The notes under the pieces: generated by a model | What the model was told of the DNA's origin: nothing | Seen by the model: the letters and a program-made list of their open reading frames with translations, nothing else | Database searches by the model: none | Position numbers and translations under genes: made by a program | Virus record (IMG/VR): IMGVR_UViG_3300044712_002679 | Coordinates: 116,406 to 180,405 of that record | DNA: 64,000 nt | Source of the DNA: a virus | Direction: 5' to 3' (one strand) | Shown here: positions 1 to 64,000 of the stretch, piece after piece | How the letters are laid out: each line of letters starts with the position of its first letter | Numbering within the stretch: position 1 is the first letter of the stretch

Positions 1-89
1 CACTATAAATTTTTTCAATACACGACATTTTATTATTTTTTAAATATTAATGAATATTATAAGAAATAATTAAAAAAAAGTTTAAACAA

Positions 90-117
90 AAAAAAGAGGA
101 TAAAATCCTCTTTTTTA
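90..117. terminator. intrinsic terminator, hairpin AGAGGA-TAAAA-TCCTCT flanked by A-run and T-run (bidirectional)
   Basis: perfect 6-bp GC-containing stem in AT-rich context followed by TTTTTT. Confidence 0.6.
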
Positions 118-321
118 CTTTTTTGAAGTAGCTTCAACTGAAGCTTGGCGATAAGGTGCTACCAATTTTTTTATTTCACCTAACGCTTTTCTAGCATCAG
201 TTTCTGCTGATTTATTTCCTTTTTCAACAAATTTTTCATGACGTGTAGTGAATATTGTCCACTGTTCCTGAATTTGTGCATAAATTTCTTCCATATTATA
301 TTTATTTTTTTTTATTATCAA
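115..321 (-). CDS. hypothetical small lysine-rich protein
   Basis: 68-aa ORF whose 3' end abuts the terminator hairpin at 90-117; no recognisable motif. Confidence 0.4.
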   Translation of the reverse strand: MIIKKNKYNMEEIYAQIQEQWTIFTTRHEKFVEKGNKSAETDARKALGEIKKLVAPYRQASVEATSKK

Positions 322-401
322 TCCTATGATTGATTTGAGATATTTATATACTACTAAAAAAATAAAGTTTAAATTTTTAATATATAAAATAAAATTTTCT
401 A

Positions 402-1793
402 ATGAAATATATTAAGCAATTCGAAACTTTGACCGATATTATATATCATTTTACTTTTGCTAATAGTCTTTTTAATATATTAAAAACAAATCAAATAAAT
501 TTAACCCCAATATTTGGCACAAATGCTGATATGGAAATAAACGCCGGAAAAATGTATACTTTATCATTAACATCATCAAGAAGTAGTGATGTTGGATATG
601 CAGCATCATTACCTAAACGTGAATTAGTTAGAATTACATTCAATGGTCGAGAATTAAATTATAACTTTAAATCTAAACGTGTAGATTATTGGCAACACCC
701 AAAAGATCCAAAGAAATATAAACATATTGAATCAGATGATCCAAAAAATATCAAAAACTTTTATAAACATATAGCTCGTCAGAATGAATTAGAAGATAGA
801 ATAGTATCAGATAAAAATACTATAACACCAGCAAACAAATATATTCAAAAAATAGAAATTTTAAATATTGATATCGAAAAAGCGGAAATTATTAAATGGT
901 ATTGTGATAAATTAAATATACCATTATATATTTATGACCAAGATAAATATTTTGATGCATCATATATCAAAATGGCATTAGATATTCAACCAAAAGAAGG
1001 TGATTTAAATACTGATAGACATAGCCAATTTTGGAATATTGAAGGTATACTAGGATTATTAACATTTAAAGACCCAGAACTAGAAAAAACAATATTTGAT
1101 GAAATTTCAGAAAAATTTAATATTGATGTTGAATCAATTAAAAAGAAAAATGATGAAATTAAAGAAAAGAATGCATATTACTTAAATAGTGGTGATTTTT
1201 ATATTGAAGATAAAGCCCATGCAATTTCTGCTGATATTCATAATTTAAAAAGATCAACTAATGAATTATTTAGATTTATTATTCACAAATTTGCATTGGA
1301 TATGAAAAAGAATAATGCAAAAACCATCAAAGAATATATTAACTATAAAGTGTGGAAAGGTAAAAAAACGCAAAAAGATTTCAATAAAGAACTTAATAAT
1401 AAAATTCAAAAATTGATTGATAAAACATATTCAAATGAATTAAAAGAAAAAAATAATTATTCATATTATGATGAAAATGGGGATTATCACAATAATATAT
1501 TTGAATATAAACCAATTAAAATTATTCTTGATGATTACGTATCAAAAATTAAAAAATATTGTTCTGATTATATTTTAAACAATGGTGATATGTTTAAATA
1601 TAGTTATATGTTAAGTTCAAGTGAATTAAAAAATGTAACTATCGGTATAGTTAACAAATTGAAAGACACCATATCAAATTTAGAACATATTGAAGTCGAT
1701 GATATTTTACCTATAATTCAAAAAATAATTTGGGAAATTGATAATATATATTATAATGAAATTAAATCAATTCAAGAAGAATTTTATAATTAA
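402..1793 (+). CDS. hypothetical protein (463 aa)
   Basis: long uninterrupted ORF with non-repetitive composition; no motif recognised. Confidence 0.55.
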   Translation: MKYIKQFETLTDIIYHFTFANSLFNILKTNQINLTPIFGTNADMEINAGKMYTLSLTSSRSSDVGYAASLPKRELVRITFNGRELNYNFKSKRVDYWQHPKDPKKYKHIESDDPKNIKNFYKHIARQNELEDRIVSDKNTITPANKYIQKIEILNIDIEKAEIIKWYCDKLNIPLYIYDQDKYFDASYIKMALDIQPKEGDLNTDRHSQFWNIEGILGLLTFKDPELEKTIFDEISEKFNIDVESIKKKNDEIKEKNAYYLNSGDFYIEDKAHAISADIHNLKRSTNELFRFIIHKFALDMKKNNAKTIKEYINYKVWKGKKTQKDFNKELNNKIQKLIDKTYSNELKEKNNYSYYDENGDYHNNIFEYKPIKIILDDYVSKIKKYCSDYILNNGDMFKYSYMLSSSELKNVTIGIVNKLKDTISNLEHIEVDDILPIIQKIIWEIDNIYYNEIKSIQEEFYN

Positions 1794-1842
1794 AATAACT
1801 AAAAATTTTATAAAAATTGTTGTTTATTAAAAATCTTTTTGT

Positions 1843-1850
1843 ATCTTTGT
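1843..1850 (+). promoter_or_regulatory. TATCTTTG promoter-like element (Bacteroidota -7 consensus TAnnTTTG), 21 nt before ATG 1872, followed by AAAACAACAA leader
   Basis: motif recurs in identical form upstream of genes at 4626, 39681, 40489, 54497 (+) and 21616, 19564 (-). Confidence 0.55.
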
Positions 1851-1871
1851 ATCGACAATTAAAACAACAAT

Positions 1872-2258
1872 ATGACATACGACAGCGATATAAAAACATT
1901 AATTTATGCAATGAATGAAAAACAACGACAAGATTTTTCAACATTGATAAATAATATGAAAGATTCAGATTTAGATGTGAATCTAAAAAAACAACACTCT
2001 GAAATTACTTGCGATGAAATAATTGAATCCATCGAAAGTATCACAAGTTATGAAAAAAAATCAAAACAAAAAGAAATTGCATCTAATAATGGTGAAACAA
2101 CTATCCCTATAGTAGATTGGGGTGTGCATATTAACCATTGCTGCGAAAAACATGGATGTAAATATGGTGATATTGATTGTCCAGTCACACTAAATTTAGT
2201 AACACAAAAATATCCCTGTGAATTTTGTGGGGATGAAGATTGGGATTTGGAATGGTAG
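1872..2258 (+). CDS. small Cys/His-rich protein, probable zinc binding
   Basis: C-terminal cluster HCCEKHGCKYGDIDCP...CEFCGDEDWD; preceded by promoter-like motif. Confidence 0.55.
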   Translation: MTYDSDIKTLIYAMNEKQRQDFSTLINNMKDSDLDVNLKKQHSEITCDEIIESIESITSYEKKSKQKEIASNNGETTIPIVDWGVHINHCCEKHGCKYGDIDCPVTLNLVTQKYPCEFCGDEDWDLEW

Positions 2259-2287
2259 TTCTAATCAACGAAAAGTCTAAACCATAA

Positions 2288-2320
2288 TAAAAAAGCGTGA
2301 TTTTTCACGCTTTTTTATTT
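2288..2320. terminator. bidirectional intrinsic terminator (AAGCGTG...CACGCTT hairpin + T-run) between convergent genes
   Basis: 7-bp inverted repeat flanked by AAAAA and TTTTTT. Confidence 0.65.
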
Positions 2321-3121
2321 ATTCCATTTTAATTCGATAGCTTCAATCATTTTTGGCATATTTGCACTATAAAAACCTGCAGCATTAATGCATCCACATT
2401 CAATAATCTTATATTCAGGTTTATCATCTATTAGCACTTCACAAATATCCATAACAAATGCTTCAGCTAATTGATATATTTTAACCATCTGTTTACAAAA
2501 TTCTAATGCACCAACATCAACATCTTCGCTTCTTCTAATCCAACCACCCATTCTATAAAGACTTCCTGTGACCACTTCACCACCAATAATCCAAAATCTA
2601 AATTCTTTTGTAATATATTTAGGTGTACTAACTTGTATTTCAGTATTATCATTAAGGGATGTTTCTTCACCTTTTTTATAGAATTCTTCTTTCCAAGCAC
2701 ACCATTCATCTTTAGTATAAACTTTACCAGTAAAATATTTAGTATCTTCACATGGTCTAGCAAAAAACAATTCATCATTTATATCATCACCAAATCTTTG
2801 AATTTTTGAATCATAATTTAGAAGATTTTCCTTATAATACTTACTATAAACACGATAATCATGATTTTCATTCAATAAAGAACCAGGATGCCAACCATAC
2901 TTTTTTGCCAACCTTGCCATTTTTACTGAACCAAAACAAAATATATCCTTTCTTTTTGTTTTAAATTCAAAATCTTCAATAAAAGGTCTAACTTTAACTA
3001 CTTCATAATCAAAGTTAAATCTATCTAAAGTATTTATCAAAACATCAAAGTTTTCTTCTTTGAATGTGTTTTCTTGAATAACGTAATACATAAATAAATT
3101 TATTTTTTTAATATATAACAC
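2315..3121 (-). CDS. ATP-grasp-like protein (paralog of 58155-59207)
   Basis: shares block FRFWIIGGEVVTGSLY / YRFIVVDNIVVSGSLY and overall layout with 58155-59207; ATP-grasp assignment from motif memory only. Confidence 0.5.
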   Translation of the reverse strand: MLYIKKINLFMYYVIQENTFKEENFDVLINTLDRFNFDYEVVKVRPFIEDFEFKTKRKDIFCFGSVKMARLAKKYGWHPGSLLNENHDYRVYSKYYKENLLNYDSKIQRFGDDINDELFFARPCEDTKYFTGKVYTKDEWCAWKEEFYKKGEETSLNDNTEIQVSTPKYITKEFRFWIIGGEVVTGSLYRMGGWIRRSEDVDVGALEFCKQMVKIYQLAEAFVMDICEVLIDDKPEYKIIECGCINAAGFYSANMPKMIEAIELKWNK

Positions 3122-3186
3122 AAAATAATTAAAGTTTATATTTATTTTATTTCAGAAATTTTTGATGTTAGAAATATGATTATGAA

Positions 3187-4569
3187 TTATATCGAACTTA
3201 TTTGATTGAATTTTTCTAATGCTATTTCCAAATTACCGAAGAATAGTTTTAATTTTTGATCGTTTTCTCTTAACATAATATGAATAATATTTTTTAATCC
3301 ATTATGTTCAAATAGTGTTTTTTCTAATAAATCTAAATCAAATGTCACAATGGCTTTATCAATATTCTTTTGAATTCTAAATGTATTCATAAATTTAATT
3401 TTATCTAAAATCTTTCTATGTCCATTGAAAAAATTATTAGCTTTTTCTAAAATATATTTAGGTGATAATTTTTTATCTTCACCTAAGTGATATGCCTTAC
3501 ACATCAATGCTATTTGTTCCAAATAAAAAATTAAAGATTCTGCATCATCTGACAATTCACCTTTCTTTTCAATATATTCTTTGATATTACTTAAATCACC
3601 ATCCAATTTAACAAATAAATTAAAATCTATTTTAATATTTTTTCTCGATACTATTGTAAGTGGTAAATTTTTTCCACCATAACTTAAAAATTTTTTAACA
3701 ACATCTAAGTATTCTTTTACTTCTTTTTCATCTTTCTTAATATTATAACCATCACAATATAAATAATTATTTCCTAACGAAAAAATTGGAGTGTAACTAA
3801 CATTGTTTATCAATTTTTTTTGAAAAAAATGAAACAATAAATCATCACCCCTATGATGTTCATCCGATCTAGCTATTGGTATAATATCTGATGTATTATG
3901 ATTAATCATAATATACCCGACATTATCATAATCACCCACATTTAATCCTTTACCAGAATTATTATTTAATATAATTTGAGTTTTCCAATCAGATACATTG
4001 GATATATCACCACTAATGTCTTGATATTTTTGAAGTTTTTCAGGTATTGTAAATTTTATACCCTCATTTATACCCTCATTTATACCCTCATTTACTTTGA
4101 TAAAATTATAATACCAATCTTCTAATTGAAATTCATTACTAAAATATTTAATGTTTTCAGGTTTAAAATTAACCATTTCCCGTCCTTTTATAATAATACC
4201 ATCATATCCCATTTTTTGTAATTCATCTTCAATTGTCGTATTATTAGAAAAATATCTTTTACTTTGTGGTACATTATGTTCTTTACAAAAATTATTAATC
4301 ATTACATTATATTCCCATATTTCCCAATCATTTAAAGTATTAAAAATTTTTGGTTTTTTTGGAATTGCATTAACAATAAAATATACTTTACCATATTGTT
4401 TAGCTAAATCTTTATTGGATAATGCTGCCGTGTATAATCCTCTACCTAACATAGCACCCGCATCATTTTCTAATCCAGCTTCTTTTATCCCACGAATAGT
4501 AACATTCTTTCGCTTCCACGATAAATATTCTTTCCTAGATTCATTATATTTAATAAATTCTGTAAACAT
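3187..4569 (-). CDS. hypothetical protein (460 aa) with EGIN tandem repeat
   Basis: long ORF; contains NEGINEGINEGI encoded by 12-bp DNA repeat at 4057-4092. Confidence 0.55.
   Translation of the reverse strand: MFTEFIKYNESRKEYLSWKRKNVTIRGIKEAGLENDAGAMLGRGLYTAALSNKDLAKQYGKVYFIVNAIPKKPKIFNTLNDWEIWEYNVMINNFCKEHNVPQSKRYFSNNTTIEDELQKMGYDGIIIKGREMVNFKPENIKYFSNEFQLEDWYYNFIKVNEGINEGINEGIKFTIPEKLQKYQDISGDISNVSDWKTQIILNNNSGKGLNVGDYDNVGYIMINHNTSDIIPIARSDEHHRGDDLLFHFFQKKLINNVSYTPIFSLGNNYLYCDGYNIKKDEKEVKEYLDVVKKFLSYGGKNLPLTIVSRKNIKIDFNLFVKLDGDLSNIKEYIEKKGELSDDAESLIFYLEQIALMCKAYHLGEDKKLSPKYILEKANNFFNGHRKILDKIKFMNTFRIQKNIDKAIVTFDLDLLEKTLFEHNGLKNIIHIMLRENDQKLKLFFGNLEIALEKFNQISSI
4057..4092. repeat. 12-bp tandem repeat x3 (tataccctcatt) inside CDS 3187-4569
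   Basis: three perfect copies read directly. Confidence 0.8.
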
Positions 4570-4606
4570 AGTTTTATATATTAAAATTTAAATCAAAATT
4601 TTTTCG

Positions 4607-4614
4607 TATCTTTG
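4607..4614 (+). promoter_or_regulatory. TATCTTTG promoter-like element 11 nt upstream of ATG 4626
   Basis: identical octamer to other instances. Confidence 0.5.
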
Positions 4615-4625
4615 CTAAAAAACAA

Positions 4626-4889
4626 ATGGAATATAAATATTGGAAAATTTGGTACATTTCATGTGAAGGTAATGAAAGATGGGTAGTTGCAAGAACATCT
4701 ATTGATTGGGAAGAATATCAAGTTCATGATAGAATACCTATTGGTGGTTGTGGTGATGATGTTGCAGAAATAACATCAATCGAAGAAACAAATAATGATA
4801 ATTTTTCATGGGACTTTTTTGAATCTGAAGAATATGAAATGATTGGCATTGTATTAAGAAAATTAGATAATATCCCAATAGATGTATAA
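4626..4889 (+). CDS. hypothetical small acidic protein
   Basis: 87-aa ORF with promoter-like motif; overlapping antisense ORF 4724-4957 judged spurious. Confidence 0.5.
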   Translation: MEYKYWKIWYISCEGNERWVVARTSIDWEEYQVHDRIPIGGCGDDVAEITSIEETNNDNFSWDFFESEEYEMIGIVLRKLDNIPIDV

Positions 4890-5091
4890 TCTATGTAAAG
4901 ATTGAATCTGCTAATGATAAAGGATATGAAGTTGAAAAATTTGAATTGGATTCCCACGTTTTTTATTTAATTCAAATTGGTGAAAAAGTTGATGTAAAAA
5001 TTAATTATGATAGGTATAATAATAAAACATCTGTTATGGGTATTGATGAATATTATTATCATAATTATTTAAATGACTATTGAATATTTTG

Positions 5092-5178
5092 TGTGCTAGG
5101 TGGGACTCGAACCCACGGTGAAGCTTACGCTTATCTGATTAAGAGTCAGGACCGTTCGCCAACTACGGATACTAGCAC
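5092..5178 (-). tRNA. class-II (long variable arm) tRNA with anticodon CUU and discriminator A73
   Basis: 7-bp acceptor GTGCTAG/CTAGCAC, T-arm GTGGG-TTCGAGT-CCCAC, anticodon loop CTCTTAA (U33, CUU, A37), 17-nt variable arm with AAGC/GCTT stem; 87 nt. Confidence 0.55.
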
Positions 5179-5186
5179 ATTTTTTG

Positions 5187-5258
5187 CAGGCTGACAAGGA
5201 TTCGAACCCTGATCTAGAGATTTGGAGTCACTTATGCTAACCGTTGCACCATCAACCT
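5187..5258 (-). tRNA. tRNA-Trp (CCA)
   Basis: acceptor AGGTTGA/TCAGCCT (one G-U), T-arm CAGGG-TTCGAAT-CCTTG, anticodon loop CTCCAAA; one U-U mismatch in anticodon stem. Confidence 0.65.
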
Positions 5259-5271
5259 ATTACATAACTAT

Positions 5272-5304
5272 AAAATGGCAGCAAATTCAATTTGCTGCCA
5301 TTTT
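5272..5304. other. perfect 14-bp-arm palindrome (AAAATGGCAGCAAATT-ca-AATTTGCTGCCATTTT) between two tRNA genes
   Basis: read directly; followed by T-run in the direction of tRNA transcription. Confidence 0.7.
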
Positions 5305-5307
5305 ATT

Positions 5308-5443
5308 GTGGAGAAAGAAGGATTCGAACCCCCGACACACGGCTCCCATTGCTTAGATTTTTGGTTTGCTGTGCATAATTTTTACTTTCGACAAATTACG
5401 TTTTTCTCTTTTTACGTTGCTCTACCAACTGAGCTATTTCTCC
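5308..5443 (-). tRNA. interrupted tRNA: canonical 5' acceptor/D-arm and T-arm/3' acceptor separated by ~60-nt AT-rich insert
   Basis: 5' GGAGAAA-TA-GCTCAGTTGGTAGAGC... and ...GGGGG-TTCGAAT-CCTTC-TTTCTCC-A pair perfectly as one acceptor stem; anticodon arm not resolvable. Confidence 0.5.
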
Positions 5444-5450
5444 ATTTTTT

Positions 5451-5948
5451 TTATTCAGGTAAATCCCAAATATAATACTTATCTTCTTTTTCATATATTG
5501 TATCACGAGGTTCCAAATCAATATCTTCCAAATATCCAATACAATTATGAAAATTAGCCGAATCTGTATGATTCCATCTACTGTAATCATCATGTGTTCT
5601 TTGAAAATATGTAGTCAAAAATGATTCAATATATCCATGGTGTACCAATAGTGAATTGCTTGTATAAAAACATATCTTATGACCATTAATTATAGCAAAT
5701 GAAAAATTTATGTATACTGGTAATGTTTCAGATTTAATTTTACCATTTCCGTTAATATTCAATTCTATTATATAATAAGACCACCCCCTACTTACTTCTT
5801 CCCAATTATATTTAGGATCATTGTGATAATCTTGCCACAAATTAAATCTTTCTTCACTTGTTGCTTCAACTATCCATTCTACATCTTCTAAATAAGAATT
5901 TCCTAACTTTTTGTGTAAATAATTCCTGTTGTTTAATCCTACATCCAT
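5451..5948 (-). CDS. hypothetical protein (165 aa)
   Basis: clean ORF between tRNA genes; no motif recognised. Confidence 0.5.
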   Translation of the reverse strand: MDVGLNNRNYLHKKLGNSYLEDVEWIVEATSEERFNLWQDYHNDPKYNWEEVSRGWSYYIIELNINGNGKIKSETLPVYINFSFAIINGHKICFYTSNSLLVHHGYIESFLTTYFQRTHDDYSRWNHTDSANFHNCIGYLEDIDLEPRDTIYEKEDKYYIWDLPE

Positions 5949-6011
5949 AATATCAAATTTAATGTTTGATATTTTTAGATATAAATAAATGAAAAGTTTA
6001 ATAATTTTTTG

Positions 6012-6104
6012 CGGAGAATGTCAGGCTCGAACTGACACACCAGATTACTCATCCGATGACAAGTTTTCAAAACTAGGACGATACCAATTTCGTTTTAATT
6101 CTCC
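6012..6104 (-). tRNA. tRNA-Ser (UGA)
   Basis: 93 nt, acceptor GGAGAAT/ATTCTCC + G73, anticodon loop TTTGAAA, long variable arm, T-arm GTCAG-TTCGAGC-CTGAC. Confidence 0.65.
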
Positions 6105-6108
6105 AAAG

Positions 6109-6182
6109 GGGTAAATTACAGATTCGAACTGTAACTAAGTGAACCACAATCACCCATGCTAACCATTAACACCAATTTACCC
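6109..6182 (-). tRNA. tRNA-His (GUG) with genomically encoded G-1 pairing C73
   Basis: G-1 + GGTAAAT/ATTTACC + C73, anticodon loop TTGTGGT, T-arm TACAG-TTCGAAT-CTGTA. Confidence 0.75.
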
Positions 6183-6185
6183 ATA

Positions 6186-6995
6186 TTACCAATTCATTTT
6201 TCTTCCTTTTTTCCAACCATTTAATAAATAATCATTTAAATCTTTTTTATTTATCTTGATACATTTTTTTTCATTTTCACATATTATCCAACATTTTCCA
6301 AATTGTGAATTCTTTTCACCTTTTTGGGATATTGAATTTGCTTGACCAATTTTTATTTTAGTTTCATCTGAATGTTTTCTATTAACCCAAAATGATATTA
6401 ATTCACCATTAATATATCGTTCATCATCTTTACTAACTAGCATCACCTTATCTATATTATCTTTAACTAGTACTAGTCCTTTGTGTATTGATATTAATTC
6501 ACCATTAATATATCGTTCATCAGTATTAAAAACATTAAAAATATTACCATCTTTATCTTTACATATAATTCTATTTTTTTGTATAGATATCAATTCACCA
6601 TTAATATATCGTTCATCATCTTTACTAACTTTCAAAATATTACCATCTACATCATTAACCACAATTTTATTTTGAAATATTGGTCTATATTTATCTAAAT
6701 TATTATTTATATAATACCAACCACCACTTCCACCCAAAGTTAAATTGTAATATTCTTTAGAATTAACCACATCTTCATTTACTAATTCTTTTTCTTTTTT
6801 TAACATATCTTCTTTAGATTTACAAAAATGCAATATAACTTTTTCAAAATTATCAACACCATATTTATTTATAGCATTTTTTAAATATTTACCCGACCCC
6901 ATATAATCATCAAAAATATTTTCTGTTACATGACAGCCAATATATTTTTTATTATTAATTTTATTGGTTATTTCATAAATAATATAATTTTTCAT
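6186..6995 (-). CDS. GIY-YIG homing endonuclease with C-terminal tandem ~22-aa repeats
   Basis: N-terminus KNYIIYEITNK...KYIGCHV...MGSGKYLKNAINKYG (GIY...YIG + catalytic block); start moved to internal ATG 6995 to avoid overlapping tRNA 7056-7132; repeats (ERYINGELISI) encoded by DNA repeats 6390-6665. Confidence 0.7.
   Translation of the reverse strand: MKNYIIYEITNKINNKKYIGCHVTENIFDDYMGSGKYLKNAINKYGVDNFEKVILHFCKSKEDMLKKEKELVNEDVVNSKEYYNLTLGGSGGWYYINNNLDKYRPIFQNKIVVNDVDGNILKVSKDDERYINGELISIQKNRIICKDKDGNIFNVFNTDERYINGELISIHKGLVLVKDNIDKVMLVSKDDERYINGELISFWVNRKHSDETKIKIGQANSISQKGEKNSQFGKCWIICENEKKCIKINKKDLNDYLLNGWKKGRKMNW
6390..6665. repeat. imperfect tandem DNA repeats (unit containing caccattaatatatcgttcatca) inside GIY-YIG gene
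   Basis: at least three near-identical ~35-bp blocks at ~6397, 6496, 6596. Confidence 0.65.
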
Positions 6996-7055
6996 AACTT
7001 TTTTATTTGTATATATTAAATAAAAAAGTTCGATTTTAGTTCGAATTAAATTTTT

Positions 7056-7132
7056 GGGTGAAAGACGGGGTACGATCCCGCAAAGTTCCTGGTTCACAGC
7101 CAGGCAAGTCTACCAATTCCTCTACAATCACC
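7056..7132 (-). tRNA. tRNA-His-like (anticodon GUG, G-1:C73) with A54/U58-swapped T-loop and two U-U acceptor mismatches; possibly degenerate
   Basis: anticodon arm CCTGG-CTGTGAA-CCAGG, T-arm GCGGG-ATCGTAC-CCCGT. Confidence 0.4.
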
Positions 7133-7142
7133 ATAATTATTG

Positions 7143-7214
7143 TCAACCAGATGGGATTCGAACCCACGTAAACCGTGATTCACAATCACGTCCCGAACAC
7201 CAAACACGGGTTGC
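7143..7214 (-). tRNA. tRNA-His-like (GUG) with E. coli-like T-arm GTGGG-TTCGAAT-CCCAT, G-1:A73, weak D-arm; possibly degenerate
   Basis: anticodon arm CGTGA-TTGTGAA-TCACG perfect; acceptor CAACCCG/CTGGTTG with one mismatch. Confidence 0.4.
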
Positions 7215-7222
7215 TGGAGGGG

Positions 7223-7308
7223 CGGAGAAAACAGGAATCGAACCTGCACCCCAGTTACCCGAGGAACGGTTTTCCAAACCGTTGCAGTACCATTATGCTT
7301 ACTTCTCC
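7223..7308 (-). tRNA. tRNA-Ser (GGA)
   Basis: 86 nt, acceptor GGAGAAG/TTTCTCC + G73, anticodon arm ACGGT-TTGGAAA-ACCGT, variable-arm hairpin CCTCGG/CTGGGG. Confidence 0.65.
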
Positions 7309-7535
7309 AATTTTTTAAATTTTTCTTTTAATTTTTCTTTTACTTCATCAGAAGTATAATACCATTTCATATTAATTTGCATTTCAGAAATGATAATTCC
7401 CCATTCTGCTTTTGCTGAAAATTGTGGTTTGTATTTAATTCTTTGATAAATAAATATAAATGGCACACATAAATACCAACGATATCTAATTATTCTTTCA
7501 ATTAAATTGCATTCTTGAAATCTTTTATTTTTCAT
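7299..7535 (-). CDS. hypothetical small protein (78 aa) within tRNA array
   Basis: ORF in tRNA-free gap; start assignment uncertain. Confidence 0.3.
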   Translation of the reverse strand: MKNKRFQECNLIERIIRYRWYLCVPFIFIYQRIKYKPQFSAKAEWGIIISEMQINMKWYYTSDEVKEKLKEKFKKLEK

Positions 7536-7554
7536 AATTTATACATTTTTTAGC

Positions 7555-7638
7555 GGAGAGAAAGGGGGTCGAACCCTCAAGCCGAATAAACGACCGACAG
7601 ATTAGCAATCTGCTCCAATACCATTATGGGACCTCTCC
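7555..7638 (-). tRNA. tRNA-Ser (GCU)
   Basis: acceptor GGAGAGG/TCTCTCC + G73, anticodon arm GCAGA-TTGCTAA-TCTGT, long variable arm. Confidence 0.65.
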
Positions 7639-7728
7639 AAAATCAGAATACATTTTGTGGGTTTGAACCACGTTAACAAAGTTTCAGTTTGTATTTTAAC
7701 CTTTTGTTTTTGCTGTGCGTATTCTTTG

Positions 7729-7801
7729 TGGGGTAGACTGGTTACGATCCAGTTCCTATGGATTTTCAGTCCACCGCAATGACCACATCTGCCACTACCC
7801 C
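7729..7801 (-). tRNA. tRNA-Phe (GAA) with A54/U58-swapped T-loop (ATCGTAA)
   Basis: acceptor GGGGTAG/CTACCCC + A73, anticodon arm GTGGA-CTGAAAA-TCCAT, T-arm ACTGG-ATCGTAA-CCAGT. Confidence 0.65.
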
Positions 7802-7810
7802 AATTATTTG

Positions 7811-7894
7811 CGGAGAAAAAGGGATTCGAACCCCCACACCAGTTTCCCGATTTCACTGTTTTCGAAACAGCTAACTACACCAATAGGCTTCTCC
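7811..7894 (-). tRNA. tRNA-Ser (CGA)
   Basis: acceptor GGAGAAG/TTTCTCC + G73, anticodon arm GCTGT-TTCGAAA-ACAGT, long variable arm. Confidence 0.6.
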
Positions 7895-8055
7895 AAGTTC
7901 AGAATACTTTTGTGACATCGAATCACGACAAATTTCAAGTTTGCTTTACCTTTTTTTGCTGTATGTATTCTTTTTTGTGGACTGTATCGGATTTGCACCG
8001 ATTGTTAGCATAATTACTTTTTTGGTTTGCTATGCTTCAAAAAGCAACAGCCCAT

Positions 8056-8676
8056 TTATTTTTTATATTTATTTTTATTTTTTCCACCATGTGTATCTAA
8101 TGTTGCATTACAATTTGGACATAATATTCTTAAATTTGTTAATCTATGATCATTATTTATCCCATTTATATGATCTAATATTAAACTTATATGTTTTCCT
8201 TTCCAATTTTCATCTTGTCCACACATTTCACACTTTCTTTTTTTTAATCCATCTTCATATAATCTTTCTTTCAAATGTGTTGTATTAAAATTGGAATTTT
8301 CAACTAATATTAATGATAAATCTATTTTTTTATTTAAATTTTTTATTTGAAATTCATATTTAATAAAATGATCAATATTTATATCATATTTTTTAATATA
8401 TTTTTTTAATGTGTTATAAGAAGAACCAAAATTATTAATATCTAATTTAATTAAACATTCTTTATATGTTTTTGAATTTTTAACAATTTCAATTAAATAA
8501 TCTTTTTCATATTTATTTTTTACACTATAATGTGCTTCTATTTTTAATTTTTTTCGTCTTTCCTCAATTGATCTTATTGATCTATCTAATTTAGTTAAAC
8601 AATATTTTAAACCATAAATAGGATAATTTTCAATCAATATATCATCTTCATTTTTTGTCCATTTTTTATTTTTCAT
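8056..8676 (-). CDS. HNH homing endonuclease
   Basis: C-terminal CEMCGQDENWKGKHISLILDHINGINNDHRLTNLRILCPNCN (Cys pairs + DH...N...H...N HNH core); located inside tRNA array. Confidence 0.75.
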   Translation of the reverse strand: MKNKKWTKNEDDILIENYPIYGLKYCLTKLDRSIRSIEERRKKLKIEAHYSVKNKYEKDYLIEIVKNSKTYKECLIKLDINNFGSSYNTLKKYIKKYDINIDHFIKYEFQIKNLNKKIDLSLILVENSNFNTTHLKERLYEDGLKKRKCEMCGQDENWKGKHISLILDHINGINNDHRLTNLRILCPNCNATLDTHGGKNKNKYKK

Positions 8677-8767
8677 TTTAAGTTATTTTTTGTAGTATAT
8701 ATAAATATTTTAAACTACAAAAAATCACTATGAACTATAAAAATTCAAAAAAATAGTTATGGGAATG

Positions 8768-8848
8768 CACGACAGAGAGGATTCGAACCCCTGAACCTTT
8801 CGGTATAGTTTTGGAGACTATCAGCTTTAACCACTTGCATACTGCCGT
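8768..8848 (-). tRNA. tRNA-Trp-like (CCA) with 12-nt extended variable region; D-stem poorly formed
   Basis: acceptor ACGGCAG/CTGTCGT, anticodon arm ATAGT-CTCCAAA-ACTAT perfect, T-arm AGGGG-TTCGAAT-CCTCT. Confidence 0.45.
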
Positions 8849-8867
8849 ATATTTTTGCGGAGGCGAA

Positions 8868-8951
8868 GGGAATCGAACCCCCAAATCATTACTGATTTAC
8901 TTGTTTTCAAGACAAGCCCCTCGTCCATTCGGACCACCTCCAAATACAATT
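8868..8951 (-). tRNA. tRNA-Ser (UGA), second copy
   Basis: acceptor GGAGGTG/CGCCTCC + G73, anticodon arm CTTGT-CTTGAAA-ACAAG, variable hairpin AAATCA/TGATTT. Confidence 0.65.
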
Positions 8952-9001
8952 TAAAAGATTGTTCGTTATTTTTTGCTGTATGTATTCTTTGTGGGGTGAG
9001 G

Positions 9002-9077
9002 TGGATTCGAACCACCATCCCTGGATTTTCAGTCCAGTGCGAAACTGACCAACTGCGCTACCACCCCAATAAGTATA
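9002..9077 (-). tRNA. tRNA-Phe (GAA), second copy, with enlarged D region (extra hairpin CAGT-TTCGC-ACTG)
   Basis: acceptor GGGGTGG/TCACCCC + A73, anticodon arm CTGGA-CTGAAAA-TCCAG, T-arm GGTGG-TTCGAAT-CCACC. Confidence 0.55.
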
Positions 9078-9094
9078 ACGTATGTGCGTCTGGT

Positions 9095-9167
9095 GGGTCA
9101 CGATCCCACGACTCCATCATTAAAAGTGATGTACTCTACCAACTGAGTTACAGACGCAAAAATATTC
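9095..9167 (-). tRNA. tRNA-Lys (UUU), canonical class I, A54/U58-swapped T-loop (ATCGTGA)
   Basis: acceptor GCGTCTG/CAGACGC + A73, D-arm ACTC-AGTTGGTA-GAGT, anticodon arm CATCA-CTTTTAA-TGATG. Confidence 0.75.
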
Positions 9168-9196
9168 AATATGTCAATGAACTTTAAAAAAAATTG

Positions 9197-9282
9197 TGAT
9201 CCCGATGGGACTCGAACCCATGTACAACTTTCGTATCCCACATTAAAAGTGTGGTGCCTCGTTCCAACTCGGCCACGGAATC
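9197..9282 (-). tRNA. class-II (long variable arm) tRNA with anticodon UUU and discriminator A73
   Basis: acceptor GATTCCG/CGGGATC (one G-U), 3-bp D-stem GCC/GGC, anticodon arm CCACA-CTTTTAA-TGTGG perfect, 16-nt variable arm, T-arm ATGGG-TTCGAGT-CCCAT. Confidence 0.55.
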
Positions 9283-9302
9283 AATAAATAAAGAACGTAA
9301 CA

Positions 9303-9345
9303 AAAAAAAATCCGAACTTTTTACGGTTCGGATTTTTCTGTTTTA
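9303..9345. terminator. bidirectional intrinsic terminator (ATCCGAAC...GTTCGGAT hairpin between A9 and T-run) bounding the tRNA array
   Basis: 8-bp inverted repeat read directly. Confidence 0.65.
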
Positions 9346-9583
9346 TCTTAATTAAAAATCAATTTATTTTGACTTATTAAGTAAGCATACGAAATCCGAA
9401 CCTGATCTATGTGACCAAAAGCTCTTAAAGGATTTACTATGTTTACTTACGTTTCTCATGATTTCTATTTTTTACTTTGTTTTACTTATATAGAAAATTA
9501 ATTCTATTTTGTTTATTTTTTCTTTTATATATTAACGTAAAAAAGTCATTTTTTTCTATTTTTGATTTTTGTGACTTTTCACG

Positions 9584-9640
9584 ATACAAATATACGCATT
9601 ATTTTTAATCTACCAAATTTTTTTAATGTTTTTTTTTAAA
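9584..9640. repeat. ~57-bp direct repeat copy 1 (acaaatatacgcattatttttaatctaccaaatttttttaatg...)
   Basis: near-identical second copy at 9824-9880 flanking a GC-richer core. Confidence 0.6.
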
Positions 9641-9823
9641 ATAATTAACAGAAAGAGTTTTAACCTTTCCGCAAGACTTTCGCAATAACTTTCTCAAGGT
9701 TGTTGTTAGTTCTTGTTTGTATCCAGTCTCTTATCCCCTTTGAGTTGGGTGTTTAGGTATTATAAGTGAACTCTCTTATAATCTTGCTTGGGCGCACATC
9801 CTAAACTTTACTTTTCAAATTCT

Positions 9824-9880
9824 TTACAAATATACACATTATTTTTTAATCACCAAATATTTTTCAATATTTTTTCAATT
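9824..9880. repeat. ~57-bp direct repeat copy 2
   Basis: acaaatatacacattattttttaatcaccaaatatttttcaatat, matches copy 1 with few substitutions. Confidence 0.6.
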
Positions 9881-9949
9881 AAATTCATTGGTTTACAATT
9901 GGTAATTGGCAAAATTACTAAAATTGGCAATAATAAATCAAATGTTTTT

Positions 9950-10270
9950 TCATTTATTTTTCATTTCGAATTCGAATGTTGCATCATATGATTCACAATA
10001 TCCTGGTTTATCGTAAGATATTTTCCAACCATAATCTCGATATAAGTCTTCAAAATCCATCCAATGATTTTTGTATATATGTTCACTTGTCATATGTTCG
10101 GGTGCAACTTTCATAATTTCTGTCATAATATCTTTTTGTCTTATCGTAAAACTAGATTTGACATAATTATTTTTAATTGCATTATTTATTCCGAGTATTA
10201 CAAAATCTGGAATATTACTTTTTGCTTCATTCCTAGCTTCTTCTGGTGTTATTGGCTTAATTTCTGACAT
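9950..10270 (-). CDS. hypothetical protein (106 aa)
   Basis: ORF heading a long minus-strand gene block. Confidence 0.45.
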   Translation of the reverse strand: MSEIKPITPEEARNEAKSNIPDFVILGINNAIKNNYVKSSFTIRQKDIMTEIMKVAPEHMTSEHIYKNHWMDFEDLYRDYGWKISYDKPGYCESYDATFEFEMKNK

Positions 10271-10272
10271 AT

Positions 10273-10485
10273 TTAGAATATTTTATTATACCACTTAGTT
10301 TTATCTTCCCAATATTTTAATAATATTTCAAACCCTTCTTTGGTTTTATCATCAATTTCTCCGTTATTACGCATTTGGGCAATTCTTTTCTTCAAAGATT
10401 TAAGATACATACGTTTACGTATGATCATAAATAACAATAAAAAAAATGCATTAAATACTAAGTAAATTACAATTTTTGTTATCAT
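10273..10485 (-). CDS. small membrane-anchored protein (70 aa)
   Basis: N-terminal hydrophobic stretch IVIYLVFNAFFLLLFMII then basic tail. Confidence 0.4.
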   Translation of the reverse strand: MITKIVIYLVFNAFFLLLFMIIRKRMYLKSLKKRIAQMRNNGEIDDKTKEGFEILLKYWEDKTKWYNKIF

Positions 10486-10542
10486 AAAATATAGTTTTTT
10501 AAATTACAAATGCAAATATAATAAAAATATTTAAATATACAA

Positions 10543-11196
10543 TTATTTTTCACCAGAATTATAACTATTGTCTAACATTATGACACCATCTGAATTATAG
10601 ATATCAATTACATCTTTAACATAGTTTAATAGTCTTTTGGGTGCTTTATAAATTGAACAAGGTCTACCATCAATACCATTTTCTTCTTTTTCGTTAGTTT
10701 TTTTAAATAATACAGAAACACTTTCAGAAAATGATCCACCAACATGATGCCAATCTTCATAATTCACTTTATAATTATAAGTATTCCAAGTCATTCTTTT
10801 AATTCTTTCTTCAGTATCAAAATTATGAACAAATGTATATAATCTTCGTCTACTATAAATACCATCATTTATATATGCTACTAGCGATATTAGAAATATA
10901 TTAATTGTTGCTTGATTATATTCTTTTAATAAGTTATCAAATTGTTTATACCAAGATTTGATAAAATTTAATATATTTTCATCTATATCAATATCAAGGT
11001 CTAAATTAAATGCACGAGAAGCATTTAATGGTGTATCTGTTTTTATTTTTGGTGATATTTTTGTTTTTGGTGTATCTTTTACACCATATTTAGCTGGATC
11101 AAGTCCATTTCGTCTAAAGGTGTCTGCTAATGTTTCACCGGGTAGTGCTGATAATAATTCGAATAAAAAATCATCATAATTTTTTAATATTTTCAT
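10543..11196 (-). CDS. hypothetical protein (217 aa)
   Basis: clean ORF; no motif recognised. Confidence 0.5.
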   Translation of the reverse strand: MKILKNYDDFLFELLSALPGETLADTFRRNGLDPAKYGVKDTPKTKISPKIKTDTPLNASRAFNLDLDIDIDENILNFIKSWYKQFDNLLKEYNQATINIFLISLVAYINDGIYSRRRLYTFVHNFDTEERIKRMTWNTYNYKVNYEDWHHVGGSFSESVSVLFKKTNEKEENGIDGRPCSIYKAPKRLLNYVKDVIDIYNSDGVIMLDNSYNSGEK

Positions 11197-11574
11197 AAAA
11201 AATTTTATTGTTATATATAAAATTTTTATGAAAAAAAAAGTAAATAATAGCTTTTCATTTAATGAGGTTAATAAGCAATTAAGGATGTATCCTCTTATAC
11301 ACCCACTATTATTTACGATTTTATTTTTTCACACAAATCTTTAAATATGTATTCAAATTCTTCATCATTAACAACTTTATTAATATAATCTTCGAAGGAT
11401 ATATTATTATCTTTTGAATATAATTCATAAGTTGTTTCGATTAATTTTTCTAATATCATAATTTAAATAAAGTGAAAAAAACAAGTAATTCTTAGTCATC
11501 CTATGTACTAATCAATATTCGTGCATTATAGAATCTGCCAATCAACCAAACACTTAATTACTTGTTTTTTAATT

Positions 11575-11787
11575 TTAATTTTTGTTTTGGTTACTGTTAT
11601 ATGATTTGAATAAAATATTACTAAGAATATTTACACCAAGTGCTTGCCAAAATGTGATTTTTGTTAAGCCAAATAATATTGGCATTAGCCAATTCCACAA
11701 CCACATTGTTGGTAATGCTAAAATCAATGAAACAATAGCAATTAATACAATTACACCAAAAACTTTAAGAAATGCTTCCATAATCAA
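11575..11787 (-). CDS. small two-TM membrane protein (holin-like topology, speculative)
   Basis: two hydrophobic segments; the overlapping plus-strand ORF 11582-11974 is low-complexity antisense. Confidence 0.4.
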   Translation of the reverse strand: MIMEAFLKVFGVIVLIAIVSLILALPTMWLWNWLMPILFGLTKITFWQALGVNILSNILFKSYNSNQNKN

Positions 11788-11844
11788 TATTTTTAATTTA
11801 TTTATTATTTATTATATATTGAATATATGGATTTGTTTAATTAA

Positions 11845-12057
11845 TTACCATTCATCTTCGAAATATTCTTTATCTTTTTTGTCTTTAAGATATTTATTTC
11901 TTTTTTTTATCCATTTTTGTAATTTTTTCTTTAATTTTTCATTAATTCCAAATTCATCCATTTCTTGGGAATAAATACCTTTTTCTAAGATTTCAATAAA
12001 ATTTTCTAAAAATTCATCATCAATTTTTAATACATCTTTAGCCATTATTGTTTTCAT
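11845..12057 (-). CDS. hypothetical charged small protein
   Basis: 70-aa ORF in operon context. Confidence 0.4.
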   Translation of the reverse strand: MKTIMAKDVLKIDDEFLENFIEILEKGIYSQEMDEFGINEKLKKKLQKWIKKRNKYLKDKKDKEYFEDEW

Positions 12058-12060
12058 ACA

Positions 12061-12282
12061 TTATTTATCACTATTAAGAAATCTACGTGGATTCCAAATC
12101 ATTTCATTTATCACCATTGCTAAAATTTCAACTTCTTTCAGCGTAATATCATCAGGTAAGAATTGATGGAGTAAATTATTTATTTCTGGCTTTAATCTAT
12201 CCATATGTTCTTGTTTTTCTTCGATTGTAATATCGGGTTTTTCACACAATAATTCTTGTGTCATTCTAATTGCTTCTTGCAT
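12061..12282 (-). CDS. hypothetical small protein
   Basis: 73-aa ORF in operon context. Confidence 0.4.
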   Translation of the reverse strand: MQEAIRMTQELLCEKPDITIEEKQEHMDRLKPEINNLLHQFLPDDITLKEVEILAMVINEMIWNPRRFLNSDK

Positions 12283-12295
12283 AATTTTATCTGTT

Positions 12296-12763
12296 TTATT
12301 TTTTCATTCGATTTGATGTCTCCCCATCAAAATTATCTTGTTTTGCCTTATGTGGAAACATTGCATAAAATATTTTCCAAACTTTTTTTGATCGAGTTTT
12401 CTTTGGGTATCTGATTGAATTTTTGTTAGACCCACCACTACCAACATAGACACCTTTATTGTCTCTTGTTTCTTTTATACTATTTGTATCTAATGTTTTA
12501 TTTTTTTTATCAAATTCTTCCAAATAAATATTATGTAATTCTGTCATATCAATGTTAGTATCCATTACAATTGTTCGTATTTCTTTTAAAGCCAAATATC
12601 TTTCTTTCACTATACCCCTACAATGCTTATCTTCGTTTATGTTTGTTTCTAAATATGCTATTTGTTTATTTAAATGTTCGATATAAAGATTTTTATCTAC
12701 ATAATTACCACCATGTCCATCGTGTTTGTGAATAAGTGTTCTTAATTTTCTATATTTTTCCAT
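12296..12763 (-). CDS. hypothetical protein (155 aa)
   Basis: operon context. Confidence 0.45.
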   Translation of the reverse strand: MEKYRKLRTLIHKHDGHGGNYVDKNLYIEHLNKQIAYLETNINEDKHCRGIVKERYLALKEIRTIVMDTNIDMTELHNIYLEEFDKKNKTLDTNSIKETRDNKGVYVGSGGSNKNSIRYPKKTRSKKVWKIFYAMFPHKAKQDNFDGETSNRMKK

Positions 12764-12764
12764 A

Positions 12765-13322
12765 TTAATCTGTATAACTTAATACTGCAATTTTTATATT
12801 GTTGGTGTAGATACTATCTACTCGAATAAATAAGGCATCCCCATTTTCATATTTTTCATATAATTCATCATAATTGTCTTCTAATGATCCTATTATTTCT
12901 TTAATTTCTAAATAATAAAAATTAAAATCATATTCTTTTTCTAAATATTCATATTCTTTTTCTAATTTTTCTATCCATTTAGCTTGTTCATTAATATTTT
13001 TAAATGAATTCAATTTTGGTTTATATGAATTATCATCATATGCAATATAATCATAATCAACGATTAACATCAAATCTAATAATTCTTTGGCTTTTTCAGA
13101 CAATTTAGTCGATGTTATATGATCATCATAATCAACCAACAGTGAATCTATTTTACCGTCAATTTCTATATTTTCTCTTAGCCAATTATCCAAATGATGT
13201 TCTAAATTATCATATGTAAAAAAATTAGTATCAAAATTTTTCTTAAATTCTTCTATTAATTCTTGTCGTACTTCTAAGTATCTTTTTATTAATTCATTAT
13301 CTTTATTTACTATTGGTCTCAT
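12765..13322 (-). CDS. hypothetical acidic protein (185 aa)
   Basis: operon context; 2-nt spacing to neighbour. Confidence 0.45.
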   Translation of the reverse strand: MRPIVNKDNELIKRYLEVRQELIEEFKKNFDTNFFTYDNLEHHLDNWLRENIEIDGKIDSLLVDYDDHITSTKLSEKAKELLDLMLIVDYDYIAYDDNSYKPKLNSFKNINEQAKWIEKLEKEYEYLEKEYDFNFYYLEIKEIIGSLEDNYDELYEKYENGDALFIRVDSIYTNNIKIAVLSYTD

Positions 13323-13331
13323 ATTTTTTTA

Positions 13332-13877
13332 TTATTTTTTGTCACACATCAACCGTCTTTGTCTAATAAGATCAATTAATTCTATTGAAAAATCTTTATT
13401 AACTTCATTAGCTAACGGTAGAATATATTTTTCTGTTTGTTGTAAATATTCTAAAACTTTTTTATCTGTGTGTGTATCTAAATGTAAATCTGTCAAATTA
13501 CTAATTCTATCAGCGCATTTTAATATCTTTGCTCTTATTGAAATATATTGTAATCTTTGACAATATTCTTCTTTTGTTTCATCTTCACGTTTAGTAACTT
13601 CCAAAATTACATTAACGACTTCTGGTCCATCAATATCAAGTGATCTAATTTCATCTAAATTTGTTCCCAATTCTTCTATTAAATCGTGCAACAGACTAGA
13701 TTTCAATAATATGGGATCATAAAAATATTTGTAATCTAATAAAATACCCAATGTTGCAAAAGAATGTCTAAATTGATTTCCACCAACTTTTCTATGAACA
13801 CCAATTAAAGCAGTTGCTTTTAAAATGTATGGTGCAAGATTTAAATTTTGCAATGATATTAGGTTATTATTTGTCAT
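13332..13877 (-). CDS. HD-domain phosphohydrolase (5'-deoxynucleotidase YfbR-like)
   Basis: H...HSFATLGI and SSLLHDLIEELGTN (H, HD, D motif order of HD superfamily). Confidence 0.6.
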   Translation of the reverse strand: MTNNNLISLQNLNLAPYILKATALIGVHRKVGGNQFRHSFATLGILLDYKYFYDPILLKSSLLHDLIEELGTNLDEIRSLDIDGPEVVNVILEVTKREDETKEEYCQRLQYISIRAKILKCADRISNLTDLHLDTHTDKKVLEYLQQTEKYILPLANEVNKDFSIELIDLIRQRRLMCDKK

Positions 13878-13952
13878 ATAAATATTGATTTATAGTAAAT
13901 AAAAATGTGGTTAATATATCATCAGGCATTTCTGTTTTAATTTTATACATAA

Positions 13953-14144
13953 TTATTTAAATCTTTTTTCAAAACTTTCTTTATTTAATGATACACCATT
14001 CTGAAATTTATAAAATCTTCCATCGAAAATAACATTAAATACATCACCAGATTTTGCATCTAATTTATTATCAATGCCATTTCGAACATTTTTTATTTGT
14101 ACATCTTCTGTACACGTTACAGTTTTTGTTATACTTTTTTTCAT
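13953..14144 (-). CDS. hypothetical small protein
   Basis: start moved to internal ATG (MKKSITK) to give a 4-nt overlap with the upstream gene. Confidence 0.35.
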   Translation of the reverse strand: MKKSITKTVTCTEDVQIKNVRNGIDNKLDAKSGDVFNVIFDGRFYKFQNGVSLNKESFEKRFK

Positions 14145-14632
14145 ATTGGTAATATGTGAAATTCTTTTAAAAATATATAATTTACAATATATTCCCAATT
14201 AGGGAATTCTTTAGAACCAAATTTTATAAATTCACCTTTAAAATCTAATTGTCCATGCATATCAGTATCATCAATTAGATAATCTCCAATATGTAAAGAT
14301 TTATCACATGACATATCAAGTCTTTCTAATGTTTCAAATCCTAAATGTTCAAGAACCCAATATGCTTTTTCTGTATAACTATTTAGATTATATATTGATG
14401 GTCGAGTTAAAATACGAACTTCAAAATATTCTTCAAGTTTTTTAAATGCTTTAATTGCACCTGGGATTTCTTCCAATTTAATAAAAAATCCAAACTGTGA
14501 TTGTGGATATTTTTGTGTTGGACATTTTTCCAAATCATTTAAATATGCCTTTGCAAAATTGCAAAGAACCCCATCTAAATCCACATATATTATTTTATTT
14601 TTTTTCATTTTTAAAATTTTTAAATTTTTCAT
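14141..14632 (-). CDS. HAD-family 5'(3')-deoxyribonucleotidase
   Basis: N-terminal IIYVDLDGVLCNF (DxDGVL motif I of HAD deoxyribonucleotidases). Confidence 0.65.
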   Translation of the reverse strand: MKNLKILKMKKNKIIYVDLDGVLCNFAKAYLNDLEKCPTQKYPQSQFGFFIKLEEIPGAIKAFKKLEEYFEVRILTRPSIYNLNSYTEKAYWVLEHLGFETLERLDMSCDKSLHIGDYLIDDTDMHGQLDFKGEFIKFGSKEFPNWEYIVNYIFLKEFHILPI

Positions 14633-15389
14633 ATTTTCTATTCAAATATATATCAGACAAATTTTCTTCATAAATATAATTTAAAAAATTAAATGCATCT
14701 CTATACAAATATAATCTATTTGTTGAATAATGTTTTAAAATTTTTGTTTTTTTTGTTATTATTTTATTTTTTTCTAAAAAATCTTGAATTTGTTCTAAGC
14801 ATTCTTTAGTTGATATTAAATTTACTTTTATTCTATTATTATCTTTACCATATATTGTTAATGATCCATCACCATCAAACATACCAGCTATAAAATTCAA
14901 ATAATATTTTTCATCTATGTTTTTAATAATGAAATTATCACTTTTTTCAACATTTATATATTTTTGTAATTTTTTTGTGAATAAATTATTTGTAATAGAT
15001 ATTACATATGAAGTATATTCTTTATTGTTTCTTTTGTCAATAGTTGTATTTTTAACAATTTTATGTTCAGATTCTAATGACTTTTTAAATTTTATTAATA
15101 TTTCTTCATCTTTAGATACTAATCTAACTTTATTATTTTTTAAACAACCATCTGCAACAATAAAACCTAACCAATACGCTTTTTCTTTCGTGTCAATATT
15201 ATCAAAATATGATATATTGAATTTTAATTTGCTTTCATTTAACCTATTTCTATTTGTATTAATATTATTGTTTCTTAATATATTACTTACTGTTACTTGT
15301 GATATATTTAATTTTTTTGATATTTCAATTTGTTTATTTGTTAACGATAAATTAATTATTTCTGTTATTAAATCTTTATTTATTTTCAT
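14595..15389 (-). CDS. LAGLIDADG homing endonuclease (two-motif, monomeric type)
   Basis: AYWLGFIVADGCL and NFIAGMFDGDGSL motifs; N-terminal HTH-like segment. Confidence 0.7.
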   Translation of the reverse strand: MKINKDLITEIINLSLTNKQIEISKKLNISQVTVSNILRNNNINTNRNRLNESKLKFNISYFDNIDTKEKAYWLGFIVADGCLKNNKVRLVSKDEEILIKFKKSLESEHKIVKNTTIDKRNNKEYTSYVISITNNLFTKKLQKYINVEKSDNFIIKNIDEKYYLNFIAGMFDGDGSLTIYGKDNNRIKVNLISTKECLEQIQDFLEKNKIITKKTKILKHYSTNRLYLYRDAFNFLNYIYEENLSDIYLNRKYEKFKNFKNEKK

Positions 15390-15441
15390 TTATATTCCAT
15401 ATCATTTTTTTTATTTTAATATTTGTCCATATCAACATATA

Positions 15442-15882
15442 TTATATATTAATATTAAAATCTCGTTTTATTCTAATTTTTTCTTCTCGATCAAAAATAG
15501 AATTTTTTTTATCATACAGTTTTTTTCCTTTGGCAATACAAATTGTTACTTTACAAAGACCTTGTTTATTAACAAACATATTCAAAGGAATTATTGTTAA
15601 TCCTTTTTCTTTTATTTTGACTTTAAGTTTTTTTAATTCTTTTTTTGTTAATAATAATTTTTTTGGTCGTTTTGGATCATGATTAAATTGATTTGCAAAT
15701 TCATATTCATCAATATGACAATTTACTAAATATAAATCGTTTCCTGTAAACGAACAAAAACTTTCAGATAATGATGCTTTACCCTTTCTTATTGATTTTA
15801 TTTCTGAACCCACAAGCTGAATCCCCGCTACGATTTCATCTTCTATAAAAAATTCGTAGTATGCTTTTTTATTTTTTATCAT
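15442..15882 (-). CDS. smpB: SsrA-binding protein SmpB
   Basis: aligns along full length with E. coli SmpB by eye ([24 protein letters not shown] / [40 protein letters not shown] / KVKIGVAKGKKQHDKR). Confidence 0.85.
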   Translation of the reverse strand: [146 protein letters not shown]

Positions 15883-16201
15883 ATCTGATTTTATTTATTT
15901 TTTGTAATTTTAACTTTCTATCATTTCGTAATATTAATACATTAATTTCATTAGCACCACTAACATTATCATCAATTTTTTTAACATTATCTAACATTTC
16001 AGAATTTAATATTTCAATACTATTACCCTTTAAATCATTTACTACACTACCTATTTTTGGATATGTTGGATATGTTAACGGTAATTTTGTTTTTCGGCAA
16101 AGAAATTCAAATATTAAAGTAGATCCATAATTTAAAGGATTCCAATCTTTTTCATTTGAAATAATCCATGTATTATAAAAAATATATCCATAATATTTCA
16201 T
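15869..16201 (-). CDS. hypothetical protein (110 aa)
   Basis: operon context, overlaps neighbours by 4/14 nt. Confidence 0.4.
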   Translation of the reverse strand: MKYYGYIFYNTWIISNEKDWNPLNYGSTLIFEFLCRKTKLPLTYPTYPKIGSVVNDLKGNSIEILNSEMLDNVKKIDDNVSGANEINVLILRNDRKLKLQKINKIRYDKK

Positions 16202-17169
16202 AATAAAATTCTTCCTTTATTTGGAAATTTGTAATTTTTAACTATTTCGTTATATACTTTATCGACTGTTGGATGACATTTATAAATATTTGGATCAGGA
16301 TCAATATCTTGACCCACTGTTTCTGGATTATCTAAACAAAAAGCTACAGGTGGCATAATATTATATTTACTGTTATATTTAATGCAATATTTCATATCTG
16401 ATGCACAAAATAATTTACAATCACCTAAAATATATGAATATTTATAATTTTGATATCCTTTTCTATATGGTGATCTCAATCTTGGATCAATTGAACTACC
16501 CAATTGAATAATATGTGTATCTGTTGTACCAGCCAAATGTAATATTCCGGAGTCCATTGTAATTACCATTGATGATTTATTTAAAATATGCCAAGTCTGA
16601 TGAATATTTATTTTATTAATTAGATTAAGTCCATTTTTAACATCTATATCATAAACAGGCTTCTGTATTTTATAATTTCCGTGTTCAACAGCATCTTTAC
16701 CAATTAATACTATCGGAATATTAATTTTGTTTATTTCATTTACTAGTTCTTGCCATCGTTCTTTTTCCCAACTTCTAGATGGCCAAGATTTAACAGGATG
16801 CATCACAATATAATTTTCTGGTAAATTAGATATCTCTTCATATTCATCAGGAAAAAATTCAATTTTCATTTCTTCGGGTAATAATTGAAATCCGGCACTA
16901 ATAGAATGAATTTGTCTAATATCTGTTCTAGTGTGAAGAAATTTATCGGGTCTAAAAGTTTCAATAAATAAATCACCATCATCTGGTGTTTGGTTATCAG
17001 TCAATATTATATATGGATAATTTTTAAGTAATTCTTTTTGATATGTGTAAACATAAATATTTTGATCATAGATTTCACTAAGATATTTTATTGTTGGAAT
17101 AGCACATAATGTATCACCGACACTTTGAGAACCAATTAAAACTAATATTTTCATTCTAATTATATACAT
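16198..17169 (-). CDS. glycosyltransferase family 9 (ADP-heptose:LPS heptosyltransferase-like)
   Basis: MKILVLIGSQSVGDTL N-terminus and MDSGILHLAGTTDTHIIQLGSS match WaaC/WaaF signature blocks. Confidence 0.75.
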   Translation of the reverse strand: MYIIRMKILVLIGSQSVGDTLCAIPTIKYLSEIYDQNIYVYTYQKELLKNYPYIILTDNQTPDDGDLFIETFRPDKFLHTRTDIRQIHSISAGFQLLPEEMKIEFFPDEYEEISNLPENYIVMHPVKSWPSRSWEKERWQELVNEINKINIPIVLIGKDAVEHGNYKIQKPVYDIDVKNGLNLINKINIHQTWHILNKSSMVITMDSGILHLAGTTDTHIIQLGSSIDPRLRSPYRKGYQNYKYSYILGDCKLFCASDMKYCIKYNSKYNIMPPVAFCLDNPETVGQDIDPDPNIYKCHPTVDKVYNEIVKNYKFPNKGRILL

Positions 17170-17197
17170 TTTATAGTTTAAGTTTTAATAAAAATTG

Positions 17198-17205
17198 TAT
17201 ATTTG
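17198..17205 (+). promoter_or_regulatory. TATATTTG (TAnnTTTG) promoter-like element upstream of 17254
   Basis: same consensus as other instances. Confidence 0.4.
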
Positions 17206-17253
17206 CATAAAAAATTTTTTCATTTTTAATATATATCTAAAAAAAACAAAAAT

Positions 17254-17925
17254 ATGGCTAAATTATTAAAATATGAATCTTTTTTGAATGAAAAAAAATT
17301 GAATTTAGATAACACATATGAATATTTGAAAAAAGTTACTAAAAAATGTAATTATGAACAATCCCAACATTTTTATATGAAAGAACCAATTGAAATTGGA
17401 ACATGTAAAAGTGGTAAATTTTATTTAAATTATTTAAGTGTTAATTATTATGATGATCATTTAGCATTTTGGATTATATATAATGAAAGACCAGATAAAT
17501 TATTTGGCACATCTTGGGATTCATCCGTAATATGGGAAGAAGAAGGTAAATTGAATTATATTGATGAAAACATCAAAGAAGAATTTAAATTATATCCAAA
17601 TTTTATGGAAATTATTGCAGAAAAAATCAAATCATATGATGATTTAGATAACTGGTGTAAATATTTAGTTGATCTTGGTTTAAAATCTAGAAAATATCAT
17701 CGTTGGGCAATATCAGCATCTATAAAAGATAAATTAACATGGGATGAAAGAATAGAATGGACAAAAAATCAAATTGAAATTGACAAATTATTGAATCGTC
17801 ATTCTAAACCTGTTGAAGAAAAACGATTGAAAGATATGTTAACTTTGGGTGAAGTTGAATATGATAAAAAAATGAATAAACAGAATAAAGAAATTGAAGA
17901 TATTTTAAAAGAAATGGATTTATAA
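17254..17925 (+). CDS. hypothetical protein (223 aa)
   Basis: isolated plus-strand ORF. Confidence 0.5.
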   Translation: MAKLLKYESFLNEKKLNLDNTYEYLKKVTKKCNYEQSQHFYMKEPIEIGTCKSGKFYLNYLSVNYYDDHLAFWIIYNERPDKLFGTSWDSSVIWEEEGKLNYIDENIKEEFKLYPNFMEIIAEKIKSYDDLDNWCKYLVDLGLKSRKYHRWAISASIKDKLTWDERIEWTKNQIEIDKLLNRHSKPVEEKRLKDMLTLGEVEYDKKMNKQNKEIEDILKEMDL

Positions 17926-18615
17926 TAAGTGACATATTTTTTTAGCTGCTTCAACACAAGACAATACATCATGTTCACAATAGTTTTTAATTCTTTCTAA
18001 TTCACCACGTTCCCAATAACTAGTGTGGACTTCTTTTCCACACATATCAGTTTTTGGACTTTCGATATTTAAACAATATAACATATCATCGAATGATGAT
18101 GTTTCTAATGTTCCTATACTTCGCCACACTTCAGATAAATCGAATACTGGCATATCCCATGGTTTAACATCAAATGTTTTTAATATCTTAGGTATTTCTA
18201 AACCATATGACAACATTTTTTTATTCATCCAGGGAATGTCAAATCCCTTTATATAATATCCACATAGTTGATATAAAGTTTTATTTGCGTTAGAAAAAAT
18301 CGAATGTGATTTTTTCATGATTTTTTCTTCATCATCATCATAACATGATATGATTTTAACATTTCCTTTTGTTGCTGTTGCAATTGATACACAAACAGTT
18401 TTACCAAATTCAGGCATAATACCTGCCTTTTTAATATATACTATATTTGGATCACCTGCCCATTCAGCACTTCCTGATGCAGATGATGCCCTACGTCTTT
18501 CTAACTTATTCATAAATAAATCATATCCCCGTACATCATTTACTTTTAATGTTTCTAAATCGGGATATTTGCCGACAGTTTCTATATCGAAATATATTAA
18601 TTCACCATAATTCAT
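17920..18615 (-). CDS. DnaQ-like DEDDh 3'-5' exonuclease
   Basis: Exo I YFDIETVG, Exo II GFDIPW, Exo III YCEHDVLSCVEA. Confidence 0.6.
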   Translation of the reverse strand: MNYGELIYFDIETVGKYPDLETLKVNDVRGYDLFMNKLERRRASSASGSAEWAGDPNIVYIKKAGIMPEFGKTVCVSIATATKGNVKIISCYDDDEEKIMKKSHSIFSNANKTLYQLCGYYIKGFDIPWMNKKMLSYGLEIPKILKTFDVKPWDMPVFDLSEVWRSIGTLETSSFDDMLYCLNIESPKTDMCGKEVHTSYWERGELERIKNYCEHDVLSCVEAAKKICHLL

Positions 18616-18644
18616 ATTTTATTATAGTGAAAAAAATAAAAAAG

Positions 18645-18680
18645 GTTAAAAAAAAGAACCTTTCGGTTCTTTCTTAATCA
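18645..18680. terminator. intrinsic terminator hairpin AGAACC-TTTC-GGTTCT
   Basis: flanked by A8 and TTTCTT. Confidence 0.55.
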
Positions 18681-18976
18681 AATAATAAATCTTTTTATGT
18701 TATATTGTGTTCAAGATTATACAGCTTTATAATTTGATCATCTGTTACCCGATTTGGATCAAATGGTGTATCAAAACCATATTTCATCATCAACCACATC
18801 TGATCATCATTAGTTAAATTATTCCACCAAAGTCACGATAAAATTGCTTATGTCTTTTATATCGCACAATTCTCCTTTTTATAATAGGGATTATGTCGTA
18901 ATAGAATATACCAATTAACAATATTGTAAAAAATATTATTAGCATAATACTAAAAAAATGCATAATTTGTTCCATA

Positions 18977-19564
18977 TTATTTAATATATGCTAAACATTT
19001 GTTTTTTGCTTCTGTAAGTTCAATGAATTTATCTTGACTACCACCTTTATCAGGATGATATATTTTAGATAATTCACGATATTTAGACTGAACATCATCT
19101 TTAGTGGCATCAGTAGTCAACCCCAAGAAATCAAATGATTCTCTTGGTACTAAACTATTAAAGAATAAGGATGCCAAAAAACCGAAATGTGCAAATGGAT
19201 CAAATCCATCAAATGGATCATTCCATCTTCGATATTCTTCCCGTCTACGTTGATTTTCTTCTTTTTCTCTACGTCTACGTTCCATTTCTGTTGGAAACAA
19301 ATCTTCACGCATTTTAACTATAACTGATGCATAAAAATAATTCCAAAGTTTTTCTGGCAATTGACCAGCAGTTTTTTTATCAATACCATCCCATTTCATT
19401 CGAATTGCACGAACAGCATTTTCGAATCCTTTGATATTTTGATAAGAATTTCCAACTTCAAGTAGTGTTAGAAAATCTTGTGTTAAATCAGCAATAAATT
19501 CATTATGCTTAAAATTAACACCATGTAATAAATTGTACTTTTTTTGATAATCTAATGTTTTCAT
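18977..19564 (-). CDS. J-domain (DnaJ-like) protein, J domain C-terminal
   Basis: DVQSKYRELSKIYHPDKGGSQDKFIELTEAKN (HPD motif); start moved to ATG 19564 (track start is a TTG). Confidence 0.6.
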   Translation of the reverse strand: MKTLDYQKKYNLLHGVNFKHNEFIADLTQDFLTLLEVGNSYQNIKGFENAVRAIRMKWDGIDKKTAGQLPEKLWNYFYASVIVKMREDLFPTEMERRRREKEENQRRREEYRRWNDPFDGFDPFAHFGFLASLFFNSLVPRESFDFLGLTTDATKDDVQSKYRELSKIYHPDKGGSQDKFIELTEAKNKCLAYIK

Positions 19565-19588
19565 TGTTGTTGTTTTTAAATGATGACA

Positions 19589-19596
19589 CAAAGATA
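19589..19596 (-). promoter_or_regulatory. TATCTTTG promoter-like element (minus strand) + AAAAACAACAACA leader before ATG 19564
   Basis: reverse complement reads TATCTTTGTGTCATCATTTAAAAACAACAACAATG. Confidence 0.55.
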
Positions 19597-19639
19597 GTAA
19601 TAATTTTTTTAATATTACCAAAATATTGTAGTTTTTTCA

Positions 19640-19685
19640 AAAAAAAAGGAAGGCTATACAGTTTAAGCCTTCCCAAAAATTTTAA
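19640..19685. terminator. intrinsic terminator hairpin GGAAGGCT...AGCCTTCC
   Basis: 8-bp inverted repeat flanked by A9 and AAAAATTTT. Confidence 0.55.
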
Positions 19686-19927
19686 GATATTATTTTATTC
19701 AATGATCAATTGAATATGGGTCAATATTCTTAATAAACCCTTACGTTTGATTAGGTTACAAACCTTTAAAAAAACCGTTTCTCCACTATATTTTTCATTA
19801 ACGTTGAAAAACATCTCCAAACTAGAACCCAAAAAATCATACGACTGTCAAATTAAGATTATGATCCGATTAACGTTGAACGATCTTAATTTATATAATA
19901 TATAATGAAGTTAAAAAAAAGTTTATT

Positions 19928-20329
19928 TTATTTACAATAATAGCAAAAATTATAACCTGAATTAACCCGTCTAGTCAAACATTTTTGACACCATTCATTA
20001 TTTCCTTTGCGCAATTCTATTTCCGATTTAGTTAAAGCAACATTATAATTTTGTTTTCGATTGGTTATTTTATTTAATTTTGGATTATATTTTTTAATCA
20101 AGTCATATTCTAAATCAAGCATATCTGTTTGATTTTCACATATTTTTATTACTTCAAAAATCAAATCCTTTCCATTAGCTTTATGCCAACGAAATCTATC
20201 ATTTGGAACTTGGACTGTTGTACCAATATAGACAAGTTCTTTTGTTTTTTTATCAAGACCTTTATAAATATAAAAACCTTTTGAAAAAATAAGATTTTTA
20301 TTTTTTGCACACAATAAATCAGATTCCAT
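19928..20329 (-). CDS. GIY-YIG endonuclease with C-terminal Cys4 zinc finger
   Basis: GFYIYKG...ELVYIGTT...R...H and CQKC...CYYCK. Confidence 0.7.
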   Translation of the reverse strand: MESDLLCAKNKNLIFSKGFYIYKGLDKKTKELVYIGTTVQVPNDRFRWHKANGKDLIFEVIKICENQTDMLDLEYDLIKKYNPKLNKITNRKQNYNVALTKSEIELRKGNNEWCQKCLTRRVNSGYNFCYYCK

Positions 20330-20706
20330 TATCCAAGTTTTCTTAAATAAATTAATTGTAGTGGACTAACTTTACCATATTTTTTCAATGTTGCTAATAT
20401 ACTTTTGTAGAATTTTCTGTCATTTACTGATAAACGACTATTTAGATCATATAACTGTTTGAAATGTGTATAGCTAACAGAAACCCAATCATCAGGTACT
20501 TTGTCCAACTTATTATCTAAATTGTTGTAAATTTTAGTCACAGCACCAAAAGATGCTTGTTTTTTACCATTATCTGTCGCAATTTTTATCGCTTTAATCC
20601 ACAATTCTGGTTCTTCAATATGTCGCATATCCTGCATCATAAAAAATTCTTTTGGATATACAGGTGATTTTACATTTTCGTTAAATTCAACAAATTTGGT
20701 TTTCAT
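20329..20706 (-). CDS. hypothetical protein (125 aa)
   Basis: 1-nt overlap with downstream GIY-YIG gene. Confidence 0.45.
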   Translation of the reverse strand: MKTKFVEFNENVKSPVYPKEFFMMQDMRHIEEPELWIKAIKIATDNGKKQASFGAVTKIYNNLDNKLDKVPDDWVSVSYTHFKQLYDLNSRLSVNDRKFYKSILATLKKYGKVSPLQLIYLRKLG

Positions 20707-20878
20707 ATACCTATATATATTAAAAAATTATTTAATAAAATCGGATGTGTTTCTATGTTCCCAAAATTTTCTACATTTAACAGCAGTATTCTTTTTTTCG
20801 AGTTTACAGTTCCCATATTCTGCACATTTTCTACACAAGATGATGTATGATGTATTTTTTTCAGTTTTCATATACCAA

Positions 20879-21616
20879 TTATTTTAATCTTGTTATAGTT
20901 ATAATAACACCACCAACACTAGTTCCACTTGTTTTGAATGCACCCCTTGGAATATTTTCGATATTAGCATTAACTTCACTTAGCCAATTTCTAAATTCGG
21001 TTTCTTTTTTATTATTTGAATTTTTCCAATGTTCAGATGCGATTGATACCAATTTGCCACCACATTTCAATAATTCATACATATGTTTTACGTGGTCGAT
21101 ATCTTGATTGGCTGTGAATGGTGGATTTGCTATAATTTTATCATATACAGGTTGATTCGGAATCATTAAAAAATCTCCAACTTCATGATGAAAACCTTTT
21201 TTATTTAGTATTAATGAATTTGCTTCCATCAATTCAATTGCAAGAACTTGACAATCAATATTTTTTCTTAATATCGCTTCGATTATAGCACCTTGACCTG
21301 CACTAGGTTCTAATACAATATCATTTTCTTTTAAATCTGCCAAATTCACTAATTTATCTGCAAGTTCACTTGGTGTTTCAAAAAATTGATATTCTTTTTT
21401 TAAATTACGTTTTTCACCATTGGATATTTGATTAAGTAAATCAGTAGGATCAGAATTAAACACAAACCCAAACGTTTTACCACCAACCCATTTACCACCA
21501 ATCAAATTAAGTGATTTTGCTACATCTTGGTATAATTTTCTTTCGAGTTGAACATTTGGTAATTTAACAACATTACCATCAACGGTACATTGAATTAATA
21601 CTTCTTCTTTTGTCAT
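20879..21616 (-). CDS. DNA methyltransferase, N6-adenine (or N4-cytosine) type
   Basis: motif I VLEPSAGQGAII and motif IV IIANPPF. Confidence 0.7.
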   Translation of the reverse strand: MTKEEVLIQCTVDGNVVKLPNVQLERKLYQDVAKSLNLIGGKWVGGKTFGFVFNSDPTDLLNQISNGEKRNLKKEYQFFETPSELADKLVNLADLKENDIVLEPSAGQGAIIEAILRKNIDCQVLAIELMEANSLILNKKGFHHEVGDFLMIPNQPVYDKIIANPPFTANQDIDHVKHMYELLKCGGKLVSIASEHWKNSNNKKETEFRNWLSEVNANIENIPRGAFKTSGTSVGGVIITITRLK

Positions 21617-21651
21617 AAAATTGTTGTTTTAAATGATTGTGCAAAGATAGT

Positions 21652-21659
21652 TAATTTTT
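21652..21659 (-). promoter_or_regulatory. TATCTTTG promoter-like element (minus strand) before ATG 21616
   Basis: reverse complement TATCTTTGCACAATCATTTAAAACAACAATTTTATG. Confidence 0.55.
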
Positions 21660-21670
21660 TATTAAATAAC

Positions 21671-21702
21671 AAAAAAAAAGAGGATTTAAATCCCCTTTTT
21701 TA
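21671..21702. terminator. intrinsic terminator hairpin GGATTT-AAATCC with flanking A/T runs
   Basis: follows stop of 21700-23271. Confidence 0.5.
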
Positions 21703-23271
21703 ATCTAATGTTGTGTATTCAAACCCATCTTTGGTTTTAAAGAATACTATATGTTGAAATTTGCCTAATTTATTTATAATTCCGTGTGCATTAATCCAAG
21801 TAGTTAAACCCTTATTATAATTTAATCGTAATTGTGTAGATGTTCCAACACAACAACTTCCAGAAACCCTAGAAATTGCGTGTGTGTGTCCAACCACATT
21901 TTTAACCGACAATTTTGAAAATTGATTCATTCCACCACGACTGCCAGATGCACCTAAATTTCCATGCATTGAACACAAATATCCATTAACAACAATATTA
22001 TCATTATATGTTAAACAATGAAAATTTGGATATTTTTTATTAATAACATAAGGTACGATACCATTTGGTGCTTCACCTTTTAATATAACACTAGCATATT
22101 CCATATAAGGAATTGCATTTTTTAGTGAATTCATTTTTCTCCAATCAGTTTCACGCAAAAATCTATCAACATGTTCATCATGATTTGATTTCACTATATA
22201 AACATCATAATCTTTTATTTGTGATAACCATTCTAACATTTCATCCAATTCTTTTTGAAGCGAATTTGATCCGTTCATTTCCATTTCGTGTTGTAAAAAT
22301 GGATCATTTGTGTTATGATGTGTTATAGAATATGAATCCATTATATCATGAATAAACAATGTTTTTGGATATAATTTTTGACATAAATCATTTAATGTTT
22401 TATCAATAATTTCAGTATTTACACATTTTGTATGAATATCACCCATTATCAACGCATCAACAGTTTCAATTCTTTTAACAACACCATTATTTACATGATA
22501 AAACAAATCAATAAATTCGCCAGTATCTTTTGCGCTTACTTGTCTAAAGAAATAAGTATCTTCATCTTTTATTTCAACAATAGCAAACCCACTCGAAAAA
22601 TGAAATTCCCCTTTTTTACCAGCCTTTGTATCAGAAAAATTTTGTTTTGTAACTGCACCAGTAGTAAACATTAACTTTGGTTTATATTCATTTATAACTG
22701 GAACTGTTTTTAATTCTATTTTTGGATGTCCAACAACACAAGAATAATCACCTGTCATACCTTCAAGTCCCATTAATGGTGAATAAGCTGTTGGTTGTAT
22801 TTTAACATCACCTAGTACTTGTATTGATTTATTTAAGTTGTGCCTATTTAACGTTAAATGTGGTACAATTTTTTCATCCCACCAATCATTATCAGTATTT
22901 GTATTTATACTTGTTGGGTTGTGATAACGAAAAGGAATTACCAAAATTTCAGCATCAAGAACATCTTTATATGATAACATATTATTCCATAACCCAATAT
23001 TTACACTTGTTGCATTTTGTGCAGAAGTAATAAAATAATATTTTTTTGATTTATCGTGTTGTTTTAATTTTGCAAGTTTTATTTGTTCAGGTATAATAAT
23101 TACTTTTTCTTTTATTCCTAATTTTTCTGAACACCATCTTCTAAGTGTTCTTTCGGATTTATTTGTAAAATCCATAAGTATTTTCATCCTATCATCCCAA
23201 GTTTTTGTTCTATCCCAATATATACTACGAATTTTTTCAATATCTTCATCTTTTAGGTCTTTAAATTTCAT
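21700..23271 (-). CDS. calcineurin-like metallophosphoesterase with N-terminal HTH-like region
   Basis: LIMGDIHTK (GDxH), VKSNHDEH (GNHD/E), GHTH blocks in C-terminal half. Confidence 0.65.
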   Translation of the reverse strand: MKFKDLKDEDIEKIRSIYWDRTKTWDDRMKILMDFTNKSERTLRRWCSEKLGIKEKVIIIPEQIKLAKLKQHDKSKKYYFITSAQNATSVNIGLWNNMLSYKDVLDAEILVIPFRYHNPTSINTNTDNDWWDEKIVPHLTLNRHNLNKSIQVLGDVKIQPTAYSPLMGLEGMTGDYSCVVGHPKIELKTVPVINEYKPKLMFTTGAVTKQNFSDTKAGKKGEFHFSSGFAIVEIKDEDTYFFRQVSAKDTGEFIDLFYHVNNGVVKRIETVDALIMGDIHTKCVNTEIIDKTLNDLCQKLYPKTLFIHDIMDSYSITHHNTNDPFLQHEMEMNGSNSLQKELDEMLEWLSQIKDYDVYIVKSNHDEHVDRFLRETDWRKMNSLKNAIPYMEYASVILKGEAPNGIVPYVINKKYPNFHCLTYNDNIVVNGYLCSMHGNLGASGSRGGMNQFSKLSVKNVVGHTHAISRVSGSCCVGTSTQLRLNYNKGLTTWINAHGIINKLGKFQHIVFFKTKDGFEYTTLD

Positions 23272-23326
23272 ATTTAAATTTTTTTTTTTCTTATATAATA
23301 TATTTTAAATTATTTGTTTAATAATA

Positions 23327-23761
23327 TTATGTTAATTGTTGCTTATGATTCATCAACTTATAAAAATCATATTCAAAAATCATATTTTTTGGTATTGAAA
23401 AAGTTGAAAACATGTCAGCCATTTCTTGACACGAATAATTATTTAAATTATCACCAGTACCAGAATATGCTACAATAAATAGAAATTTTAATCCATTTTC
23501 ACTTTCAGCATATTCATATAATTCTTTAATTTGTTTAATTATAAAATCTTTTGAAATTGATGGATGTATTTTTTTTGTTAAATCTTTTGTTATAATTGCA
23601 TAAGAATTACCTTGTAATCCTGATGCTTGCCCGTAAATTGCCCCACATCTTAATCTTGCAAACAAAGCGGATCCTTTCCCGTGGCGACCTTGATTATTAG
23701 ATCCAAATACAAAAATTTGATTTGGTTTAATATTTTTTATTTTTCCTTTATAAACTAACAT
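23327..23761 (-). CDS. LOG/SLOG-like Rossmann-fold protein (tentative)
   Basis: IFVFGSNNQGRHGKGSA ... GLQGNSYAII ... YSGTGDN pattern. Confidence 0.35.
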   Translation of the reverse strand: MLVYKGKIKNIKPNQIFVFGSNNQGRHGKGSALFARLRCGAIYGQASGLQGNSYAIITKDLTKKIHPSISKDFIIKQIKELYEYAESENGLKFLFIVAYSGTGDNLNNYSCQEMADMFSTFSIPKNMIFEYDFYKLMNHKQQLT

Positions 23762-23826
23762 AATATTATTTAATTCAATATTTTAAAAAAGTTTAACATT
23801 TATTGTACGATATTTAAAAACTTTTT

Positions 23827-23834
23827 TATATTTG
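23827..23834 (+). promoter_or_regulatory. TATATTTG promoter-like element upstream of 23882
   Basis: TAnnTTTG consensus. Confidence 0.4.
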
Positions 23835-23881
23835 TCCACTAATATAGAATATTAATAATTTAAAAATTCAAAATAAACAAT

Positions 23882-25027
23882 ATGAGTGAAAATCAAGAAA
23901 ATATAAATTCTGAAAAAACATATAATAAGTTTTCTGTGAGATATATGTATACTAAAGATGAGTGTTATCAGGAATCATTAAATTATAATTCCCGAATTGA
24001 ATTCGCTAGGGAGTCAAAAAGTATTTATAAGTGTGCAGAATTGAATTGTTGGTTAAATGATTTTCCACATTTAAGAACAAAAGATACCCCAGTAAAAACA
24101 AGATATACTAAGTTTGAATGTTATAATATGTCATTGAAATGTAAAAACACAAGAGAATTTAAAGCTAAATATAAATTTTATTACATGTGTTCAGCATTAA
24201 ATGGTTGGTTGGATGAATTTAAATTAAACCAAAAAACTAAAACTAAAGAAAAATTAACAAAAGCACAATGTAAAAGATCAGCAAAAAATTATACTACCCG
24301 AAGTGAATTTGCAGCTAAAGGAAAAAAATATTATGAATTTGCTACTAAAAATGGATGGATAAAAGAAATATGTTCACATATGATTGAATCTGAACACGAT
24401 AAAAATTATTGGACAAAAGAAAATTGTAATAGTGAAGCCTTGATATATAAAACTAGAAAAGATTTTGAACTTGGGAATCCATCAGCTTATACACAATCAA
24501 AATTAAAGGGTTGGTTGGATGATATTTGTTCACATATGGAAATAGAAATTAAAGATGAATTTTGGACAAAACAACGTTGTCAAATTGAAGCTGCAAAATA
24601 TCCGAAAAAAAGTCATTTTTCTTATTATTCAGAACCAGCATATAGAATAGCAAGTCAAAATGGATGGTTAGATGATATATGTAAACATATGTTAGATGAT
24701 GATAATGAAAGATTTTTAAAACTAACAGAAAAAGAAATATGTTTCAATGAAGCTTTGAAATATTCTACAATGAAAGACTTTTTTGAAAATTCTCCTGAAA
24801 AATTTGAAAAATGTAGAATAAATAAATGGTTTTATGAAGCATGTAAACATATGCCATCACAAACTTTACCTGTTGATTATTGGACATATGAAAGATGTGC
24901 AATTGAAGCAAAAAAATATAAAACAATAAGAGATTTTAGATATCACGCTAAAGGTGCATACAATAAAATATTAGAATTCAAATGGAAAGAATTAGATCAG
25001 CATTTAAGAAATGATATTTCAATATGA
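23882..25027 (+). CDS. repeat protein: ~8 tandem ~44-aa modules (WTKExC..EAxKYxTRxDF....NGWLDDICxHM)
   Basis: repeats read directly; module resembles the repeat unit of the 40489-47426 family. Confidence 0.6.
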   Translation: MSENQENINSEKTYNKFSVRYMYTKDECYQESLNYNSRIEFARESKSIYKCAELNCWLNDFPHLRTKDTPVKTRYTKFECYNMSLKCKNTREFKAKYKFYYMCSALNGWLDEFKLNQKTKTKEKLTKAQCKRSAKNYTTRSEFAAKGKKYYEFATKNGWIKEICSHMIESEHDKNYWTKENCNSEALIYKTRKDFELGNPSAYTQSKLKGWLDDICSHMEIEIKDEFWTKQRCQIEAAKYPKKSHFSYYSEPAYRIASQNGWLDDICKHMLDDDNERFLKLTEKEICFNEALKYSTMKDFFENSPEKFEKCRINKWFYEACKHMPSQTLPVDYWTYERCAIEAKKYKTIRDFRYHAKGAYNKILEFKWKELDQHLRNDISI

Positions 25028-26190
25028 CAGAAGAATTAGATAAAAGTTATATTAAGTCGGTTATTCAACTGATTTTAAATAAAGTTCACGTTGAACCACA
25101 GAAAAGAAACATTAAAGAATTTTCTGATAGATTTAATTTTGCTTGTCCAATATGTGGTGATAGTCATAAAAATATAAATGCAAAACGTGGAAATATGTAT
25201 TTCAATACGATGCATTATGTCTGTTTTAATGAAAAATGTGGTAGGTCATTTATAAAACTATTAAAAACATTTGAAGTTGATATTGATCTTCAAAAGAAAA
25301 TGGATATATATAATTATATTGATAATAATGTACATTGGAATAAAAAAGAAGATAATTATGTCTTGCAACGTCTTGATAAATTAATTGACATTGATTTTCT
25401 TATTGAAACTTTAAATAATAATCCATCATCGCAATTTTCAAAATTTGGACCAATTAAAACCAATTCAGCAGCATATCAATATTTGAAATTTGAACGGTTA
25501 ATTGATAACTTTGAAAATATATATGAAGCTGAATATACAGTAACACCTAAATGGAAAGAAAAAGTAATCGTCATTCTTAATAAAAGTGGTAATAAGGTAC
25601 TTGGATTACAAATACGTAACTTAAAATCTGGTGATAAAAGATGGTTTAAAATTTTTAATTTTGAAAAACTTCATAATATGGTTCATCCCGAAGATCCACT
25701 TGATGAACTTGAAGCATTATCTTATAATAAAATATCAAATTTTTATAATATATTAAATGTTGATTGGGATAAACCAGTAACTATATTTGAAGCTTATTTA
25801 GATTCAACATTTTTTCCCAACGCAATAGGTGCTATTGGACTAAATAGTATTAATGATATGGGGTTTTTATTAAGTGACGATCTTGATACCCGTTTTTTCT
25901 TTGATCAAGATGAAGTTGGAATAAAAAATTCAATAGTGATGTTAGACAAAGGTTATAAAGTATTTTTGTGGCAAAAATTGAATGTTGATTTTTTAAAAAA
26001 TAAAGTTGATAAATATCAAGCAGAAAAAATATTATTAAAAATAAAAGATTTAAATAAATTGGTACAGGATATGAAAAATACTGACCCTTATAATAAATTA
26101 AAATTAGATAAATATTTTTCAAATGACACATTTGATAAAATATATTTGGATTTTACAAAATACCCAAAAAATTCAAAATCTAAAAATTAA
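25024..26190 (+). CDS. DnaG-like DNA primase (CHC2 zinc finger + TOPRIM)
   Basis: FACPICGDSHKN...MHYVCFNEKCG zinc finger; TOPRIM E (IFEAYLD) and DxD (FFFDQDEVG). Confidence 0.65.
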   Translation: MTEELDKSYIKSVIQLILNKVHVEPQKRNIKEFSDRFNFACPICGDSHKNINAKRGNMYFNTMHYVCFNEKCGRSFIKLLKTFEVDIDLQKKMDIYNYIDNNVHWNKKEDNYVLQRLDKLIDIDFLIETLNNNPSSQFSKFGPIKTNSAAYQYLKFERLIDNFENIYEAEYTVTPKWKEKVIVILNKSGNKVLGLQIRNLKSGDKRWFKIFNFEKLHNMVHPEDPLDELEALSYNKISNFYNILNVDWDKPVTIFEAYLDSTFFPNAIGAIGLNSINDMGFLLSDDLDTRFFFDQDEVGIKNSIVMLDKGYKVFLWQKLNVDFLKNKVDKYQAEKILLKIKDLNKLVQDMKNTDPYNKLKLDKYFSNDTFDKIYLDFTKYPKNSKSKN

Positions 26191-27068
26191 TTTTCTTCGA
26201 AATATGAAAATTTGTGTAATTTTTTAATAAAAATTTGACCTTGCTTGCGTATATAAGCTTCCACTTTTTTAATATTCTTATTATCAAAATATTTTCCAAT
26301 ATTATTTTTTTCTGTTTTAGATAATTCATCAAAATTAAAATTAAAATTACACATATCTTTATAATACTTAAGTGGATATTTATTTTCTTCTTCTTTTATT
26401 GTATTTAATAAATTTTTGGATTTTTTCACTTTAAGATAAAATTCGTGTAATCTTGCGGATAATTCATCTTCGTTTGCCAAGTAACAATAAACTAAAAATT
26501 TTTTATATGATTCAGAACCATCGGTTGTTGAAGTTAAATCAGTAATTGATGCGATACTACCAAATCTAACTTCATGTATAAATAAGTCAACAATATCACC
26601 CTTAAAAATGCGTTTAGTATCATCTGAAAAAAATTCATTTCGACTACGAGAATATAATATCTTACTTTTAATAGTTCTATCTACTAAATGTTTAATTTCG
26701 TGAGTTAATAGTTCTTTAGTATCATATTCTTTATTTTCAATACCCAACATTATATCAACATAATATTTATTTCTTTTGTTTTTTTGTTTTTTTGGTATAA
26801 TATTAACTGAAGCTATTGCTCGATTATAATATATACTAACTATAATATTACTTATAAAAACTAATTCTGTATTTTTTAATTGCCATGATCCATTAATATA
26901 AACTTCATTGGGCTTTAAAATATTTATATTAAATTCTGAAATATCAACAATTGTTTGGGTTTCTTTTTTATCAATCGCATCTTCAATTTGTTTCCACATT
27001 TTTTCGACAATTTCAAGTGTTAATTTATTTACACCCAATTTTTCAAATATTTTAAAAGTTGTTATCAT
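26187..27068 (-). CDS. hypothetical protein with HExxH motif (possible zinc metallopeptidase)
   Basis: ELLTHEIKHLVD. Confidence 0.4.
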   Translation of the reverse strand: MITTFKIFEKLGVNKLTLEIVEKMWKQIEDAIDKKETQTIVDISEFNINILKPNEVYINGSWQLKNTELVFISNIIVSIYYNRAIASVNIIPKKQKNKRNKYYVDIMLGIENKEYDTKELLTHEIKHLVDRTIKSKILYSRSRNEFFSDDTKRIFKGDIVDLFIHEVRFGSIASITDLTSTTDGSESYKKFLVYCYLANEDELSARLHEFYLKVKKSKNLLNTIKEEENKYPLKYYKDMCNFNFNFDELSKTEKNNIGKYFDNKNIKKVEAYIRKQGQIFIKKLHKFSYFEEN

Positions 27069-28588
27069 AATTCAATAATTTTGATTTTTTTCTTTTTACA
27101 CAATGAAATCAATTTTTCTTTATTTTCTTGGTCTGATTCAGATACTTTAAGATAGTTATCAGTTAATCTGATTTCTTTAATGTAATTTATTGGTATTTTA
27201 TTTGCATGAATTTGAATTTCCGAATATAAATTATAAAATCTATCCCCTTCGATAAATACTTTACCTTTACTTGTTTCAAAAACACGACCATCATTTTTAT
27301 GATTTAAATTTTCTAAAATTGTTTTTGATTCATATTTATATTCTGGATAAAATTTTTCTTTTACTAAATTTGAATAAATTTTTTTTAATTCTTTTTTCTT
27401 ATATATTGTATCCACATTTTCTGCCACACTATCCAATAATGTAAAAGTCACTTTAAATTTTTCATAAATAGATGGTTTAAAATATATCATAACCGAACCA
27501 TGACCAGTTTCATATCCACCATCATTAAACCAATCCGGAATACAAAATATCAAATCTTCTGTTCCAAATTTTTCAAGTTCAATTTCTTTTCTTTCATTCC
27601 ACCAAGTTTCATTTTCATCTATAATTTGAATTTCTTTTTTTAATTCATTTCTACTCATCAAAAATCCTTTTTCAAGTATTGATATTACGGATTCATATGA
27701 TGATAAGTGTCTAGCAAATGGATATTCATCATTTTCAGCATCATTTTCAGCATCATTTTCAGCATCATTTTCAGCATCATTTTCAGCATCATTTTCAGCA
27801 TCATTTTCAGCATCATTTTCAGCATCATTAAATAATATACCAATTCCTTGTATTTGATTATTATTAGTTTGATATGTAAATTCTTTATATATTTTACCTT
27901 CTTTAATTTCATTCCAAAATTTAACAACACCTGGACAAGTTGAATCGTTAATGTCATGAAACATAACGATTTTAGCATATTTACCCAAATTTTCATAATC
28001 GGTAGATACACCTTCATATGAATGATCAGCATCAATAAATATAAAATCATATTTTTGACCTTTAAAATCTTCACTTGTTCCTATATGTAAATTAATGTAT
28101 TGTTTTATATCTTCAGTTAATCCTTTATCTGAAATATCAACACCAATAGATTTTAAATTTGGATTTTTGAGTTTTAAAATATTATCAATTAATATATGGG
28201 TTCCACCTTTAAATATACCCACCTCAACATATGTATTTATATCATATTTCAACAATTCTAATAAAGCATCAGCTATTTGTTTTGGGGTTTGAAACATAGC
28301 TTCTTCGTTTCTATCATAAACCATATATTGATTCCATTCACCATAACCATCTCTATCTTCTACACATAAACCATAATCGCAAACTAAATTTATAATATCA
28401 ACTTCTTTAATATCGGTCGCATTTAATTTAGAAATACTTTCAATTAATTTTTTATTTTTACTAAATTTGTTATCTTCAAATATATTTATATTTTTGTGCG
28501 TGAAATCACTAAACCGTTTAATCATAATCAAAAAATCTATTTTACATATATATAAAAAAATTAAACAACATTCTAATAAAAAAAACAT
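27065..28588 (-). CDS. CmcI/TylF-type class I SAM-dependent O-methyltransferase domain protein with (ENDA)n repeat and C-terminal extension
   Basis: YVEVGIFKGGTHILIDN ... YDFIFIDADHSYEGVSTD ... HDI; ENDAENDA... from 12-bp repeat. Confidence 0.6.
   Translation of the reverse strand: MFFLLECCLIFLYICKIDFLIMIKRFSDFTHKNINIFEDNKFSKNKKLIESISKLNATDIKEVDIINLVCDYGLCVEDRDGYGEWNQYMVYDRNEEAMFQTPKQIADALLELLKYDINTYVEVGIFKGGTHILIDNILKLKNPNLKSIGVDISDKGLTEDIKQYINLHIGTSEDFKGQKYDFIFIDADHSYEGVSTDYENLGKYAKIVMFHDINDSTCPGVVKFWNEIKEGKIYKEFTYQTNNNQIQGIGILFNDAENDAENDAENDAENDAENDAENDAENDAENDEYPFARHLSSYESVISILEKGFLMSRNELKKEIQIIDENETWWNERKEIELEKFGTEDLIFCIPDWFNDGGYETGHGSVMIYFKPSIYEKFKVTFTLLDSVAENVDTIYKKKELKKIYSNLVKEKFYPEYKYESKTILENLNHKNDGRVFETSKGKVFIEGDRFYNLYSEIQIHANKIPINYIKEIRLTDNYLKVSESDQENKEKLISLCKKKKIKIIEL
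27727..27838. repeat. 12-bp tandem repeat (catcattttcag) x~9 inside CDS
   Basis: read directly; in-frame, encodes NDAE repeats. Confidence 0.85.
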
Positions 28589-28620
28589 ATATAAAACTGT
28601 ACAATAAATAAAAAATATTA

Positions 28621-29154
28621 ATGAAGCAAAAAGAATCAGAAAACAGAATTAATTATTCAATTAAAGATTTAACCGTAAGGTTAGTTGGTGATAATGTTAC
28701 AAATGGTGTAATTGACACTAAAAGTGCAATAAAATTGGCTAGAGATATGGAATTAGATTTGGTCGAAATTTCGGGTCCAGTTAACGGAAATCCATCAATT
28801 TGCAAAATAGTTGACTATCAAAAATATCTTTACGACAAAAAGAAAAAAGATAAAGATCAAAAGAAAAAGCAAAAATTAAGTCAGTCAGAAGTCAAAGAAA
28901 TTAGAATGACCCCGCATACTGATGAACACGATTTTAATTTTAAATTAAATCATGCTAAAAACTTCTTAACCAATAACGATAAAGTATTAGTTTCAGTATT
29001 CTTTAAGGGTAGAGAAATATCATATAAAGAACAAGGTCAAATTGTTTTATTAAAATTTGCAAAGGAATTGGAAGATATTGGCATACCTGAGTATTTACCT
29101 AAACTAGAAGGAAAAAAAATGCTAATGATGATTAAACCTAAACCAAAAAAATAA
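28621..29154 (+). CDS. infC: translation initiation factor IF-3
   Basis: aligns by eye with E. coli IF3 across N- and C-domains (NRIN..VRL.G; DLVEISP.A.PPVCRI.DY.K.LY; KKKQK...VKEI..P..DEHD...KL.....FL; GRE). Confidence 0.85.
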   Translation: MKQKESENRINYSIKDLTVRLVGDNVTNGVIDTKSAIKLARDMELDLVEISGPVNGNPSICKIVDYQKYLYDKKKKDKDQKKKQKLSQSEVKEIRMTPHTDEHDFNFKLNHAKNFLTNNDKVLVSVFFKGREISYKEQGQIVLLKFAKELEDIGIPEYLPKLEGKKMLMMIKPKPKK

Positions 29155-29192
29155 AAAAGCAGAATAATCTGCTTTTTTATTTTTTAAAATTG
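29153..29192. terminator. bidirectional intrinsic terminator AAGCAG-AATAAT-CTGCTT between convergent genes
   Basis: A-run / hairpin / T-run. Confidence 0.65.
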
Positions 29193-29606
29193 GGGAATAT
29201 CACGCTTATTTATATTAATATTATAATCTTTTAATATATTAAACATTATATTTGCTGTTTTTCTATCTGCATATAGAGAATTACGAATACTATTATTATA
29301 ATATATTACATTGTTTTCAATATTAAATGTTATATTTTGAATTCGTACATCTTGAATTTCACCTGTTCCAATTAAGCATAACATTTTAGGATGTGGTAAT
29401 TCAATTTTAAACACATTAAAAAGAAATGGTGTCGTATCATCATCTACTGGTTTAAAAGTTATAGAATCACTTATATATTTTTTTAAAATTAAATCAGATG
29501 CCATTTTTATATATTGTTTATGTCTAAGATCATCATAATTTTTAACTTTATCTATATATGAATTATATGTGTTGACCATTAATTCATTAAATTTAAAAAT
29601 TTTCAT
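29184..29606 (-). CDS. hypothetical protein (140 aa)
   Basis: ORF. Confidence 0.45.
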   Translation of the reverse strand: MKIFKFNELMVNTYNSYIDKVKNYDDLRHKQYIKMASDLILKKYISDSITFKPVDDDTTPFLFNVFKIELPHPKMLCLIGTGEIQDVRIQNITFNIENNVIYYNNSIRNSLYADRKTANIMFNILKDYNININKRDIPQF

Positions 29607-29649
29607 ATTATTTTTTTTAATATATATATTAATTTAAAAATGATAAAAT

Positions 29650-30456
29650 ATGATAAAATTATTTGAAAAATGGTTAATTTTTGAAAGATTAAATTCTGCT
29701 AAAGGTCGAAATATGATGAAATTGGTCGATTATTTTGAAAAATCCATCAAAGAAAAAGAAGCAGAATTACCAGAATTCTTTCAAATACATTATCCCCACA
29801 TATTCGATAATTGGGCTTTAGAAAATTCAAACTATTTTGTAGAATTAGATGAATATGATTCAGAAGAAGAAGCATATGAAAATGTTATATATCCAACAAC
29901 ATATTATGAATTAGAATCTGATATTCTAGAAAAATACAAAAATTTTTTAATTGAAATTGTTGATAATGTTTTTAAAAAAAATCCATATAATTTAGATTTG
30001 TGTATATTACCATTATATGTAACATATACTTATGAAGATGATGTAATTGATGGGTGGCTAGTTCATTTTACTGATTATGAAAAAAATATTAAATCTATAC
30101 TAAAATCACAACACTTCCAAGGAATTCCAAATATGTATAATTTAGCAATAACAAGCACAAATGAAGATGATTATAGTGAAGATGGTTATTGTTTTGGATT
30201 TGATATATCTGATGTATATGAAAATTTTAAAGATGGATATTCACATTATGGTAATTTTGGTATTTTATTTAAATCTAGTGGAATAAAACTTTACCATAAT
30301 GGTGATGATGAACATCAAGTAGTATTCATTGGAAATCAAGTCAGTAATTTAATTCCTTTTTGGTATGATCCAAATACAAAAGAACTTTACAATAAAAATA
30401 AGACTATTAGGTCAAATGATTATGAATACTTTTTTGAACAAATCATTGAATCTTAA
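29650..30456 (+). CDS. hypothetical acidic protein (268 aa)
   Basis: ORF. Confidence 0.5.
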   Translation: MIKLFEKWLIFERLNSAKGRNMMKLVDYFEKSIKEKEAELPEFFQIHYPHIFDNWALENSNYFVELDEYDSEEEAYENVIYPTTYYELESDILEKYKNFLIEIVDNVFKKNPYNLDLCILPLYVTYTYEDDVIDGWLVHFTDYEKNIKSILKSQHFQGIPNMYNLAITSTNEDDYSEDGYCFGFDISDVYENFKDGYSHYGNFGILFKSSGIKLYHNGDDEHQVVFIGNQVSNLIPFWYDPNTKELYNKNKTIRSNDYEYFFEQIIES

Positions 30457-30707
30457 TTGTTGTGCTTATTATAATATTTAGATACAGTATAATTAAACCA
30501 ATTTTTTGCAACTAAGTTAGCTTCGATTGAATAAATTAATAAATCCTTTATTTTATTGAGAAAATTATAAGTCATTTCATTTTGAAACATAACATTAGAA
30601 AAAGAATTTTTAATTAAACCATCTTCATAATCAAAGCCAGATTTAATATTATCATTTATATGTTTTAATTCATATAATTCTTTTATTTGTATATCTTTTT
30701 CTATCAT
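30453..30707 (-). CDS. hypothetical small protein
   Basis: first of seven tightly packed minus-strand genes 30453-33355. Confidence 0.4.
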   Translation of the reverse strand: MIEKDIQIKELYELKHINDNIKSGFDYEDGLIKNSFSNVMFQNEMTYNFLNKIKDLLIYSIEANLVAKNWFNYTVSKYYNKHNN

Positions 30708-30716
30708 AGTATGTTA

Positions 30717-31307
30717 TTATTTTGTGTTTAAATCAAATTCCACTATTTTATCTTTTGGTTTGATTGTTATTATATTAACAATTTTTTTCATATTATATAA
30801 CACCATCATTTTACCATTACCAAATGGATTATTCATTAAATCGTAATCTACTCCATTTTTAATATAAAATTCCCTAAGATATTTGGTATTTGTTGATTTT
30901 ATTGCTTTTTCATTTAAAATAATGTTATTAAAAATATATCCTGGAACTTTACCATCTTTGATATATTTTTCTAATCTATTCATTACCATTTTTTTCAAAC
31001 TTCCAATTACATAAAATTTTATAAATTCTTTAACCTTTTCAATATCTAAAAATACTTTATTAATATCAACACCATATTCAACTGTAATCAAATATAATTT
31101 TCGACTTCCTTTTGCATATCGTATTGCGGTACTATAATCTGTTGCTATATATAAACCAGCACCATACTCATATCTACCATTTTTTTGTGCAATAATATCA
31201 TCATAATGGTCAAGATTTCCACCATGCCAAAAATTCATAGTGTTTGGTATGTTGGGTGGAAAAATTTCTTCTTCGTTTAATTTGAATTTATCAAATTGTA
31301 ATATCAT
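30717..31307 (-). CDS. hypothetical protein (196 aa)
   Basis: operon context. Confidence 0.45.
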   Translation of the reverse strand: MILQFDKFKLNEEEIFPPNIPNTMNFWHGGNLDHYDDIIAQKNGRYEYGAGLYIATDYSTAIRYAKGSRKLYLITVEYGVDINKVFLDIEKVKEFIKFYVIGSLKKMVMNRLEKYIKDGKVPGYIFNNIILNEKAIKSTNTKYLREFYIKNGVDYDLMNNPFGNGKMMVLYNMKKIVNIITIKPKDKIVEFDLNTK

Positions 31308-31630
31308 AAACTACTTTTTCTTTCGATTGCTTCAGCAGATGGTATTTTATCAGTTACATATTCAATTAGATTTGATAATGATTCAACTTCATCTTTAACA
31401 TCATCATCTGATGATTCCATTTTTAAATACACATCATATGATTCATTGCCTACTTTATCAATTTCAATTTTTCTGATTTCTCCAGATTTGGGTATATAAA
31501 AAAATAAAGATTCGTCACCTCTTTGTAATTGAAATCCAAGTGTTTCTAATTTATCCATTTCTATTTCATTCCAAGCTGTATCACTTTTTGATTTTTTAAA
31601 AAACCCTTCATAAGTTTTAATTATTTTCAT
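31304..31630 (-). CDS. hypothetical protein (108 aa)
   Basis: 4-nt overlaps both sides. Confidence 0.45.
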   Translation of the reverse strand: MKIIKTYEGFFKKSKSDTAWNEIEMDKLETLGFQLQRGDESLFFYIPKSGEIRKIEIDKVGNESYDVYLKMESSDDDVKDEVESLSNLIEYVTDKIPSAEAIERKSSL

Positions 31631-31908
31631 ATTATATTATATTTTTTTCCTTTCATTAAAATATCTAAATCTTTTGGATATAAATTTTCTGTTGTTGTTT
31701 TTTTAAGAAATACGGTATTATCTATTTTTTGATATTTTTTAAGTAATTTATACATATCATTTAAATCATATGGATTATATTTAATTGTATTTCCAAATTT
31801 ATCATTTGGTGTATCAAGTAATTCTTCATCATTATATTTATCTAAATGAAATAATTCATACTGTATATCTTCATCTATTTGAAAATTTTCAAATTTTTTT
31901 AAAATCAT
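31627..31908 (-). CDS. hypothetical protein (93 aa)
   Basis: 4-nt overlaps. Confidence 0.45.
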   Translation of the reverse strand: MILKKFENFQIDEDIQYELFHLDKYNDEELLDTPNDKFGNTIKYNPYDLNDMYKLLKKYQKIDNTVFLKKTTTENLYPKDLDILMKGKKYNII

Positions 31909-32453
31909 ACTGTTAATTTATCTTTTTTGTTACTCCAAATATAATAACCTTGATATTCATTTTCATATACCATTCCACCCAACGTTGATATGACATTTAA
32001 TGTTGTATCAAACGTTATTGTTTGTTGAAAAGTGTATTTTAATGATTCTTTATCAATAAAAGATAATGGTTTTAATTTAATACCAAATATATCCAATGAA
32101 TCTGGAATATCTGAATAAAATTCCGACAAAGCATAAGTTACTAAGTTTTCTCTAATATTTTCAATATCTTCTTTATCAAAAATATAACATTTAAATATTA
32201 CACGTTCAGAACCAAGAATATCGCCTGTTATATCATTTAGTTTATATAAATGTTTTTTCTTATCTAACAAATCCACATATTGATCATATGTTTTATAATA
32301 ATCAACAAGTGTTTTAGTATATTTATTTCCAGCTAATTTAATATTATAGAAAAATTCGTCTATTTTAACATTTGGAATTTGAAATTCGTATAACGAATTC
32401 CATTCTGTAAATTTTGTAATATTTAATGTTTCTTTCATATTTTTTTCATTCAA
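31905..32453 (-). CDS. hypothetical protein (182 aa)
   Basis: operon context. Confidence 0.45.
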   Translation of the reverse strand: MNEKNMKETLNITKFTEWNSLYEFQIPNVKIDEFFYNIKLAGNKYTKTLVDYYKTYDQYVDLLDKKKHLYKLNDITGDILGSERVIFKCYIFDKEDIENIRENLVTYALSEFYSDIPDSLDIFGIKLKPLSFIDKESLKYTFQQTITFDTTLNVISTLGGMVYENEYQGYYIWSNKKDKLTV

Positions 32454-32455
32454 TT

Positions 32456-32776
32456 TTAAATTAAATTAAAAGAATTAAATTCTTTTATATGTTTCAATTT
32501 TTTATTTTTGGAATTATCATCTTTTTCTTTAGCTATAAAATCATCTAAAATTTCATTTAATATTTCTTTCACTAATTGATGATATTCTATTTCATCTTTC
32601 ACTAGATTTATTCCTTTGTTCTTGATATCTTCTAAAATATCATTGAATCTTTTATTGTTTTTATAATATTTTTTAAGTGAACTTGGTTTTGCTCCTTTTT
32701 TAATATAAAAACTAATAATTGGATATAATTCTTTAAATATGTCCGATTTAGCTTGTTTTTTTATTGATTTTTCCAT
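32456..32776 (-). CDS. hypothetical lysine-rich protein (106 aa)
   Basis: operon context. Confidence 0.45.
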   Translation of the reverse strand: MEKSIKKQAKSDIFKELYPIISFYIKKGAKPSSLKKYYKNNKRFNDILEDIKNKGINLVKDEIEYHQLVKEILNEILDDFIAKEKDDNSKNKKLKHIKEFNSFNLI

Positions 32777-32896
32777 ATTCTATATATATAATTTTAAAAT
32801 TTTCATTTTTATATATATCATATGATTATATGGTGAAAATTGAATTGTCCTGTGTAGTAAATTCTAGAACAATCATAAATATGGATTACCTAAAAA

Positions 32897-33355
32897 TTAA
32901 ATTAATGATTGAAATTTTACATATTTTTTAGGACACAAATAAAAATTTCGATAACTTTTTTCTTTTTTATCATACAATTCTTTAAAAAACCAATTTTTAT
33001 ATGTACTACTATATATTATTAAACACTTGGTTTTAGAAGCATTTAATATTATATAGCAATATAATGTCCTTATATTTCTTTTATCTATTTTATATTTTTC
33101 ATCAACAATTATATCTTGGTATGGTACATCATCAAATGTCATAAAATCTATTTCTTTCCATTGTTTGACTTCAACCCGCATTGATATTTTTATATCACCA
33201 TCATCAGTATGTTCATATCTCGATTCTTCATCTGGTGTTACAGTATATGGTAAAATCTCACTATCAAAACCCAATTTTGTCATCCAATTATTAACAACAA
33301 TTGTTGCTTTTTTAGCATCATTTAAATTTTGCGTAAAAATGTTTCTGGGTTTCAT
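32897..33355 (-). CDS. hypothetical protein (152 aa)
   Basis: 4-nt overlap with polB fragment stop. Confidence 0.45.
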   Translation of the reverse strand: MKPRNIFTQNLNDAKKATIVVNNWMTKLGFDSEILPYTVTPDEESRYEHTDDGDIKISMRVEVKQWKEIDFMTFDDVPYQDIIVDEKYKIDKRNIRTLYCYIILNASKTKCLIIYSSTYKNWFFKELYDKKEKSYRNFYLCPKKYVKFQSLI

Positions 33356-34722
33356 ATTGAAAATATTGAATTTAATACTGACAATCTTTTATTTATTGTT
33401 GGTAATCCTATTGGTTCGAGAAAACGATTCACAATATGTAAGAATGTTAAATCAAATTGTTCATCAAAATCAATTTTAACACCTTCTTTTTCTACAATTT
33501 CATATGGATGCATACTTCTTTGAAAAGCAAAAACATTATTTTTAGGATGATTACAATAATAATATTTTATTCTTCCACCTCTTATATTATCATATTTTAC
33601 TTTATATTCCGAATTTTTGTTTAATAAATAATTGTGTAATGCTGCAGCTTTAACACCAAAATGCGCACCTTTAATACATACAACATCGGTTACATCATCT
33701 ATACACTTAATTGAATAATTACTACAACTAGTGGTCATACTAATATCTTCGATATCTGCCATTATAAATTCTCGCTTCATATCTTTAACCAATTTTAAAA
33801 CTTTTCTAATATCAATATTATTAGGATTTCCAAATATATACCTTAAAAAATCATAAATATTTTCTCTAACAAATGGTGGTGTAGAAGATTTAACAATCTC
33901 AACACCCTTTGGATAAAAATATGTCAAATTTTCATAAAAAATTCCATCTTCCCAAACAACATTGTTTATGTAATTCTTTTTTTGAATATGTAATGCTGAA
34001 CGATTAATTGTTTCAAGTTCAAATACATGAAGATTTTTAACACCATATCTTGATGCATATTCAACAAGCCAACTGTTATATAATTTTTCAACAAATATTC
34101 TATTAGCATGTAATATCCAATCCAATTCTTCACCCATATAATTAGATGAATCAATCATTGGTTTAAAAGAAATATATAATGAATCGGTATCACCATATAT
34201 GATTATTGGCTTTTCTTTTGGAATTTGTTCTATATGTGAAAAGTCACCAATTATTCTTTTAAATAAAATATTATAACTTTTAAATTCTTTCTTATCTTCA
34301 ATTAAATCGAATTTATTTATATTTAACTTTTTTAATAACCCATCATCACCATCTAATGAATTGTGTGGATAATTAATATTCATTCCATTAATATCCAACA
34401 AGAAATATTTACCTTCTTTTTCGGCTATATATTCTAAACCTAATCTTTTGTGGGTTTCGATATCCAAATGCCACTCATTATAAAAATATTGTTCAATTTT
34501 TTTCAACATAAAATTTATAACATCACGACCATGTGCAGTAATAGCATTTGCTATATGTGAATTTGATATTACAAAATGCGGATTTGCGAATGCGCCGTAT
34601 GTTCCGTTAATCACGAGCTTAAGTGCTAATTGCATCGCTTTCGCTCTATCATATTCAGCTTTTGTTTCGTCTATTCGACTTTTTAATTCCGCAATTTTTT
34701 GTCTTTTTTCATCAGGTGTCAT
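33352..34722 (-). CDS. family-B DNA polymerase, C-terminal half only (motif B to thumb)
   Basis: KLVINGTYGAF (KxxxNSxYG motif B), IIIYGDTDSLY (motif C), IQKKNYI (KKRY-like); ORF begins ~40 aa before motif B; no exonuclease or motif A region. Confidence 0.75.
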   Translation of the reverse strand: MTPDEKRQKIAELKSRIDETKAEYDRAKAMQLALKLVINGTYGAFANPHFVISNSHIANAITAHGRDVINFMLKKIEQYFYNEWHLDIETHKRLGLEYIAEKEGKYFLLDINGMNINYPHNSLDGDDGLLKKLNINKFDLIEDKKEFKSYNILFKRIIGDFSHIEQIPKEKPIIIYGDTDSLYISFKPMIDSSNYMGEELDWILHANRIFVEKLYNSWLVEYASRYGVKNLHVFELETINRSALHIQKKNYINNVVWEDGIFYENLTYFYPKGVEIVKSSTPPFVRENIYDFLRYIFGNPNNIDIRKVLKLVKDMKREFIMADIEDISMTTSCSNYSIKCIDDVTDVVCIKGAHFGVKAAALHNYLLNKNSEYKVKYDNIRGGRIKYYYCNHPKNNVFAFQRSMHPYEIVEKEGVKIDFDEQFDLTFLHIVNRFLEPIGLPTINKRLSVLNSIFSI

Positions 34723-34815
34723 TTAATATAATATATTTTTCTATATTTAGCATAAAAAAATTTTTTTGTTTATAAATTGTTTTCTGTTTTTAATATATAA
34801 GAAAAAAAATACAAT

Positions 34816-35217
34816 ATGCATATACAATTATTTAATGAACATCATAATGATTTAGAAATTTGGAAAAAAATGATGGATGAATATGATTTAAAATATTTTA
34901 CAGAATTAAGTCAATTATCTAAATCTGATTTAGAACAAATGAGGGAAGATTGGAAAGCGATGAGAAGATATGCGTTATATAAATTAAATCTAGAATTAAA
35001 TAATTCTGGTAAAATTGGACAATTATTGAATGTTGATGTTGAAGATTCAGAATTATATCCATATTTAGATGATAAAGAAGCCAAATTCGGTGGAAATAAA
35101 GAACATTTAACATATAAACAATTATTCTTTAAATATTCTAGAATATTAGATTTTAATGATGGATATAAGCCAAAAAATTTAATATTGATAACCAAAGAAT
35201 TGAAAAATCTCAAATAG
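34816..35217 (+). CDS. hypothetical protein (133 aa)
   Basis: antisense ORFs 34911-35237 are low-complexity and rejected. Confidence 0.45.
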   Translation: MHIQLFNEHHNDLEIWKKMMDEYDLKYFTELSQLSKSDLEQMREDWKAMRRYALYKLNLELNNSGKIGQLLNVDVEDSELYPYLDDKEAKFGGNKEHLTYKQLFFKYSRILDFNDGYKPKNLILITKELKNLK

Positions 35218-36454
35218 TTTTTAATCCAACTTGCCAATATGTTTTACCAGATAATATAATAGACACTTGATTACTTAATCCATTTATAGTGTGTTCTAAT
35301 ATATTATTTGTATTTGAAAAATTAATTATACCGCCATCCCAAGCTGAAATATTCATTAATGATGCAATTCTATCAATTCTACATGCATATCCATAATAAC
35401 AATCATTTCCGATATATGATCCGGCAAAAACTAATCCGATAATTTTTTTAACTCCCGAAAAATCAGCAATTAACGCAGAACCAGAATCACCACGATTTAT
35501 AGGATATGGACAATCTGGGTGCATTGGCTGTGTTGAACCTGTTGTAGCAACAAATTCAATTAGATCAGAATAGCTAACGTTTATATATTTTCCTTGTTTT
35601 TTATAATAAATATTTGAAATAACTGATGGAAATTGTGAAATTCGTAATTTTGTAATCCCTTCACCTTTCCCACCTGTTGTTCTTCCTGCACTATATAATA
35701 ATGGATTATATGATGATGATCCAGGAATTAAAATATTATTAATTTCTTCAGTTGTCGCAAATGGTAGTGGGTTTGTAAAACTCAATCCTTCATATTTATA
35801 TGATGTATTATTTGAAAATGTGTCTCCTGAATTAATTGTTGTTAATGCAACATCGACATAATTATAACCATATGAACTTATTGGATAATATTTTTTAACA
35901 ACACCAATTGGATGATTATCAGATATGCTTTCGTGTGGTTGTGTTACGATATTATTCTTAATGTTACTAATTATGCTAGTTGAACTTCTTTCCGAGCATA
36001 TAAAAGCATCATCAATAAAAACATGATTATTAGATACACCAACCAAAGAATTAGTATCATTATCTTTAGCAATAAATCCCAATGTGCCTGTTGAGTTTGG
36101 CATTGATGTAATATTACTTGCTGATATTCCACCTTTCAATGGTCTAAAAATATTTTTATTTGATATCGTTGTACCAGACCAAATGTAAAATTTAGGATCA
36201 CAACCCAATAATTTAAAATCTTTTTGTACAACATCAGTTTTAATAAATTGATCATTTATATTAATCTCATTTGGTAATAACTGATCTTCAGTCAATTGAT
36301 CTTTTGGTATTTTTTCTTTAACTGAAAAAACGATTGATTTTTCATCTGTTAATATTCCATTAACAGATTTATATCCATATCCAACACCAATTATATTGTC
36401 ATCTGTATTTTGATGGTATTCTTCAATAGTCTTTAATAATTCTTCATGGCCCAT
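35210..36454 (-). CDS. trypsin-like (S1/V8-type) serine peptidase domain protein
   Basis: VSNNHV (His), ...D..., NRGDSGSALI (GDSG catalytic Ser) in correct order. Confidence 0.6.
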   Translation of the reverse strand: MGHEELLKTIEEYHQNTDDNIIGVGYGYKSVNGILTDEKSIVFSVKEKIPKDQLTEDQLLPNEININDQFIKTDVVQKDFKLLGCDPKFYIWSGTTISNKNIFRPLKGGISASNITSMPNSTGTLGFIAKDNDTNSLVGVSNNHVFIDDAFICSERSSTSIISNIKNNIVTQPHESISDNHPIGVVKKYYPISSYGYNYVDVALTTINSGDTFSNNTSYKYEGLSFTNPLPFATTEEINNILIPGSSSYNPLLYSAGRTTGGKGEGITKLRISQFPSVISNIYYKKQGKYINVSYSDLIEFVATTGSTQPMHPDCPYPINRGDSGSALIADFSGVKKIIGLVFAGSYIGNDCYYGYACRIDRIASLMNISAWDGGIINFSNTNNILEHTINGLSNQVSIILSGKTYWQVGLKTI

Positions 36455-36458
36455 AATA

Positions 36459-37232
36459 TTATAATAAATTTGGGATGTGTATAAACACAGTTACTATTCT
36501 AGTTGTCGTCGTCGTTGTCGTAGGTGCTACGGTTGTCGTCGTCGTTGTCGTAGGTGCTACGGTTGTCGTCGTCGTTGTTATTGGTCTTCTAGTAGTTGTC
36601 GTCGTTGTTATTGGTCTTCTAGTAGTTGTCGTCGTTGTTATTGGTCTTCTAGTAGTTGTCGTCGTTGTTATTGGTCTTCTAGTAGTTGTTGTCGTTGTTG
36701 TTATTGGTCTTCTAGTAGTTGTTGTCGTTGTTGTTATTGGTCTTCTAGTAGTTGTTGTCGTTGTTGTTATTGGTCTTCTAGTAGTTTTTGGTCTATTTGT
36801 TATTATTTTTGATCTATTTACAGATGATAATAATACAATTGTTGTAGTAATTGTTGTAGTTGGAACAAAAATAAAATCAGATTCAAATATTCGTAAATTC
36901 ATAGTATGCCAATCTGTTGCTGTTTCTGAAAAAGCAAAAAATATATTTGTTCCTGTTGAATATTTAATTTTAGCTATTGAAATTATATAATAATTTAAAA
37001 ATTTATTTATTAATAAATAATTTGAATTATTATTTGATAAATATTGTACTAAATTTTTGCTATAACCCTTACCTCTTAAAGATAATGGAATTGTATTGAA
37101 ATCAATTTCAACTTCAGCTAAAAATGTGATATTATTTTTTTCAAAAAAATCAAATATATTAGAATATGTGCCAGATTTAAGTTTAAATTTAACATAATGA
37201 TCATTTAACCAACAATATCCAACATTTGTCAT
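36459..37232 (-). CDS. protein with GNAT-like N-terminal region (tentative) and Thr-rich (TTTTTTRRPI)n tail
   Basis: LRGKGYSKNLVQYL resembles GNAT motif A; tail encoded by ~33-bp DNA tandem repeats. Confidence 0.45.
   Translation of the reverse strand: MTNVGYCWLNDHYVKFKLKSGTYSNIFDFFEKNNITFLAEVEIDFNTIPLSLRGKGYSKNLVQYLSNNNSNYLLINKFLNYYIISIAKIKYSTGTNIFFAFSETATDWHTMNLRIFESDFIFVPTTTITTTIVLLSSVNRSKIITNRPKTTRRPITTTTTTTRRPITTTTTTTRRPITTTTTTTRRPITTTTTTRRPITTTTTTRRPITTTTTTRRPITTTTTTVAPTTTTTTTVAPTTTTTTTRIVTVFIHIPNLL
36503..36800. repeat. ~30-33-bp tandem repeats (gtcgtcgttgttattggtcttctagtagtt) x~9
   Basis: read directly; in-frame Thr-rich repeats. Confidence 0.85.
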
Positions 37233-37286
37233 TTTTATAATTATTTAATTTTTTTATATATTAAAATTAAATAATGATAAAAATAA

Positions 37287-37574
37287 TCACCAACTATTCG
37301 CAAATCGAATTTTGTGTACACCATCTGGTATTTCCGATACAATGATTTCAAATCCATCTGTCATATCTTTACTGTATTCGTGTTTTGGTATAGGTATTTC
37401 TAATTTTTCATCTAATAATGACAAATATGGATACTTATTCCCAAAATATTCAGCAGTTTCTTTTGGTAATTCTTTAATACCTGCTTCTAAACAAGCAATC
37501 AATACTTTTGATTGTTTCTTATAATTTTCATTTTCGGGTGAAACAAACCCTGTGATTTTCGTTGACATTCCCAT
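37287..37574 (-). CDS. hypothetical protein (95 aa)
   Basis: ORF. Confidence 0.45.
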   Translation of the reverse strand: MGMSTKITGFVSPENENYKKQSKVLIACLEAGIKELPKETAEYFGNKYPYLSLLDEKLEIPIPKHEYSKDMTDGFEIIVSEIPDGVHKIRFANSW

Positions 37575-37585
37575 TTTTTAATAAT

Positions 37586-38122
37586 TTATTTATTAATTAA
37601 TTCTTTAATTGCATTTATTCCGTTTTCATTAATGTTCCTCGTACCGATTCCAGCAAATTTTTTTGTTAATTTTGGTATTTCTTCATATATTTCAAAACTT
37701 TCTGATTCATAATCATAATAATACCATTGATTAGCAGTTTGTTCAAACAAAAAAATTGGTTTTTTATTATCTATTGCACAAGATACTGCATATCCTGTTC
37801 CACCACATACGTTATTTATATCATCTAACATACCAATAGCAAAAATAGTATCTGAACATTTTACTTGAAACCAATCTCTTGATATTAAATTTTTAATATA
37901 CGATGATAGATTTGAAATATTTCGATTTAATCTAACATTAGCAATTTTAATATGTTCATATCCTTCTTTAAGCTGTTTTGGTGACAATATATGACGGTTC
38001 TTTGAATCTGTATCGTGACCATCAAAAGAAAATGCGACTACATCAAAACCTTTCTTTATAGCTTCATTTTCGAATATAGTATCTGATCCTTTTGCACCCC
38101 CAGAATAACAAGTATATTTCAT
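37586..38122 (-). CDS. SLOG-family (YpsA/DprA-like) Rossmann-fold protein (tentative)
   Basis: CYSGGAKGSDTIFENEAIKKG ... GGTGYA ... GIGTRN. Confidence 0.35.
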   Translation of the reverse strand: MKYTCYSGGAKGSDTIFENEAIKKGFDVVAFSFDGHDTDSKNRHILSPKQLKEGYEHIKIANVRLNRNISNLSSYIKNLISRDWFQVKCSDTIFAIGMLDDINNVCGGTGYAVSCAIDNKKPIFLFEQTANQWYYYDYESESFEIYEEIPKLTKKFAGIGTRNINENGINAIKELINK

Positions 38123-38721
38123 ATTTTTAAATTAAAATTCAATTTTAAAAAATTAGAATCATCATCAATTCTAGTATCATCAATTTTTTTCATTTTATCA
38201 ATAATCTTTCTAAAATTTGAATTGGATATATCTAAAATATTAAAAATACAAGATAATCTACAAGGATAATATCCATCTATTGATATTGTTCCAAATCTAT
38301 TGTTTTTTTGTGGTTCTTCTTGATCACCCAAATAATATTCTAATGTCATATTATCTAAATTTATTATATAGCCATATTCACAATATAACGATTCTTTTAT
38401 AAATTGATTATCTATAATATAATCTTCTATTTTTCCATCATACATTTCAATAAGCCATTCTGTGCTTTGTATATCACTAAATAAATCAGAATTATTTGGA
38501 CTTGTGTATTGTTTATATTTGTCGATCATTTCTTTGTCAGTAATATCGACATTTTTTAATTTTGATGATCGTTCTTTAAAAGTTTTCCAACCTTTTTCAT
38601 TATTTATTCTAACAATCAAATCTAAAACATCTTCACCCAATCCATCAGGATCAGAATTTTCATTATTATAACCCAATGATAATTTATCCTGATAAATTAT
38701 TCCTACTACACCTTTACACAT
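38119..38721 (-). CDS. hypothetical protein (200 aa)
   Basis: 4-nt overlap. Confidence 0.45.
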   Translation of the reverse strand: MCKGVVGIIYQDKLSLGYNNENSDPDGLGEDVLDLIVRINNEKGWKTFKERSSKLKNVDITDKEMIDKYKQYTSPNNSDLFSDIQSTEWLIEMYDGKIEDYIIDNQFIKESLYCEYGYIINLDNMTLEYYLGDQEEPQKNNRFGTISIDGYYPCRLSCIFNILDISNSNFRKIIDKMKKIDDTRIDDDSNFLKLNFNLKI

Positions 38722-38733
38722 ATTTAACTTAAT

Positions 38734-39498
38734 TTATATTGTTAATTCTAATGCTATTAATAAACTGGTATTTTGATTATCTATAAATAAAAAAGTGTCA
38801 AACACATAGACTGTAATATCATCTTCTGTGAATGTTATAGATTTAAAATATTTTTTGGGGAATGTTATTGATAAGTCATCGTGGGTTATATCACAAATTT
38901 TAAGATTCCATTGTATATCTTCACCAATCGAAAGACTATTATCAGTTATATCTAATGTAAGAATATCATTTTCATTATCAACTGCTCCAATTTTTTTAAT
39001 TTTTGTAAATGAATTTTTATCTAATGTGAATTTAAAATCCATATTATTTATATTGACAGTTTTTTTAATTTTTTCGATATCAATATTTGTGTTCATACCC
39101 CGAATATCACCACCAATAATACTTAATTTTAATTTAGAATTTTTTAATTTTAAATTATCTGCATACGTATCATCGTTCATAAAAAATTCACAATTGACAC
39201 TTTCATCATAATCTAAATAATTTTTAAGTGTACTTTCAAATTTAGCACCCTTTTTGACGATATATCTAATTTCTTGTGTTATATCATCAGTAAATGAAAA
39301 AACTTCATTTGTTTTAAAAATAAATGATTTAAATGCATTTACATTTGATTTTTCACCTACAACCACATAAAATAATGTGTCATTTTTATTTATTTTAAAA
39401 AGAATTTCATCATCAATTGATAAAAGATCATGGATTTTATCCAAGAAAAAGTTTAACTGTTGTATTGACATGCTAAACTTGTATGAAATATTCGACAT
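38734..39498 (-). CDS. hypothetical protein (254 aa)
   Basis: ORF heading the minus-strand block. Confidence 0.5.
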   Translation of the reverse strand: MSNISYKFSMSIQQLNFFLDKIHDLLSIDDEILFKINKNDTLFYVVVGEKSNVNAFKSFIFKTNEVFSFTDDITQEIRYIVKKGAKFESTLKNYLDYDESVNCEFFMNDDTYADNLKLKNSKLKLSIIGGDIRGMNTNIDIEKIKKTVNINNMDFKFTLDKNSFTKIKKIGAVDNENDILTLDITDNSLSIGEDIQWNLKICDITHDDLSITFPKKYFKSITFTEDDITVYVFDTFLFIDNQNTSLLIALELTI

Positions 39499-39611
39499 AG
39501 TTATATTTTTACTTTTTTATAGATTAAAAATAAATTAGAGTTTATTTTATTTTATTTGATCTAATTATTTTCGAATTATATTTATTTTGTTTCATGTTGT
39601 TGAATTTTTAT

Positions 39612-39619
39612 TATCTTTG
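39612..39619 (+). promoter_or_regulatory. TATCTTTG promoter-like element in divergent intergenic region upstream of 39681
   Basis: identical octamer. Confidence 0.45.
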
Positions 39620-39680
39620 CACAATTAATGACACCAATCATCATATCAACGGGTGTGGTTAAATTATTTAAATTCATAAA

Positions 39681-40418
39681 ATGTCAAAAATAATCGAATT
39701 AATAAAGATCCATTTTGGTGATAATTCATTTACACCATATGGGCAATGGATTAAAATATTTAAACTTTTTGTTGAAAATTCATCTGAATCAACCAAACAT
39801 AAAATTGATCAAATAGATGAATTTATAAATAAATGGATTGAAAAAGAATATGGTGATTGGTCTATTCCAAATACAATTATAGAAGCCAAAGAAAAATTAG
39901 AAAATAAAATTAATGTTTTTTATGAAATATTAAAAGAATATTCTATAAATAATGAAAAAATTAAAAAAATTATAATAATTCCTGATACTAATGCGCTAAT
40001 ACAAAAACCTGATCCAAAGTCATATAAACAATTAATGAATAACGATAATCTAACGATTATTTTTTTACCTACTGTGTTAAGTGAACTAGATGAACTTAAA
40101 ATTAAAACTTCAAATTTAGATTTTCAAGAAAAAGTAAAATCAGTAATAAATAGATTAAAAGGATATAGAAAACAAGGCAACTTAATTGATGATGATGTAA
40201 CAGTCGAAAAAACAATAAAACTTAAAATGGTTGCATCAGAACCAAATTTTGATAAAACGTTATCTTGGCTTGATAGAAATAACAATGATGATCGGATAGT
40301 TGCAAGTGCATTAGAAATTCAACGGGATAATCCTTCTTCTGTTGTTTGTTTAATAACAAGTGACATAAATTTTCAAAATAAAATAATGATGGCAAAATTA
40401 CCATACAAAGATATATAG
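39681..40418 (+). CDS. PIN-domain nuclease with unknown N-terminal domain
   Basis: IIIIPDTNALI (D), PTVLSELDEL (E/D), NDDRIVASAL (D), LITSDINF (D) in canonical PIN order. Confidence 0.55.
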   Translation: MSKIIELIKIHFGDNSFTPYGQWIKIFKLFVENSSESTKHKIDQIDEFINKWIEKEYGDWSIPNTIIEAKEKLENKINVFYEILKEYSINNEKIKKIIIIPDTNALIQKPDPKSYKQLMNNDNLTIIFLPTVLSELDELKIKTSNLDFQEKVKSVINRLKGYRKQGNLIDDDVTVEKTIKLKMVASEPNFDKTLSWLDRNNNDDRIVASALEIQRDNPSSVVCLITSDINFQNKIMMAKLPYKDI

Positions 40419-40457
40419 AAAGAAGTTTAAAAAACTTCTTTTTTGTTAAAAATTTTG

Positions 40458-40465
40458 TATCTTTG
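40458..40465 (+). promoter_or_regulatory. TATCTTTG promoter-like element 23 nt before ATG 40489
   Basis: identical octamer. Confidence 0.5.
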
Positions 40466-40488
40466 CAAATATTTTTTAACATTCAATT

Positions 40489-41808
40489 ATGACAAAAACA
40501 GAAGAATTTATCCAAAAAGCGAAACTTGTTCACGGGGATAAATATAATTATTCTAAAGTCGAATATATTAATAATCACACTAAAGTTACTATTATTTGTC
40601 CAAAGCATGGTGAATTTAAACAACAACCAGCAAATCATTTAAATAATATGGGTTGTCCAAAATGTGTTGGCAATATAAAATTAACAACAACAGATTTTTT
40701 ATCAAAAGCAAAAGAAATTCATGGGGATAAATATGATTATTCAAAAGTTGAATATGTCGGAATATTTAATCACGTGAAAATAATTTGTCCAATTCATGGG
40801 GAATTTGAACAAACACCAAGACAACATCTTAAAGGTCGTGGGTGTTATAAATGTGGTGGTACACAAAAATATACACAAAATGAATATGTTATAAAAGCAA
40901 AGGAACTTCACGGGGATAAATATGATTATTCAAAAGTTAATTATTTGGGTGGTAGAAAAGATATAATTATAATTTGTCCTAAACACGGTGAATTTAAACA
41001 AAAAGCTGGTCAACATATACATGGTTCAGGTTGTCCAAATTGTGCTGGATTAGGGTTTATATTTCTATCATTTGAAGAAGCAAAAATTTTTGTTAAAAAT
41101 CTTAATTTACAAACACAAAATGAATGGCAAAAATATTGTAAATCGGGAAATAAACCTGATAATATACCAATAGCACCCGAAATTGTTTATAAAAAAGTTT
41201 GGATTAACTGGGGTGATTGGTTGGGTACATTTAAAATTTCAAATCAAAAAAAAGAATATTGGACATTTGAAGAAGCTAGAATATTTGTTAGAAATCTTAA
41301 TTTAAAATCAATAACAGAATGGAAAAGATATTGTAAAAATGAAAATAAACCTAGCAATATTCCAAATGATCCATACGGAACGTATAATAAATATGGTTGG
41401 TTAAATTGGGGTGATTTTTTAGGCTCATTTACATTAGCACCAAAAGATAGACAATATTTATCATTTGAAGAAGCAAGAAATTTTGTTAGAACACTTAATT
41501 TAAATTCAAAAGAAAAATGGGTAAATTATTGTAAATCGGGAAGTAAGCCTAACAATATTCCAAATGATCCATATAGTTATTATAAAGATGATGGTTGGAT
41601 TGATATGGGGGATTGGTTGGGTACATTTACAATTGCCCCACGATATAAACAATTAAATTATCTTTCAGAAGAAGAATTCATACAATTTATTAAAGATACA
41701 TTTCCAAATTTATATGGTGCTGAACTTCATAAAGCATATGAAGCTTGGTGGGATGAAAATAAACCAGAATATTTACCAAAGGATGTTGCTAAATATTATA
41801 ATAAATAA
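40489..41808 (+). CDS. repeat-family protein 1: 4 N-terminal Zn-ribbon modules + 5 x ~57-aa KSGNKP.NIP/WGDWLG repeats + conserved C-terminal tail
   Basis: modules HGDKYDYSKVEY..(K)V.IICP.HGEF.Q.P..HL.G.GCP.C x4; repeats (FEEAR.FVR.LNL.S...W..YCKSGNKP.NIP.DP...Y...GW..WGDWLGTF); tail LSEEEFIQFIKDTFPN...AYEAWWDENKPEYLPK. Confidence 0.7.
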   Translation: MTKTEEFIQKAKLVHGDKYNYSKVEYINNHTKVTIICPKHGEFKQQPANHLNNMGCPKCVGNIKLTTTDFLSKAKEIHGDKYDYSKVEYVGIFNHVKIICPIHGEFEQTPRQHLKGRGCYKCGGTQKYTQNEYVIKAKELHGDKYDYSKVNYLGGRKDIIIICPKHGEFKQKAGQHIHGSGCPNCAGLGFIFLSFEEAKIFVKNLNLQTQNEWQKYCKSGNKPDNIPIAPEIVYKKVWINWGDWLGTFKISNQKKEYWTFEEARIFVRNLNLKSITEWKRYCKNENKPSNIPNDPYGTYNKYGWLNWGDFLGSFTLAPKDRQYLSFEEARNFVRTLNLNSKEKWVNYCKSGSKPNNIPNDPYSYYKDDGWIDMGDWLGTFTIAPRYKQLNYLSEEEFIQFIKDTFPNLYGAELHKAYEAWWDENKPEYLPKDVAKYYNK

Positions 41809-41811
41809 TTT

Positions 41812-43515
41812 ATGTCAAAAAAACGACCTTTTTTATCATTTGAAAATGCTAGATTTTTTTCACGATCTATTAATTTAAAAAGTGGGAAAGAATGGAAAGA
41901 ATTTTGCAAATCAGGTAATAAGCCTGATAATATACCAACAAATCCATATGAAGTATACAAAAAAGAATGGATTAGTATGGGTGATTGGTTAGGGACATTT
42001 TCGGTTCATACTAAAAATTTTTTATCATTTAATGAAGCAAGAATTTTTGCTAGATCAAATAATTTCAAAAATAGAGAAGATTGGAAATTATATTGTAAAT
42101 CGGAAAATAAACCTAATAATATTCCGACAAATCCATATGAAGTATACAATAAAGAATGGATTAGTTGGGGGGATTGGCTAGGAACAAAAATAGGATTTGA
42201 AGGATTTTTATCATTTGAAGAAGCTAGAAATTATGTTAGAAATCTGAACTTAAAATCAAATAAAGAATGGTATAAATATTGTAAGTCAGGAGATAAGCCT
42301 GATAATATTCCATCTACACCAAATAAAAAATATAAAAATTGTGGTTGGACTAATTGGTATGATTGGTTTGGAACAAAAATTGAATTTGAAGGATTTTTAT
42401 CATTTGAAGAAGCTAGAAATTATGTTAGAAACCTGAATATAAAATCATCAAATGATTGGGCTAAATATTGTAAATCTGGAAATAAACCTAATAATATTCC
42501 AAGTAATCCACGTGAAGTATATAAAAATGAATGGAATGATTGGGGTGATTGGTTAGGAACATTTACTATATCAACACAAAACTATGTGTATTTATCATTT
42601 GATGATGCAAGAAATTTTGCTAGAAATCTTAATCTAAAAACACAAACATATTGGAGGAAGTATTGTAAATCGGGAAATAAACCTGATAATATACCAAGTG
42701 ATCCATCCAAAGGTTATAAAGATAAAGGTTGGCTTAGTTGGGGTGATTGGTTAGGTACAAAAATTGGATTTAATGGGTTTTTACCATTTGAAGATGCAAG
42801 AAATTTTGTTAGAAATCTTAATCTAAAAACCCAATATGAATGGAAAGTGTATCTTAATAGTGGAAACAAACCTAACAATATTCCAAATAAACCACGGGAT
42901 GTATATAAAGATTGGATTAGTATGGATGATTGGTTAGGTACTTTTGTGATATCAACCCATAAACAAAAATTTTTATCATTTGATGAAGCAAGAATATTTG
43001 TTAAAAATCTTAGATTAATCGGTAAAGATGATTGGTATAATTATTGTAAAAGCGGAAACAAACCAACGGATATTCCAACTACACCCAATACCGTTTATAG
43101 TGAATGGGTGGGTTGGGGTGATTGGTTAGGAACATATAATATAGCATCATTTGATAAAGAATTTTTATTGTTTAATGATGCGAGAAATATTATTAGAAAC
43201 AAAAATTTTAAAAATCAAAATGAATGGTTTGAATATTGCAAATCGGGAAATAAGCCAAAAAACATTCCAAGTGATCCATCAAAAACCTATATAAATGATT
43301 GGATTGATTGGGGTGATTGGTTGGGTACATTTACTATTGCAACCCAAAATAAACAATTAAATTATCTTTCAGAAGAAGATTTCATACAATTTATTAAAGA
43401 CACATTTCCAAATATTCCACCTGGAATTGAACTTCGCAAAGCATATGAAGCTTGGTGGGATGAAAATAAACCTGATTATTTACCAAAGGATGTTGCAGGA
43501 TACTACAATAAATAA
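41812..43515 (+). CDS. repeat-family protein 2: ~9 tandem ~57-aa repeats + conserved tail
   Basis: same repeat and tail as 40489-41808; 3-nt intergenic spacing. Confidence 0.7.
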   Translation: MSKKRPFLSFENARFFSRSINLKSGKEWKEFCKSGNKPDNIPTNPYEVYKKEWISMGDWLGTFSVHTKNFLSFNEARIFARSNNFKNREDWKLYCKSENKPNNIPTNPYEVYNKEWISWGDWLGTKIGFEGFLSFEEARNYVRNLNLKSNKEWYKYCKSGDKPDNIPSTPNKKYKNCGWTNWYDWFGTKIEFEGFLSFEEARNYVRNLNIKSSNDWAKYCKSGNKPNNIPSNPREVYKNEWNDWGDWLGTFTISTQNYVYLSFDDARNFARNLNLKTQTYWRKYCKSGNKPDNIPSDPSKGYKDKGWLSWGDWLGTKIGFNGFLPFEDARNFVRNLNLKTQYEWKVYLNSGNKPNNIPNKPRDVYKDWISMDDWLGTFVISTHKQKFLSFDEARIFVKNLRLIGKDDWYNYCKSGNKPTDIPTTPNTVYSEWVGWGDWLGTYNIASFDKEFLLFNDARNIIRNKNFKNQNEWFEYCKSGNKPKNIPSDPSKTYINDWIDWGDWLGTFTIATQNKQLNYLSEEDFIQFIKDTFPNIPPGIELRKAYEAWWDENKPDYLPKDVAGYYNK

Positions 43516-43518
43516 TTT

Positions 43519-44823
43519 ATGTCAAAAAAATTAACAACAGAAGAATTCATTATTAAAGCCAAAGGTGTTCATGGTGATAAATATGATTATTCTAAAGTTG
43601 ATTATGTTAATAATCATATTAAAGTTACTATTATTTGTCCAATACATGGTATTTTTGAACAAACACCAAGTAATCATTTACAAGGTAAGAATTGTATTAA
43701 TTGTGGTTCTTATAATCAATCTAATACCATAAAAAATAAAAATATATCATTTGAAGAATCAAGAAATTTTGTTAGAAATCTTAATTTGAAATCGCAAAAA
43801 GAATGGAATAAATATATTAAATCAGGTAATAAACCTGATAATATTCCAAGTATGCCAAATCGAATATATAAAAATAAAGGTTGGATTAGTATGGGTGATT
43901 GGTTAGGAACTTTTACAATAGCATCATATAAAAAAATTTTTTTACCATTTGAAGAAGCAAGAATTTTTGCTAGAAATCTTAATTTAAATTCACAAAAAGA
44001 ATGGTTAAAATATCGAAAATCTGATAATAAACCTGATAATATTCCAAGTAATCCATATAGTGTATATAAAAATGATGGTTGGTTATCATGGGGTGATTGG
44101 TTAGGAACAAAAAATGATTTTAATGGATTTTTACCATTTGATGATGCTAGAAATTTTGCTAGAAATCTTAATTTAAAACCATATGATAAATGGAAAAAAT
44201 ATTGTAAATCAGGAAATAAACCTAACAATATTCCAAGTAGTCCTGATAAAGTATATAAAAATAAAGGTTGGATTGATTTTGGTGATTGGTTAGGTTATAA
44301 AAAAGATTTTTTATCATTTGAAGAAGCCAGAACTTTTGTTAGAAATCTTAATTTAAAATCACAAAAAGAATGGATTGAATATTGTAAATTAGGAAATATG
44401 TTAGATAATATACCAAGTAATCCACAACATACTTATAAAAATAAAGGTTGGATTAGTTGGGGTGATTGGTTAGGCACATTTACTATTTATAAAAACAATT
44501 TTTTACCATTTGAAGAAGCAAGAATATTCGCAAGAAATCTTAATTTAAAATACAAAAAGAAATGGATTGATTATTGTAAATATGGTAATAAACCAAATAA
44601 TATTCCATCTGATCCATATCGTACATATAAAAATAATGGATGGGTTAGTTTTGGTAATTGGTTAGGTACTGAATATTTATCGGAAGAAGAATTCCAACAA
44701 TTTATTATTGATAATTTTTCAGATGTTCATCCTGATGATATGAATAAATTTTATGAAATATGGTGGAATGATAATCAACCAATTAATTTACCAAAATATC
44801 CAAAAGAATATTATAATAAATAA
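43519..44823 (+). CDS. repeat-family protein 3: 1 Zn-ribbon module + ~6 repeats + tail variant
   Basis: HGDKYDYSKVDYVNNHIKVTIICPIHGIFEQTP..HLQGKNCINC then repeats; tail LSEEEFQQFIIDNFSDVHPDDM. Confidence 0.7.
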   Translation: MSKKLTTEEFIIKAKGVHGDKYDYSKVDYVNNHIKVTIICPIHGIFEQTPSNHLQGKNCINCGSYNQSNTIKNKNISFEESRNFVRNLNLKSQKEWNKYIKSGNKPDNIPSMPNRIYKNKGWISMGDWLGTFTIASYKKIFLPFEEARIFARNLNLNSQKEWLKYRKSDNKPDNIPSNPYSVYKNDGWLSWGDWLGTKNDFNGFLPFDDARNFARNLNLKPYDKWKKYCKSGNKPNNIPSSPDKVYKNKGWIDFGDWLGYKKDFLSFEEARTFVRNLNLKSQKEWIEYCKLGNMLDNIPSNPQHTYKNKGWISWGDWLGTFTIYKNNFLPFEEARIFARNLNLKYKKKWIDYCKYGNKPNNIPSDPYRTYKNNGWVSFGNWLGTEYLSEEEFQQFIIDNFSDVHPDDMNKFYEIWWNDNQPINLPKYPKEYYNK

Positions 44824-44877
44824 AATAAAAATTTTTTAAAAAACTTACAATAAATTTGCTTTTTCGTAATAAAAACT

Positions 44878-44885
44878 TATATTTG
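44878..44885 (+). promoter_or_regulatory. TATATTTG promoter-like element upstream of 44914
   Basis: TAnnTTTG. Confidence 0.4.
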
Positions 44886-44913
44886 CACAATGTTTAATTA
44901 AAAATATAAGTTT

Positions 44914-45546
44914 ATGAAAAAGTTTTTATCATTTGAAGAAGCAAAGGCATTTGCACAAAGTTTAAATTTAAAATCCTTAAAGGATTGGAAAGATTACTGT
45001 AAATCGGGTAACAAACCTAATAATATTCCAAATGATCCGTACAGTGCATATAAAAACAACAATTGGATTTCGTGGGGTGATTGGTTGGGTACATTTAGGG
45101 TTTCGAATAGGAACAAACAGTTCATATCTTTTGAAGAAGCAAAAGAAATTATCAAAAAATTAAATTTGAAAAACCGAAAAGATTATGAAAAATATCAATC
45201 AGATATGATTGAAAAACTTAATAATGCGACTGTACCAACAAATCCAAATGTTGTATATAGTAGTTCTTGGAAAAGTTGGAATGATTTTTTGGGTATAGAA
45301 CCAAATGAATTTCTTCCATTTGAAGAAGCAAGGAATTTTGTGCGATCACTTAATTTAAAAAGTGTTCGGGATTGGGAAAAATACAGAAAACAAAAACCTG
45401 ATAATATTCCATCTTTACCAAGTAGTTATTATAAAGAAAAATGGATAAATTGGGGGGATTGGTTAGGAACAAACAATGTTGCTACTAAATACGTATCATT
45501 CGAAGATGCAAAAAATATTGTTCGTAAATTAAAAGATTCAAAATGA
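44914..45546 (+). CDS. repeat-family protein 4 (short; ~3.5 repeats, no Zn ribbon, no tail)
   Basis: same repeat unit. Confidence 0.65.
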   Translation: MKKFLSFEEAKAFAQSLNLKSLKDWKDYCKSGNKPNNIPNDPYSAYKNNNWISWGDWLGTFRVSNRNKQFISFEEAKEIIKKLNLKNRKDYEKYQSDMIEKLNNATVPTNPNVVYSSSWKSWNDFLGIEPNEFLPFEEARNFVRSLNLKSVRDWEKYRKQKPDNIPSLPSSYYKEKWINWGDWLGTNNVATKYVSFEDAKNIVRKLKDSK

Positions 45547-46670
45547 AAAAGGAATTTTTACCATTTGAAGAAGCAAGAACATTCGTAAGATGCCTTAATT
45601 TAAAATCTTTTAAAGATTGGAAAAAATATTGTAAATCTGGAAATAAACCTATTAATATCCCATCTTGTCCTCATGTTATATATAAAAATGATTGGATTAG
45701 TTGGGGGGATTGGATAGGAACATTTTCAGTTCATACTAAAGAATTTTTACCTTTCGAAGAAGCAAGAAATTTTGTTTATACTAAAAATTTGAAAAATCAA
45801 GCTGAATGGTGGATATATTGTAAATCTGGAAATAAACCTGATAATGTGCCGTGTTCACCTGACATAATTTATAAAAATAATGGTTGGAATGGTTGGTATG
45901 ATTGGTTTGGATATGATAAAATATCGGTTTTAAAAAATAACTTCATAATAAAAGCTAACATTGTCCATAATAATAAATTTGATTATTCAAAAGTTAATTA
46001 TATTAATGTTAAAAATAAAGTTATAATTGGATGTCCCATACATGGTGATTTTGAACAAACTATAAATGGACATTTAAATGGTAGGGGGTGTTCAAAATGT
46101 GCTAAAATTGATTATAGATCATTTGAAAATGCTAGAAATTTTGTTCATTCTTTAAATTTACAAACGAATGCGGAATGGATAATTTTTAATAAAAGCGAAA
46201 ATATGCCTAAAGATATTCCACATAACCCAAATGTTGTATATAAAGATAATGGTTGGATTAGCATAGGTGATTGGTTAGGAACAAATTCAATTGCACCACA
46301 ATATATGAAATATAGAACATTTGAAGAAGCTAAAATTTTTGCACAAAAGCAAAATTTAAAATCTAAAGATGAATGGAAAGTATTTAAAAAATCCGAAAAT
46401 TTTCCTATTGATATACCTAAAAATCCAAACGTTACATATAAAGATAATGGATGGATTTCTTGGGGTGATTTTTTAGGTACATTTACATTAGCACCAAAAA
46501 ATATATCAAAAAATTATTTATCGGAAGAAGCAGCCAAACAATTTCTTATTGCTAATTTTTCAGATGTTCATCCCGATGATATGGATGATGCTTATGAAAA
46601 ATGGTGGAATAATAATCAACCAATTAATTTACCAAAACATATAAAATTACATTATAAATTGTTTTATTAA
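45543..46670 (+). CDS. repeat-family protein 5: repeats flanking an internal Zn-ribbon module + tail
   Basis: HNNKFDYSKVNYINVKNKVIIGCPIHGDFEQTINGHLNGRGCSKC internal; tail LSEEAAKQFLIANFSDVHPDDM. Confidence 0.65.
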   Translation: MKKEFLPFEEARTFVRCLNLKSFKDWKKYCKSGNKPINIPSCPHVIYKNDWISWGDWIGTFSVHTKEFLPFEEARNFVYTKNLKNQAEWWIYCKSGNKPDNVPCSPDIIYKNNGWNGWYDWFGYDKISVLKNNFIIKANIVHNNKFDYSKVNYINVKNKVIIGCPIHGDFEQTINGHLNGRGCSKCAKIDYRSFENARNFVHSLNLQTNAEWIIFNKSENMPKDIPHNPNVVYKDNGWISIGDWLGTNSIAPQYMKYRTFEEAKIFAQKQNLKSKDEWKVFKKSENFPIDIPKNPNVTYKDNGWISWGDFLGTFTLAPKNISKNYLSEEAAKQFLIANFSDVHPDDMDDAYEKWWNNNQPINLPKHIKLHYKLFY

Positions 46671-46673
46671 AAA

Positions 46674-47426
46674 ATGAAAAAGGAATTCTTATTATTTGAA
46701 GAAGCTAGAAATTTTGTTAGAAATCTTAAATTAAAATCACAAAAAGAATGGAACAAATATATTAAATCAGGAAATAAACCTGATAATATTCCAAGTGATC
46801 CATATATTGCTTATAAAGATAATGGTTGGCTTAATTGGGGTGATTGGTTAGGTACATTTACTATAAAAAATAAAGATTTTTTACCATTTGAAGAATCAAG
46901 AAATTTTGTTAGAACACTTAAATTTAACAATAGAAAAAAATGGAAATTGTATTGTAAATCTGGTAAACCTGATAATATTCCAAGTAATCCAAACGTTGTA
47001 TATAAAGATAATGGTTGGTATAATTGGGGTGATTGGTTAGGAACATATACAATTGCAACATTTAATAAAGAATATTTATCATTTTATGATGCTAAAATAT
47101 ATGTTCATACATTAAATTTAAAAACCAAAATTGAATATGTTAAATATATTAAATCTGGTAATAAACCTGATAATATTCCAAGTGATCCATATAAGGTTTA
47201 TTACGATAAAGGTTGGATTAATTGGGGTGATTGGTTAGGTACATTTACTATTTCAAATCAAAATAAACAATTATATTATTTATCAGAAGAAGAATTTCAA
47301 CAATTTATTATTGCTAATTTTTCAGATATTCATCCAGATGATATGGATGAAGCTTATAGTAATTTTTGGAATAAAAATGAACCTATAAATTTACCAAAAT
47401 ATCCAAAAATATTTTATAATCAATAA
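46674..47426 (+). CDS. repeat-family protein 6: 4 repeats + tail
   Basis: same repeat and tail. Confidence 0.65.
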   Translation: MKKEFLLFEEARNFVRNLKLKSQKEWNKYIKSGNKPDNIPSDPYIAYKDNGWLNWGDWLGTFTIKNKDFLPFEESRNFVRTLKFNNRKKWKLYCKSGKPDNIPSNPNVVYKDNGWYNWGDWLGTYTIATFNKEYLSFYDAKIYVHTLNLKTKIEYVKYIKSGNKPDNIPSDPYKVYYDKGWINWGDWLGTFTISNQNKQLYYLSEEEFQQFIIANFSDIHPDDMDEAYSNFWNKNEPINLPKYPKIFYNQ

Positions 47427-47434
47427 AAAATGTT

Positions 47435-47442
47435 TATATTTG
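47435..47442 (+). promoter_or_regulatory. TATATTTG promoter-like element upstream of 47458
   Basis: TAnnTTTG. Confidence 0.4.
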
Positions 47443-47457
47443 TATTAAATTTATAAA

Positions 47458-50097
47458 ATGAAAAAAGTACCAAATAATGAATGGTGGTATGTTATTAAAA
47501 ATGAACAACCACCACGATTACAAAAGTTAGAATTGTTAAATAAATTGGAACATGATTTAAAATATTGTGAACCATATGAACTTCAACTAATAATTGATTC
47601 TGGCTTGATTCCAAAAGAATTTAGTGAAGTTATTAAATATGAAGCAGGATCAAGTGGTCGATTAAAAATTTTTGAAAAATTAAAAGAAAAATTTGAAGAT
47701 CCATTCTATAAAGATAATAATGAATCAGAATCAGAATCAGAATCAGAATCAAAAACAGATGAAGAAATTAATCAAAAAGATGAAATTGATGCTACAATCA
47801 CAGAAGAAAATAATGAAACTGAACCATCTTTACCATCGTTAACAATTATTCAAGATTTATATAATATTGATAATTATAATTATAATGCAGATGATGAACG
47901 TTTAGAAGCATTAATTCAATTTAAATTAAGAAAGGCTTGGAATACCGCATTAAATGATAATAATTTTATATCTTTATTAAAAGATAAAGATGGTGGTGAA
48001 AGATATAATATTATCAAACAATTGTTTTTTGATGAATATGATGAAGTTATTAAATATATACCACCTAAAGGTTACAATTTTAAAATAGAAAATAAAATAG
48101 CACCGCCATTGTTAATGCAATCATTAACCGTATATAGATTATTGAAATATAAAATATATGGTAATTGGTCTGGAACTGGTGCAGGAAAAACATTATCTTA
48201 CATATTAGCAAGTAGATCAATTGATGCTAAAATTACATTAGTTGTTGTTTTGAATTCAATTATAAAGCAAACAGTACGAGTAATAAATTCAGTATATCCT
48301 GATAGTGTTATATATACACAATATGATAAAAAATTAAAAATTGACACATCAAAAAATAATTATATCATATTGAATTATGAAAAATTTCAACAAAATTATT
48401 CTGAAGAATTATATCAACATTTAAATATTAATCATAAAATTGATTTTATTGTAATTGATGAAATTCATAATATAAAACATAGAGAAGATGGCAGAAAGCC
48501 AAAAGATGATCCAAAAGAATCAATTAGACGACAAGTTTTGAGTAGGATTATTGGTAGATCAAAAGAAAAAAATCCAAACTTATATCTTTTAGCGTTGTCA
48601 GCAACACCCATAATAAATGATATATCAGAAGCAAAATCATTATTAGAATTAATGACAGGATATTCTTATGATGATATAGGTAATAGTCCTACTATTGATA
48701 ATGGAAGAGAAATGTTTAAAGCATTATCATTAAATGGGCTAAGATATATTCCAAAATATGATATAACGATAAATGAATTAAATGGACACAATACACCCGA
48801 ATTGAATATTAATGGTGATCATTTAGCTGATCAATTATCAAATATATCATCTAAAAAAACATTAGATATTGAAAAAATTTTAATTCCTGATAAATTAAAT
48901 GCGATTAAAAAATTTTTAAAGAAAGGTACTGTCATTTATTCATATTTTAAAACTGATATTATAAATCAAGTAATATCATATGTTGAAGATTTGGGATTTA
49001 AAATCGGAACATATACAGGTGATGATGATGTTGATGATAGAGATAAAACTTTTGAAAAGTTTAAAAATGGTGAAATTGATATTCTTATTGGAACAAAACC
49101 AATTGGTACAGGATTAGATGAATTGCAAAAATGTTGTAATCAGATGATATTACTTAATTTACCTTGGACTCATGCTGAATATATTCAACTTATTGGTCGT
49201 TTGATAAGAAAAGGTAATTTATTTGAAAAAGTTGATATTATCATTCCACAAATTAAAATAAATTTAGATAATGATGTTTGGTCTTGGGATATTCAAAGGT
49301 TCAATCGCATAAAGTTCAAAAAAACATTATCAGATTTAGTTATTGATGGTATAATACCATCAGATAAAATGCCATCAATTGAAACAATGCGCAGACAAGC
49401 TATTCAAGCATTACAGAATTGGAAAGATCGAATTGCATCAGGTAATATTATTGAAATTAACAGAAAGAAATTAGAAATTGATTTATATCCAGAAATTTTA
49501 GATTATAGTCAAAAACTTGAACATATTAATTCCGAACTTCAAGATATTATAAGAAAAGCTAAAACTAGTAAATCTAGCACAACACATAAAGAATTTATTA
49601 CTAAACCCGAAAATTGGTTTAGATATCATGCATTAAGAGATGAAAGTATGAAATCCTGGTCTGAAATTCCATATGAATACATAGCCAAGAAAATAAAAAA
49701 TAAACGCCATTATGTTGCTGATTTTGGTTGTGGTGAAAACAAATTAAAAGATTTGATTCCTAAGAATAAAGTTATTTCTTTTGATCATATTGCATTTGAT
49801 GATACAGTACACGCATGTGATATGAAAGATGTTAGTGAATATATTAAAGATGAAGAACTTGACATTGCAGTATTTAGTTTAGCACTTTGGGGGATAAATT
49901 ACAAAGATTATTTGGTTGAAGCATATAGAACATTGTGTTATGGTGGGTTTATTTATATTGCAGAACCATCTAAAAAATATGATGGTGAAGATGGACAAGA
50001 AGAATTAAAAAAATTGATAGTTGAAGCAGGATTTAAGTTGGTTGGTGATATTGAAACTAGAGGAAAATTCATTTACATTACAGGAACTAAAGTATAA
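47458..50097 (+). CDS. SF2 helicase fused to C-terminal Rrp8-type (Methyltransf_8) SAM-dependent methyltransferase
   Basis: helicase motifs GTGAGKT (I), VIDEIH (II), SAT (III), QLIGRLIRKG (VI); C-terminal VADFGCGENKL ... ACDM ... DIAVFSLALWGINYKDYLVEAYRTLCYGGFIYIAEP ... AGFKLV aligns by eye with yeast/human Rrp8 catalytic domain. Confidence 0.7.
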   Translation: MKKVPNNEWWYVIKNEQPPRLQKLELLNKLEHDLKYCEPYELQLIIDSGLIPKEFSEVIKYEAGSSGRLKIFEKLKEKFEDPFYKDNNESESESESESKTDEEINQKDEIDATITEENNETEPSLPSLTIIQDLYNIDNYNYNADDERLEALIQFKLRKAWNTALNDNNFISLLKDKDGGERYNIIKQLFFDEYDEVIKYIPPKGYNFKIENKIAPPLLMQSLTVYRLLKYKIYGNWSGTGAGKTLSYILASRSIDAKITLVVVLNSIIKQTVRVINSVYPDSVIYTQYDKKLKIDTSKNNYIILNYEKFQQNYSEELYQHLNINHKIDFIVIDEIHNIKHREDGRKPKDDPKESIRRQVLSRIIGRSKEKNPNLYLLALSATPIINDISEAKSLLELMTGYSYDDIGNSPTIDNGREMFKALSLNGLRYIPKYDITINELNGHNTPELNINGDHLADQLSNISSKKTLDIEKILIPDKLNAIKKFLKKGTVIYSYFKTDIINQVISYVEDLGFKIGTYTGDDDVDDRDKTFEKFKNGEIDILIGTKPIGTGLDELQKCCNQMILLNLPWTHAEYIQLIGRLIRKGNLFEKVDIIIPQIKINLDNDVWSWDIQRFNRIKFKKTLSDLVIDGIIPSDKMPSIETMRRQAIQALQNWKDRIASGNIIEINRKKLEIDLYPEILDYSQKLEHINSELQDIIRKAKTSKSSTTHKEFITKPENWFRYHALRDESMKSWSEIPYEYIAKKIKNKRHYVADFGCGENKLKDLIPKNKVISFDHIAFDDTVHACDMKDVSEYIKDEELDIAVFSLALWGINYKDYLVEAYRTLCYGGFIYIAEPSKKYDGEDGQEELKKLIVEAGFKLVGDIETRGKFIYITGTKV

Positions 50098-50376
50098 ATT
50101 AAAAATATGAAAGAAGATGAAAAAAGTGTAATTGGGGATTTCACAATAAACATTGTGTTATATATTATGATATTAAAACCTGTATTAAAACTAAAACCAG
50201 GTTTTTGGGAATATCTAAAGGAATCTGATTATTTGGATAAAATATGTTATATAGAAAACGATCAAACGATTTATTTTAATTGATGGAATATATTTTAAAG
50301 AATAAATTAGTATATGTTTAGCATGTTTTAATGATATAAGAATTGCACATAATTATTTAAATGATACGAATTAAAA

Positions 50377-50694
50377 TTGGCAAAAAAGTTAAAATATGGT
50401 AGGGAAGTTGTTTGGATAAATCACAATCGAAAAAGATTTAGCAAATCTGAACGGGAATTTATATTTAAACGGGACAATTATATTTGTCAATTATGTAAAA
50501 AAGATTTATATTTGTATCCACATAAACGAATATTAGATCACAAAGTACCATTATCTCAACTTGGGTCGAATGATTTTACTAACATATGGTTATTGTGTGA
50601 TGAATGTGATAAAAATAAAAAATCAGAAATATTACCATCTGTGATTAAAGAAAGATTATTATTTTTGCAAAATAAATATGGTCACATTAAATGA
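50377..50694 (+). CDS. HNH endonuclease (small)
   Basis: CQLC...DHKVPLSQLGSNDFTNIWLLCDECDKNK. Confidence 0.65.
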   Translation: MAKKLKYGREVVWINHNRKRFSKSEREFIFKRDNYICQLCKKDLYLYPHKRILDHKVPLSQLGSNDFTNIWLLCDECDKNKKSEILPSVIKERLLFLQNKYGHIK

Positions 50695-51119
50695 CACGAA
50701 TTAATTCATCAATTAAGCCTAGAAATCTAACAGATCAGCATTTAATAGCTGAACTTCGGGAATTACCAAGGATATTCACAGCAGTTAATAAACGTTTAAT
50801 TTTGGGAAGGTCATTTAATGATATTCCAAAGGAATTTACTTTAGGTGTTGGGCATTGTAAATTTTTCTACGATAAATTGGATTTTTTATATTTACGACAC
50901 ATAGAATTAAAAAACGAATATTTGTTAAGATTCGATAAAAAATGGAAATATGACATAGAATATTTATGTCGATTTAAATCATATATTCCGACTGACAAAG
51001 AAAGGCGAATTCTTATTGATCGTATATCACAACGAATACTAGATAGTAGTCAAATTCCAAGATATTATGGTAAATCCATATCAAAAGATGATGCAATTGA
51101 AATTTTACAAAATTGTTAA
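50691..51119 (+). CDS. hypothetical protein (142 aa)
   Basis: ATGA overlap with HNH gene. Confidence 0.45.
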   Translation: MTRINSSIKPRNLTDQHLIAELRELPRIFTAVNKRLILGRSFNDIPKEFTLGVGHCKFFYDKLDFLYLRHIELKNEYLLRFDKKWKYDIEYLCRFKSYIPTDKERRILIDRISQRILDSSQIPRYYGKSISKDDAIEILQNC

Positions 51120-51197
51120 ATTTTTTTGTCAATTTTTTGCATAATTAAAATATCTTATTTATGTTTGTGTGTTATAGAAAATGTATAAAGATATATT

Positions 51198-51482
51198 ATG
51201 GAAAGAACGATAGGTGATGGTTTTTTTGTATCAAAAGATGAAAATGGTAATGATTGCAAAATTGGTGATAGTGTCATAATATCAGAACCACCTTGTAGAA
51301 TTTATAGTAGTGAACGAAATGCATATATTGAAACCGAACGTAAAAATTACGAAGGTATTTTAATGCTTAGTTTAGAAAATGGATATTATTTAAAAGGTGA
51401 TGGAATTCATTTTCAACCACCAAAACACGGAACACCAAGTATTTTTGGTGGAAAAGAACTATGGTTGTGGCGACTTAAATAA
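51198..51482 (+). CDS. hypothetical protein (94 aa)
   Basis: ORF. Confidence 0.4.
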   Translation: MERTIGDGFFVSKDENGNDCKIGDSVIISEPPCRIYSSERNAYIETERKNYEGILMLSLENGYYLKGDGIHFQPPKHGTPSIFGGKELWLWRLK

Positions 51483-51490
51483 AATAAGAT

Positions 51491-51763
51491 ATGAAAGAAT
51501 ATATTTGTTATAGAACCAAAGATTTAGAAGGTGATATTTGGTGTGAAAGAGCATTTTTATTTGAACGTGGTCAAGATGTAGAAAGATTTTTCACAAAAGA
51601 AAAAATTGCTGAATTATTTTTTGAAGGTGAGATTGAAAGTGTAAGGTCTATTGTTTTTCACAAGGTTAATCCAACTAATGAAACACCATATAACATTGAA
51701 ATAAATGGTGGTGATGTCGAAATAGTTGCAATGTTTAATGGTATTTTTATTAAATCTTTTTAA
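51491..51763 (+). CDS. hypothetical protein (90 aa)
   Basis: ORF. Confidence 0.4.
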   Translation: MKEYICYRTKDLEGDIWCERAFLFERGQDVERFFTKEKIAELFFEGEIESVRSIVFHKVNPTNETPYNIEINGGDVEIVAMFNGIFIKSF

Positions 51764-51764
51764 T

Positions 51765-52613
51765 ATGACAGTTGTCGAAAAAATTCACAATGACATTGAT
51801 TCAGCACAAATTAGACTTTTGGCTGAATGTAAAAAAAATGTTATTTCCATAGAAATGGAAGAAAAAAGTAGTGGTATTATAGAAAAAGCAGAAAGACTAA
51901 AAAAGTTAGGATTTGTTAATAATATTGAAGTTAAAAATGTCGAAAAAACATTAGAAATTTTAACATTAAGTAAAAAACAAATTGAATATTTAGAATATTT
52001 AACAAATAAGTATCCTTTTCATAAATTTATTACAATTGATGAATTTGATAAAATTTGTAAAAAATATAAATTAATTTATGCATCAGTTGATAATTATTTA
52101 AAAGAAGTTCCGAATAAAAATTTGTTAGAAATTGAAAATGGAAAACAATTAGAATCTGTTGATAAATTGGGGGTAGGGTATAAAATTGAAATCGTTAATG
52201 ATGTTGTAATTTGTGATAAATTTCTTAAAATGTTTAACCTTGATGAAAATTTTATAACAGATGATGAAGTTAAAGAATTACATTTAAAATATCGGAAATC
52301 TGAACCTAAAAATTGGTACTTTAGGGATGATTCATCTATGGTATTTTATGATGCTATGAAAGAAACTGGATTAAATTTTAATATTAAAAAATATTCGGAA
52401 ATTAATAAAAATGGATATTTTATTGCTGCACCAAAATCGCATTTTAATTTAAGGGGATTAAAATCCCAAGGATTAGGATACTTTTTAAATAAAACTTTCG
52501 AAGTAAAGGATCCAATTGTTTTTCAATATTGTAAAAATAAATTTTTGAGGATTGAAACTAAGTGGGGATTAGAAGCTGAAGATGATAATTTAATATTACC
52601 AATATCAAACTAA
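51765..52613 (+). CDS. hypothetical protein (~283 aa)
   Basis: start moved to ATG 51765 (MTVVEK) right after the upstream stop. Confidence 0.45.
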   Translation: MTVVEKIHNDIDSAQIRLLAECKKNVISIEMEEKSSGIIEKAERLKKLGFVNNIEVKNVEKTLEILTLSKKQIEYLEYLTNKYPFHKFITIDEFDKICKKYKLIYASVDNYLKEVPNKNLLEIENGKQLESVDKLGVGYKIEIVNDVVICDKFLKMFNLDENFITDDEVKELHLKYRKSEPKNWYFRDDSSMVFYDAMKETGLNFNIKKYSEINKNGYFIAAPKSHFNLRGLKSQGLGYFLNKTFEVKDPIVFQYCKNKFLRIETKWGLEAEDDNLILPISN

Positions 52614-52723
52614 TGACTAAGAAGAAAATAATTTTGTATTATGTTATTATGTGTATTTTATTGCTTGTTGTAGGATTATCAATAATAATTTCAAGTTTAT
52701 TGTAATAATTGAAATAATTTTAT

Positions 52724-52731
52724 TATATTTG
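52724..52731 (+). promoter_or_regulatory. TATATTTG promoter-like element upstream of 52756
   Basis: TAnnTTTG. Confidence 0.4.
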
Positions 52732-52755
52732 CATCGTAAATAAATACTCAAGAAT

Positions 52756-53109
52756 ATGAAAGAATATAAACTTTGGTTGAATCCAGAAAAATTTAAAGTC
52801 GTTGGATATTATCCATACACATCAGGTGTAGAAAGAAAAATATTATCACAATGTCATAATTACAAAACAGATGATCATGATTATCTTGATGATTTTTGTA
52901 ATTCTGTAAAAGATATGGCAATAGCCAAAGGTTGTGTTTGGGATAATAAGGTTGTTATCGAACTCGAACCAATATCGACAAATCATAATCACGTTAAAGC
53001 ATCCAATATTTTTGTTGGTTGTTATGATGGTCTTTGGTCAGTTGGATTGGGTGTTTGGCAAGATGTGTGGCTTGAAAAAAATGGTGCAAATAAATATTTT
53101 ACGGAATGA
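52756..53109 (+). CDS. hypothetical protein (117 aa)
   Basis: ORF. Confidence 0.45.
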   Translation: MKEYKLWLNPEKFKVVGYYPYTSGVERKILSQCHNYKTDDHDYLDDFCNSVKDMAIAKGCVWDNKVVIELEPISTNHNHVKASNIFVGCYDGLWSVGLGVWQDVWLEKNGANKYFTE

Positions 53110-53294
53110 AAAAAATACCAATTGAACTACAAATAATTTTTAAAATCCTTGGATATTGTATTTTAGGCATCCTTCTTGGGATGATATTAGTATATATTTT
53201 AGGAACATCAAAAGGTACACCACAGGAAAAGGAATGGCATTTCAGGGATAGTGTAAATAAAGCTTGGGTTTATAAACACGATAGTATAAAATAG
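53106..53294 (+). CDS. small membrane protein (62 aa, one TM)
   Basis: ILGYCILGILLGMILVYILG hydrophobic helix. Confidence 0.4.
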   Translation: MKKIPIELQIIFKILGYCILGILLGMILVYILGTSKGTPQEKEWHFRDSVNKAWVYKHDSIK

Positions 53295-53302
53295 TTTAAA
53301 TT

Positions 53303-53671
53303 ATGGAAAAAATTATTTTAGAAATACCAAAAGAAGATATTGAAGAAGTTATACACTTACTGAGATATGCAATGTACGAAGAACCTACAAGTAATGATGT
53401 TTGGACATTACTTGCACCATTTTGTGAAGAACACAGTAGTATTAAATTTGATGGAAGAGAAGAAGAATTTTTGATGAATAAGTCAAAAAATTCAGGCAAT
53501 ACCACTAATACTATGTTAGATATTCTTCAATCAAAAGAAGAATTGTTGGAATGTATCCAAAATTTGATGGGTGTATTTGATACACCAGTTTCAAGAAGAT
53601 TAATAAAGGGTGATTTTACAGATGAAGTTCGTAAGATAGGTCGCCAAATTTTGGAAAGTAATGGCAAATAA
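53303..53671 (+). CDS. hypothetical acidic protein (122 aa)
   Basis: ORF. Confidence 0.45.
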   Translation: MEKIILEIPKEDIEEVIHLLRYAMYEEPTSNDVWTLLAPFCEEHSSIKFDGREEEFLMNKSKNSGNTTNTMLDILQSKEELLECIQNLMGVFDTPVSRRLIKGDFTDEVRKIGRQILESNGK

Positions 53672-53678
53672 ATGACTT

Positions 53679-54203
53679 ATGAAAAAGAAAATTAAAAAAC
53701 ATAATCCAGATAGGTATGGTGAAACATACGATATCAATTGGATAAATACCCAAATTGAAGTTTTGGTCAATATAAGACCATGGATTATTTTATCTGGTGG
53801 GTGGGCTTGGCATTTCATTTCACCACCACATACCGAATATAAACACATTCATGATCATAAAGATATTGACATTTTTGTACTACCAGAAAATTTCACAATA
53901 GTACAATTAGCACTCGAATCAATTGGTTTTTATCGAATGAAAACTAAATATGATAATAATACTTTCATTCGGTATGAAAAAATTGATAATGATAAAAAAA
54001 TTGTTATTGATATGTTCAAATCTAAAGTTCCATTCATTACTGTTAAAGGGTGGAATGTAGTTGATCCTACACATTTATTGACATTGTACTATTCAGTTCA
54101 TCAAAGTGATCATTGTATAGCGGTTAAAGCATCCAGGATGCTTATTGAACAGGGTATAGACATAATAGATAATGAAGAACTGGTAAAAATCCCAAATAAT
54201 TAA
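53679..54203 (+). CDS. putative nucleotidyltransferase-fold protein (tentative)
   Basis: LSGGWAWHFI ... HDHKDIDIFV resembles G[GS]...DxD NTase core. Confidence 0.3.
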   Translation: MKKKIKKHNPDRYGETYDINWINTQIEVLVNIRPWIILSGGWAWHFISPPHTEYKHIHDHKDIDIFVLPENFTIVQLALESIGFYRMKTKYDNNTFIRYEKIDNDKKIVIDMFKSKVPFITVKGWNVVDPTHLLTLYYSVHQSDHCIAVKASRMLIEQGIDIIDNEELVKIPNN

Positions 54204-54465
54204 ATCATTTTTTAGCGATGGGAAAATTTAAAAAAATGTTTATAATGTTGAAATCAAAAGAATGTAATTTCTTTTTTTATACAACAAGCGGAAGTTATGG
54301 AATGTATTGCGAACAAATAAGGCATAAGTGTTTTTGCATTCCGTTTTTAGTTGGAATTAGATATACGGTTTCGTGGGGTGGCTAATATGTTGTACATGAA
54401 AATATAGAAATAGTGAAATAACAAAAAAAAAGTTAAAAAACATATAGGAATTTGAAATTTTTTCG

Positions 54466-54473
54466 TATCTTTG
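54466..54473 (+). promoter_or_regulatory. TATCTTTG promoter-like element 23 nt before ATG 54497 with AAAACAACAACAA leader
   Basis: near-identical 35-nt upstream block to gene 1872. Confidence 0.55.
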
Positions 54474-54496
54474 TATCGTAATTAAAACAACAACAA

Positions 54497-54883
54497 ATGA
54501 AAGTATTTGAAATAATCTACACAAAAGAATCGGAAAAATTAACATTACCATATGGTAGTTTGAATACATATTATGTAAAAGATGACAATGTATGTTTTTC
54601 TGTTGATGTATATATTGAAACGGTAAAAGATATCGTTGAAAGTAAAAGTGAAATTGCTGTTACTGAAAAATATAGTAATTTCAATATTGTTTCAATAAAA
54701 CATATTGGTAATAAAGATTACCAATTTGAAGCTATTGCACCCGATGATTACGTTAAAATAAATTCATCAGATGTTTTAAATTCTGTAAAAAATGGACAAC
54801 GTGATAGGGTTTGTTCCGAAGAAGTGCAAGAATTTCAGAAAAATGGTAAACGAATACCACATCCTACATATTCGGAATTTTAG
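54497..54883 (+). CDS. hypothetical protein (128 aa)
   Basis: ORF with promoter-like motif. Confidence 0.5.
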   Translation: MKVFEIIYTKESEKLTLPYGSLNTYYVKDDNVCFSVDVYIETVKDIVESKSEIAVTEKYSNFNIVSIKHIGNKDYQFEAIAPDDYVKINSSDVLNSVKNGQRDRVCSEEVQEFQKNGKRIPHPTYSEF

Positions 54884-54971
54884 AAAACAAATTATTAAAA
54901 TATTACTATATACTTTATGATTAAATTTTATAATTCGCTTTCTCCACCTTCATATTCCATTAAACTAGAAT

Positions 54972-55196
54972 ATGAAAGCAATTTCGAAACTGCGACTTTG
55001 GAGAGTTGCAATCGTACACCGTAATGGTTACGAAGCACCATCAATATTGGTGGAAGCTAAAGCAAATGATGTACACGATGAAGTACGAAAATTAAATCTG
55101 AGACTTTTAGATTTTCCTGACAAATGGAGTTATCATTTGTTAGACCTCAAAAAAAAATTTGATGATAAAAGGGGAAAATGGGTAACAGAAGAATGA
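54972..55196 (+). CDS. hypothetical protein (74 aa)
   Basis: ORF ending at terminator. Confidence 0.4.
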   Translation: MKAISKLRLWRVAIVHRNGYEAPSILVEAKANDVHDEVRKLNLRLLDFPDKWSYHLLDLKKKFDDKRGKWVTEE

Positions 55197-55238
55197 AAAA
55201 AAAGGTTGTCAAATGGCAACCTTTTCTTTTTTATGTAT
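55195..55238. terminator. bidirectional intrinsic terminator AGGTTG...CAACCT
   Basis: A8 / hairpin / TTTTCTTTTTT. Confidence 0.65.
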
Positions 55239-55239
55239 C

Positions 55240-55752
55240 TTATTTATCAGATTTGACCTGATCTAATTGATTTAAACCATAATCTGGCTTATCTAATACA
55301 TCAAAATCAAAATCATATAATTTATATTTTATAATATAATGTAAAACTTTAGTGTACCAGTTAGGATCGGCTGAATAACCTTTTCGTATTTCATTCAACC
55401 AAACTTTATAATCTGTTATTTTGTTTTGAGTCAAGTTGTTGTAATATTTCTTTTTTGAAATAAATGTACAAAAATGTTGAAATGATAATGTATCAGTTTC
55501 ATATCCACGATAATGACTTCCATACTTTACACCAAAAAAATTGTTTTTATATTTACACAATTTACTATTACCATAAGCACTTTCGTGCATTGATATTCCT
55601 AATATAATACTTGGTGGAATTTCATATTCTTTCATAAGTTCAATTGAAATACTATCATATTTTTCAATAAAAGTTAATGGTGTGTGTTTTTGTGCATTTA
55701 AAATTAAAGTAAAAAATAACATTACTATTACTAGTTTAATTTTTTTTATCAT
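55240..55752 (-). CDS. secreted GH73-type N-acetylglucosaminidase (peptidoglycan hydrolase) with signal peptide
   Basis: MIKKIKLVIVMLFFTLILNAQ signal; ILGISMHESAYGNSKL...NNFFGVKY matches GH73 catalytic-Glu block. Confidence 0.55.
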   Translation of the reverse strand: MIKKIKLVIVMLFFTLILNAQKHTPLTFIEKYDSISIELMKEYEIPPSIILGISMHESAYGNSKLCKYKNNFFGVKYGSHYRGYETDTLSFQHFCTFISKKKYYNNLTQNKITDYKVWLNEIRKGYSADPNWYTKVLHYIIKYKLYDFDFDVLDKPDYGLNQLDQVKSDK

Positions 55753-55997
55753 ATTTTTTGTTGTTTTTTATTGATAAAATACTATAATAATTTCACCTAT
55801 TATCTTCCGCTTTGGTTTTAATTGAAAAGATTTTTTGAATAGCGGATTGTGATTTTTTATCAATAATAATTCACCTAAGAATTATTGTCATTTTTAAAAA
55901 GCTAAAAATTATTTTTTACATATATATAAAAAATTCTAATTTGTTTTTTAAATTGAATAATTTATTGTATATTTGTTGAAATTTTAAAATGTGAATT

Positions 55998-56222
55998 ATG
56001 AAAAAAGAACTTTTTTGCGTAGCGTTATATCACCCAGTTAAAAACGATTTTAATGGTGAATTTGATTCTTTTGCTATTGATGCTAAATGTACTACTGATG
56101 ATTTGGCAAAATTAAAAACTGATGATGATCTTGGTTATATTGAGTTAGTTGGATGGTTACCAATTAAACATTATAATGGTGCTACAGTTAGCGAATCAAA
56201 TGATTATTTTGTACGTTGGTAA
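55998..56222 (+). CDS. hypothetical protein (74 aa)
   Basis: ORF. Confidence 0.4.
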   Translation: MKKELFCVALYHPVKNDFNGEFDSFAIDAKCTTDDLAKLKTDDDLGYIELVGWLPIKHYNGATVSESNDYFVRW

Positions 56223-56223
56223 A

Positions 56224-56433
56224 ATGGAAGAAAAATTATATGAAACATTAAAAAAAGTATTTGACTTAACACATGGTGCTTGGGATGATCCTGTAATAAG
56301 TGAAGAATTGTATAATGAAATGGAAAATGTTTTGATTGAATATGAAAAAAATATTCAGACAAATGGTAGAAAATATCGAATAACAAACGATATCACAATG
56401 ACAATAAATGATATTAAACCTGATAAATTATGA
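56224..56433 (+). CDS. hypothetical protein (~69 aa)
   Basis: start at internal ATG (MEEKLYE) immediately after the upstream stop. Confidence 0.4.
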   Translation: MEEKLYETLKKVFDLTHGAWDDPVISEELYNEMENVLIEYEKNIQTNGRKYRITNDITMTINDIKPDKL

Positions 56434-57065
56434 AAAATTTAGCTACTAGTTCAACCGATCCTAAAGTATTAGAAGATTTAGATAATACTATTTGTGAAGA
56501 ACTCAAATTAGCCGGAATACCAATAATAAAACTTGAAGAACGATCAGGTGAAGTACCAACAATATTTGGTGGAAAAATTGGGAATTGGACTTTTCGTAGA
56601 GCTTGGTATTATTGGGTTGCATCAACAGAAAACGTGGAAGATGGATTACCATTAAAATTAGCATTGGAATTGCACAATAAATCAATAACTAGTATCACTG
56701 GTGTCGAATATGATATTCTTGGTAAATATATTCGATCTGGTGGTGATTGTTCATGTCCATCACCCGATGGTTATACTTCACAACCAAAGTATAATGAAGA
56801 ATTGGAAGAAAGATTAATCGAATTAGGATATATACGAAAGACATTTAAAGGTAGTGATAAAGAATATTCTTATATTGATATCAATTGTGGTGATGTTGCT
56901 AAATTGTGCAATGAAGGTAAATTAAATGTTGAACGATATGTAGATTGCTATCATATAGATGAACAATTTGGATTAAATGAACTTGCGTATGCAATATTTA
57001 ATCACAATGTTAGAATAGGAAATTCTATATTAGAATCATTAAAAATAAAAGGATTAATAAAGTAA
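56430..57065 (+). CDS. hypothetical protein (211 aa)
   Basis: ATGA overlap. Confidence 0.45.
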   Translation: MKNLATSSTDPKVLEDLDNTICEELKLAGIPIIKLEERSGEVPTIFGGKIGNWTFRRAWYYWVASTENVEDGLPLKLALELHNKSITSITGVEYDILGKYIRSGGDCSCPSPDGYTSQPKYNEELEERLIELGYIRKTFKGSDKEYSYIDINCGDVAKLCNEGKLNVERYVDCYHIDEQFGLNELAYAIFNHNVRIGNSILESLKIKGLIK

Positions 57066-57069
57066 TAAA

Positions 57070-58158
57070 ATGACAAAATACGAAAAATTAGTAATAAAAC
57101 CGATATTTGATATAATTGAAAAATATCAAGAATATTTAACCCAACCAGAAAATTTACCACAATTAGCTAAGATTGGATATATTTACAATAAATTGTATTA
57201 TGCTGGAAGAATTGCATATGGTTATAGTGGTATAGTCAAAAAAGGAAGTACTTGTGAAAATAACCCCAAAGATTGGTTGGAAAATGTTAATTATTTAAAT
57301 GAAAAAATTGATTATCTTGTTTATGATGCTTGGGGAATGCATGTATCAAATGATGGTAATATACTAAGTTTTGAAGAAATAAAAAATCTTGTTTTTGAAG
57401 GTAAAACATTAACAGAATTTGAAATTAAACAAAGAAAACCGAACAAAACCTTCGATGAATGGGTTGAAATTTTAACAGACAAACAATATAAGTATTATAC
57501 ATTATTTCCAAATAGAAGAAAAGTTGCAGATTATTTATTGTGTGTTATTGGTACTGATTTTGGCTACAATAAAAAAAGTGGATATATTATAGAAGAAGCT
57601 GGTGGTGCAGATCAAGATATTGATTTATATGGTTATTGGGAAAATTCAGTTATTTGTTCTGAAATAAAACCAATTATTGAAAAAATATTTGAATATACTG
57701 AAGTTAAAATTGCACTTGATGCTGTAAGTGATTATGTGAAATCATTAAGAATCAAAAGACAAAAAGAAGAACAAAAATCTTGGGATGTTTTTTATAAAAT
57801 TATAAATGAACAAAGGAAAGAAAATAATTTACCAGAACTTGATATATCTGATCCAAATACTTTACCTATTATTCAGGATTTTATAAATGATGAAATTTCA
57901 AAAATTGATAAAGTTGATAAAGTTGATAAAGTTGATAAAGTTGATAAAGTTGATAAACCACGTTTATATTATCCAATAAGTAATTATTCAATCATAACAT
58001 TATTTGATGAAAATACACATATTTCATACATTAATGCTGGTATCGAAGTTTGTGAAGATATTTTATTGCATAAAAATGATTATTTAATTAAAAATGATGT
58101 TGGTTATGAAAAAAACATCATATTTGCTGAAAAATTCTTAAAAAAATTTAAAAAATGA
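57070..58158 (+). CDS. hypothetical protein (362 aa) with (KVD)n repeat
   Basis: KVDKVDKVDKVDKVD from 9-bp DNA repeat 57906-57957. Confidence 0.5.
   Translation: MTKYEKLVIKPIFDIIEKYQEYLTQPENLPQLAKIGYIYNKLYYAGRIAYGYSGIVKKGSTCENNPKDWLENVNYLNEKIDYLVYDAWGMHVSNDGNILSFEEIKNLVFEGKTLTEFEIKQRKPNKTFDEWVEILTDKQYKYYTLFPNRRKVADYLLCVIGTDFGYNKKSGYIIEEAGGADQDIDLYGYWENSVICSEIKPIIEKIFEYTEVKIALDAVSDYVKSLRIKRQKEEQKSWDVFYKIINEQRKENNLPELDISDPNTLPIIQDFINDEISKIDKVDKVDKVDKVDKVDKPRLYYPISNYSIITLFDENTHISYINAGIEVCEDILLHKNDYLIKNDVGYEKNIIFAEKFLKKFKK
57906..57957. repeat. 9-bp tandem repeat (gataaagtt) x~6 inside CDS
   Basis: read directly. Confidence 0.85.
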
Positions 58159-59207
58159 AAACTGTAAATATTAAAAATAATATTTGGTTGGTGGGTCGAA
58201 GTACTAAATTTAATTTAACTAGAATTACAAAAATTCATATATTATTGGGGGATGAAATTATTTATAGTGGTAAAACTTCCGATGCTCCTGTTGAATATAT
58301 TAAGTATGTCGGTGACGAAGAATATTGCTTAATATATAAAAAGATAAAAAAAGTTAATTGGATAATAGATAAATATGTTTTCGATGATTACGAAGAAAAA
58401 TTAGAAACTGCTATAAAAAATAGTGGTCATAATGTTTTATTTTATGATGATTTCATTTTTGAAAATCTTACTGAATTTTTCAATAAAAAGTTTGAATGGA
58501 AAGGTATATCAAATCCAATTACAATTTTTCACGGATCATATCAAACTGCTAAACAATTGAATAAGTATGCATATTATCCTGGAATTTATTTGACATTGGA
58601 CAATTATGAATGTTTCAAATATTATGGTTTATTTGGAGATAATCTATTAAATTCCAACTATTTTATGATGGGATTAAATGATGTATTGCGAAATAAAGAT
58701 AAATTCTTCGACATATTTAAAACTGACGGCATCTTCATCAGACCTTCAGATGGATTCAAATCTTTTCCTGGTCAAACATTACCGAAAGATAACTTTGATT
58801 TTGAATTTAATGTATTTTTACAATCATATGGTGGTTTAGATACTGACACACTTGTTGTTGTTTCTGCAATTCAAGATATTGAAGAAGAATATAGATTTAT
58901 TGTTGTTGATAATATTGTTGTTTCAGGTTCATTGTATATGGATAAGAATAATCGTGATAGTCACAATGCATATTACGATAAATTATGTACTGATCAAAAT
59001 GCTTGGGATTTCGCTGTTGAAATGTCAAAAATTTATCAACCAGATAAAGCATATGTAATAGATGTATGTAAATTATCAAATGGTGAATACAAAATGATTG
59101 AATTGAATTCGTTTTGTTGTGGTTCTATGTATGGAAATGATTATGATAAAGTTGTAGATGCTGTAAATAATTTATGTATTAAAGATTTTGAAGATGTTTA
59201 TGAATAA
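58155..59207 (+). CDS. ATP-grasp-like protein (paralog of 2315-3121)
   Basis: shared block YRFIVVDNIVVSGSLY...IDVC...IELN with 2315-3121. Confidence 0.5.
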   Translation: MKTVNIKNNIWLVGRSTKFNLTRITKIHILLGDEIIYSGKTSDAPVEYIKYVGDEEYCLIYKKIKKVNWIIDKYVFDDYEEKLETAIKNSGHNVLFYDDFIFENLTEFFNKKFEWKGISNPITIFHGSYQTAKQLNKYAYYPGIYLTLDNYECFKYYGLFGDNLLNSNYFMMGLNDVLRNKDKFFDIFKTDGIFIRPSDGFKSFPGQTLPKDNFDFEFNVFLQSYGGLDTDTLVVVSAIQDIEEEYRFIVVDNIVVSGSLYMDKNNRDSHNAYYDKLCTDQNAWDFAVEMSKIYQPDKAYVIDVCKLSNGEYKMIELNSFCCGSMYGNDYDKVVDAVNNLCIKDFEDVYE

Positions 59208-59217
59208 ATAAAATAAA

Positions 59218-59628
59218 ATGAAAAAAGACACAAAAAAAATAACAATAAGATCATTTCTTAAAGAATGGTTTAAAAATACAAATGAAGATATTATTATTGA
59301 TTCAGAAAAAAATATTTCAGTTAAAAATAAAAATATGCGATTTTTTTTCGAAGAATTTTTAACAGCATTTTTAAATAATTCTGGTCATTATAGAATTGTT
59401 GGATGTGATTTAGCATCATCATTTAAAATAAATTTTTCGGAAGAAGAAACAATGTTAAAAATTGCACAAGATATTTGGGATAATCCACATGATTATTTCA
59501 AATTTAATAAAAAAGAAAATGAATATTATGAATTTTTAAAATATTTATGGGTTGAAACCCCTAATAGTAAAATGAGATTGACTGATTGTGTGAATACTGG
59601 TATTCCAGAAGAATTAAAAACGAATTAA
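59218..59628 (+). CDS. hypothetical protein (136 aa)
   Basis: ORF. Confidence 0.45.
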   Translation: MKKDTKKITIRSFLKEWFKNTNEDIIIDSEKNISVKNKNMRFFFEEFLTAFLNNSGHYRIVGCDLASSFKINFSEEETMLKIAQDIWDNPHDYFKFNKKENEYYEFLKYLWVETPNSKMRLTDCVNTGIPEELKTN

Positions 59629-59629
59629 A

Positions 59630-60031
59630 ATGAAAACAAAAAAAGTTTGTTCAAATGATCATTTTCTTAAATTATTGAAACAATTTAAGAAAATAAGTTG
59701 TCGTGTAATACTTGATCATAAAGAAAGCAAATATTACAAATTATATTGTGATTTTGCTTTTGGTGATTTTATAAATAAATCACCATTTGATCACATATTG
59801 GACGATTTATTTAAAAACTTTAAAGCAAATCCAATAAAAACCAATTCTGGTCTTACTGATGAAATGTGTAGTGAATATATGAACAAATTTTATGTGACAT
59901 ATACATTCGAAAACGAATTAGGTAAACGTTCAATTGATTCTAATTATATTGTATTCCGAATTTATGTTAAAATTGGAACAATTAGGAAAAAACGATTAGT
60001 TAAATGGTCAGTACCAATAATATGGAATTAA
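59630..60031 (+). CDS. hypothetical protein (133 aa)
   Basis: ORF. Confidence 0.45.
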   Translation: MKTKKVCSNDHFLKLLKQFKKISCRVILDHKESKYYKLYCDFAFGDFINKSPFDHILDDLFKNFKANPIKTNSGLTDEMCSEYMNKFYVTYTFENELGKRSIDSNYIVFRIYVKIGTIRKKRLVKWSVPIIWN

Positions 60032-60582
60032 AAAATATTATATTTGAAGGAATAACAATAAAACCAAAAAATGGTTTTTATAAATGTCCATTTAAGTGTG
60101 GTGTTCCAAATTATCCAACACCCAAATGGAAAACTGAAAATGGTTTTATGAAACATTTAGAAAAATGTTATAAAAGACCATCATTAATTACTAAACATGA
60201 AAATGATAAGCAAGAATTGTTGGATGAATTAGAAAAGGTTAAACAAGAATATTTGCCAACAATCAAATATAAAATAGGTGATAAAATTTGGTTTGTTCGA
60301 AAAATTGTTGAAAAAGATACCCACGAATGGCGATTCAATAGATCAGTAAAAGTTAGATATGAACCAATATTAAGATTTGATGCTGAAGAAACAATAATTA
60401 ATAGTATCAATTTTGATAACCCATATTTTCATGTTACATTAGAAAATATTGAAAGATTGTTATATTTCAATAATGAAATTAGACCTTCTGATATAATGAA
60501 TAAAGAAGATGCTATTAAAACTGCAAAACAAAAAACAATTGAAGATAAAGAATATAGAGATGAATGTTCACGTTACAGATAA
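60022..60582 (+). CDS. hypothetical protein (~186 aa) with CPFKCG motif
   Basis: start moved to ATG 60022 overlapping the upstream stop. Confidence 0.4.
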   Translation: MELKNIIFEGITIKPKNGFYKCPFKCGVPNYPTPKWKTENGFMKHLEKCYKRPSLITKHENDKQELLDELEKVKQEYLPTIKYKIGDKIWFVRKIVEKDTHEWRFNRSVKVRYEPILRFDAEETIINSINFDNPYFHVTLENIERLLYFNNEIRPSDIMNKEDAIKTAKQKTIEDKEYRDECSRYR

Positions 60583-61000
60583 TAAAAATATTAGTTCTGA
60601 TTTAGAAGATGATAGTTTTGCTAATGGATTACGTGCATTGTTTACTCGTGGTGAATTTTGTAAAAAATGTAGATTAAATAATAAAATCAAAAATATTTTA
60701 AGTTTAATGTTAAATGAAACAAGTGAAGATACTTGTTTTATGGAAGAATCCCAATTTGAACTATTTATGCAAGCAAAAATTTGGATAAATAAACAAATTG
60801 GTTTATCTTCGGAAAAACAAATATTAACAGCACGATTAGCTGGATTTATATATCATTGGATGAATGTTGATTTTAAATATTATCCATTCGATAATGAAAA
60901 TGATTATAATCAAGCTTGTGAATGGATTATGAATAAATTGAGTGATAAATATTCTGTTTCTGAAATGACTATTGGTTCAGATGAAAAAATAAGAAAATGA
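60560..61000 (+). CDS. hypothetical protein (~146 aa)
   Basis: start moved to ATG 60560 (MNVHV) to limit overlap. Confidence 0.4.
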   Translation: MNVHVTDNKNISSDLEDDSFANGLRALFTRGEFCKKCRLNNKIKNILSLMLNETSEDTCFMEESQFELFMQAKIWINKQIGLSSEKQILTARLAGFIYHWMNVDFKYYPFDNENDYNQACEWIMNKLSDKYSVSEMTIGSDEKIRK

Positions 61001-61275
61001 AAATTAAATTAAAAAATTTAATACTTGGTTTAAAAGAACAATGTCCAATTAAACGAGCATTTAGAAATTTCATTATTACAGGAAATGCTTGGGGGTTATT
61101 TAGCATTAGAAGCCACCAAAGAGCTGATGGTAAAGAAAAAGTAATGTATAATACTAAAGCAACAGCACAAAAAGCTGCTGATAGTATGAAGATAAAAATG
61201 AAAAAACACTTTTCGGTATATAAATGTATCTATTGTGATGGTTATCATTTAGGTAAAAATAGGGAAAATAAATAA
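60997..61275 (+). CDS. hypothetical basic protein (92 aa) with CIYCDGYH C-terminus
   Basis: ORF. Confidence 0.4.
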   Translation: MKIKLKNLILGLKEQCPIKRAFRNFIITGNAWGLFSIRSHQRADGKEKVMYNTKATAQKAADSMKIKMKKHFSVYKCIYCDGYHLGKNRENK

Positions 61276-61286
61276 AATTAAACGAT

Positions 61287-61730
61287 ATGAAATTAAAATC
61301 ACCATTTGGAATGTCACCAACAGGTGTGGGTCCAAAAATATATGCAAGTGCGATACCATTTATTGTAATTGGATGTTTGTTTCCATCACATAGTTCAAAT
61401 ATATTATTGCAACTTATTGGGATATGCTTTATTTTATTGGGTATCATTGTATTTATATTAACAATGATTCAACTTATAATTAAATTTAATGAAGGGAAAT
61501 TAGCAACAACTGGTGCTTTTAAGTTTTCTAGAAATCCATTATATTCATGTTGGATTGTATTTATAATTCCTGGTTTGGCGTTATTGTGCCTTAATTGGTG
61601 GTTTATATTGGGTTCTGTTTCAATGACTATAACATTAAATATTTTCATAAAGAAAGAAGAAAATATGTTATTGAATGCGTTTGGTCAAGAATATTTAGAT
61701 TATAAAAAAGAAGTTGGTAGAATAATTTAA
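61287..61730 (+). CDS. ICMT/phospholipid-methyltransferase-family integral membrane protein
   Basis: multiple TM helices; TTGAFKFSRNPLYS (RHPxY-like) and EENMLLNAFGQEYLDYKKEVGR C-terminal block. Confidence 0.55.
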   Translation: MKLKSPFGMSPTGVGPKIYASAIPFIVIGCLFPSHSSNILLQLIGICFILLGIIVFILTMIQLIIKFNEGKLATTGAFKFSRNPLYSCWIVFIIPGLALLCLNWWFILGSVSMTITLNIFIKKEENMLLNAFGQEYLDYKKEVGRII

Positions 61731-61736
61731 AATACT

Positions 61737-62045
61737 ATGGGACTAGAAATTAAAAGAAATGCTAAAGGTAAATATCAACTGAAATCAACGATATCAGATG
61801 AAAAATTACATAAAGATTGGATAACTGAAGATGAAGCTAAAAAAATTTTAATTGAAAGAGAATATTGGAGATTTATTGAAGAAACAATTAAAATTTATTT
61901 GGATTTTCCAAATGGTTGTATGGTCAATGGTAAATATGAAGCTAAAAATTTCCAAGGAAATAAATTTATTATTGAACATTGGAATGATGGTAAAATTGAA
62001 GAAAAATATAAAGAAATAATTAGTCAATTAAATATAGTGTTGTAA
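61737..62045 (+). CDS. hypothetical protein (102 aa)
   Basis: ORF. Confidence 0.4.
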   Translation: MGLEIKRNAKGKYQLKSTISDEKLHKDWITEDEAKKILIEREYWRFIEETIKIYLDFPNGCMVNGKYEAKNFQGNKFIIEHWNDGKIEEKYKEIISQLNIVL

Positions 62046-62046
62046 A

Positions 62047-62580
62047 ATGAAACGAATTAAAACAGAAGAAATCAAACAATGGAATGTAGCGAAAAAAACT
62101 AAATCCATTAAAGCAAAACCATTAATTTCTATTATGGTTGATAAAAGTGTTATGAGTAAATTTCTTGTTGATACATTGGAAGGTAAAGAACCATTAGGTG
62201 ATGGTGCCATCATTTGTATTGGGGAAAGTAATGATGTTTGGCAACAAATGCCAAAAAAGCTTCTTCAAAAATATGATGTAACTGCAATTGATAATGATGG
62301 ATGGATGGTTTGTGAACCTAAACCTGATAATTCTGTTGAAGCAATTGAAATAACTGAAAATTTAAAAGAATATATTGATAATGTTGATACATTTATTGGT
62401 GATAATGAAGATTTTTATATTATCGGTCTTTGGGGTGAAAAAACAGTATTATTAGATGTTCCAATTCAAATTCAACGTGCAGATATTGGTGATTTTATTT
62501 GTCGAAATCGGGAAGATAAAACAGATGTTTGGATTGTTAAAAGAAAAATATTCATTAACACATATAATATTATTGGATAA
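62047..62580 (+). CDS. hypothetical protein (177 aa)
   Basis: ORF. Confidence 0.45.
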   Translation: MKRIKTEEIKQWNVAKKTKSIKAKPLISIMVDKSVMSKFLVDTLEGKEPLGDGAIICIGESNDVWQQMPKKLLQKYDVTAIDNDGWMVCEPKPDNSVEAIEITENLKEYIDNVDTFIGDNEDFYIIGLWGEKTVLLDVPIQIQRADIGDFICRNREDKTDVWIVKRKIFINTYNIIG

Positions 62581-62631
62581 TAAACTTTTTTGTTTTTATA
62601 ATCTATAAATTATAAAAAAAGTTGTTGATGC

Positions 62632-62970
62632 ATGTATTCTTTTGTAATAAGAGGAATTAAAATTAAAGTTGATGATTTGATGAAATTATTAAATATTGAA
62701 CAACATCAAATCGGACTTAAAGATTATAATTTTCAATTTTTTAAAGATTTGTTAAAAACGTTTTCAGTTGAACCAACAGGTAATTATTTTGGAAATATTG
62801 ATTACGAAACAATTATAATTGGTGATGACATTGGTTATATTGAAAATGGTGAAGTTGAAGAATTTGAAGATAGGACTAAATTTCAAGATGATGCATTACT
62901 TAATAGATTAAATGAAGTCGGAATTACTGGAACGTTGAAAACATATATCCAAGTAATTTCAAAAAAATAA
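62632..62970 (+). CDS. hypothetical protein (112 aa); 3' end lies in 51-bp tandem duplication
   Basis: ORF. Confidence 0.45.
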   Translation: MYSFVIRGIKIKVDDLMKLLNIEQHQIGLKDYNFQFFKDLLKTFSVEPTGNYFGNIDYETIIIGDDIGYIENGEVEEFEDRTKFQDDALLNRLNEVGITGTLKTYIQVISKK

Positions 62971-63039
62971 AGATTAATGAAAACAGTTAAAACATATATT
63001 CAAGTAATTTCAAAAAAATAAAGATTAATGAAAACAGTT
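62938..63039. repeat. 51-bp tandem duplication x2 (1 mismatch) spanning the stop of 62632-62970 and the start of 63028-63303
   Basis: aaacatatat[c/t]caagtaatttcaaaaaaataaagattaatgaaaacagtt read twice. Confidence 0.85.
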
Positions 63040-63303
63040 AAAACAATTATAGGTGTTGTAGCAGAATATAATGGGAAATATTGGGGAACACAATATGCAG
63101 ATGAAAAATTTACAGTTAATGAATTTGGTGATATTAAAAATGCAAAAATATGTGATCCAAAATATTGTCTTAAACCAACAGATATGACTTGGGATCCAAA
63201 AAATACATTAGGAAATAATCACGAATATGATTTGTTGAAAAATGCAAAATTAGTAAAGATAAAAAAAATAATAACTACTGAAATAGAATTAGAATTAAAA
63301 TAA
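63028..63303 (+). CDS. hypothetical protein (91 aa)
   Basis: ORF; start lies in second copy of the duplication. Confidence 0.45.
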   Translation: MKTVKTIIGVVAEYNGKYWGTQYADEKFTVNEFGDIKNAKICDPKYCLKPTDMTWDPKNTLGNNHEYDLLKNAKLVKIKKIITTEIELELK

Positions 63304-63319
63304 AAAATAATAAATAAAT

Positions 63320-64000
63320 ATGATAAGACAAGACATAAAATTTGATTTTGATGATATTTTAATTGTACCAAAAAATCAAAGTTCAATAGATACAAGAAGC
63401 ATTATTAATGTGTATGATGAAAATGAAATGCTTCCATTATTTACAGCACCAATGGATACTGTTGTTGGAAATAAAAATATGGAAATATTTAAACAAAATA
63501 AAATATATCCAATAATACCTAGAACATATAAGCTATCATTTGGACCAGGTACTAATGATTCTTGGATTGATGAATGGGTGGCATTAGGGTTAAATGATTT
63601 TGAAAAATTATTAAATATCACTAATCCATATTTTGATTTAGATCATGTTGATACCAAATATATTCTTATTGATATTGCCAATGGTAATATGAAAAAAATG
63701 CATGATTTAATTGTAAAATCAAAAAATATTTATGGTGATAAATTACAATTAATGGTTGGTAATGTCGCTAATCCTGAAACATATAAAATAGTATCAGAAT
63801 TAGGTGCTGATTATGTGCGAATTGGTGTGGGTAATGGTGGTGGGTGTTTTGTAGAAAACACAAAAGTTATAACTAAAAGAGGAATTATAAATATTCAAGA
63901 TGTCATAATTGGTGATGAAGTATTAACCCACACTGGTGAATATAAGAGAGTATATAATACAATATCATATGAAACTTTTGAAGATTTAATTCAAATTAAT
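63320..64000 (+). CDS. GMP reductase/IMPDH-family enzyme (GuaC-like, no CBS domains) interrupted by an intein at the catalytic cysteine; 3'-truncated by window end
   Basis: FDDILIVPK, TAPMDTV, LIDIANG, MVGNVA, GADYVRIGVGNGGG-C then FVENTKVITKRGIINIQDVIIGDEVLTHTGE (Hint block A) instead of the expected TTR. Confidence 0.7.
   Translation, partial: MIRQDIKFDFDDILIVPKNQSSIDTRSIINVYDENEMLPLFTAPMDTVVGNKNMEIFKQNKIYPIIPRTYKLSFGPGTNDSWIDEWVALGLNDFEKLLNITNPYFDLDHVDTKYILIDIANGNMKKMHDLIVKSKNIYGDKLQLMVGNVANPETYKIVSELGADYVRIGVGNGGGCFVENTKVITKRGIINIQDVIIGDEVLTHTGEYKRVYNTISYETFEDLIQIN

What the first reader, a model, noticed from the sequence alone, without database searches (positions are those of the whole stretch)
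15442..15882. Phage-encoded SmpB (trans-translation factor) without an obvious tmRNA gene in the window
The 146-aa ORF is colinear with bacterial SmpB along its whole length, so the identification is robust. It includes the C-terminal basic tail, which is needed in the ribosomal A-site. SmpB is essential for tmRNA function. A phage copy suggests manipulation of ribosome rescue, for example to cope with truncated host mRNAs or nuclease-damaged messages during takeover. It could also suggest the use of a phage-specific tmRNA-like partner. I could not find a canonical ssrA in this window (no ...GGTTCGA.TCC...CCACCA 3' domain with a G3:U70 acceptor). The partner may therefore be the host tmRNA, a gene outside the window, or a non-canonical RNA.
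Basis: partly seen in the sequence, partly recalled or inferred. Interest (0 to 1): 0.7.

Follow-up and report, generated by a model that had tools for sequence, protein, structure and literature searches.

The report
Huge-phage SmpB with swapped tail
This is a real copy of the bacterial ribosome-rescue protein SmpB carried by a very large virus of Bacteroidota bacteria, a kind of gene already reported in huge phages; its one unusual feature is that a selfish homing-endonuclease cassette has replaced the end of its functionally important tail.

Summary
The ORF at 15442-15882 (minus strand, 146 aa) is SmpB. It passes Pfam and both NCBIfam equivalog cut-offs by a wide margin, and the predicted fold matches only SmpB structures. 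No tmRNA gene was found in the window, in 9.6 kb beyond its left edge, or within 10 kb of smpB in about 25 related loci. The window is AT-rich phage DNA, and the cluster holding the exact protein has a 501-kb contig. smpB sits at a conserved position in a family of large Bacteroidota phages and is under purifying selection (dN/dS 0.08-0.19). Every residue that is 90% or more conserved in Bacteroidota SmpB is kept, apart from one conservative change. Phage-encoded SmpB and tmRNA were already reported in huge phages (Al-Shayeb 2020), so the finding is a new member of a known kind.

One thing is new. The last ~21 codons belong to an 878-nt cassette (14630-15507) that also carries a LAGLIDADG homing endonuclease gene. 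Close relatives without the cassette have the ordinary Bacteroidota tail. In one relative the old tail survives fused to the endonuclease ORF. The replacement tail keeps KGKK, the aromatic residue, DKK and a predicted helix. It resembles Flavobacteriaceae tails, so it is probably functional. The partner is most likely host tmRNA, but this is unproven.

Separately, a leader-peptide attenuator upstream of the tRNA array deserves its own evaluation.

The parts
15442..15882 (-). smpB gene, 146 aa (ATG 15882, TAA 15442-15444)
   Evidence: ORF list and sequence. Pfam PF01668 E = 1e-52. NCBIfam equivalogs above cut-off. Fold matches only SmpB. dN/dS 0.08-0.19 against relatives.
15508..15882 (-). smpB body plus proximal tail (codons 1-125: beta-barrel, central loop, KGKK, Tyr123, Asp124-Lys125). 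This part is inherited vertically within the phage family.
   Evidence: Homology to cassette-free alleles runs to gene nt 372-375 (L175 91.5% and L010 85% identity). Every position that is >=90% conserved in Bacteroidota SmpB is retained, except A110C.
15442..15507 (-). Replacement distal tail ('type A': ...K126 [20 protein letters not shown]). It is the left end of the mobile cassette.
   Evidence: The last 45-51 nt are 92-98% identical to L003 and L008, whose gene bodies are only 67-71% identical. Type A is scattered over the body tree next to type-B sisters. It is absent from 79 Bacteroidota genomes. It is most similar to Flavobacteriaceae tails; 0 of 300 shuffles reach the score. It is predicted helical, residues 125-142.
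14630..15507 (-). 878-nt cassette (replacement tail, 52-nt spacer, LAGLIDADG gene). It takes the place of 77 nt in the cassette-free allele L010.
   Evidence: Pairwise BLASTN breakpoints of window against L010. Different cassettes occupy the same site in L005 (1011 nt) and L003 (~964 nt).
14595..15389 (-). Free-standing LAGLIDADG homing endonuclease gene, 264 aa, with two motifs (LGFIVADG, AGMFDGDGS) and an N-terminal HTH-like segment.
   Evidence: Pfam LAGLIDADG_3 E = 1.2e-13, two stretches. Sequence. Absent from cassette-free relatives L010, L012 and L174.
14141..14632 (-). NT5C-type 5'-nucleotidase gene, the conserved right-hand neighbour. The real start is probably the ATG at 14608 (MKKNKIIYVDLDG).
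   Evidence: Pfam NT5C E = 8.6e-13. 85% identical to the L010 gene, which directly follows smpB there.
15869..16201 (-). 110-aa ORF of unknown function. Its end overlaps the smpB start by 14 nt.
   Evidence: ORF list. A homologous small ORF is in the same place in L001, L002 and L003. No Pfam or PHROG hit.
16198..17169 (-). Family-9 glycosyltransferase gene, the conserved left-hand neighbour of smpB in the phage family.
   Evidence: Pfam Glyco_transf_9 E = 1.4e-13. Same neighbour in L003, L005-L008, L010-L012, L015 and L016.

Best explanation
The ORF is a genuine, selectively maintained smpB gene of a very large AT-rich phage that infects Bacteroidota.

Origin and inheritance (shown or well supported). 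The gene was captured from a Bacteroidota lineage. It has since been inherited within a family of large phages at a fixed position: glycosyltransferase, small ORF, smpB, variable insert, NT5C.

Mechanism (inferred). It acts as ordinary SmpB. It binds the tRNA-like domain of a tmRNA and carries Ala-tmRNA into ribosomes stalled at the 3' end of broken mRNAs. Its C-terminal tail probes the empty mRNA channel. This keeps ribosomes available during a long infection in which messages are truncated by host shut-off, mRNA-cleaving toxins or tRNA-targeting defences.

Partner. The most likely partner is the host tmRNA. The protein keeps every strongly conserved Bacteroidota SmpB residue, and no phage tmRNA is near it in this phage or its relatives.

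The cassette (shown). In this particular phage the 3' end of the gene has been rebuilt. A free-standing LAGLIDADG homing-endonuclease cassette sits in the tail-coding region. It supplies a surrogate distal tail related to Flavobacteriaceae-type tails.

The cassette (inferred). The surrogate tail keeps SmpB working while destroying the endonuclease's presumed target, the conserved ...KD(I/V)KRD... coding sequence.
For: Identity:
- (details in the observation check).

Phage context:
- GC is 21-31%.
- A T5 A1-like protein matches phrog_1745 at 8.6e-134. Its best hits are phages of Maribacter, Cellulophaga and Flavobacterium.
- Further phage-type genes: a PolB fragment, a primase, a helicase and many HNH, GIY-YIG and LAGLIDADG genes.
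- The 90%-identity cluster that holds the exact protein has a longest contig of 501,337 bp; the contigs retrieved here with the exact protein are 21 kb and 1.4 kb.
- Relatives lie on IMG/VR contigs up to 154,853 bp and an NCBI contig of 235,103 bp.

Bacteroidota origin:
- All 80 closest GTDB loci are Bacteroidota, apart from one MAG labelled Gammaproteobacteria, at 46-58% identity.
- Named protein hits reach 62%.

Vertical inheritance and selection:
- Synteny holds across L001-L016.
- dN/dS of the body is 0.08-0.19, with dS 0.5-2.2.
- All positions >=90% conserved in Bacteroidota SmpB are kept, including the central loop, KGKK, the aromatic residue and D-K.

Cassette:
- Type-A tails occur in 17 of the 120 best hits. 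They are scattered through the tree next to type-B sisters with near-identical bodies.
- All four independent type-A contexts have a 264-309-aa ORF inserted 21-53 nt after the stop. Three of these ORFs are LAGLIDADG genes.
- The empty sites L010, L012 and L174 have the type-B tail and no insert.
- Breakpoints were mapped at nucleotide level.
- In L003 the last 42 nt of the endonuclease ORF are the old type-B tail, 91% identical to the empty-site allele L174.
- Tail-A DNA is 92-98% identical between loci whose gene bodies are 67-71% identical.

The replacement tail is probably functional:
- It has the usual length and a predicted helix at residues 125-142.
- It keeps Arg at the E. coli R145 and R153 equivalents.
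- Between type-A tails the changes are conservative or synonymous.
- It is significantly similar to Flavobacteriaceae tails.
- The tail features used as the yardstick come from Miller & Buskirk 2014 (PMC4151336).
Against: - No partner tmRNA was identified, and about 430 kb of the genome was not visible.
- The Lys equivalent to E. coli K143 is Lys in 97% of the Bacteroidota sequences but Phe here (A, R or S in other type-A tails). DKR is DKK.
- The near-identity of tail-A DNA across diverged phages shows recent exchange or a constraint at DNA level. Conservation of the tail is therefore not by itself proof of selection on the protein.
- The endonucleases next to tail A are themselves diverse (30% identity between the window's and L003's), and one locus has an unrelated 309-aa ORF. 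The history is more complex than one cassette spreading.
- No virion structural gene lies in the window, so 'phage' rather than another large extrachromosomal element is a strong inference and not a demonstration.
- Nothing here tests activity.
Confidence: 0.62

Rival explanations
1. The phage SmpB works mainly with a phage-encoded tmRNA that lies elsewhere in the ~500-kb genome. Such a tmRNA might carry an unusual tag, so that the phage runs its own rescue system rather than topping up the host's.
For: - Al-Shayeb 2020 reports both tmRNAs and SmpB in huge phages.
- Among 75 IMG/VR smpB loci, 18 have a tmRNA within 10 kb.
- Several of these are on large viral contigs, with the tmRNA directly upstream of smpB and atypical tags: L153-155 ATSNVEVA (contig up to 297,651 bp), L169/170 ATSEVAVA, L121/L152 with a 20-residue tag.
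- Only about 74 kb of the genome could be scanned.
Against: - No tmRNA is in the window, in the 9.6 kb to its left, or within 10 kb of smpB in about 25 loci of the same phage family.
- The phages that do carry a tmRNA next to smpB belong to other, more distant SmpB lineages (38-48% identity).
- Many of the 18 are short contigs with smpB at the very end and canonical host tags. These are probably host flanks of prophages.
- The SmpB surface shows no family-specific change at conserved positions that would suggest adaptation to a divergent RNA.
Confidence: 0.27
2. The protein is a decoy. With its altered distal tail it still binds host tmRNA but cannot support accommodation. It would therefore block host trans-translation and tagging, for instance to protect phage proteins from SsrA-directed degradation.
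For: - The distal tail is non-ancestral and lacks the Lys equivalent to E. coli K143, a position whose mutation impairs tagging (PMC4151336).
- Tail mutants of SmpB are known to keep tmRNA and ribosome binding while losing function (PMC4151336).
Against: - Most family members, including sisters whose bodies differ at only 1-5 residues, carry the ordinary Bacteroidota tail. The function of the gene in the family is therefore the canonical one.
- The replacement tail is full length and predicted helical. It keeps KGKK, the aromatic residue, D-K-K and two of the three downstream basic positions. It resembles a natural tail class from Flavobacteriaceae.
- Differences between type-A tails are conservative; none is truncated or frameshifted.
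Confidence: 0.06
3. The gene is not phage-borne. It would be a bacterial smpB on a mis-binned or chimeric contig, or host DNA flanking a prophage, as in Staphylococcus phage records where smpB sits at the record end.
For: - Several 'phage' database hits are of exactly this kind. StauST398-5 has smpB at positions 37-459.
- Short IMG/VR contigs carry smpB at the end, with a canonical host tmRNA next to it.
- No structural gene is in the window.
Against: - smpB lies 15 kb or more from either end of the window, among phage-type genes on both sides.
- The same neighbourhood recurs in many independent metagenomes and IMG/VR contigs.
- Its composition (21% GC locally) matches the rest of the window.
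- It is only 46-62% identical to any cellular SmpB, whereas phage-family members reach 68-91%.
Confidence: 0.04

Closest known systems
Bacterial SmpB (SsrA-binding protein; Pfam PF01668, TIGR00086), especially that of Bacteroidota
   Same: Full-length profile match. The predicted fold has the same beta-barrel. The central loop is present, as are KGKK, the aromatic residue and D-K in the proximal tail, and a helical basic tail of normal length. Every position >=90% conserved in 79 Bacteroidota sequences is kept, except A110C.
   Different: It is encoded by a phage. It is only 46-62% identical to any cellular sequence. No tmRNA gene was found in the DNA visible here. The distal 20 residues are of a type not found in the 79 Bacteroidota genomes sampled, and Phe replaces a 97%-conserved Lys.
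SmpB genes of huge phages (Al-Shayeb et al. 2020, PMC7162821; Lak megaphages; LR756501-LR756504; PHROG family phrog_6791)
   Same: SmpB is carried by a phage genome of hundreds of kilobases, together with many tRNAs and other translation-related genes. Best cellular hits are Bacteroidota, as for several of the published genomes.
   Different: This is a separate lineage. It is 53.5% identical to LR756501 and 44-46% to the Lak phages, no closer than to bacteria. No DNA similarity to any deposited phage was found with a 20-kb query spanning smpB. The homing-endonuclease-borne tail has not been described, as far as my searches show.
Phage smpB-ssrA pairs and phage tmRNAs (IMG/VR loci L153-155, L169/170, L121/L152; Bxz1-like mycobacteriophages and Bacillus phage G listed in Hudson et al. 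2014, PMC4131195)
   Same: Phages carrying parts of the trans-translation system.
   Different: Those phages encode the RNA, either alone or right next to smpB. Here, and in the whole family around this window, smpB stands alone within at least 10 kb.
Free-standing homing endonuclease genes of T4-like phages: intronless homing with co-conversion of flanking markers, and insertions that split or remodel host genes such as nrdA of Aeh1 and gene 43 of phage 25 (Edgell, Gibb & Belfort 2010, PMC2988022; also PMC10448857)
   Same: - Presence/absence polymorphism at one site among close relatives.
- A mosaic boundary exactly at the endonuclease gene.
- Flanking coding sequence travels with the insert.
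- The host gene apparently stays functional.
   Different: - The enzyme is a LAGLIDADG type rather than GIY-YIG or HNH.
- The insertion does not split the gene into two polypeptides. It swaps the C-terminal tail for a homologous one from another lineage.
- In one relative the discarded tail is fused to the endonuclease.
- No cleavage data exist.

Membership tests
SmpB (PF01668 / TIGR00086 / NF003843) | Full-length match to the curated family profiles above their cut-offs | tested here: met
   178.3 bits against 27 (Pfam). 179.5 against 130 and 174.2 against 119.1 (NCBIfam equivalogs). Residues 2-142 are covered.
SmpB (PF01668 / TIGR00086 / NF003843) | Oligonucleotide-binding beta-barrel fold of SmpB | tested here: met
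   AlphaFold2 model with pLDDT 81.4. Foldseek against PDB gives 21 hits at E <= 4e-6, all SmpB, with TM about 0.6-0.8. This is a prediction, not a solved structure.
SmpB (PF01668 / TIGR00086 / NF003843) | [quoted passage not shown] | tested here: met
   Residues about 58-78 align without deletion. Y60, N67, H68, R72, K75 and L76-L78 are conserved in both the phage and the bacterial sets.
SmpB (PF01668 / TIGR00086 / NF003843) | Proximal tail motifs: KGKK, an aromatic residue (E. coli H136 / Thermus Y126), DKR (PMC4151336) | tested here: met
   K118-G-K-K121, Y123, D124-K125-K126. DKR is DKK here, a conservative change. Arg is present at this position in 48% of the phage-clade sequences and 97% of the bacterial ones.
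SmpB (PF01668 / TIGR00086 / NF003843) | Distal tail: a helix of about 20 residues with basic side chains that bind the mRNA channel (E. coli K143, R145, R153; W147) | tested here: inconclusive
   Helix predicted at 125-142, with pLDDT 61-76. R132 and R140 align with R145 and R153. The K143 equivalent is F130. The W147 equivalent is E134, but this position is not conserved in Bacteroidota either. The segment is a cassette-borne replacement related to Flavobacteriaceae tails.
SmpB (PF01668 / TIGR00086 / NF003843) | Binds tmRNA and supports trans-translation | not testable with these tools
   Needs binding, tagging or complementation assays.
Complete trans-translation system (smpB plus ssrA in one genome) | A tmRNA gene in the same genome | tested here: not met
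   None in the 64-kb window or in 9.6 kb to its left. The remaining ~430 kb could not be read, so this holds for the visible DNA only.
Huge-phage translation-gene repertoire (Al-Shayeb 2020) | The gene lies on a phage genome >200 kb, together with tRNAs and other translation genes | tested here: met
   The 90%-identity cluster holding the exact protein has a longest contig of 501,337 bp. There are 14-15 tRNA genes in the window. Relatives encode IF3, aaRS-like genes and Tpt1 nearby. Phage-type genes surround smpB. Caveat: no virion gene lies within the window.
Free-standing LAGLIDADG homing endonuclease cassette | Intact ORF with two LAGLIDADG motifs, not embedded in an intron or intein | tested here: met
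   Pfam LAGLIDADG_3 E = 1.2e-13 with two stretches. Motifs LGFIVADG and AGMFDGDGS. The ORF has its own ATG 52 nt after the smpB stop. No group I intron match at E <= 10.
Free-standing LAGLIDADG homing endonuclease cassette | Presence/absence polymorphism at the same site in close relatives, with co-conversion of flanking sequence | tested here: met
   Empty sites in L010, L012 and L174. Filled sites in the window, L003, L005-7 and L008. Breakpoints at gene nt 372-399. Tail-A DNA is 92-98% identical where bodies are 67-71% identical. A/B sister pairs occur throughout the tree.
Free-standing LAGLIDADG homing endonuclease cassette | The enzyme cleaves the cassette-free allele | not testable with these tools
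   The predicted target is the type-B tail-coding sequence around ...CGTGAGCGT|GACATAAAAAGAGAT... (junction seen in L174 against L003). Needs an in vitro cleavage assay.
Group I intron or intein within smpB (considered and rejected) | Ribozyme core flanking the ORF, or an uninterrupted in-frame fusion with both host segments | tested here: not met
   No Intron_gpI hit in the window or in L003. A stop codon ends smpB before the endonuclease ORF. The window has no downstream remnant of the old tail.

The most novel reading that the evidence does not exclude
smpB is one component of a coordinated phage island that defends translation against host attacks on tRNA and mRNA. The island would comprise:
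- the attenuator-controlled array of Lys, Ser, His, Phe and Trp tRNAs about 6 kb away;
- homing endonucleases inside that array;
- Tpt1-type RNA repair, IF3 and aaRS-like genes in the adjoining DNA and in relatives;
- SmpB, to clear the ribosomes that stall when anticodon nucleases or mRNA interferases fire.

Under this reading the cassette-borne tail could tune which stalled ribosomes are accepted, or the protein could serve a phage tmRNA with a non-degradative tag.
Probability: 0.15. Interest if true: 0.75.

Novelty: new member of a known kind. Interest (0 to 1): 0.35.

Why it matters
For the finding as posed, the result is mostly deflationary. A phage SmpB is real but expected in huge phages, and the lack of a neighbouring tmRNA says little. 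In the 80 GTDB Bacteroidota loci sampled here, too, no tmRNA lies within 3 kb of smpB.

Three points have some value:
1. smpB is a long-standing, purifying-selected core gene of a whole family of large Bacteroidota phages. This argues that ribosome rescue capacity limits these infections.
2. The family offers a natural experiment on the SmpB tail. Sister alleles with nearly identical bodies carry two different tails, swapped by a homing-endonuclease cassette. They could be used to ask how much of the distal tail sequence matters for sensing an empty mRNA channel.
3. It is a clean example of a selfish endonuclease inserting inside an essential functional segment of a gene while supplying a working substitute.

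The attenuator in front of the tRNA array, noted in passing, may be the more interesting object in this window.

Tried and rejected
- tmRNA hidden in the window. ARAGORN at default settings and Rfam at gathering thresholds and at E <= 10 found none. ARAGORN at a 90% threshold gave a 'permuted tmRNA' at c[8666,9084]. It is stitched from tRNA-Trp, tRNA-Ser and tRNA-Phe and has an implausible tag, so I rejected it. No tRNA-like gene has G3:U70.
- Non-coding RNAs at 9283-9960 as a tmRNA-like partner. The 9640-9820 transcript candidate has no significant fold (z = -0.95) and was found outside this phage only in L001, a contig of the same phage. The 9296-9634 element is a leader-peptide attenuator. 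Neither has an acceptor or T-arm.
- Group I intron or intein as the explanation for the endonuclease inside the tail region. Rejected: no ribozyme match, a stop codon before the ORF, and no second exon in the window.
- Reaching more of the genome. Exact-protein look-ups at the window edges added 9.6 kb on the left and nothing useful on the right.
- Single-protein scans of IMG/VR found nothing with SmpB or with the helicase. The alignment-based scan worked.
- Searching the 5.8-billion protein set with the last 42 residues, to count type-A tails more widely. It failed because no candidate shared enough words.
- Al-Shayeb supplementary files. No per-genome tmRNA table was found in the parts held as text.
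- Megablast of 20 kb of the window against deposited phages: no match.
- Covariation support for the attenuator helices. The sequences are too conserved; only one compensatory pair was seen.
Full report
**1. The observation**

It runs on the minus strand from ATG at 15882 to the TAA at 15442-15444 and encodes 146 aa.

It is SmpB beyond reasonable doubt:
- Pfam PF01668: E = 1e-52, 178 bits against a cut-off of 27, covering residues 2-142.
- NCBIfam equivalog models NF003843 and TIGR00086: 179.5 and 174.2 bits, against cut-offs of 130 and 119.
- The only solved structures it matches by sequence are SmpB proteins. The best is Thermotoga maritima 7ljp, E = 1.1e-40.
- An AlphaFold2 model built on 31 relatives (mean pLDDT 81.4) shows the beta-barrel, two helices and a C-terminal helix at residues 125-142.
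- The model's 21 significant Foldseek hits in the PDB are all SmpB. The next hit has E = 0.3.

The negative half of the observation also holds:
- ARAGORN finds 14 tRNAs and no tmRNA.
- Rfam finds no tmRNA-family match at gathering thresholds or at E <= 10.
- No tRNA-like gene has a G3:U70 acceptor.

**2. What kind of DNA this is**

The window is 21-31% G+C throughout and has no close DNA relative among deposited phages. Its gene content is phage-like:
- A T5 A1-like protein (phrog_1745, E = 8.6e-134). Its best matches are phages of Maribacter, Cellulophaga and Flavobacterium.
- A fragment of a family-B DNA polymerase, a primase and a helicase-methyltransferase fusion.
- At least seven homing-endonuclease-type genes of the HNH, GIY-YIG and LAGLIDADG kinds.
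- A tRNA array at 5091-9282.

The 90%-identity cluster that holds the exact SmpB sequence has a longest contig of 501,337 bp; the contigs I could retrieve that carry the exact protein are 21 kb and 1.4 kb. Relatives lie on an NCBI contig of 235,103 bp and on IMG/VR viral contigs up to 154,853 bp.

The closest cellular SmpBs are, with one exception (a MAG labelled Gammaproteobacteria), Bacteroidota: Bacteroidales, Flavobacteriaceae, Chitinophagales and others. They are 46-58% identical by tblastn and up to 62% for named proteins. The Bacteroidota promoter motif TTTG...TAnnTTTG (consensus recalled from my own knowledge) is mildly over-represented: 18 sites against 10 +/- 3 expected.

My reading is a huge phage of a Bacteroidota host. 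The caveat is that no virion gene lies in these 64 kb.

**3. smpB is a core gene of a phage family**

In sixteen loci fetched by exact-protein look-up, smpB keeps the same neighbourhood: PolB-exonuclease-like gene, family-9 glycosyltransferase, sometimes a small ORF, smpB, a variable insert, NT5C nucleotidase, and a tRNA array a few kilobases further on. Twenty-one further IMG/VR loci carry family-level SmpBs (59-71% identity), and several share the NT5C neighbour or the tRNA array. Family members are 59-91% identical to the window's protein.

For the body of the gene, dN/dS is 0.08-0.19 while dS is 0.5-2.2. The gene has therefore been under purifying selection for a long time inside phages.

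I aligned 90 phage-clade sequences with 79 Bacteroidota sequences. Every position that is >=90% conserved in the bacteria is retained in the phages. This includes the N-terminal NKKA, GxE(I/V)KS(I/L)R, the central loop (Y60, N67-H68, R72, K75-L78), KGKK and D-K. The single exception is Ala110 to Cys, and E. coli also has Cys there. This is the profile of a working SmpB that could bind a Bacteroidota-type tmRNA.

**4. The tail is a mosaic**

The 120 best database hits fall into two tail classes.
- Type B is ...DKRxxIKxKD(I/V)KRDxxR.... All cellular Bacteroidota sequences and most phage sequences have it.
- Type A is ...(D/E)REEKI(R/K)IKR(D/N/E)(F/Y)NINI. The window's protein and 16 others have it.

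On a neighbour-joining tree of the body alone, type A is scattered. Type-A proteins repeatedly sit next to type-B sisters whose bodies differ at only 1-5 residues: P0001/P0005, P0003/P0007, P0018/P0054 and P0026/P0086; P0004/P0006 is also a sister pair, differing at 7.

Context of the two classes:
- All four independent type-A contexts have a 264-309-aa ORF inserted 21-53 nt after the smpB stop.
  - The window has a LAGLIDADG gene (14595-15389; Pfam E = 1.2e-13, two motifs).
  - L003 and L008 have a different LAGLIDADG gene (61% identical to each other, 30% to the window's).
  - L005-7 have an unrelated 309-aa ORF.
- Type-B loci of close relatives (L010, L012, L174) have no insert.

Nucleotide breakpoints:
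- Against L010, homology stops at gene nt 375 and resumes just before NT5C. An 878-nt cassette (window 14630-15507) therefore replaces 77 nt.
- Against the nearest sister L175, homology stops at nt 372.
- In L003, about 964 nt replace 20 nt of the empty-site allele L174. The displaced distal type-B tail (KDIKRDTDRELRNY*) survives as the in-frame C-terminus of the endonuclease ORF, with DNA 91% identical to L174.

Tail-A DNA is 92-98% identical between loci whose gene bodies are 67-71% identical.

This is the signature of a free-standing homing endonuclease gene spreading with co-conversion of flanking sequence, as described for T4-like phages (PMC2988022; PMC10448857). I infer that the target is the conserved type-B tail-coding sequence, and that tail A is the cleavage-resistant surrogate carried by the element. 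I rejected a group I intron or an intein as explanations.

**5. Is the replacement tail functional?**

I used the features listed by Miller & Buskirk (PMC4151336).

Retained:
- KGKK (118-121).
- The aromatic residue that stacks on G530 (Y123; Tyr in Thermus).
- D124-K125, with K126 in place of Arg.
- Arg at the E. coli R145 and R153 equivalents.
- A predicted helix of normal length.

Lost:
- The Lys equivalent to K143. It is Phe here, against Lys in 97% of the Bacteroidota sequences.
- The W147 position is not conserved in Bacteroidota either.

Tail A is not random sequence. Its best matches among bacterial tails are the Flavobacteriaceae class, for example Muriicola ...ESIKDRESKVRLDRIKKSFNN against [20 protein letters not shown]. 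None of 300 shuffles reached that score. Differences among type-A tails are synonymous or conservative (R/K, D/E/N, F/Y), and none is truncated.

I conclude that the tail is probably functional. This is an inference, and the DNA-level near-identity means conservation alone cannot prove it.

**6. The partner RNA**

No tmRNA was found in any of the following:
- the window;
- the 9.6 kb to its left (locus L172);
- within 10 kb of smpB in about 25 loci of the same family.

This is weak evidence. In the 80 GTDB Bacteroidota loci too, no tmRNA lies within 3 kb of smpB, and about 430 kb of this genome is unseen.

Elsewhere in IMG/VR, 18 of 75 smpB loci have a tmRNA nearby. Many look like host flanks of prophages. 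A few large viral contigs, however, have a tmRNA directly upstream of smpB with unusual tags (L153-155, L169/170, L121/L152), and phage tmRNAs are known (PMC4131195). My estimates are host tmRNA about 0.6, a phage tmRNA elsewhere about 0.27, and a non-canonical RNA a few per cent.

**7. How it most likely works**

Shown:
- A conserved, selected SmpB in a phage.
- Canonical motifs.
- A cassette-borne tail.

Inferred:
- The protein binds tmRNA and escorts Ala-tmRNA into ribosomes stalled on 3'-truncated messages. This raises or maintains rescue capacity after host gene expression declines, or when mRNA-cleaving or tRNA-cleaving defences create stalled ribosomes.
- The surrounding DNA fits a theme of maintaining translation. 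It holds a tRNA array with its own regulator. A Tpt1-type RNA 2'-phosphotransferase lies just left of the window (L172). Relatives carry IF3 and aaRS-like genes.
- Recent work links phage tRNA loci and their homing endonucleases to evasion of tRNA-cleaving defence (PMC13096335, abstract seen).

**8. Comparison with what is known, and novelty**

Phage SmpB has been reported:
- Al-Shayeb 2020.
- Lak phages and LR75650x by similarity.
- PHROG family phrog_6791.

This is a new lineage of that known kind. The endonuclease-mediated tail exchange is, as far as three literature searches show, undescribed for SmpB. It is, however, a recognisable instance of known homing-endonuclease behaviour. Overall interest is modest.

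**9. Seen in passing**

Immediately upstream of the tRNA array (window 9296-9634, minus strand) lies an element conserved in at least ten family loci.
- It has a Bacteroidota-type promoter.
- It has a roughly 30-codon ORF whose codons 5-17 are all Ser, Lys, His, Phe or Trp.
- In the window these 13 codons use 8 of the 9 anticodons encoded by the array. The ninth is matched at codon 21.
- That codon set makes up 25.5% of window codons, so P is about 2e-8 per position for 13 in a row.
- A hairpin pairs these codons with an invariant GGTTCGGA box.
- The same box is complementary to the 5' arm of an invariant terminator. The fold has z = -6.9.

This is the architecture of a classical leader-peptide attenuator, but here it controls tRNA genes. 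One literature search found no precedent. It deserves a separate evaluation.

Noticed in passing
window 9296-9634 (minus strand); also L010 11045-11369, L013 12086-12421, L003 18556-18822, L015 16428-16763, L008 12655-12822, L098, L101, L102, L103: A conserved ~340-nt element lies directly upstream of the tRNA array. It has a promoter and a small ORF (window: MRNVSKHSKSFKSFWSHRSGSDFVCLLNKSK). The ORF core SKHS(S)KSFK(S)FWS uses only the five amino acids served by the array (Lys, Ser, His, Phe, Trp), and in the window 8 of its 9 anticodons. Next comes an invariant GGTTCGGA box that can pair either with the regulatory codons or with the 5' arm of an invariant terminator. The fold has z = -6.9. 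It looks like a classical leader-peptide transcription attenuator controlling tRNA genes, that is, feedback on tRNA supply. One literature search found no precedent.
   Followed up: partly
window 5091-9282 (minus strand): The tRNA array is restricted to Lys (x4), Ser (x4), His (x3), Phe (x2) and Trp (x2). The same narrow set recurs in relatives. Several tRNAs are unusually long, for example an 87-88-nt tRNA-Lys. A SegE-like GIY-YIG gene (6186-7097) and an HNH gene (8056-8676) sit inside the array. This may relate to host tRNA-cleaving defences (compare PMC13096335).
   Followed up: no
window 5308-5443 (minus strand): Rfam calls a 135-nt tRNA here (45.5 bits) that ARAGORN finds only when introns are allowed. 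It is a tRNA-Leu(aag)-like gene with a 55-nt insertion in the anticodon loop.
   Followed up: partly
window 9587-9617 and 9827-9857 (minus strand); candidate RNA 9636-9822: Two nearly identical Bacteroidota-type promoters (TTTGGTnGATTAAAAAnAATGnGTATATTTG) lie in tandem. The upstream one precedes a GC-richer stretch of about 180 nt that ends in a hairpin and a T-run. That stretch has no significant fold (z = -0.95), no Rfam match, and no counterpart in other family loci.
   Followed up: partly
L003 10465-11385: In this relative the LAGLIDADG endonuclease ORF ends with the displaced SmpB tail (…KVKKDIKRDTDRELRNY*). The endonuclease is therefore made as a fusion carrying 14 residues of SmpB's ribosome-binding tail.
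   Followed up: yes
L153-L155 (tmRNA 9521-9927, smpB 10001-), L169/L170, L121, L152: Other large IMG/VR viral contigs (up to 297,651 bp) carry a tmRNA directly upstream of smpB. Their predicted tags are atypical: ATSNVEVA, ATSEVAVA, ANVYNNMEIAGVLATSKVAA. These look like phage-owned trans-translation pairs.
   Followed up: no
window 33352-34722, 17920-18615 and 40489-46670: The family-B DNA polymerase appears to be in pieces. The 456-aa ORF matches only profile positions 136-453, and a separate PolB-exonuclease-like gene is present. A cluster of HNH-type endonuclease genes and integrase-repeat proteins occupies 40.5-46.7 kb. The phage is unusually rich in homing endonuclease genes.
   Followed up: no
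L013 about 14500 (tRNA at +2256 from the attenuator); L008 3369-3890; L015 3762-4286; L172 7474-7998: Relatives carry a tRNA with anticodon UCA, called 'SeC', which may be a UGA suppressor. They also carry IF3 genes, aaRS-like fragments and a Tpt1-type RNA 2'-phosphotransferase close to the smpB-tRNA region.
   Followed up: no

Follow-up and report, generated by a model that had tools for sequence, protein, structure and literature searches.

The gene at 28621-29154 (+) of the window, which is the whole 64,000-nucleotide (64-kb) stretch of viral DNA analyzed here, encodes a 177-aa protein that profile searches and structure prediction identify as a complete two-domain translation initiation factor IF3 and not a fragment. 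Protein comparisons place it in a phage-only IF3 lineage of at least 109 protein clusters and argue that it is a long-retained, functional phage gene rather than a recent capture. We propose with moderate confidence that it is a working phage IF3 that would act on the host 30S subunit and sustain or bias initiation toward AUG-initiated phage messages without Shine-Dalgarno (SD) sequences.

The IF3 coding sequence begins with ATG and ends with TAA, and an in-frame TAA located three codons upstream of the ATG makes a longer N terminus impossible. A Pfam profile search matched both domains over the full profiles, namely IF3_N (PF05198; residues 10-80, E 9.5e-20, profile positions 1-70 of 70) and IF3_C (PF00707; residues 90-174, E 5.2e-32, profile positions 2-86 of 86). 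The NCBIfam infC equivalog model TIGR00168 was matched at positions 2-170 of 170 with 168.2 bits against a curated cut-off of 60 bits, and the phage family phrog_9787 was matched at 8e-45 (residues 7-174, profile positions 3-167 of 168). The best match in the PDB was E. coli IF3 (residues 6-176, E 1.9e-34), and Thermus and Geobacillus IF3 chains were matched as well. The preliminary description, made from the sequence alone, had aligned this ORF with IF3 in both domains, and the IF3_N, IF3_C, and TIGR00168 matches agree with it; the profile matches were found, and the C-terminal domain was not missing. The IF3 motifs quoted there are present in the protein, although one of them was slightly mis-transcribed and reads LVEISGPVNGNPS, not LVEISP..NPS. 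The N-terminal domain (residues 10-80) is encoded at 28648-28860 (+), as delimited by IF3_N and the fold match to 6o6d and 1tif, the lysine-rich interdomain linker helix (residues 66-87) at 28816-28881 (+), as delimited by the AlphaFold secondary structure, and the C-terminal, predicted 30S-binding domain (residues 90-174) at 28888-29142 (+), as delimited by IF3_C and the Foldseek match to 1tig.

The AlphaFold model of the window IF3, which drew on 56 homologues, had a mean pLDDT of 84.5 and comprised an N-terminal alpha/beta domain, a long linker helix at residues 66-87, and a C-terminal beta-alpha-beta-alpha-beta-beta domain. Foldseek superimposed the C domain on 1tig with a TM-score of 0.93 and an rmsd of 1.1 A and the N domain on 6o6d with a TM-score of 0.85 and 1.8 A. 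The flexible lysine-rich linker expected of IF3 is present as YDKKKKDKDQKKKQK, which forms helix 66-87 in the model. Comparison of the functional residues demonstrated that the universally invariant IF3 core is intact in the window protein. Residues D101, H103, D104, K108, G130, R131, G139, and G164 are invariant in the alignment, and the kept core includes Y66, K68, Y71, D104, K108, G130-R131, and E163-G164, with Y66 at the E. coli Y70 position in the column table. The importance of four C-domain arginines of E. coli IF3 (R99, R112, R116, and R129) was reportedly described by Petrelli et al. in 2003. All four positions are non-basic in the window protein (R99 to T, R112 to N, R116 to N, and R129 to F), and two of them are non-basic in Bacteroidota, too. 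In E. coli IF3, R25 contacts the elbow of the initiator tRNA, and a tRNA-elbow role has also been given to R66 (PMC9723500). The window residue at the R25 position, R20, is 100% conserved in both the phage clade and Bacteroidota, and that at the R66 position is K62, a position occupied by K in 71% of the Bacteroidota sequences.

The window has a GC content of 25% and short, tightly packed genes, with matches to 70 PHROG families. It carries HNH, GIY-YIG, and LAGLIDADG endonucleases, a family B DNA polymerase (PolB), and a primase-like gene. The A1-like protein encoded at 21700-23268 was closest to phages of Maribacter, Cellulophaga, and Flavobacterium (Flavobacteriia), and PolB was closest to LR756501/503 (735 kb), LR756502, LR745206, and LR756504, with 42-48% identity. 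The 634-735 kb huge phages were assigned to the Mahaphage clade with predicted Bacteroidetes hosts (Al-Shayeb 2020), and, judged from polymerase similarity, the window phage appears closest to these genomes. Structural genes were absent from the 64-kb window, and the terminase of the syntenic relative L099 used as a query detected no terminase in it; in L099 itself, whose IF3 is 79% identical, the large terminase is located 9 kb from IF3. Relatives were found on IMG/VR contigs of up to 330 kb, and the longest contigs with relatives measured 298 and 330 kb. A megablast search with 24 kb of window sequence as the query gave no match among 50,697 phage records. Based on the PHROG families, PolB, the A1-like protein, the L099 terminase, and the IMG/VR relatives, we concluded that the window IF3 belongs to a phage genome. 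In cellular genomes, rpmI and rplT normally lie directly after infC. This arrangement, which is typical but not defining of infC, was detected by a simple motif test in 47 of 68 Bacteroidota loci, whereas rpmI-rplT (L35/L20-like starts) was absent from the window and from 11 related phage loci.

A search of metagenome proteins retrieved more than 100 clusters of 172-180 aa with 59-92% identity to the window IF3, followed by Bacteroidota-type proteins of 198-216 aa with 56-58% identity. In a search of 185,579 species genomes, the 80 top matches all came from Bacteroidota, with 51-60% identity. In a neighbor-joining tree, the window protein, 104 metagenome clusters, and four IMG/VR contigs formed a clade without bacterial genome sequences. 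The monophyly of this phage clade had a bootstrap of just 54/100, so that shared indels and synteny are the stronger grounds for regarding it as a distinct lineage. The gene order of a primase-like gene, IF3, an 84-aa gene, a 177-aa gene, and PolB recurs in the relatives L002, L003, L005, L007, L096/L097, L099, L101, and L103, and none of the relatives retrieved departs from this order, not even the deepest one checked (P0101, 59% identity). The neighboring genes have identities of 57-91%, similar to those of IF3. The dN/dS ratios of the least saturated pairs were 0.088 (window versus L097) and 0.086 (L003 versus L005), and the values over all phage IF3 pairs ranged from 0.06 to 0.32. As judged from these comparisons, the phage IF3 evolves under purifying selection and has been vertically inherited in the replication module of a lineage of very large phages. 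One 88% identical IF3 (P0005, on contig L098) carries the NCBI label Candidatus Dojkabacteria bacterium; its 11.5-kb contig is syntenic with the window, with an A1-like gene, a primase-like gene, and IF3, and probably derives from a phage but was binned with a candidate-phyla genome.

Several features distinguish the phage clade from Bacteroidota IF3. Of the phage clade, 94-97% carry two additional linker residues (alignment columns 141-142), an insertion that all 93 Bacteroidota sequences lack. K occupies E. coli position 86 in 101 of the 109 phage-clade sequences, compared with A or S in Bacteroidota, and L occupies E. coli position 125 in 96 of the 109, compared with K in 91 of 93 Bacteroidota. 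The number of residues preceding R-I-N has a median of 8 in the phage clade versus 20-42 in Bacteroidota, whose basic, Gly/Pro-rich N-terminal extension is absent from the phage clade, and the prolines of the near-invariant SPNAxPPVC loop of the N domain have been lost. The start codons also differ. A near-cognate start (AUU/AUA/AUC) is typical but not defining of infC, and the window gene lacks one; all of the phage IF3 copies examined start with ATG and have an in-frame stop 0-8 codons upstream of it, except L009, which has a longer open frame. Half of the 80 nearest Bacteroidota infC genes (40 of L016-L095) lack a canonical start (ATG, GTG, or TTG) in the upstream open frame. Their conserved I-A start position, after which the basic, Gly/Pro-rich extension begins, is coded by ATA (35 genes) or ATC (5 genes), so that gene callers would misplace the starts of these 40 genes. 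These ATA/ATC starts agree with the experimentally proven ATA start of Flavobacterium johnsoniae infC, for which IF3 autoregulation has been proposed (PMC7797042). An ATG was present in the upstream open frame of 31 of the 80 genes. The infC genes of Chitinophagaceae and of Weeksellaceae-like bacteria use ATG, and Chitinophagaceae are among the closest cellular matches.

The scarcity of SD sequences at the window starts, which had been pointed out previously, was borne out by an SD core in 3 of 89 ORFs compared to 5.5 expected, which is no more than chance would give. Most positions between -18 and -2 of the start regions are 50-67% A, compared to a genome average of 37%, and such SD-less, A-rich start regions fit a Bacteroidota host. 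The motif TAnnTTTG was mildly enriched across the window (166 observed versus 142 +/- 11 expected) and clustered 22-30 nt upstream of about a dozen starts. This spacing to the ATG implies short leaders, as the preliminary description had proposed for genes behind TAnnTTTG, and not leaderless mRNAs. An earlier argument that linked the phage IF3 to leaderless mRNAs goes in the wrong direction. IF3 prevents initiation on leaderless mRNAs (PMC9723500), and the argument is weak both for this reason and because the leaders in the window are short, not absent.

The second translation-related protein gene of the window encodes SmpB (15442-15882, -; Pfam SmpB 1.8e-52; 65% identity to the SmpB-annotated gene of L101). 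Despite its presence, tmRNA was found neither by ARAGORN nor by Rfam within the 64-kb window. The tRNA array at 5091-9282 (-) contains 14 tRNAs called by ARAGORN (Lys x3, Ser x4, His x3, Phe x2, and Trp x2), and Rfam adds one 135-nt match at 5309-5443 (-) that covers the full model with 45.5 bits, was uncalled by ARAGORN, and could represent a tRNA that contains an intron or some other large insertion. Of the toolkit of SmpB and 16 tRNAs described initially, SmpB was thus confirmed, and the number of tRNAs was revised to 15.

The IF3 gene was initially thought to stand alone between two intrinsic terminators, and only the downstream one is real. It is a bidirectional intrinsic-terminator-like hairpin at 29153-29185, recognized by thermodynamic folding and consisting of an A-tract, GCAGA, an ATAA loop, TCTGC, and a T-tract, with folding energies of -20.2 kcal/mol (z -6.7) on the + strand and -20.5 kcal/mol (z -7.3) on the - strand. 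This hairpin separates the convergent IF3 and 29184-29606 genes and is kept downstream of IF3 in the close relative L097; a consensus terminator scan of 27000-30600 flagged no terminator, the downstream hairpin included. The region 28560-28625 upstream of IF3 had a fold energy of 0 kcal/mol and no structure, and an upstream terminator was therefore rejected. According to its sequence, fold energy, and motif content, 28589-28620 is instead an A-rich, unstructured divergent intergenic region, which reaches back to 28526 if the neighboring gene uses its second ATG. A motif search of this region revealed no SD sequence and no exact TAnnTTTG; the nearest + strand copies of the motif are at 28462 and 28489, within the neighboring ORF. 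In three relatives, TAnnTTTG is located 20-21 nt upstream of the IF3 ATG.

The divergent neighbor (27065-28588, -) is a methyltransferase-like gene (Pfam Methyltransf_24, 1.1e-06) that adjoins IF3 in the relatives L002, L007, and L101 as well. It contains an internal (NDAE)n repeat, a perfect tandem repeat at 27707-27835 coding for NDAE about eight times, and the relatives match just the N-terminal half (~230 aa) of its product. The convergent neighbor (29184-29606, -) encodes a 140-aa protein that had no Pfam or PHROG match; it adjoins IF3 in the closest relatives, with 82-83% identity in L096 and L097. In other relatives, the IF3 genes are located within strings of co-directional, overlapping genes, and isolation is therefore not a conserved feature; the isolated IF3 cassette is specific to the window genome and its closest kin. 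A 196-aa ORF 1.5 kb from IF3 (30717-31307, -) had sub-threshold matches to a PARP catalytic domain (5.5e-05) and DUF3990 and may encode an ADP-ribosyltransferase.

In the mechanism that we favor, the phage would make its own IF3 during infection, and the C-terminal domain of this factor would bind the platform of host 30S subunits. The phage IF3 would keep the subunits dissociated and recycled and would enforce AUG and initiator-tRNA selection, and in this way, once the supply from the host becomes limiting or is shut off, initiation could be sustained on, or biased toward, phage messages that start with AUG and lack SD sequences. AUA and AUC belong to the start-codon class that is repressed by IF3 itself. 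With its AUG start, the phage copy should therefore escape the negative feedback of the host and could lift the IF3-to-30S ratio over the host set-point. In a host whose infC starts with AUA or AUC, the additional IF3 would also be expected to deepen the repression of that gene. Given the 31 of 80 Bacteroidota infC genes with an upstream-frame ATG, escape from autoregulation would matter only if the host uses AUA/AUC. More speculatively, behavior on the 30S subunit may be altered somewhat by the clade-specific changes, namely the missing N-terminal extension, a longer (+2) and more basic linker, the loss of the proline loop, and the replacement of K by L at E. coli position 125. We infer the 30S binding, the expression timing, and the effect on host infC, and the evidence pointing to 30S binding, anti-association, and start discrimination by the phage factor consists of residue conservation and purifying selection. 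The non-basic residues at the C-domain arginine positions, the 54/100 bootstrap, and the failure to find a promoter for the window IF3 speak against this explanation. A more far-reaching version, in which a re-engineered IF3 without the N-terminal extension and with the longer linker would be immune to autorepression through its AUG start, shut down a host infC that starts at AUA or AUC, replace host IF3 on 30S subunits, alter the formation of 30S initiation complexes on SD-less mRNAs, and favor phage messages, is in our opinion improbable.

The clade-wide differences (extension absent, linker insertion, K86, L125, and prolines lost) could also be those of an altered-specificity or antagonist factor that would occupy the IF3 site of the host 30S subunit and change the outcome, for example by stabilizing 30S initiation complexes on SD-less mRNAs or by displacing host IF3. 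This possibility draws on the finding that F. johnsoniae IF3 failed to stabilize 30S complexes in vitro, whereas E. coli IF3, which is without the Bacteroidota extension, did so, an in vitro difference that was left unexplained (PMC7797042). However, all universally invariant IF3 positions are kept and purifying selection is strong, the pattern of a normal factor, and we regard altered specificity as unlikely. Somewhat more doubtful is a role as a helper of ribosome rescue or recycling together with SmpB and the tRNAs, in which IF3 would mainly keep 30S subunits free and would act through anti-association, post-termination recycling, and countering of hibernation rather than through start-site choice. 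The SmpB gene is 13 kb from IF3 in the window and 5.5 kb from it in L101, huge phages carry RRF, release factors, tmRNA, and SmpB beside initiation factors (PMC7162821), and Iyer et al. proposed ribosome rescue or support of phage translation (PMC7824862). On the other hand, IF3 and SmpB are not adjacent, and the window yielded neither a tmRNA nor RRF nor any gene related to hibernation. The helper role is moreover a subset of canonical IF3 activity, which sequence alone cannot separate from the working phage IF3 that we favor.

Two further explanations concern the origin of the gene. The nearest cellular relatives all belong to one phylum, Bacteroidota, which is consistent with a host origin and could suggest that the gene was taken from a host not long ago and is carried along as a neutral passenger. 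Among the best 80 matches from the 185,579 species genomes, however, no bacterial genome was more than 60% identical, the lineage of at least 109 clusters has shared indels, the synteny holds in the deepest member checked (P0101), and dN/dS is about 0.1-0.2; recent host capture was rejected on these grounds and is very improbable. The GC content of 25% and the Dojkabacteria label of P0005 would fit DNA of cellular origin, for example that of a symbiont with AT-rich DNA among the Bacteroidota or of a bacterium from the candidate phyla, with IF3 as the housekeeping infC. Such an origin was rejected as barely credible, since no rpmI-rplT operon follows IF3, and the window has 70 PHROG families, many homing endonucleases, and a redundant tRNA array; the Dojkabacteria-labelled contig is itself syntenic with the window, a terminase is located beside the same block in a relative, and relatives are present in IMG/VR.

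Comparison with known systems indicates which features of the working phage IF3 are shared. Bacterial IF3 (infC; TIGR00168), especially that of F. johnsoniae and other Bacteroidota, has the same domains, lysine-rich linker, and fold, and the equivalents of E. coli R25, Y70, K72, Y75, D106, K110, and R133 are common to the window protein. Bacteroidota IF3 is 51-60% identical to it, but the window copy differs in its lack of the operon, AUG start, missing extension, longer linker, and degraded proline loop. The phages LR756500-LR756504 (Al-Shayeb 2020) are among the best phage-database matches to the window IF3 (49-52% identity) and are the best long-genome matches to both IF3 and DNA polymerase; they have the same predicted host phylum and likewise carry initiation factors beside tRNAs and SmpB. 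At about 50% identity and with no nucleotide-level match to these phages, the window represents a separate, widely sampled sub-lineage with relatives on contigs of 60-330 kb. The large phages Atu_ph07 of Agrobacterium, Phosso of Sinorhizobium, and Sharanji of E. coli likewise encode full-length IF3. These cultured jumbo-phage proteins are 43-47% identical over ~81% of the query and are independent acquisitions from other host phyla.

Overall, IF3 is rare among phages, with matches in 28 of 50,697 phage records. A report from 2020 described it in huge phages alongside IF1, RRF, release factors, tmRNA, and SmpB (PMC7162821), a role in ribosome rescue or phage-translation support was suggested by Iyer et al. 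(PMC7824862), and phage IF3 has also been discussed for phage Sharanji (PMC11895373). Phage IF3 is thus already known from Atu_ph07, Phosso, Sharanji, the huge phages, and phrog_9787; the present analysis adds a description of a large IF3 lineage of Bacteroidota phages with specific differences from host IF3. Phage-borne initiation factors have been listed in several genomic surveys. The present lineage provides a naturally occurring variant of Bacteroidota IF3 that initiates at AUG, lacks the N-terminal extension, and has a longer linker, and it bears on how Bacteroidota initiate without SD pairing. In vitro and reporter systems exist for F. johnsoniae, in which differences between the IF3 variants are directly testable. 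A variant that differs from host IF3 would reveal viral rewiring of initiation and the role of the Bacteroidota-specific extension, and one that behaves like host IF3 would simply be a supply gene.

The family B polymerase ORF (33352-34722, -) spans profile positions 137-453 only, and the PolB-type 3'-5' exonuclease domain (DNA_pol_B_exo2) is found on a separate window ORF, so that the polymerase appears to be split. Pfam INT_rpt repeats were detected in five window ORFs, of which four were identified individually in 40489-46670 (+), and one INT_rpt ORF also had DUF723 and treble-clef zinc-finger matches. The 40489-46670 block looks like a cluster of homing-endonuclease-like genes.

Follow-up and report, generated by a model that had tools for sequence, protein, structure and literature searches.

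The window analysed here, by which we mean the whole 64-kb stretch of viral DNA, carries a gene for part of a family-B DNA polymerase (PolB). The features referred to in this work are the following:

33352..34722, minus strand: gene of 456 aa for a probable PolB C-terminal subunit (C-half), assigned from Pfam, phmmer, Foldseek and dN/dS
33970..33981, minus strand: KKNY, the KKRY-type primer-terminus motif of the palm, from the translation
34180..34197, minus strand: motif C, YGDTDS, with the catalytic aspartates, intact and intein-free, from the translation
34588..34620, minus strand: motif B, KLVINGTYGAF, of the dNTP-binding fingers helix, from the translation
34621..34722, minus strand: the N-terminal 34 residues, MTPDEKRQKIAELKSRIDETKAEYDRAKAMQLAL, predicted as a single long helix (distal fingers helix P) from AF2, alignment and a heptad-like pattern
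34723..34815, no strand: AT-rich divergent intergenic spacer of 93 bp, with stops in all three frames and no intron-like RNA
38734..39498, minus strand: 254-aa ORF near the C-half gene, with a BLASTP match to locus L152
6186..7097: GIY-YIG ORF
14595..15389: endonuclease ORF with a LAGLIDADG-like motif

Pfam assigned the 456-aa ORF to DNA_pol_B (PF00136, E 1.9e-15) over profile positions 136-453 of 453 only, and neither the exonuclease domain PF03104 nor motif A (DxxSLYPS) was found in it. The ORF runs from the second fingers helix, which bears motif B, through the part of the palm that bears motif C and KKNY to a thumb that ends in a conserved C-terminal tail (...RLSVLNSIFSI). In 31 homologues, residues K35, N39, Y42 and G43 of motif B, the whole of YGDTDS, and K248, K249 and Y251 of KKNY were invariant. 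An earlier note, made from the sequence alone, had described a polymerase present only as its C-terminal half, with motifs B and C, KKNY and a thumb-like C-terminus and without exonuclease domain or motif A, and the translation and domain assignment bear this description out. It had also placed the start about 40 residues before motif B; the figure is 34, the motif B lysine being residue 35. The AF2 model of the C-half alone was mediocre (pLDDT 70, pTM 0.47), too poor for detailed inference; it contains a helix at residues 3-38, with a pLDDT of 81-83 across the first 20 residues, and a Foldseek search with it gave RB69 gp43 as the best matches, at a low TM-score. The residues before motif B, hereafter the head of the C-half, show a heptad-like hydrophobic pattern.

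We located the missing boundary by comparison with contiguous polymerases. phmmer aligned C-half residues 27-80 with RB69 gp43 552-605 (the K560 region) and residues 172-327 with 615-779. Since residue 27 aligns with RB69 residue 552, the break falls at approximately RB69 gp43 residue 526, and alignment with contiguous polymerases puts the N-terminal 34 residues of the C-half in the fingertip. Judged from these alignments, the two parts of the polymerase are separated at the fingertip, the outer end of the fingers domain, which lies between motifs A and B. The N-half and the C-half tile the contiguous relative MaF61 (residues 13-560 and 561-994) with neither overlap nor gap, and there are ∼20-25 extra residues across the break when compared to contiguous T4-like cyanophage enzymes. 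The lengths of the free ends co-vary: lineages whose C-half has an 81-aa head carry N-half tails of 34-35 aa, and those with heads of 31-40 aa carry tails of 26-31 aa.

A tblastn search of the 64-kb window for the N-half, using as queries the full-length PolB of MaF61, cyanophage gp43A and the N-halves of LR756502 and LR756504, gave a best E value of 0.88. Pfam detected no polymerase or exonuclease domain in 27 other window ORFs, including the 20 largest. No N-half was found within the 29-33 kb present in the window on either side of the C-half gene. The N-half of this very genome was not retrieved. Outside the window, the exact C-half protein was found only on an 8.7-kb Logan contig (SRR26046407), megablast of 10 kb of the window against INPHARED gave no match, and the closest IMG/VR match to the window was 76-81%. 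A fused N+C query returned nothing from GTDB genomes and only N-halves from JGI metagenome contigs.

In the related genomes that are complete or nearly so, each half occurs exactly once and the two lie far apart; the complete ones contain no other PolB match. In 16 related genomes or contigs the spacing of the halves ranged from 8 kb to over 280 kb, often with the two genes on opposite strands:

LR756502: N-half at 253.9 kb (plus strand), C-half at 120.5 kb (minus strand)
LR756504: N-half at 255.9 kb, C-half at 538.0 kb
LR745206: N-half at 232.8 kb, C-half at 130.6 kb
LR756501: N-half at 90.3 kb (minus strand), C-half at 709.5 kb (plus strand)
LR756500: halves 13 kb apart
IMG/VR 3300029923_000008: C-half 76% identical to that of the window, halves 85 kb apart on opposite strands
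Ten further contigs: halves 8-170 kb apart

In sample ERZ27248704 the halves lie on different contigs, of 59.6 and 100.5 kb, and their separation must therefore be at least 70 kb. A 711-kb contig seems to carry both P0002 and P0154. These arrangements agree with the earlier note, which had pointed out that the halves are not adjacent here, unlike the T4-like gp43A/gp43B pair. A search of the available literature for an earlier account of such a split in huge phages or 'Mahaphages' found none, which is not proof of absence.

The same organization extends through the clade, to which the largest INPHARED phage genomes belong (up to 735 kb). At least 736 homologues are separate C-half proteins with a common start point, and the matching stop point is common to about 1000 separate N-half proteins with exonuclease domain and motif A. 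Among the best 120 of 736 C-half homologues, proteins were 318-619 aa long and contained PF00136 only, and among the best 120 of 1021 N-half homologues they were 455-510 aa long and contained both PF03104 and PF00136. The N-halves of relatives carry motif A as DFASLYP. Of 70 open frames for N-halves in IMG/VR, 68 share one stop position in the fingertip (...KKEELKxxxDEIKxLExEL*) and two are cut by contig ends; a C-half was found within 3 kb at none of the 70 loci. The only contiguous loci of the IMG/VR set were distant T4-like ones, of roughly 740-860 aa. Because motif A and the exonuclease domain sit on a separate N-half in relatives, the C-half is a subunit of a family-B polymerase and not a complete enzyme.

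We consider it very likely that the ORF encodes the C-terminal subunit of a functional, two-gene replicative family-B polymerase, split at the fingertip, encoded by unlinked genes and assembled non-covalently. It is almost certain that a distant gene of its own encodes the front half, and this particular genome presumably carries it; since the halves of relatives are unlinked, tens to hundreds of kb apart, it would lie outside the 64-kb window. Of the two fingers helices, the first would belong to the N-subunit (∼490 aa), along with the N-terminal domain, the 3′-5′ exonuclease and motif A of the palm; the second, which carries motif B, would belong to the C-subunit (33352..34722), along with the thumb and the palm elements motif C and KKNY. 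Both proteins would remain unspliced and would come together as a single enzyme with a composite active site, in which the motif A aspartate comes from the N chain and the motif C aspartates and the motif B lysine from the C chain. The most likely clasp is the fingertip itself, where the tail of the N-half and the head of the C-half, both extended heptad-patterned helices, would form an antiparallel two-helix coiled coil alongside the shared palm sheet. We thus propose that the N-terminal 34-residue helix of the C-half acts as a docking helix for the tail of the N-half. The coiled-coil assembly is read from the sequence pattern, and polymerase activity of the two-half enzyme would be expected by analogy with the split polymerases compared below.

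A different possibility is that the C-half does not depend on the canonical N-half and acts by itself or with another partner, for instance as a non-proofreading or regulatory protein. Unlinked genes could indeed be expressed at different times, and a split polymerase can take on further subunits, as that of phiKZ does (PMC13648687). Against this, the motif A aspartate (DFASLYP) is on the N-half and a palm without it cannot bind both metals, the halves co-occur one-to-one on every long contig examined, and the lengths of their free ends co-vary; we regard this possibility as improbable.

Still less probable is that the ORF is a decaying remnant or a dead duplicate in a phage that replicates with another enzyme. 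The window does hold only half a polymerase, the rest of the genome being unseen. However, the C-half gene is under strong purifying selection (dN/dS of 0.13-0.16 against five relatives, and 0.10-0.16 at dS of ∼1 or more), all its catalytic motifs are intact, its start point is common to hundreds of homologues, and a remnant fits poorly with the single N-half and single C-half of the related complete genomes. The earlier note had hesitated between two separate genes and a remnant; selection, the shared start and the unlinked halves of relatives uphold the two genes and speak against the remnant.

The halves of Nanoarchaeum PolB are joined by split-intein trans-splicing, and a split intein at the break could likewise join the two proteins after translation. 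The lineage does carry inteins and split inteins, yet they lie at motif C and not at the fingertip: in close relatives a mini-intein or a split intein is found exactly at the motif C site. At the break, the 34-residue head of the C-half matches the fingers helix in alignments with contiguous polymerases, leaving no room for a C-intein and showing no ...HN+Ser/Thr/Cys junction; N-halves finish inside a helix and lack an intein N-block; and the only intein Pfam match among homologues of either half was the motif-C intein allele P0193. The trans-splicing that the earlier note proposed to check for thus finds no counterpart in the free ends, which are fingers-helix sequence without an intein Pfam domain, and we give it very little credence. 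Equally slight is the chance that the start is mis-set and that an upstream exon within the window is connected to it at the RNA level, through an intron, a frameshift or some other event, for which nothing speaks except the oddity of a half gene: a TAA directly precedes the ATG at 34722, two further in-frame stops follow within 10 codons upstream, the next ORF (34816..35217, plus strand) is divergent, Rfam found no intron family between 30 and 40 kb of the window at E ≤ 1, the window has no N-half coding potential, and in relatives with quite different upstream neighbours the free-standing C-half ORF opens with the same ATG-proximal MT.-EK..KI..LK. The earlier note had rightly seen no continuation in any frame of the 93 bp upstream, all three of which are closed by stops, and the same observations tell against both the mis-set start and the mRNA-level joining that it had raised.

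Near the C-half gene, the ORF at 38734..39498 showed 26% identity (BLASTP, E 5e-19) to L152 1262..2035, and has counterparts of 254-260 aa at loci L008, L149, L155 and L168. Distant clade members have a homologue immediately upstream of their C-half gene, so that the linkage is conserved. The ORF had no Pfam, PHROG or PDB sequence match; its size suggests a candidate sliding clamp.

The LAGLIDADG and GIY-YIG elements that the earlier note had seen nearby correspond to the ORFs at 14595..15389 and 6186..7097. Endonuclease-like ORFs adjoin one half or the other in some relatives, and selfish endonucleases are a plausible cause of the split. In the LR756502-like clade we observed, at 29 of 50 loci, a further insert that interrupts the C-half coding sequence within or beside motif B; the gene of the window is uninterrupted. 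The insert is a GC-rich hairpin of 36-48 nt with a covarying stem and begins 6 nt past the last sense codon, usually after a stop codon. A duplicated codon stands on either side of it, as NNT upstream and as NNA downstream, and a divergent endonuclease-like gene (DUF7487) shows tight linkage to it. The hairpin matched no Rfam family. If the insert were bypassed or excised, the junction peptide across it, for example in L168, L155, L164 and L170, would read ...ALQLALKLVLNGSYGAF.... We rejected an intrinsic terminator, as the hairpin lacks a following T-run on both strands; stop-codon reassignment, as all three stops occur and most inserts shift the frame; and reinitiation, as in-frame start codons are not consistently present and motif B is conserved downstream. 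Tentatively, the polymerase lineage may have been cut repeatedly by selfish elements, with the sister-clade hairpin possibly representing a second, independent class of programmed translational bypass (a T4 gene 60/mobA-like cassette), in this case in a DNA polymerase.

In annotating huge phages, a PolB gene of half length should be taken as a subunit rather than as a pseudogene or an assembly error, and marker-gene phylogenies of huge phages should concatenate both halves. The break fixed across the whole huge-phage clade is the same that Pfu polymerase tolerates, whose fingertip split was an accidental discovery that kept full activity and relaxed the substrate range; for the engineering of split polymerases, the elongated helices at the fingertip would be a clasp supplied by nature and open to testing. 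The gene, seen beside relatives that have motif-B hairpins and whole or split inteins at motif C, would document in compact form how an essential gene can be broken up by homing elements and survive.

The arrangement adds one more case to a known type of split polymerase. Natural fingertip splits are found in the T4-like phages 133, 44RR, 31, 25 and 65, where gp43A and gp43B are neighbouring cistrons on one strand with 2 bp to 3 kb between them (PMC3061061), and gp43A and gp43B of phage 25 co-purify and are active (PMC2988022). The gene of the window shares with these enzymes of Aeromonas and Acinetobacter phages a fingertip break between motifs A and B and, as predicted, two separate polypeptides without splicing. 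It differs from them in that the halves of its lineage are unlinked, 8 to >280 kb apart and often on opposite strands, and in that the trait defines a large huge-phage clade and not a few isolates; the C-half is only 25-31% identical in sequence to the T4-like enzymes. Pfu polymerase engineered with a split at 467/468 reconstitutes from separate fragments with wild-type kinetics, and its C-fragment needs the N-fragment to fold (PMC3061061). The break is likewise at the fingertip, although the construct is an artificial archaeal enzyme expressed bicistronically; by analogy, it offers the best experimental support for the mechanism proposed here.

Unlinked halves are already on record in two other systems. 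In Methanothermobacter thermautotrophicus, PolB is encoded by two genes 85 kb apart (cited in PMC3061061); these are also unlinked genes for two parts of one family-B polymerase, but archaeal and split in the palm, ∼83 residues C-terminal of the fingertip position. The phiKZ DNAP-N (gp82) and DNAP-C (gp50), encoded by non-adjacent genes, form a stable 1:1 complex with a cryo-EM structure (PMC13648687). This chimallivirus enzyme is also a jumbo-phage family-B polymerase with motifs A and C on different chains; it differs in belonging to a very divergent lineage, in being split within a large palm insertion after motif A, so that both fingers helices are on the C chain, and in having an extra Rhc subunit. 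In cyanophage ACG-2014f (KJ019099), a myovirus PolB is again present as two ORFs (annotated as two CDS), and C-half residues from ∼171 onward match the second CDS of this gp43; the break, however, lies just before motif C, and two small ORFs separate the otherwise adjacent pieces. Lastly, in 'fractured genes' the two parts of a split intein are separated by an endonuclease gene that stands on its own (PMC2677866). The motif-C cases in close relatives of the C-half (L013, L015, L016 and L018; LR756500) are of this type, whereas none occurs in the window copy or at the fingertip break. What appears new for the uninterrupted gene of the window, on the sequence comparisons made here, is only the unlinked heterodimer with its putative coiled-coil clasp.

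The family-B DNA polymerase is represented in the window by a free-standing C-terminal half (C-half), a minus-strand ORF whose 456-aa product matches DNA_pol_B (PF00136) with an E of 1.9e-15, only at profile positions 136-453 of 453, and contains no exonuclease domain according to Pfam. Translation located the following features:

33352..34722, minus strand: C-half gene
34588-34620, minus strand: motif B, KLVINGTYGAF, its lysine being residue 35 of the C-half
34180-34197, minus strand: motif C, YGDTDS, intact and without an intein
33970-33981, minus strand: KKNY motif
34816..35217, divergent to the C-half: neighbouring ORF beyond the spacer

A TAA codon lies immediately 5′ of the C-half ATG and two further in-frame stops occur inside ten codons, while both remaining frames of the 93-bp upstream spacer likewise contain stops. 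Rfam revealed no intron or other relevant RNA in 30-40 kb of the window, even at E<=1. These stops in all frames, the lack of an Rfam intron and the divergent neighbour speak against a mis-set start or an upstream exon, which the earlier note had considered. No N-terminal half with the exonuclease and motif A (N-half) was present in any part of the 64 kb: in tblastn, the queries (a full-length relative, a gp43A from a cyanophage and two N-halves of huge phages) reached a best E of 0.88, and the 20 largest ORFs were negative for it by Pfam. Because of the domain span, the motifs, the closed spacer and this absence, the description of a lone C-terminal half in the earlier note was correct in every detail that could be checked by Pfam, translation, spacer stops and tblastn.

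Using phmmer, residues 27-80 of the C-half aligned to RB69 gp43 552-605 and residues 13-80 to positions 535-602 of a T4-like chain. Residue 1 therefore corresponds approximately to RB69 526, that is, to the fingertip, the tip of the polymerase fingers domain between motifs A and B. RB69 gp43 also gave the best PDB matches for a stand-alone AF2 model of the C-half, of mediocre quality (pLDDT 70), in which residues 3-38 form one long helix. One N-half and one C-half tile the contiguous polymerase of the relative MaF61 end to end, and multiple alignment showed that the fingertip holding the break exceeds that of contiguous cyanophage-type enzymes by ~20-25 residues.

We found that the split is a selected feature of the whole clade. 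In GenBank, the metagenomic huge-phage genomes LR756501-LR756504 and LR745206 (634-735 kb; 41-48% identity) come closest; these are probably the genomes called 'Mahaphage' by Al-Shayeb et al. 2020. At a greater distance stand LR756500 (462 kb) and a Lak megaphage. Nearer C-halves were present in IMG/VR (75-81% identity) and in a large protein collection (up to 87%), and the identical protein is carried by one 8.7-kb Logan contig only. Searches of INPHARED, IMG/VR, GTDB genomes and JGI metagenome contigs did not recover the window's own genome. The LR756502 homologue is a free-standing ORF of 474 aa that begins MTRDEKIKKIALLKNK..., the same start as that of the window (MTPDEKRQKIAELKSR...) despite having tail-fibre-like genes as upstream neighbours. 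The best 120 of 736 C-half homologues (E<=1e-20) measured 318-619 aa and matched PF00136 only, and the best 120 of 1021 N-half homologues (E<=1e-50) measured 455-510 aa and matched PF03104 together with the initial portion of PF00136. Motif A in the N-halves reads DFASLYP. Among 70 IMG/VR N-half frames, 68 ended at one position, within a helical ...KKEELKxxxDEIKxLExEL tail, the remaining two being interrupted by contig ends, and none had a C-half within 3 kb. Contiguous polymerase loci in IMG/VR were only distant T4-like ones (roughly 740-860 aa). The C-terminal tail ...RLSVLNSIF is invariant in C-half homologues and, by analogy with gp43, is a candidate clamp-binding peptide. Between the two options raised initially, separately located genes or a remnant, the second was ruled out by a dN/dS of 0.13-0.16 for the window C-half against five relatives, with a dS of ~1 or more.

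Related genomes carry one N-half and one C-half apiece, widely separated:

LR756502: N-half at 253.9 kb (plus strand), C-half at 120.5 kb (minus strand), ~133 kb apart
LR756504: N-half at 255.9 kb (plus), C-half at 538.0 kb (minus), ~281 kb apart
LR745206: N-half at 232.8 kb (plus), C-half at 130.6 kb (minus), ~101 kb apart
LR756501: N-half at 90.3 kb (minus), C-half at 709.5 kb (plus), 618 kb apart when linear and ~116 kb if circularly permuted
LR756500: halves 13 kb apart on the same strand
IMG/VR 3300029923_000008: C-half at ~18.5 kb (plus), N-half at ~105-107 kb (minus), 85 kb apart

The last contig, whose C-half is 76% identical to that of the window, is the most informative for the separation. 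Further contigs gave distances of 8, 8, 41, 41, 42, 52, 95, 95, 95 and 113 kb, and one of 170 kb. As the window extends no further than 33 kb and 29 kb to either side of the C-half, an N-half missing from it is to be expected. We infer that the partner gene is present in the window's own genome.

Joining of the halves by a split intein, a possibility that the earlier note had proposed to check, was not borne out: Pfam on the homologues and multiple alignment revealed no intein at the break, where the 34 residues before motif B form a fingers helix within which the N-halves end. Pfam intein domains occurred solely in alleles with an intein in motif C. Therefore, the halves most likely associate non-covalently, as has been shown for gp43A/gp43B, the adjacent polymerase cistrons of phage 25 (PMC2988022), and for phiKZ gp82/gp50 (PMC13648687). 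Pfu polymerase split at the fingertip recovers wild-type kinetics after reconstitution from separate fragments, and its C-fragment folds only together with the N-fragment (PMC3061061). Both free ends at the break form amphipathic helices whose spacing is heptad-like, and their lengths co-vary across lineages, N-tails of 34-35 aa accompanying C-heads of 81 aa and N-tails of 26-31 aa accompanying C-heads of 31-40 aa; the 81-aa heads include a TPR-like insertion (L235/L001, L128/L147 and L113/L144 versus other loci). The free ends thus look made for non-covalent assembly. Judging from sequence, an antiparallel coiled-coil clasp at the extended fingertip would join the halves, in addition to the shared palm.

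Close relatives of the window gene have a mini-intein in motif C (PF14890 in the homologue P0193), which in L017 (3001..4851) spans ~160 aa, YGDTD/SVAKDT...ILVHN/SLYVSF. In L013 (757..3834), L015, L016 and L018 a 400-aa endonuclease-like ORF, itself free-standing, divides this intein in two, an arrangement known as a 'fractured gene' (PMC2677866). LR756500 has the same fractured intein, leaving its polymerase in three pieces, and its ribonucleotide reductase-like neighbour is fractured likewise (both in L008, 27688..31088 and 19341..23512). In Synechococcus phage ACG-2014f (L005, KJ019099; 812..3828), the gp43 annotation comprises two CDS of 491 and 325 aa with two small ORFs between, the break lying just before motif C, at the intein site of the huge-phage relatives.

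Several features of the window (~25% G+C) point to a very large phage, namely a tRNA array, a homologue of IF3, genes for ATP-grasp proteins and numerous endonuclease-like genes:

2315-3121 (minus) and 58155-59207 (plus): two ATP-grasp proteins, R2K clade
5091-9282, minus: 14 tRNA genes (Lys x3, Trp x2, His x3, Ser x4, Phe x2)
6186..7097: GIY-YIG/NUMOD3 endonuclease ORF between tRNA-His copies, its 5′ end overlapping tRNA-His 7056-7131
14595-15389, minus: 264-aa ORF with a LAGLIDADG-like motif (IAGMFDGDG); PHROG 4645 'endonuclease', E 7e-41
36459-37232 and 27065-28588, both minus: low-complexity proteins, one with eight tandem RRPITTTTT(T)(T) units and a Thr-rich tail, the other with a methyltransferase domain and eight DAEN repeats mid-sequence
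28621-29154, plus: homologue of translation initiation factor IF3 (IF3_N and IF3_C, precomputed Pfam matches of an identical Logan contig)
38734..39498, minus: 254-aa ORF, conserved neighbour of the C-half across the clade
40489-46670, plus: tandem treble-clef/DUF723 and 'integrase repeat' (PF14882) ORFs of 439, 567, 434 and 375 aa, with a 210-aa ORF before the last
47458-50097, plus: 879-aa SF2 helicase (ResIII/DEAD/Helicase_C) with a C-terminal Methyltransf_8 fusion

The 254-aa ORF had no family match; in distant members of the clade its homologue directly precedes the C-half gene (26% identity to L152, E 5e-19), and it may be a sliding clamp. The tandem ORFs appear to be paralogous selfish genes, DNA-binding or endonuclease-like, that form an array.

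Selfish elements had been suggested as agents of the split. Endonuclease-like ORFs with DUF7487 repeats, at times with a PD-(D/E)xK REase domain, do adjoin one or other half in some relatives, immediately 3′ of the N-half in LR756500, immediately 5′ of the C-half in L017 and L229, and beside the N-half in L232. The tandem ORFs of the window showed no similarity to them at E<1e-6. Insertion of an endonuclease gene into the fingertip, with later rearrangement, fits this distribution; the evidence for such an origin is only circumstantial.

In 29/50 loci of the LR756502-like clade, all on IMG/VR contigs (L155, L156, L164, L166, L168-L170, L174-L186, L188, L189, L191-L194, L196-L198), the C-half coding sequence is broken by a 36-48-nt insert ~30-130 nt after the start codon (e.g. 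L168 2955-3003, L155 3118-3165). It is found at no fewer than four codon positions, inside motif B or beside it (after QLA or QLAL, KLV, LNGS, LNGSY), and forms a GC-rich hairpin of 9-11 bp whose 5′ arm is rich in C and 3′ arm in G (-19 to -31 kcal/mol; z-scores -2.9 to -5.2). The stem shows strong covariation: across 20 distinct hairpin sequences, stem positions 1-8 were paired in 20/20, with up to five pair types per position, and pairing at the variable positions (6-10) was 0.92 versus 0.47 +/- 0.05 with arms shuffled among loci (reached in 0/2000). An automated scan of 668 kb of clade loci placed 27/29 such hairpins at the motif-B site; the window contains none, the insert being a feature of relatives only. 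In ~17/21 distinct cases, 6 nt separate the last conserved sense codon from the stem, and a stop codon falls inside those 6 nt in 17/21. Insert length is not bound to multiples of three, and no consistent start codon follows, motif B still being perfectly conserved. The edges carry a duplicated four-fold-box codon, NNT on the upstream side and either NNA or a second NNT on the downstream side (CTT..CTA, GCT..GCT or GCA, GTT..GTA, TCT..TCA), with the G-run 5-9 nt ahead of the downstream copy; the LNGSY/GAF site is without an exact duplicate. A divergent DUF7487 endonuclease-like ORF (287-377 aa) lies just upstream in 20/29 hairpin loci, remnants counted, and in 0/21 hairpin-less loci. The insert resembles the bypass cassette of T4, where mobA is linked with gene 60. 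Our leading guess, a tentative one, is that ribosomes bypass it, making it a possible gene-60-like bypass/homing cassette; it may instead be removed by RNA-level excision, or dealt with by another mechanism. According to Manning and Atkins, the known gene-60-type elements are all in topoisomerase genes (10.1101/2022.08.31.505936).

We found no description of an unlinked fingertip split in huge phages in the searchable literature. In the known fingertip-split polymerases the cistrons are adjacent, whereas here the genes are unlinked; conversely, Methanothermobacter and phiKZ have unlinked family-B polymerase halves, but these are split at sites other than the fingertip. New here is that a fingertip break and unlinked genes occur together and are fixed over a large huge-phage clade.
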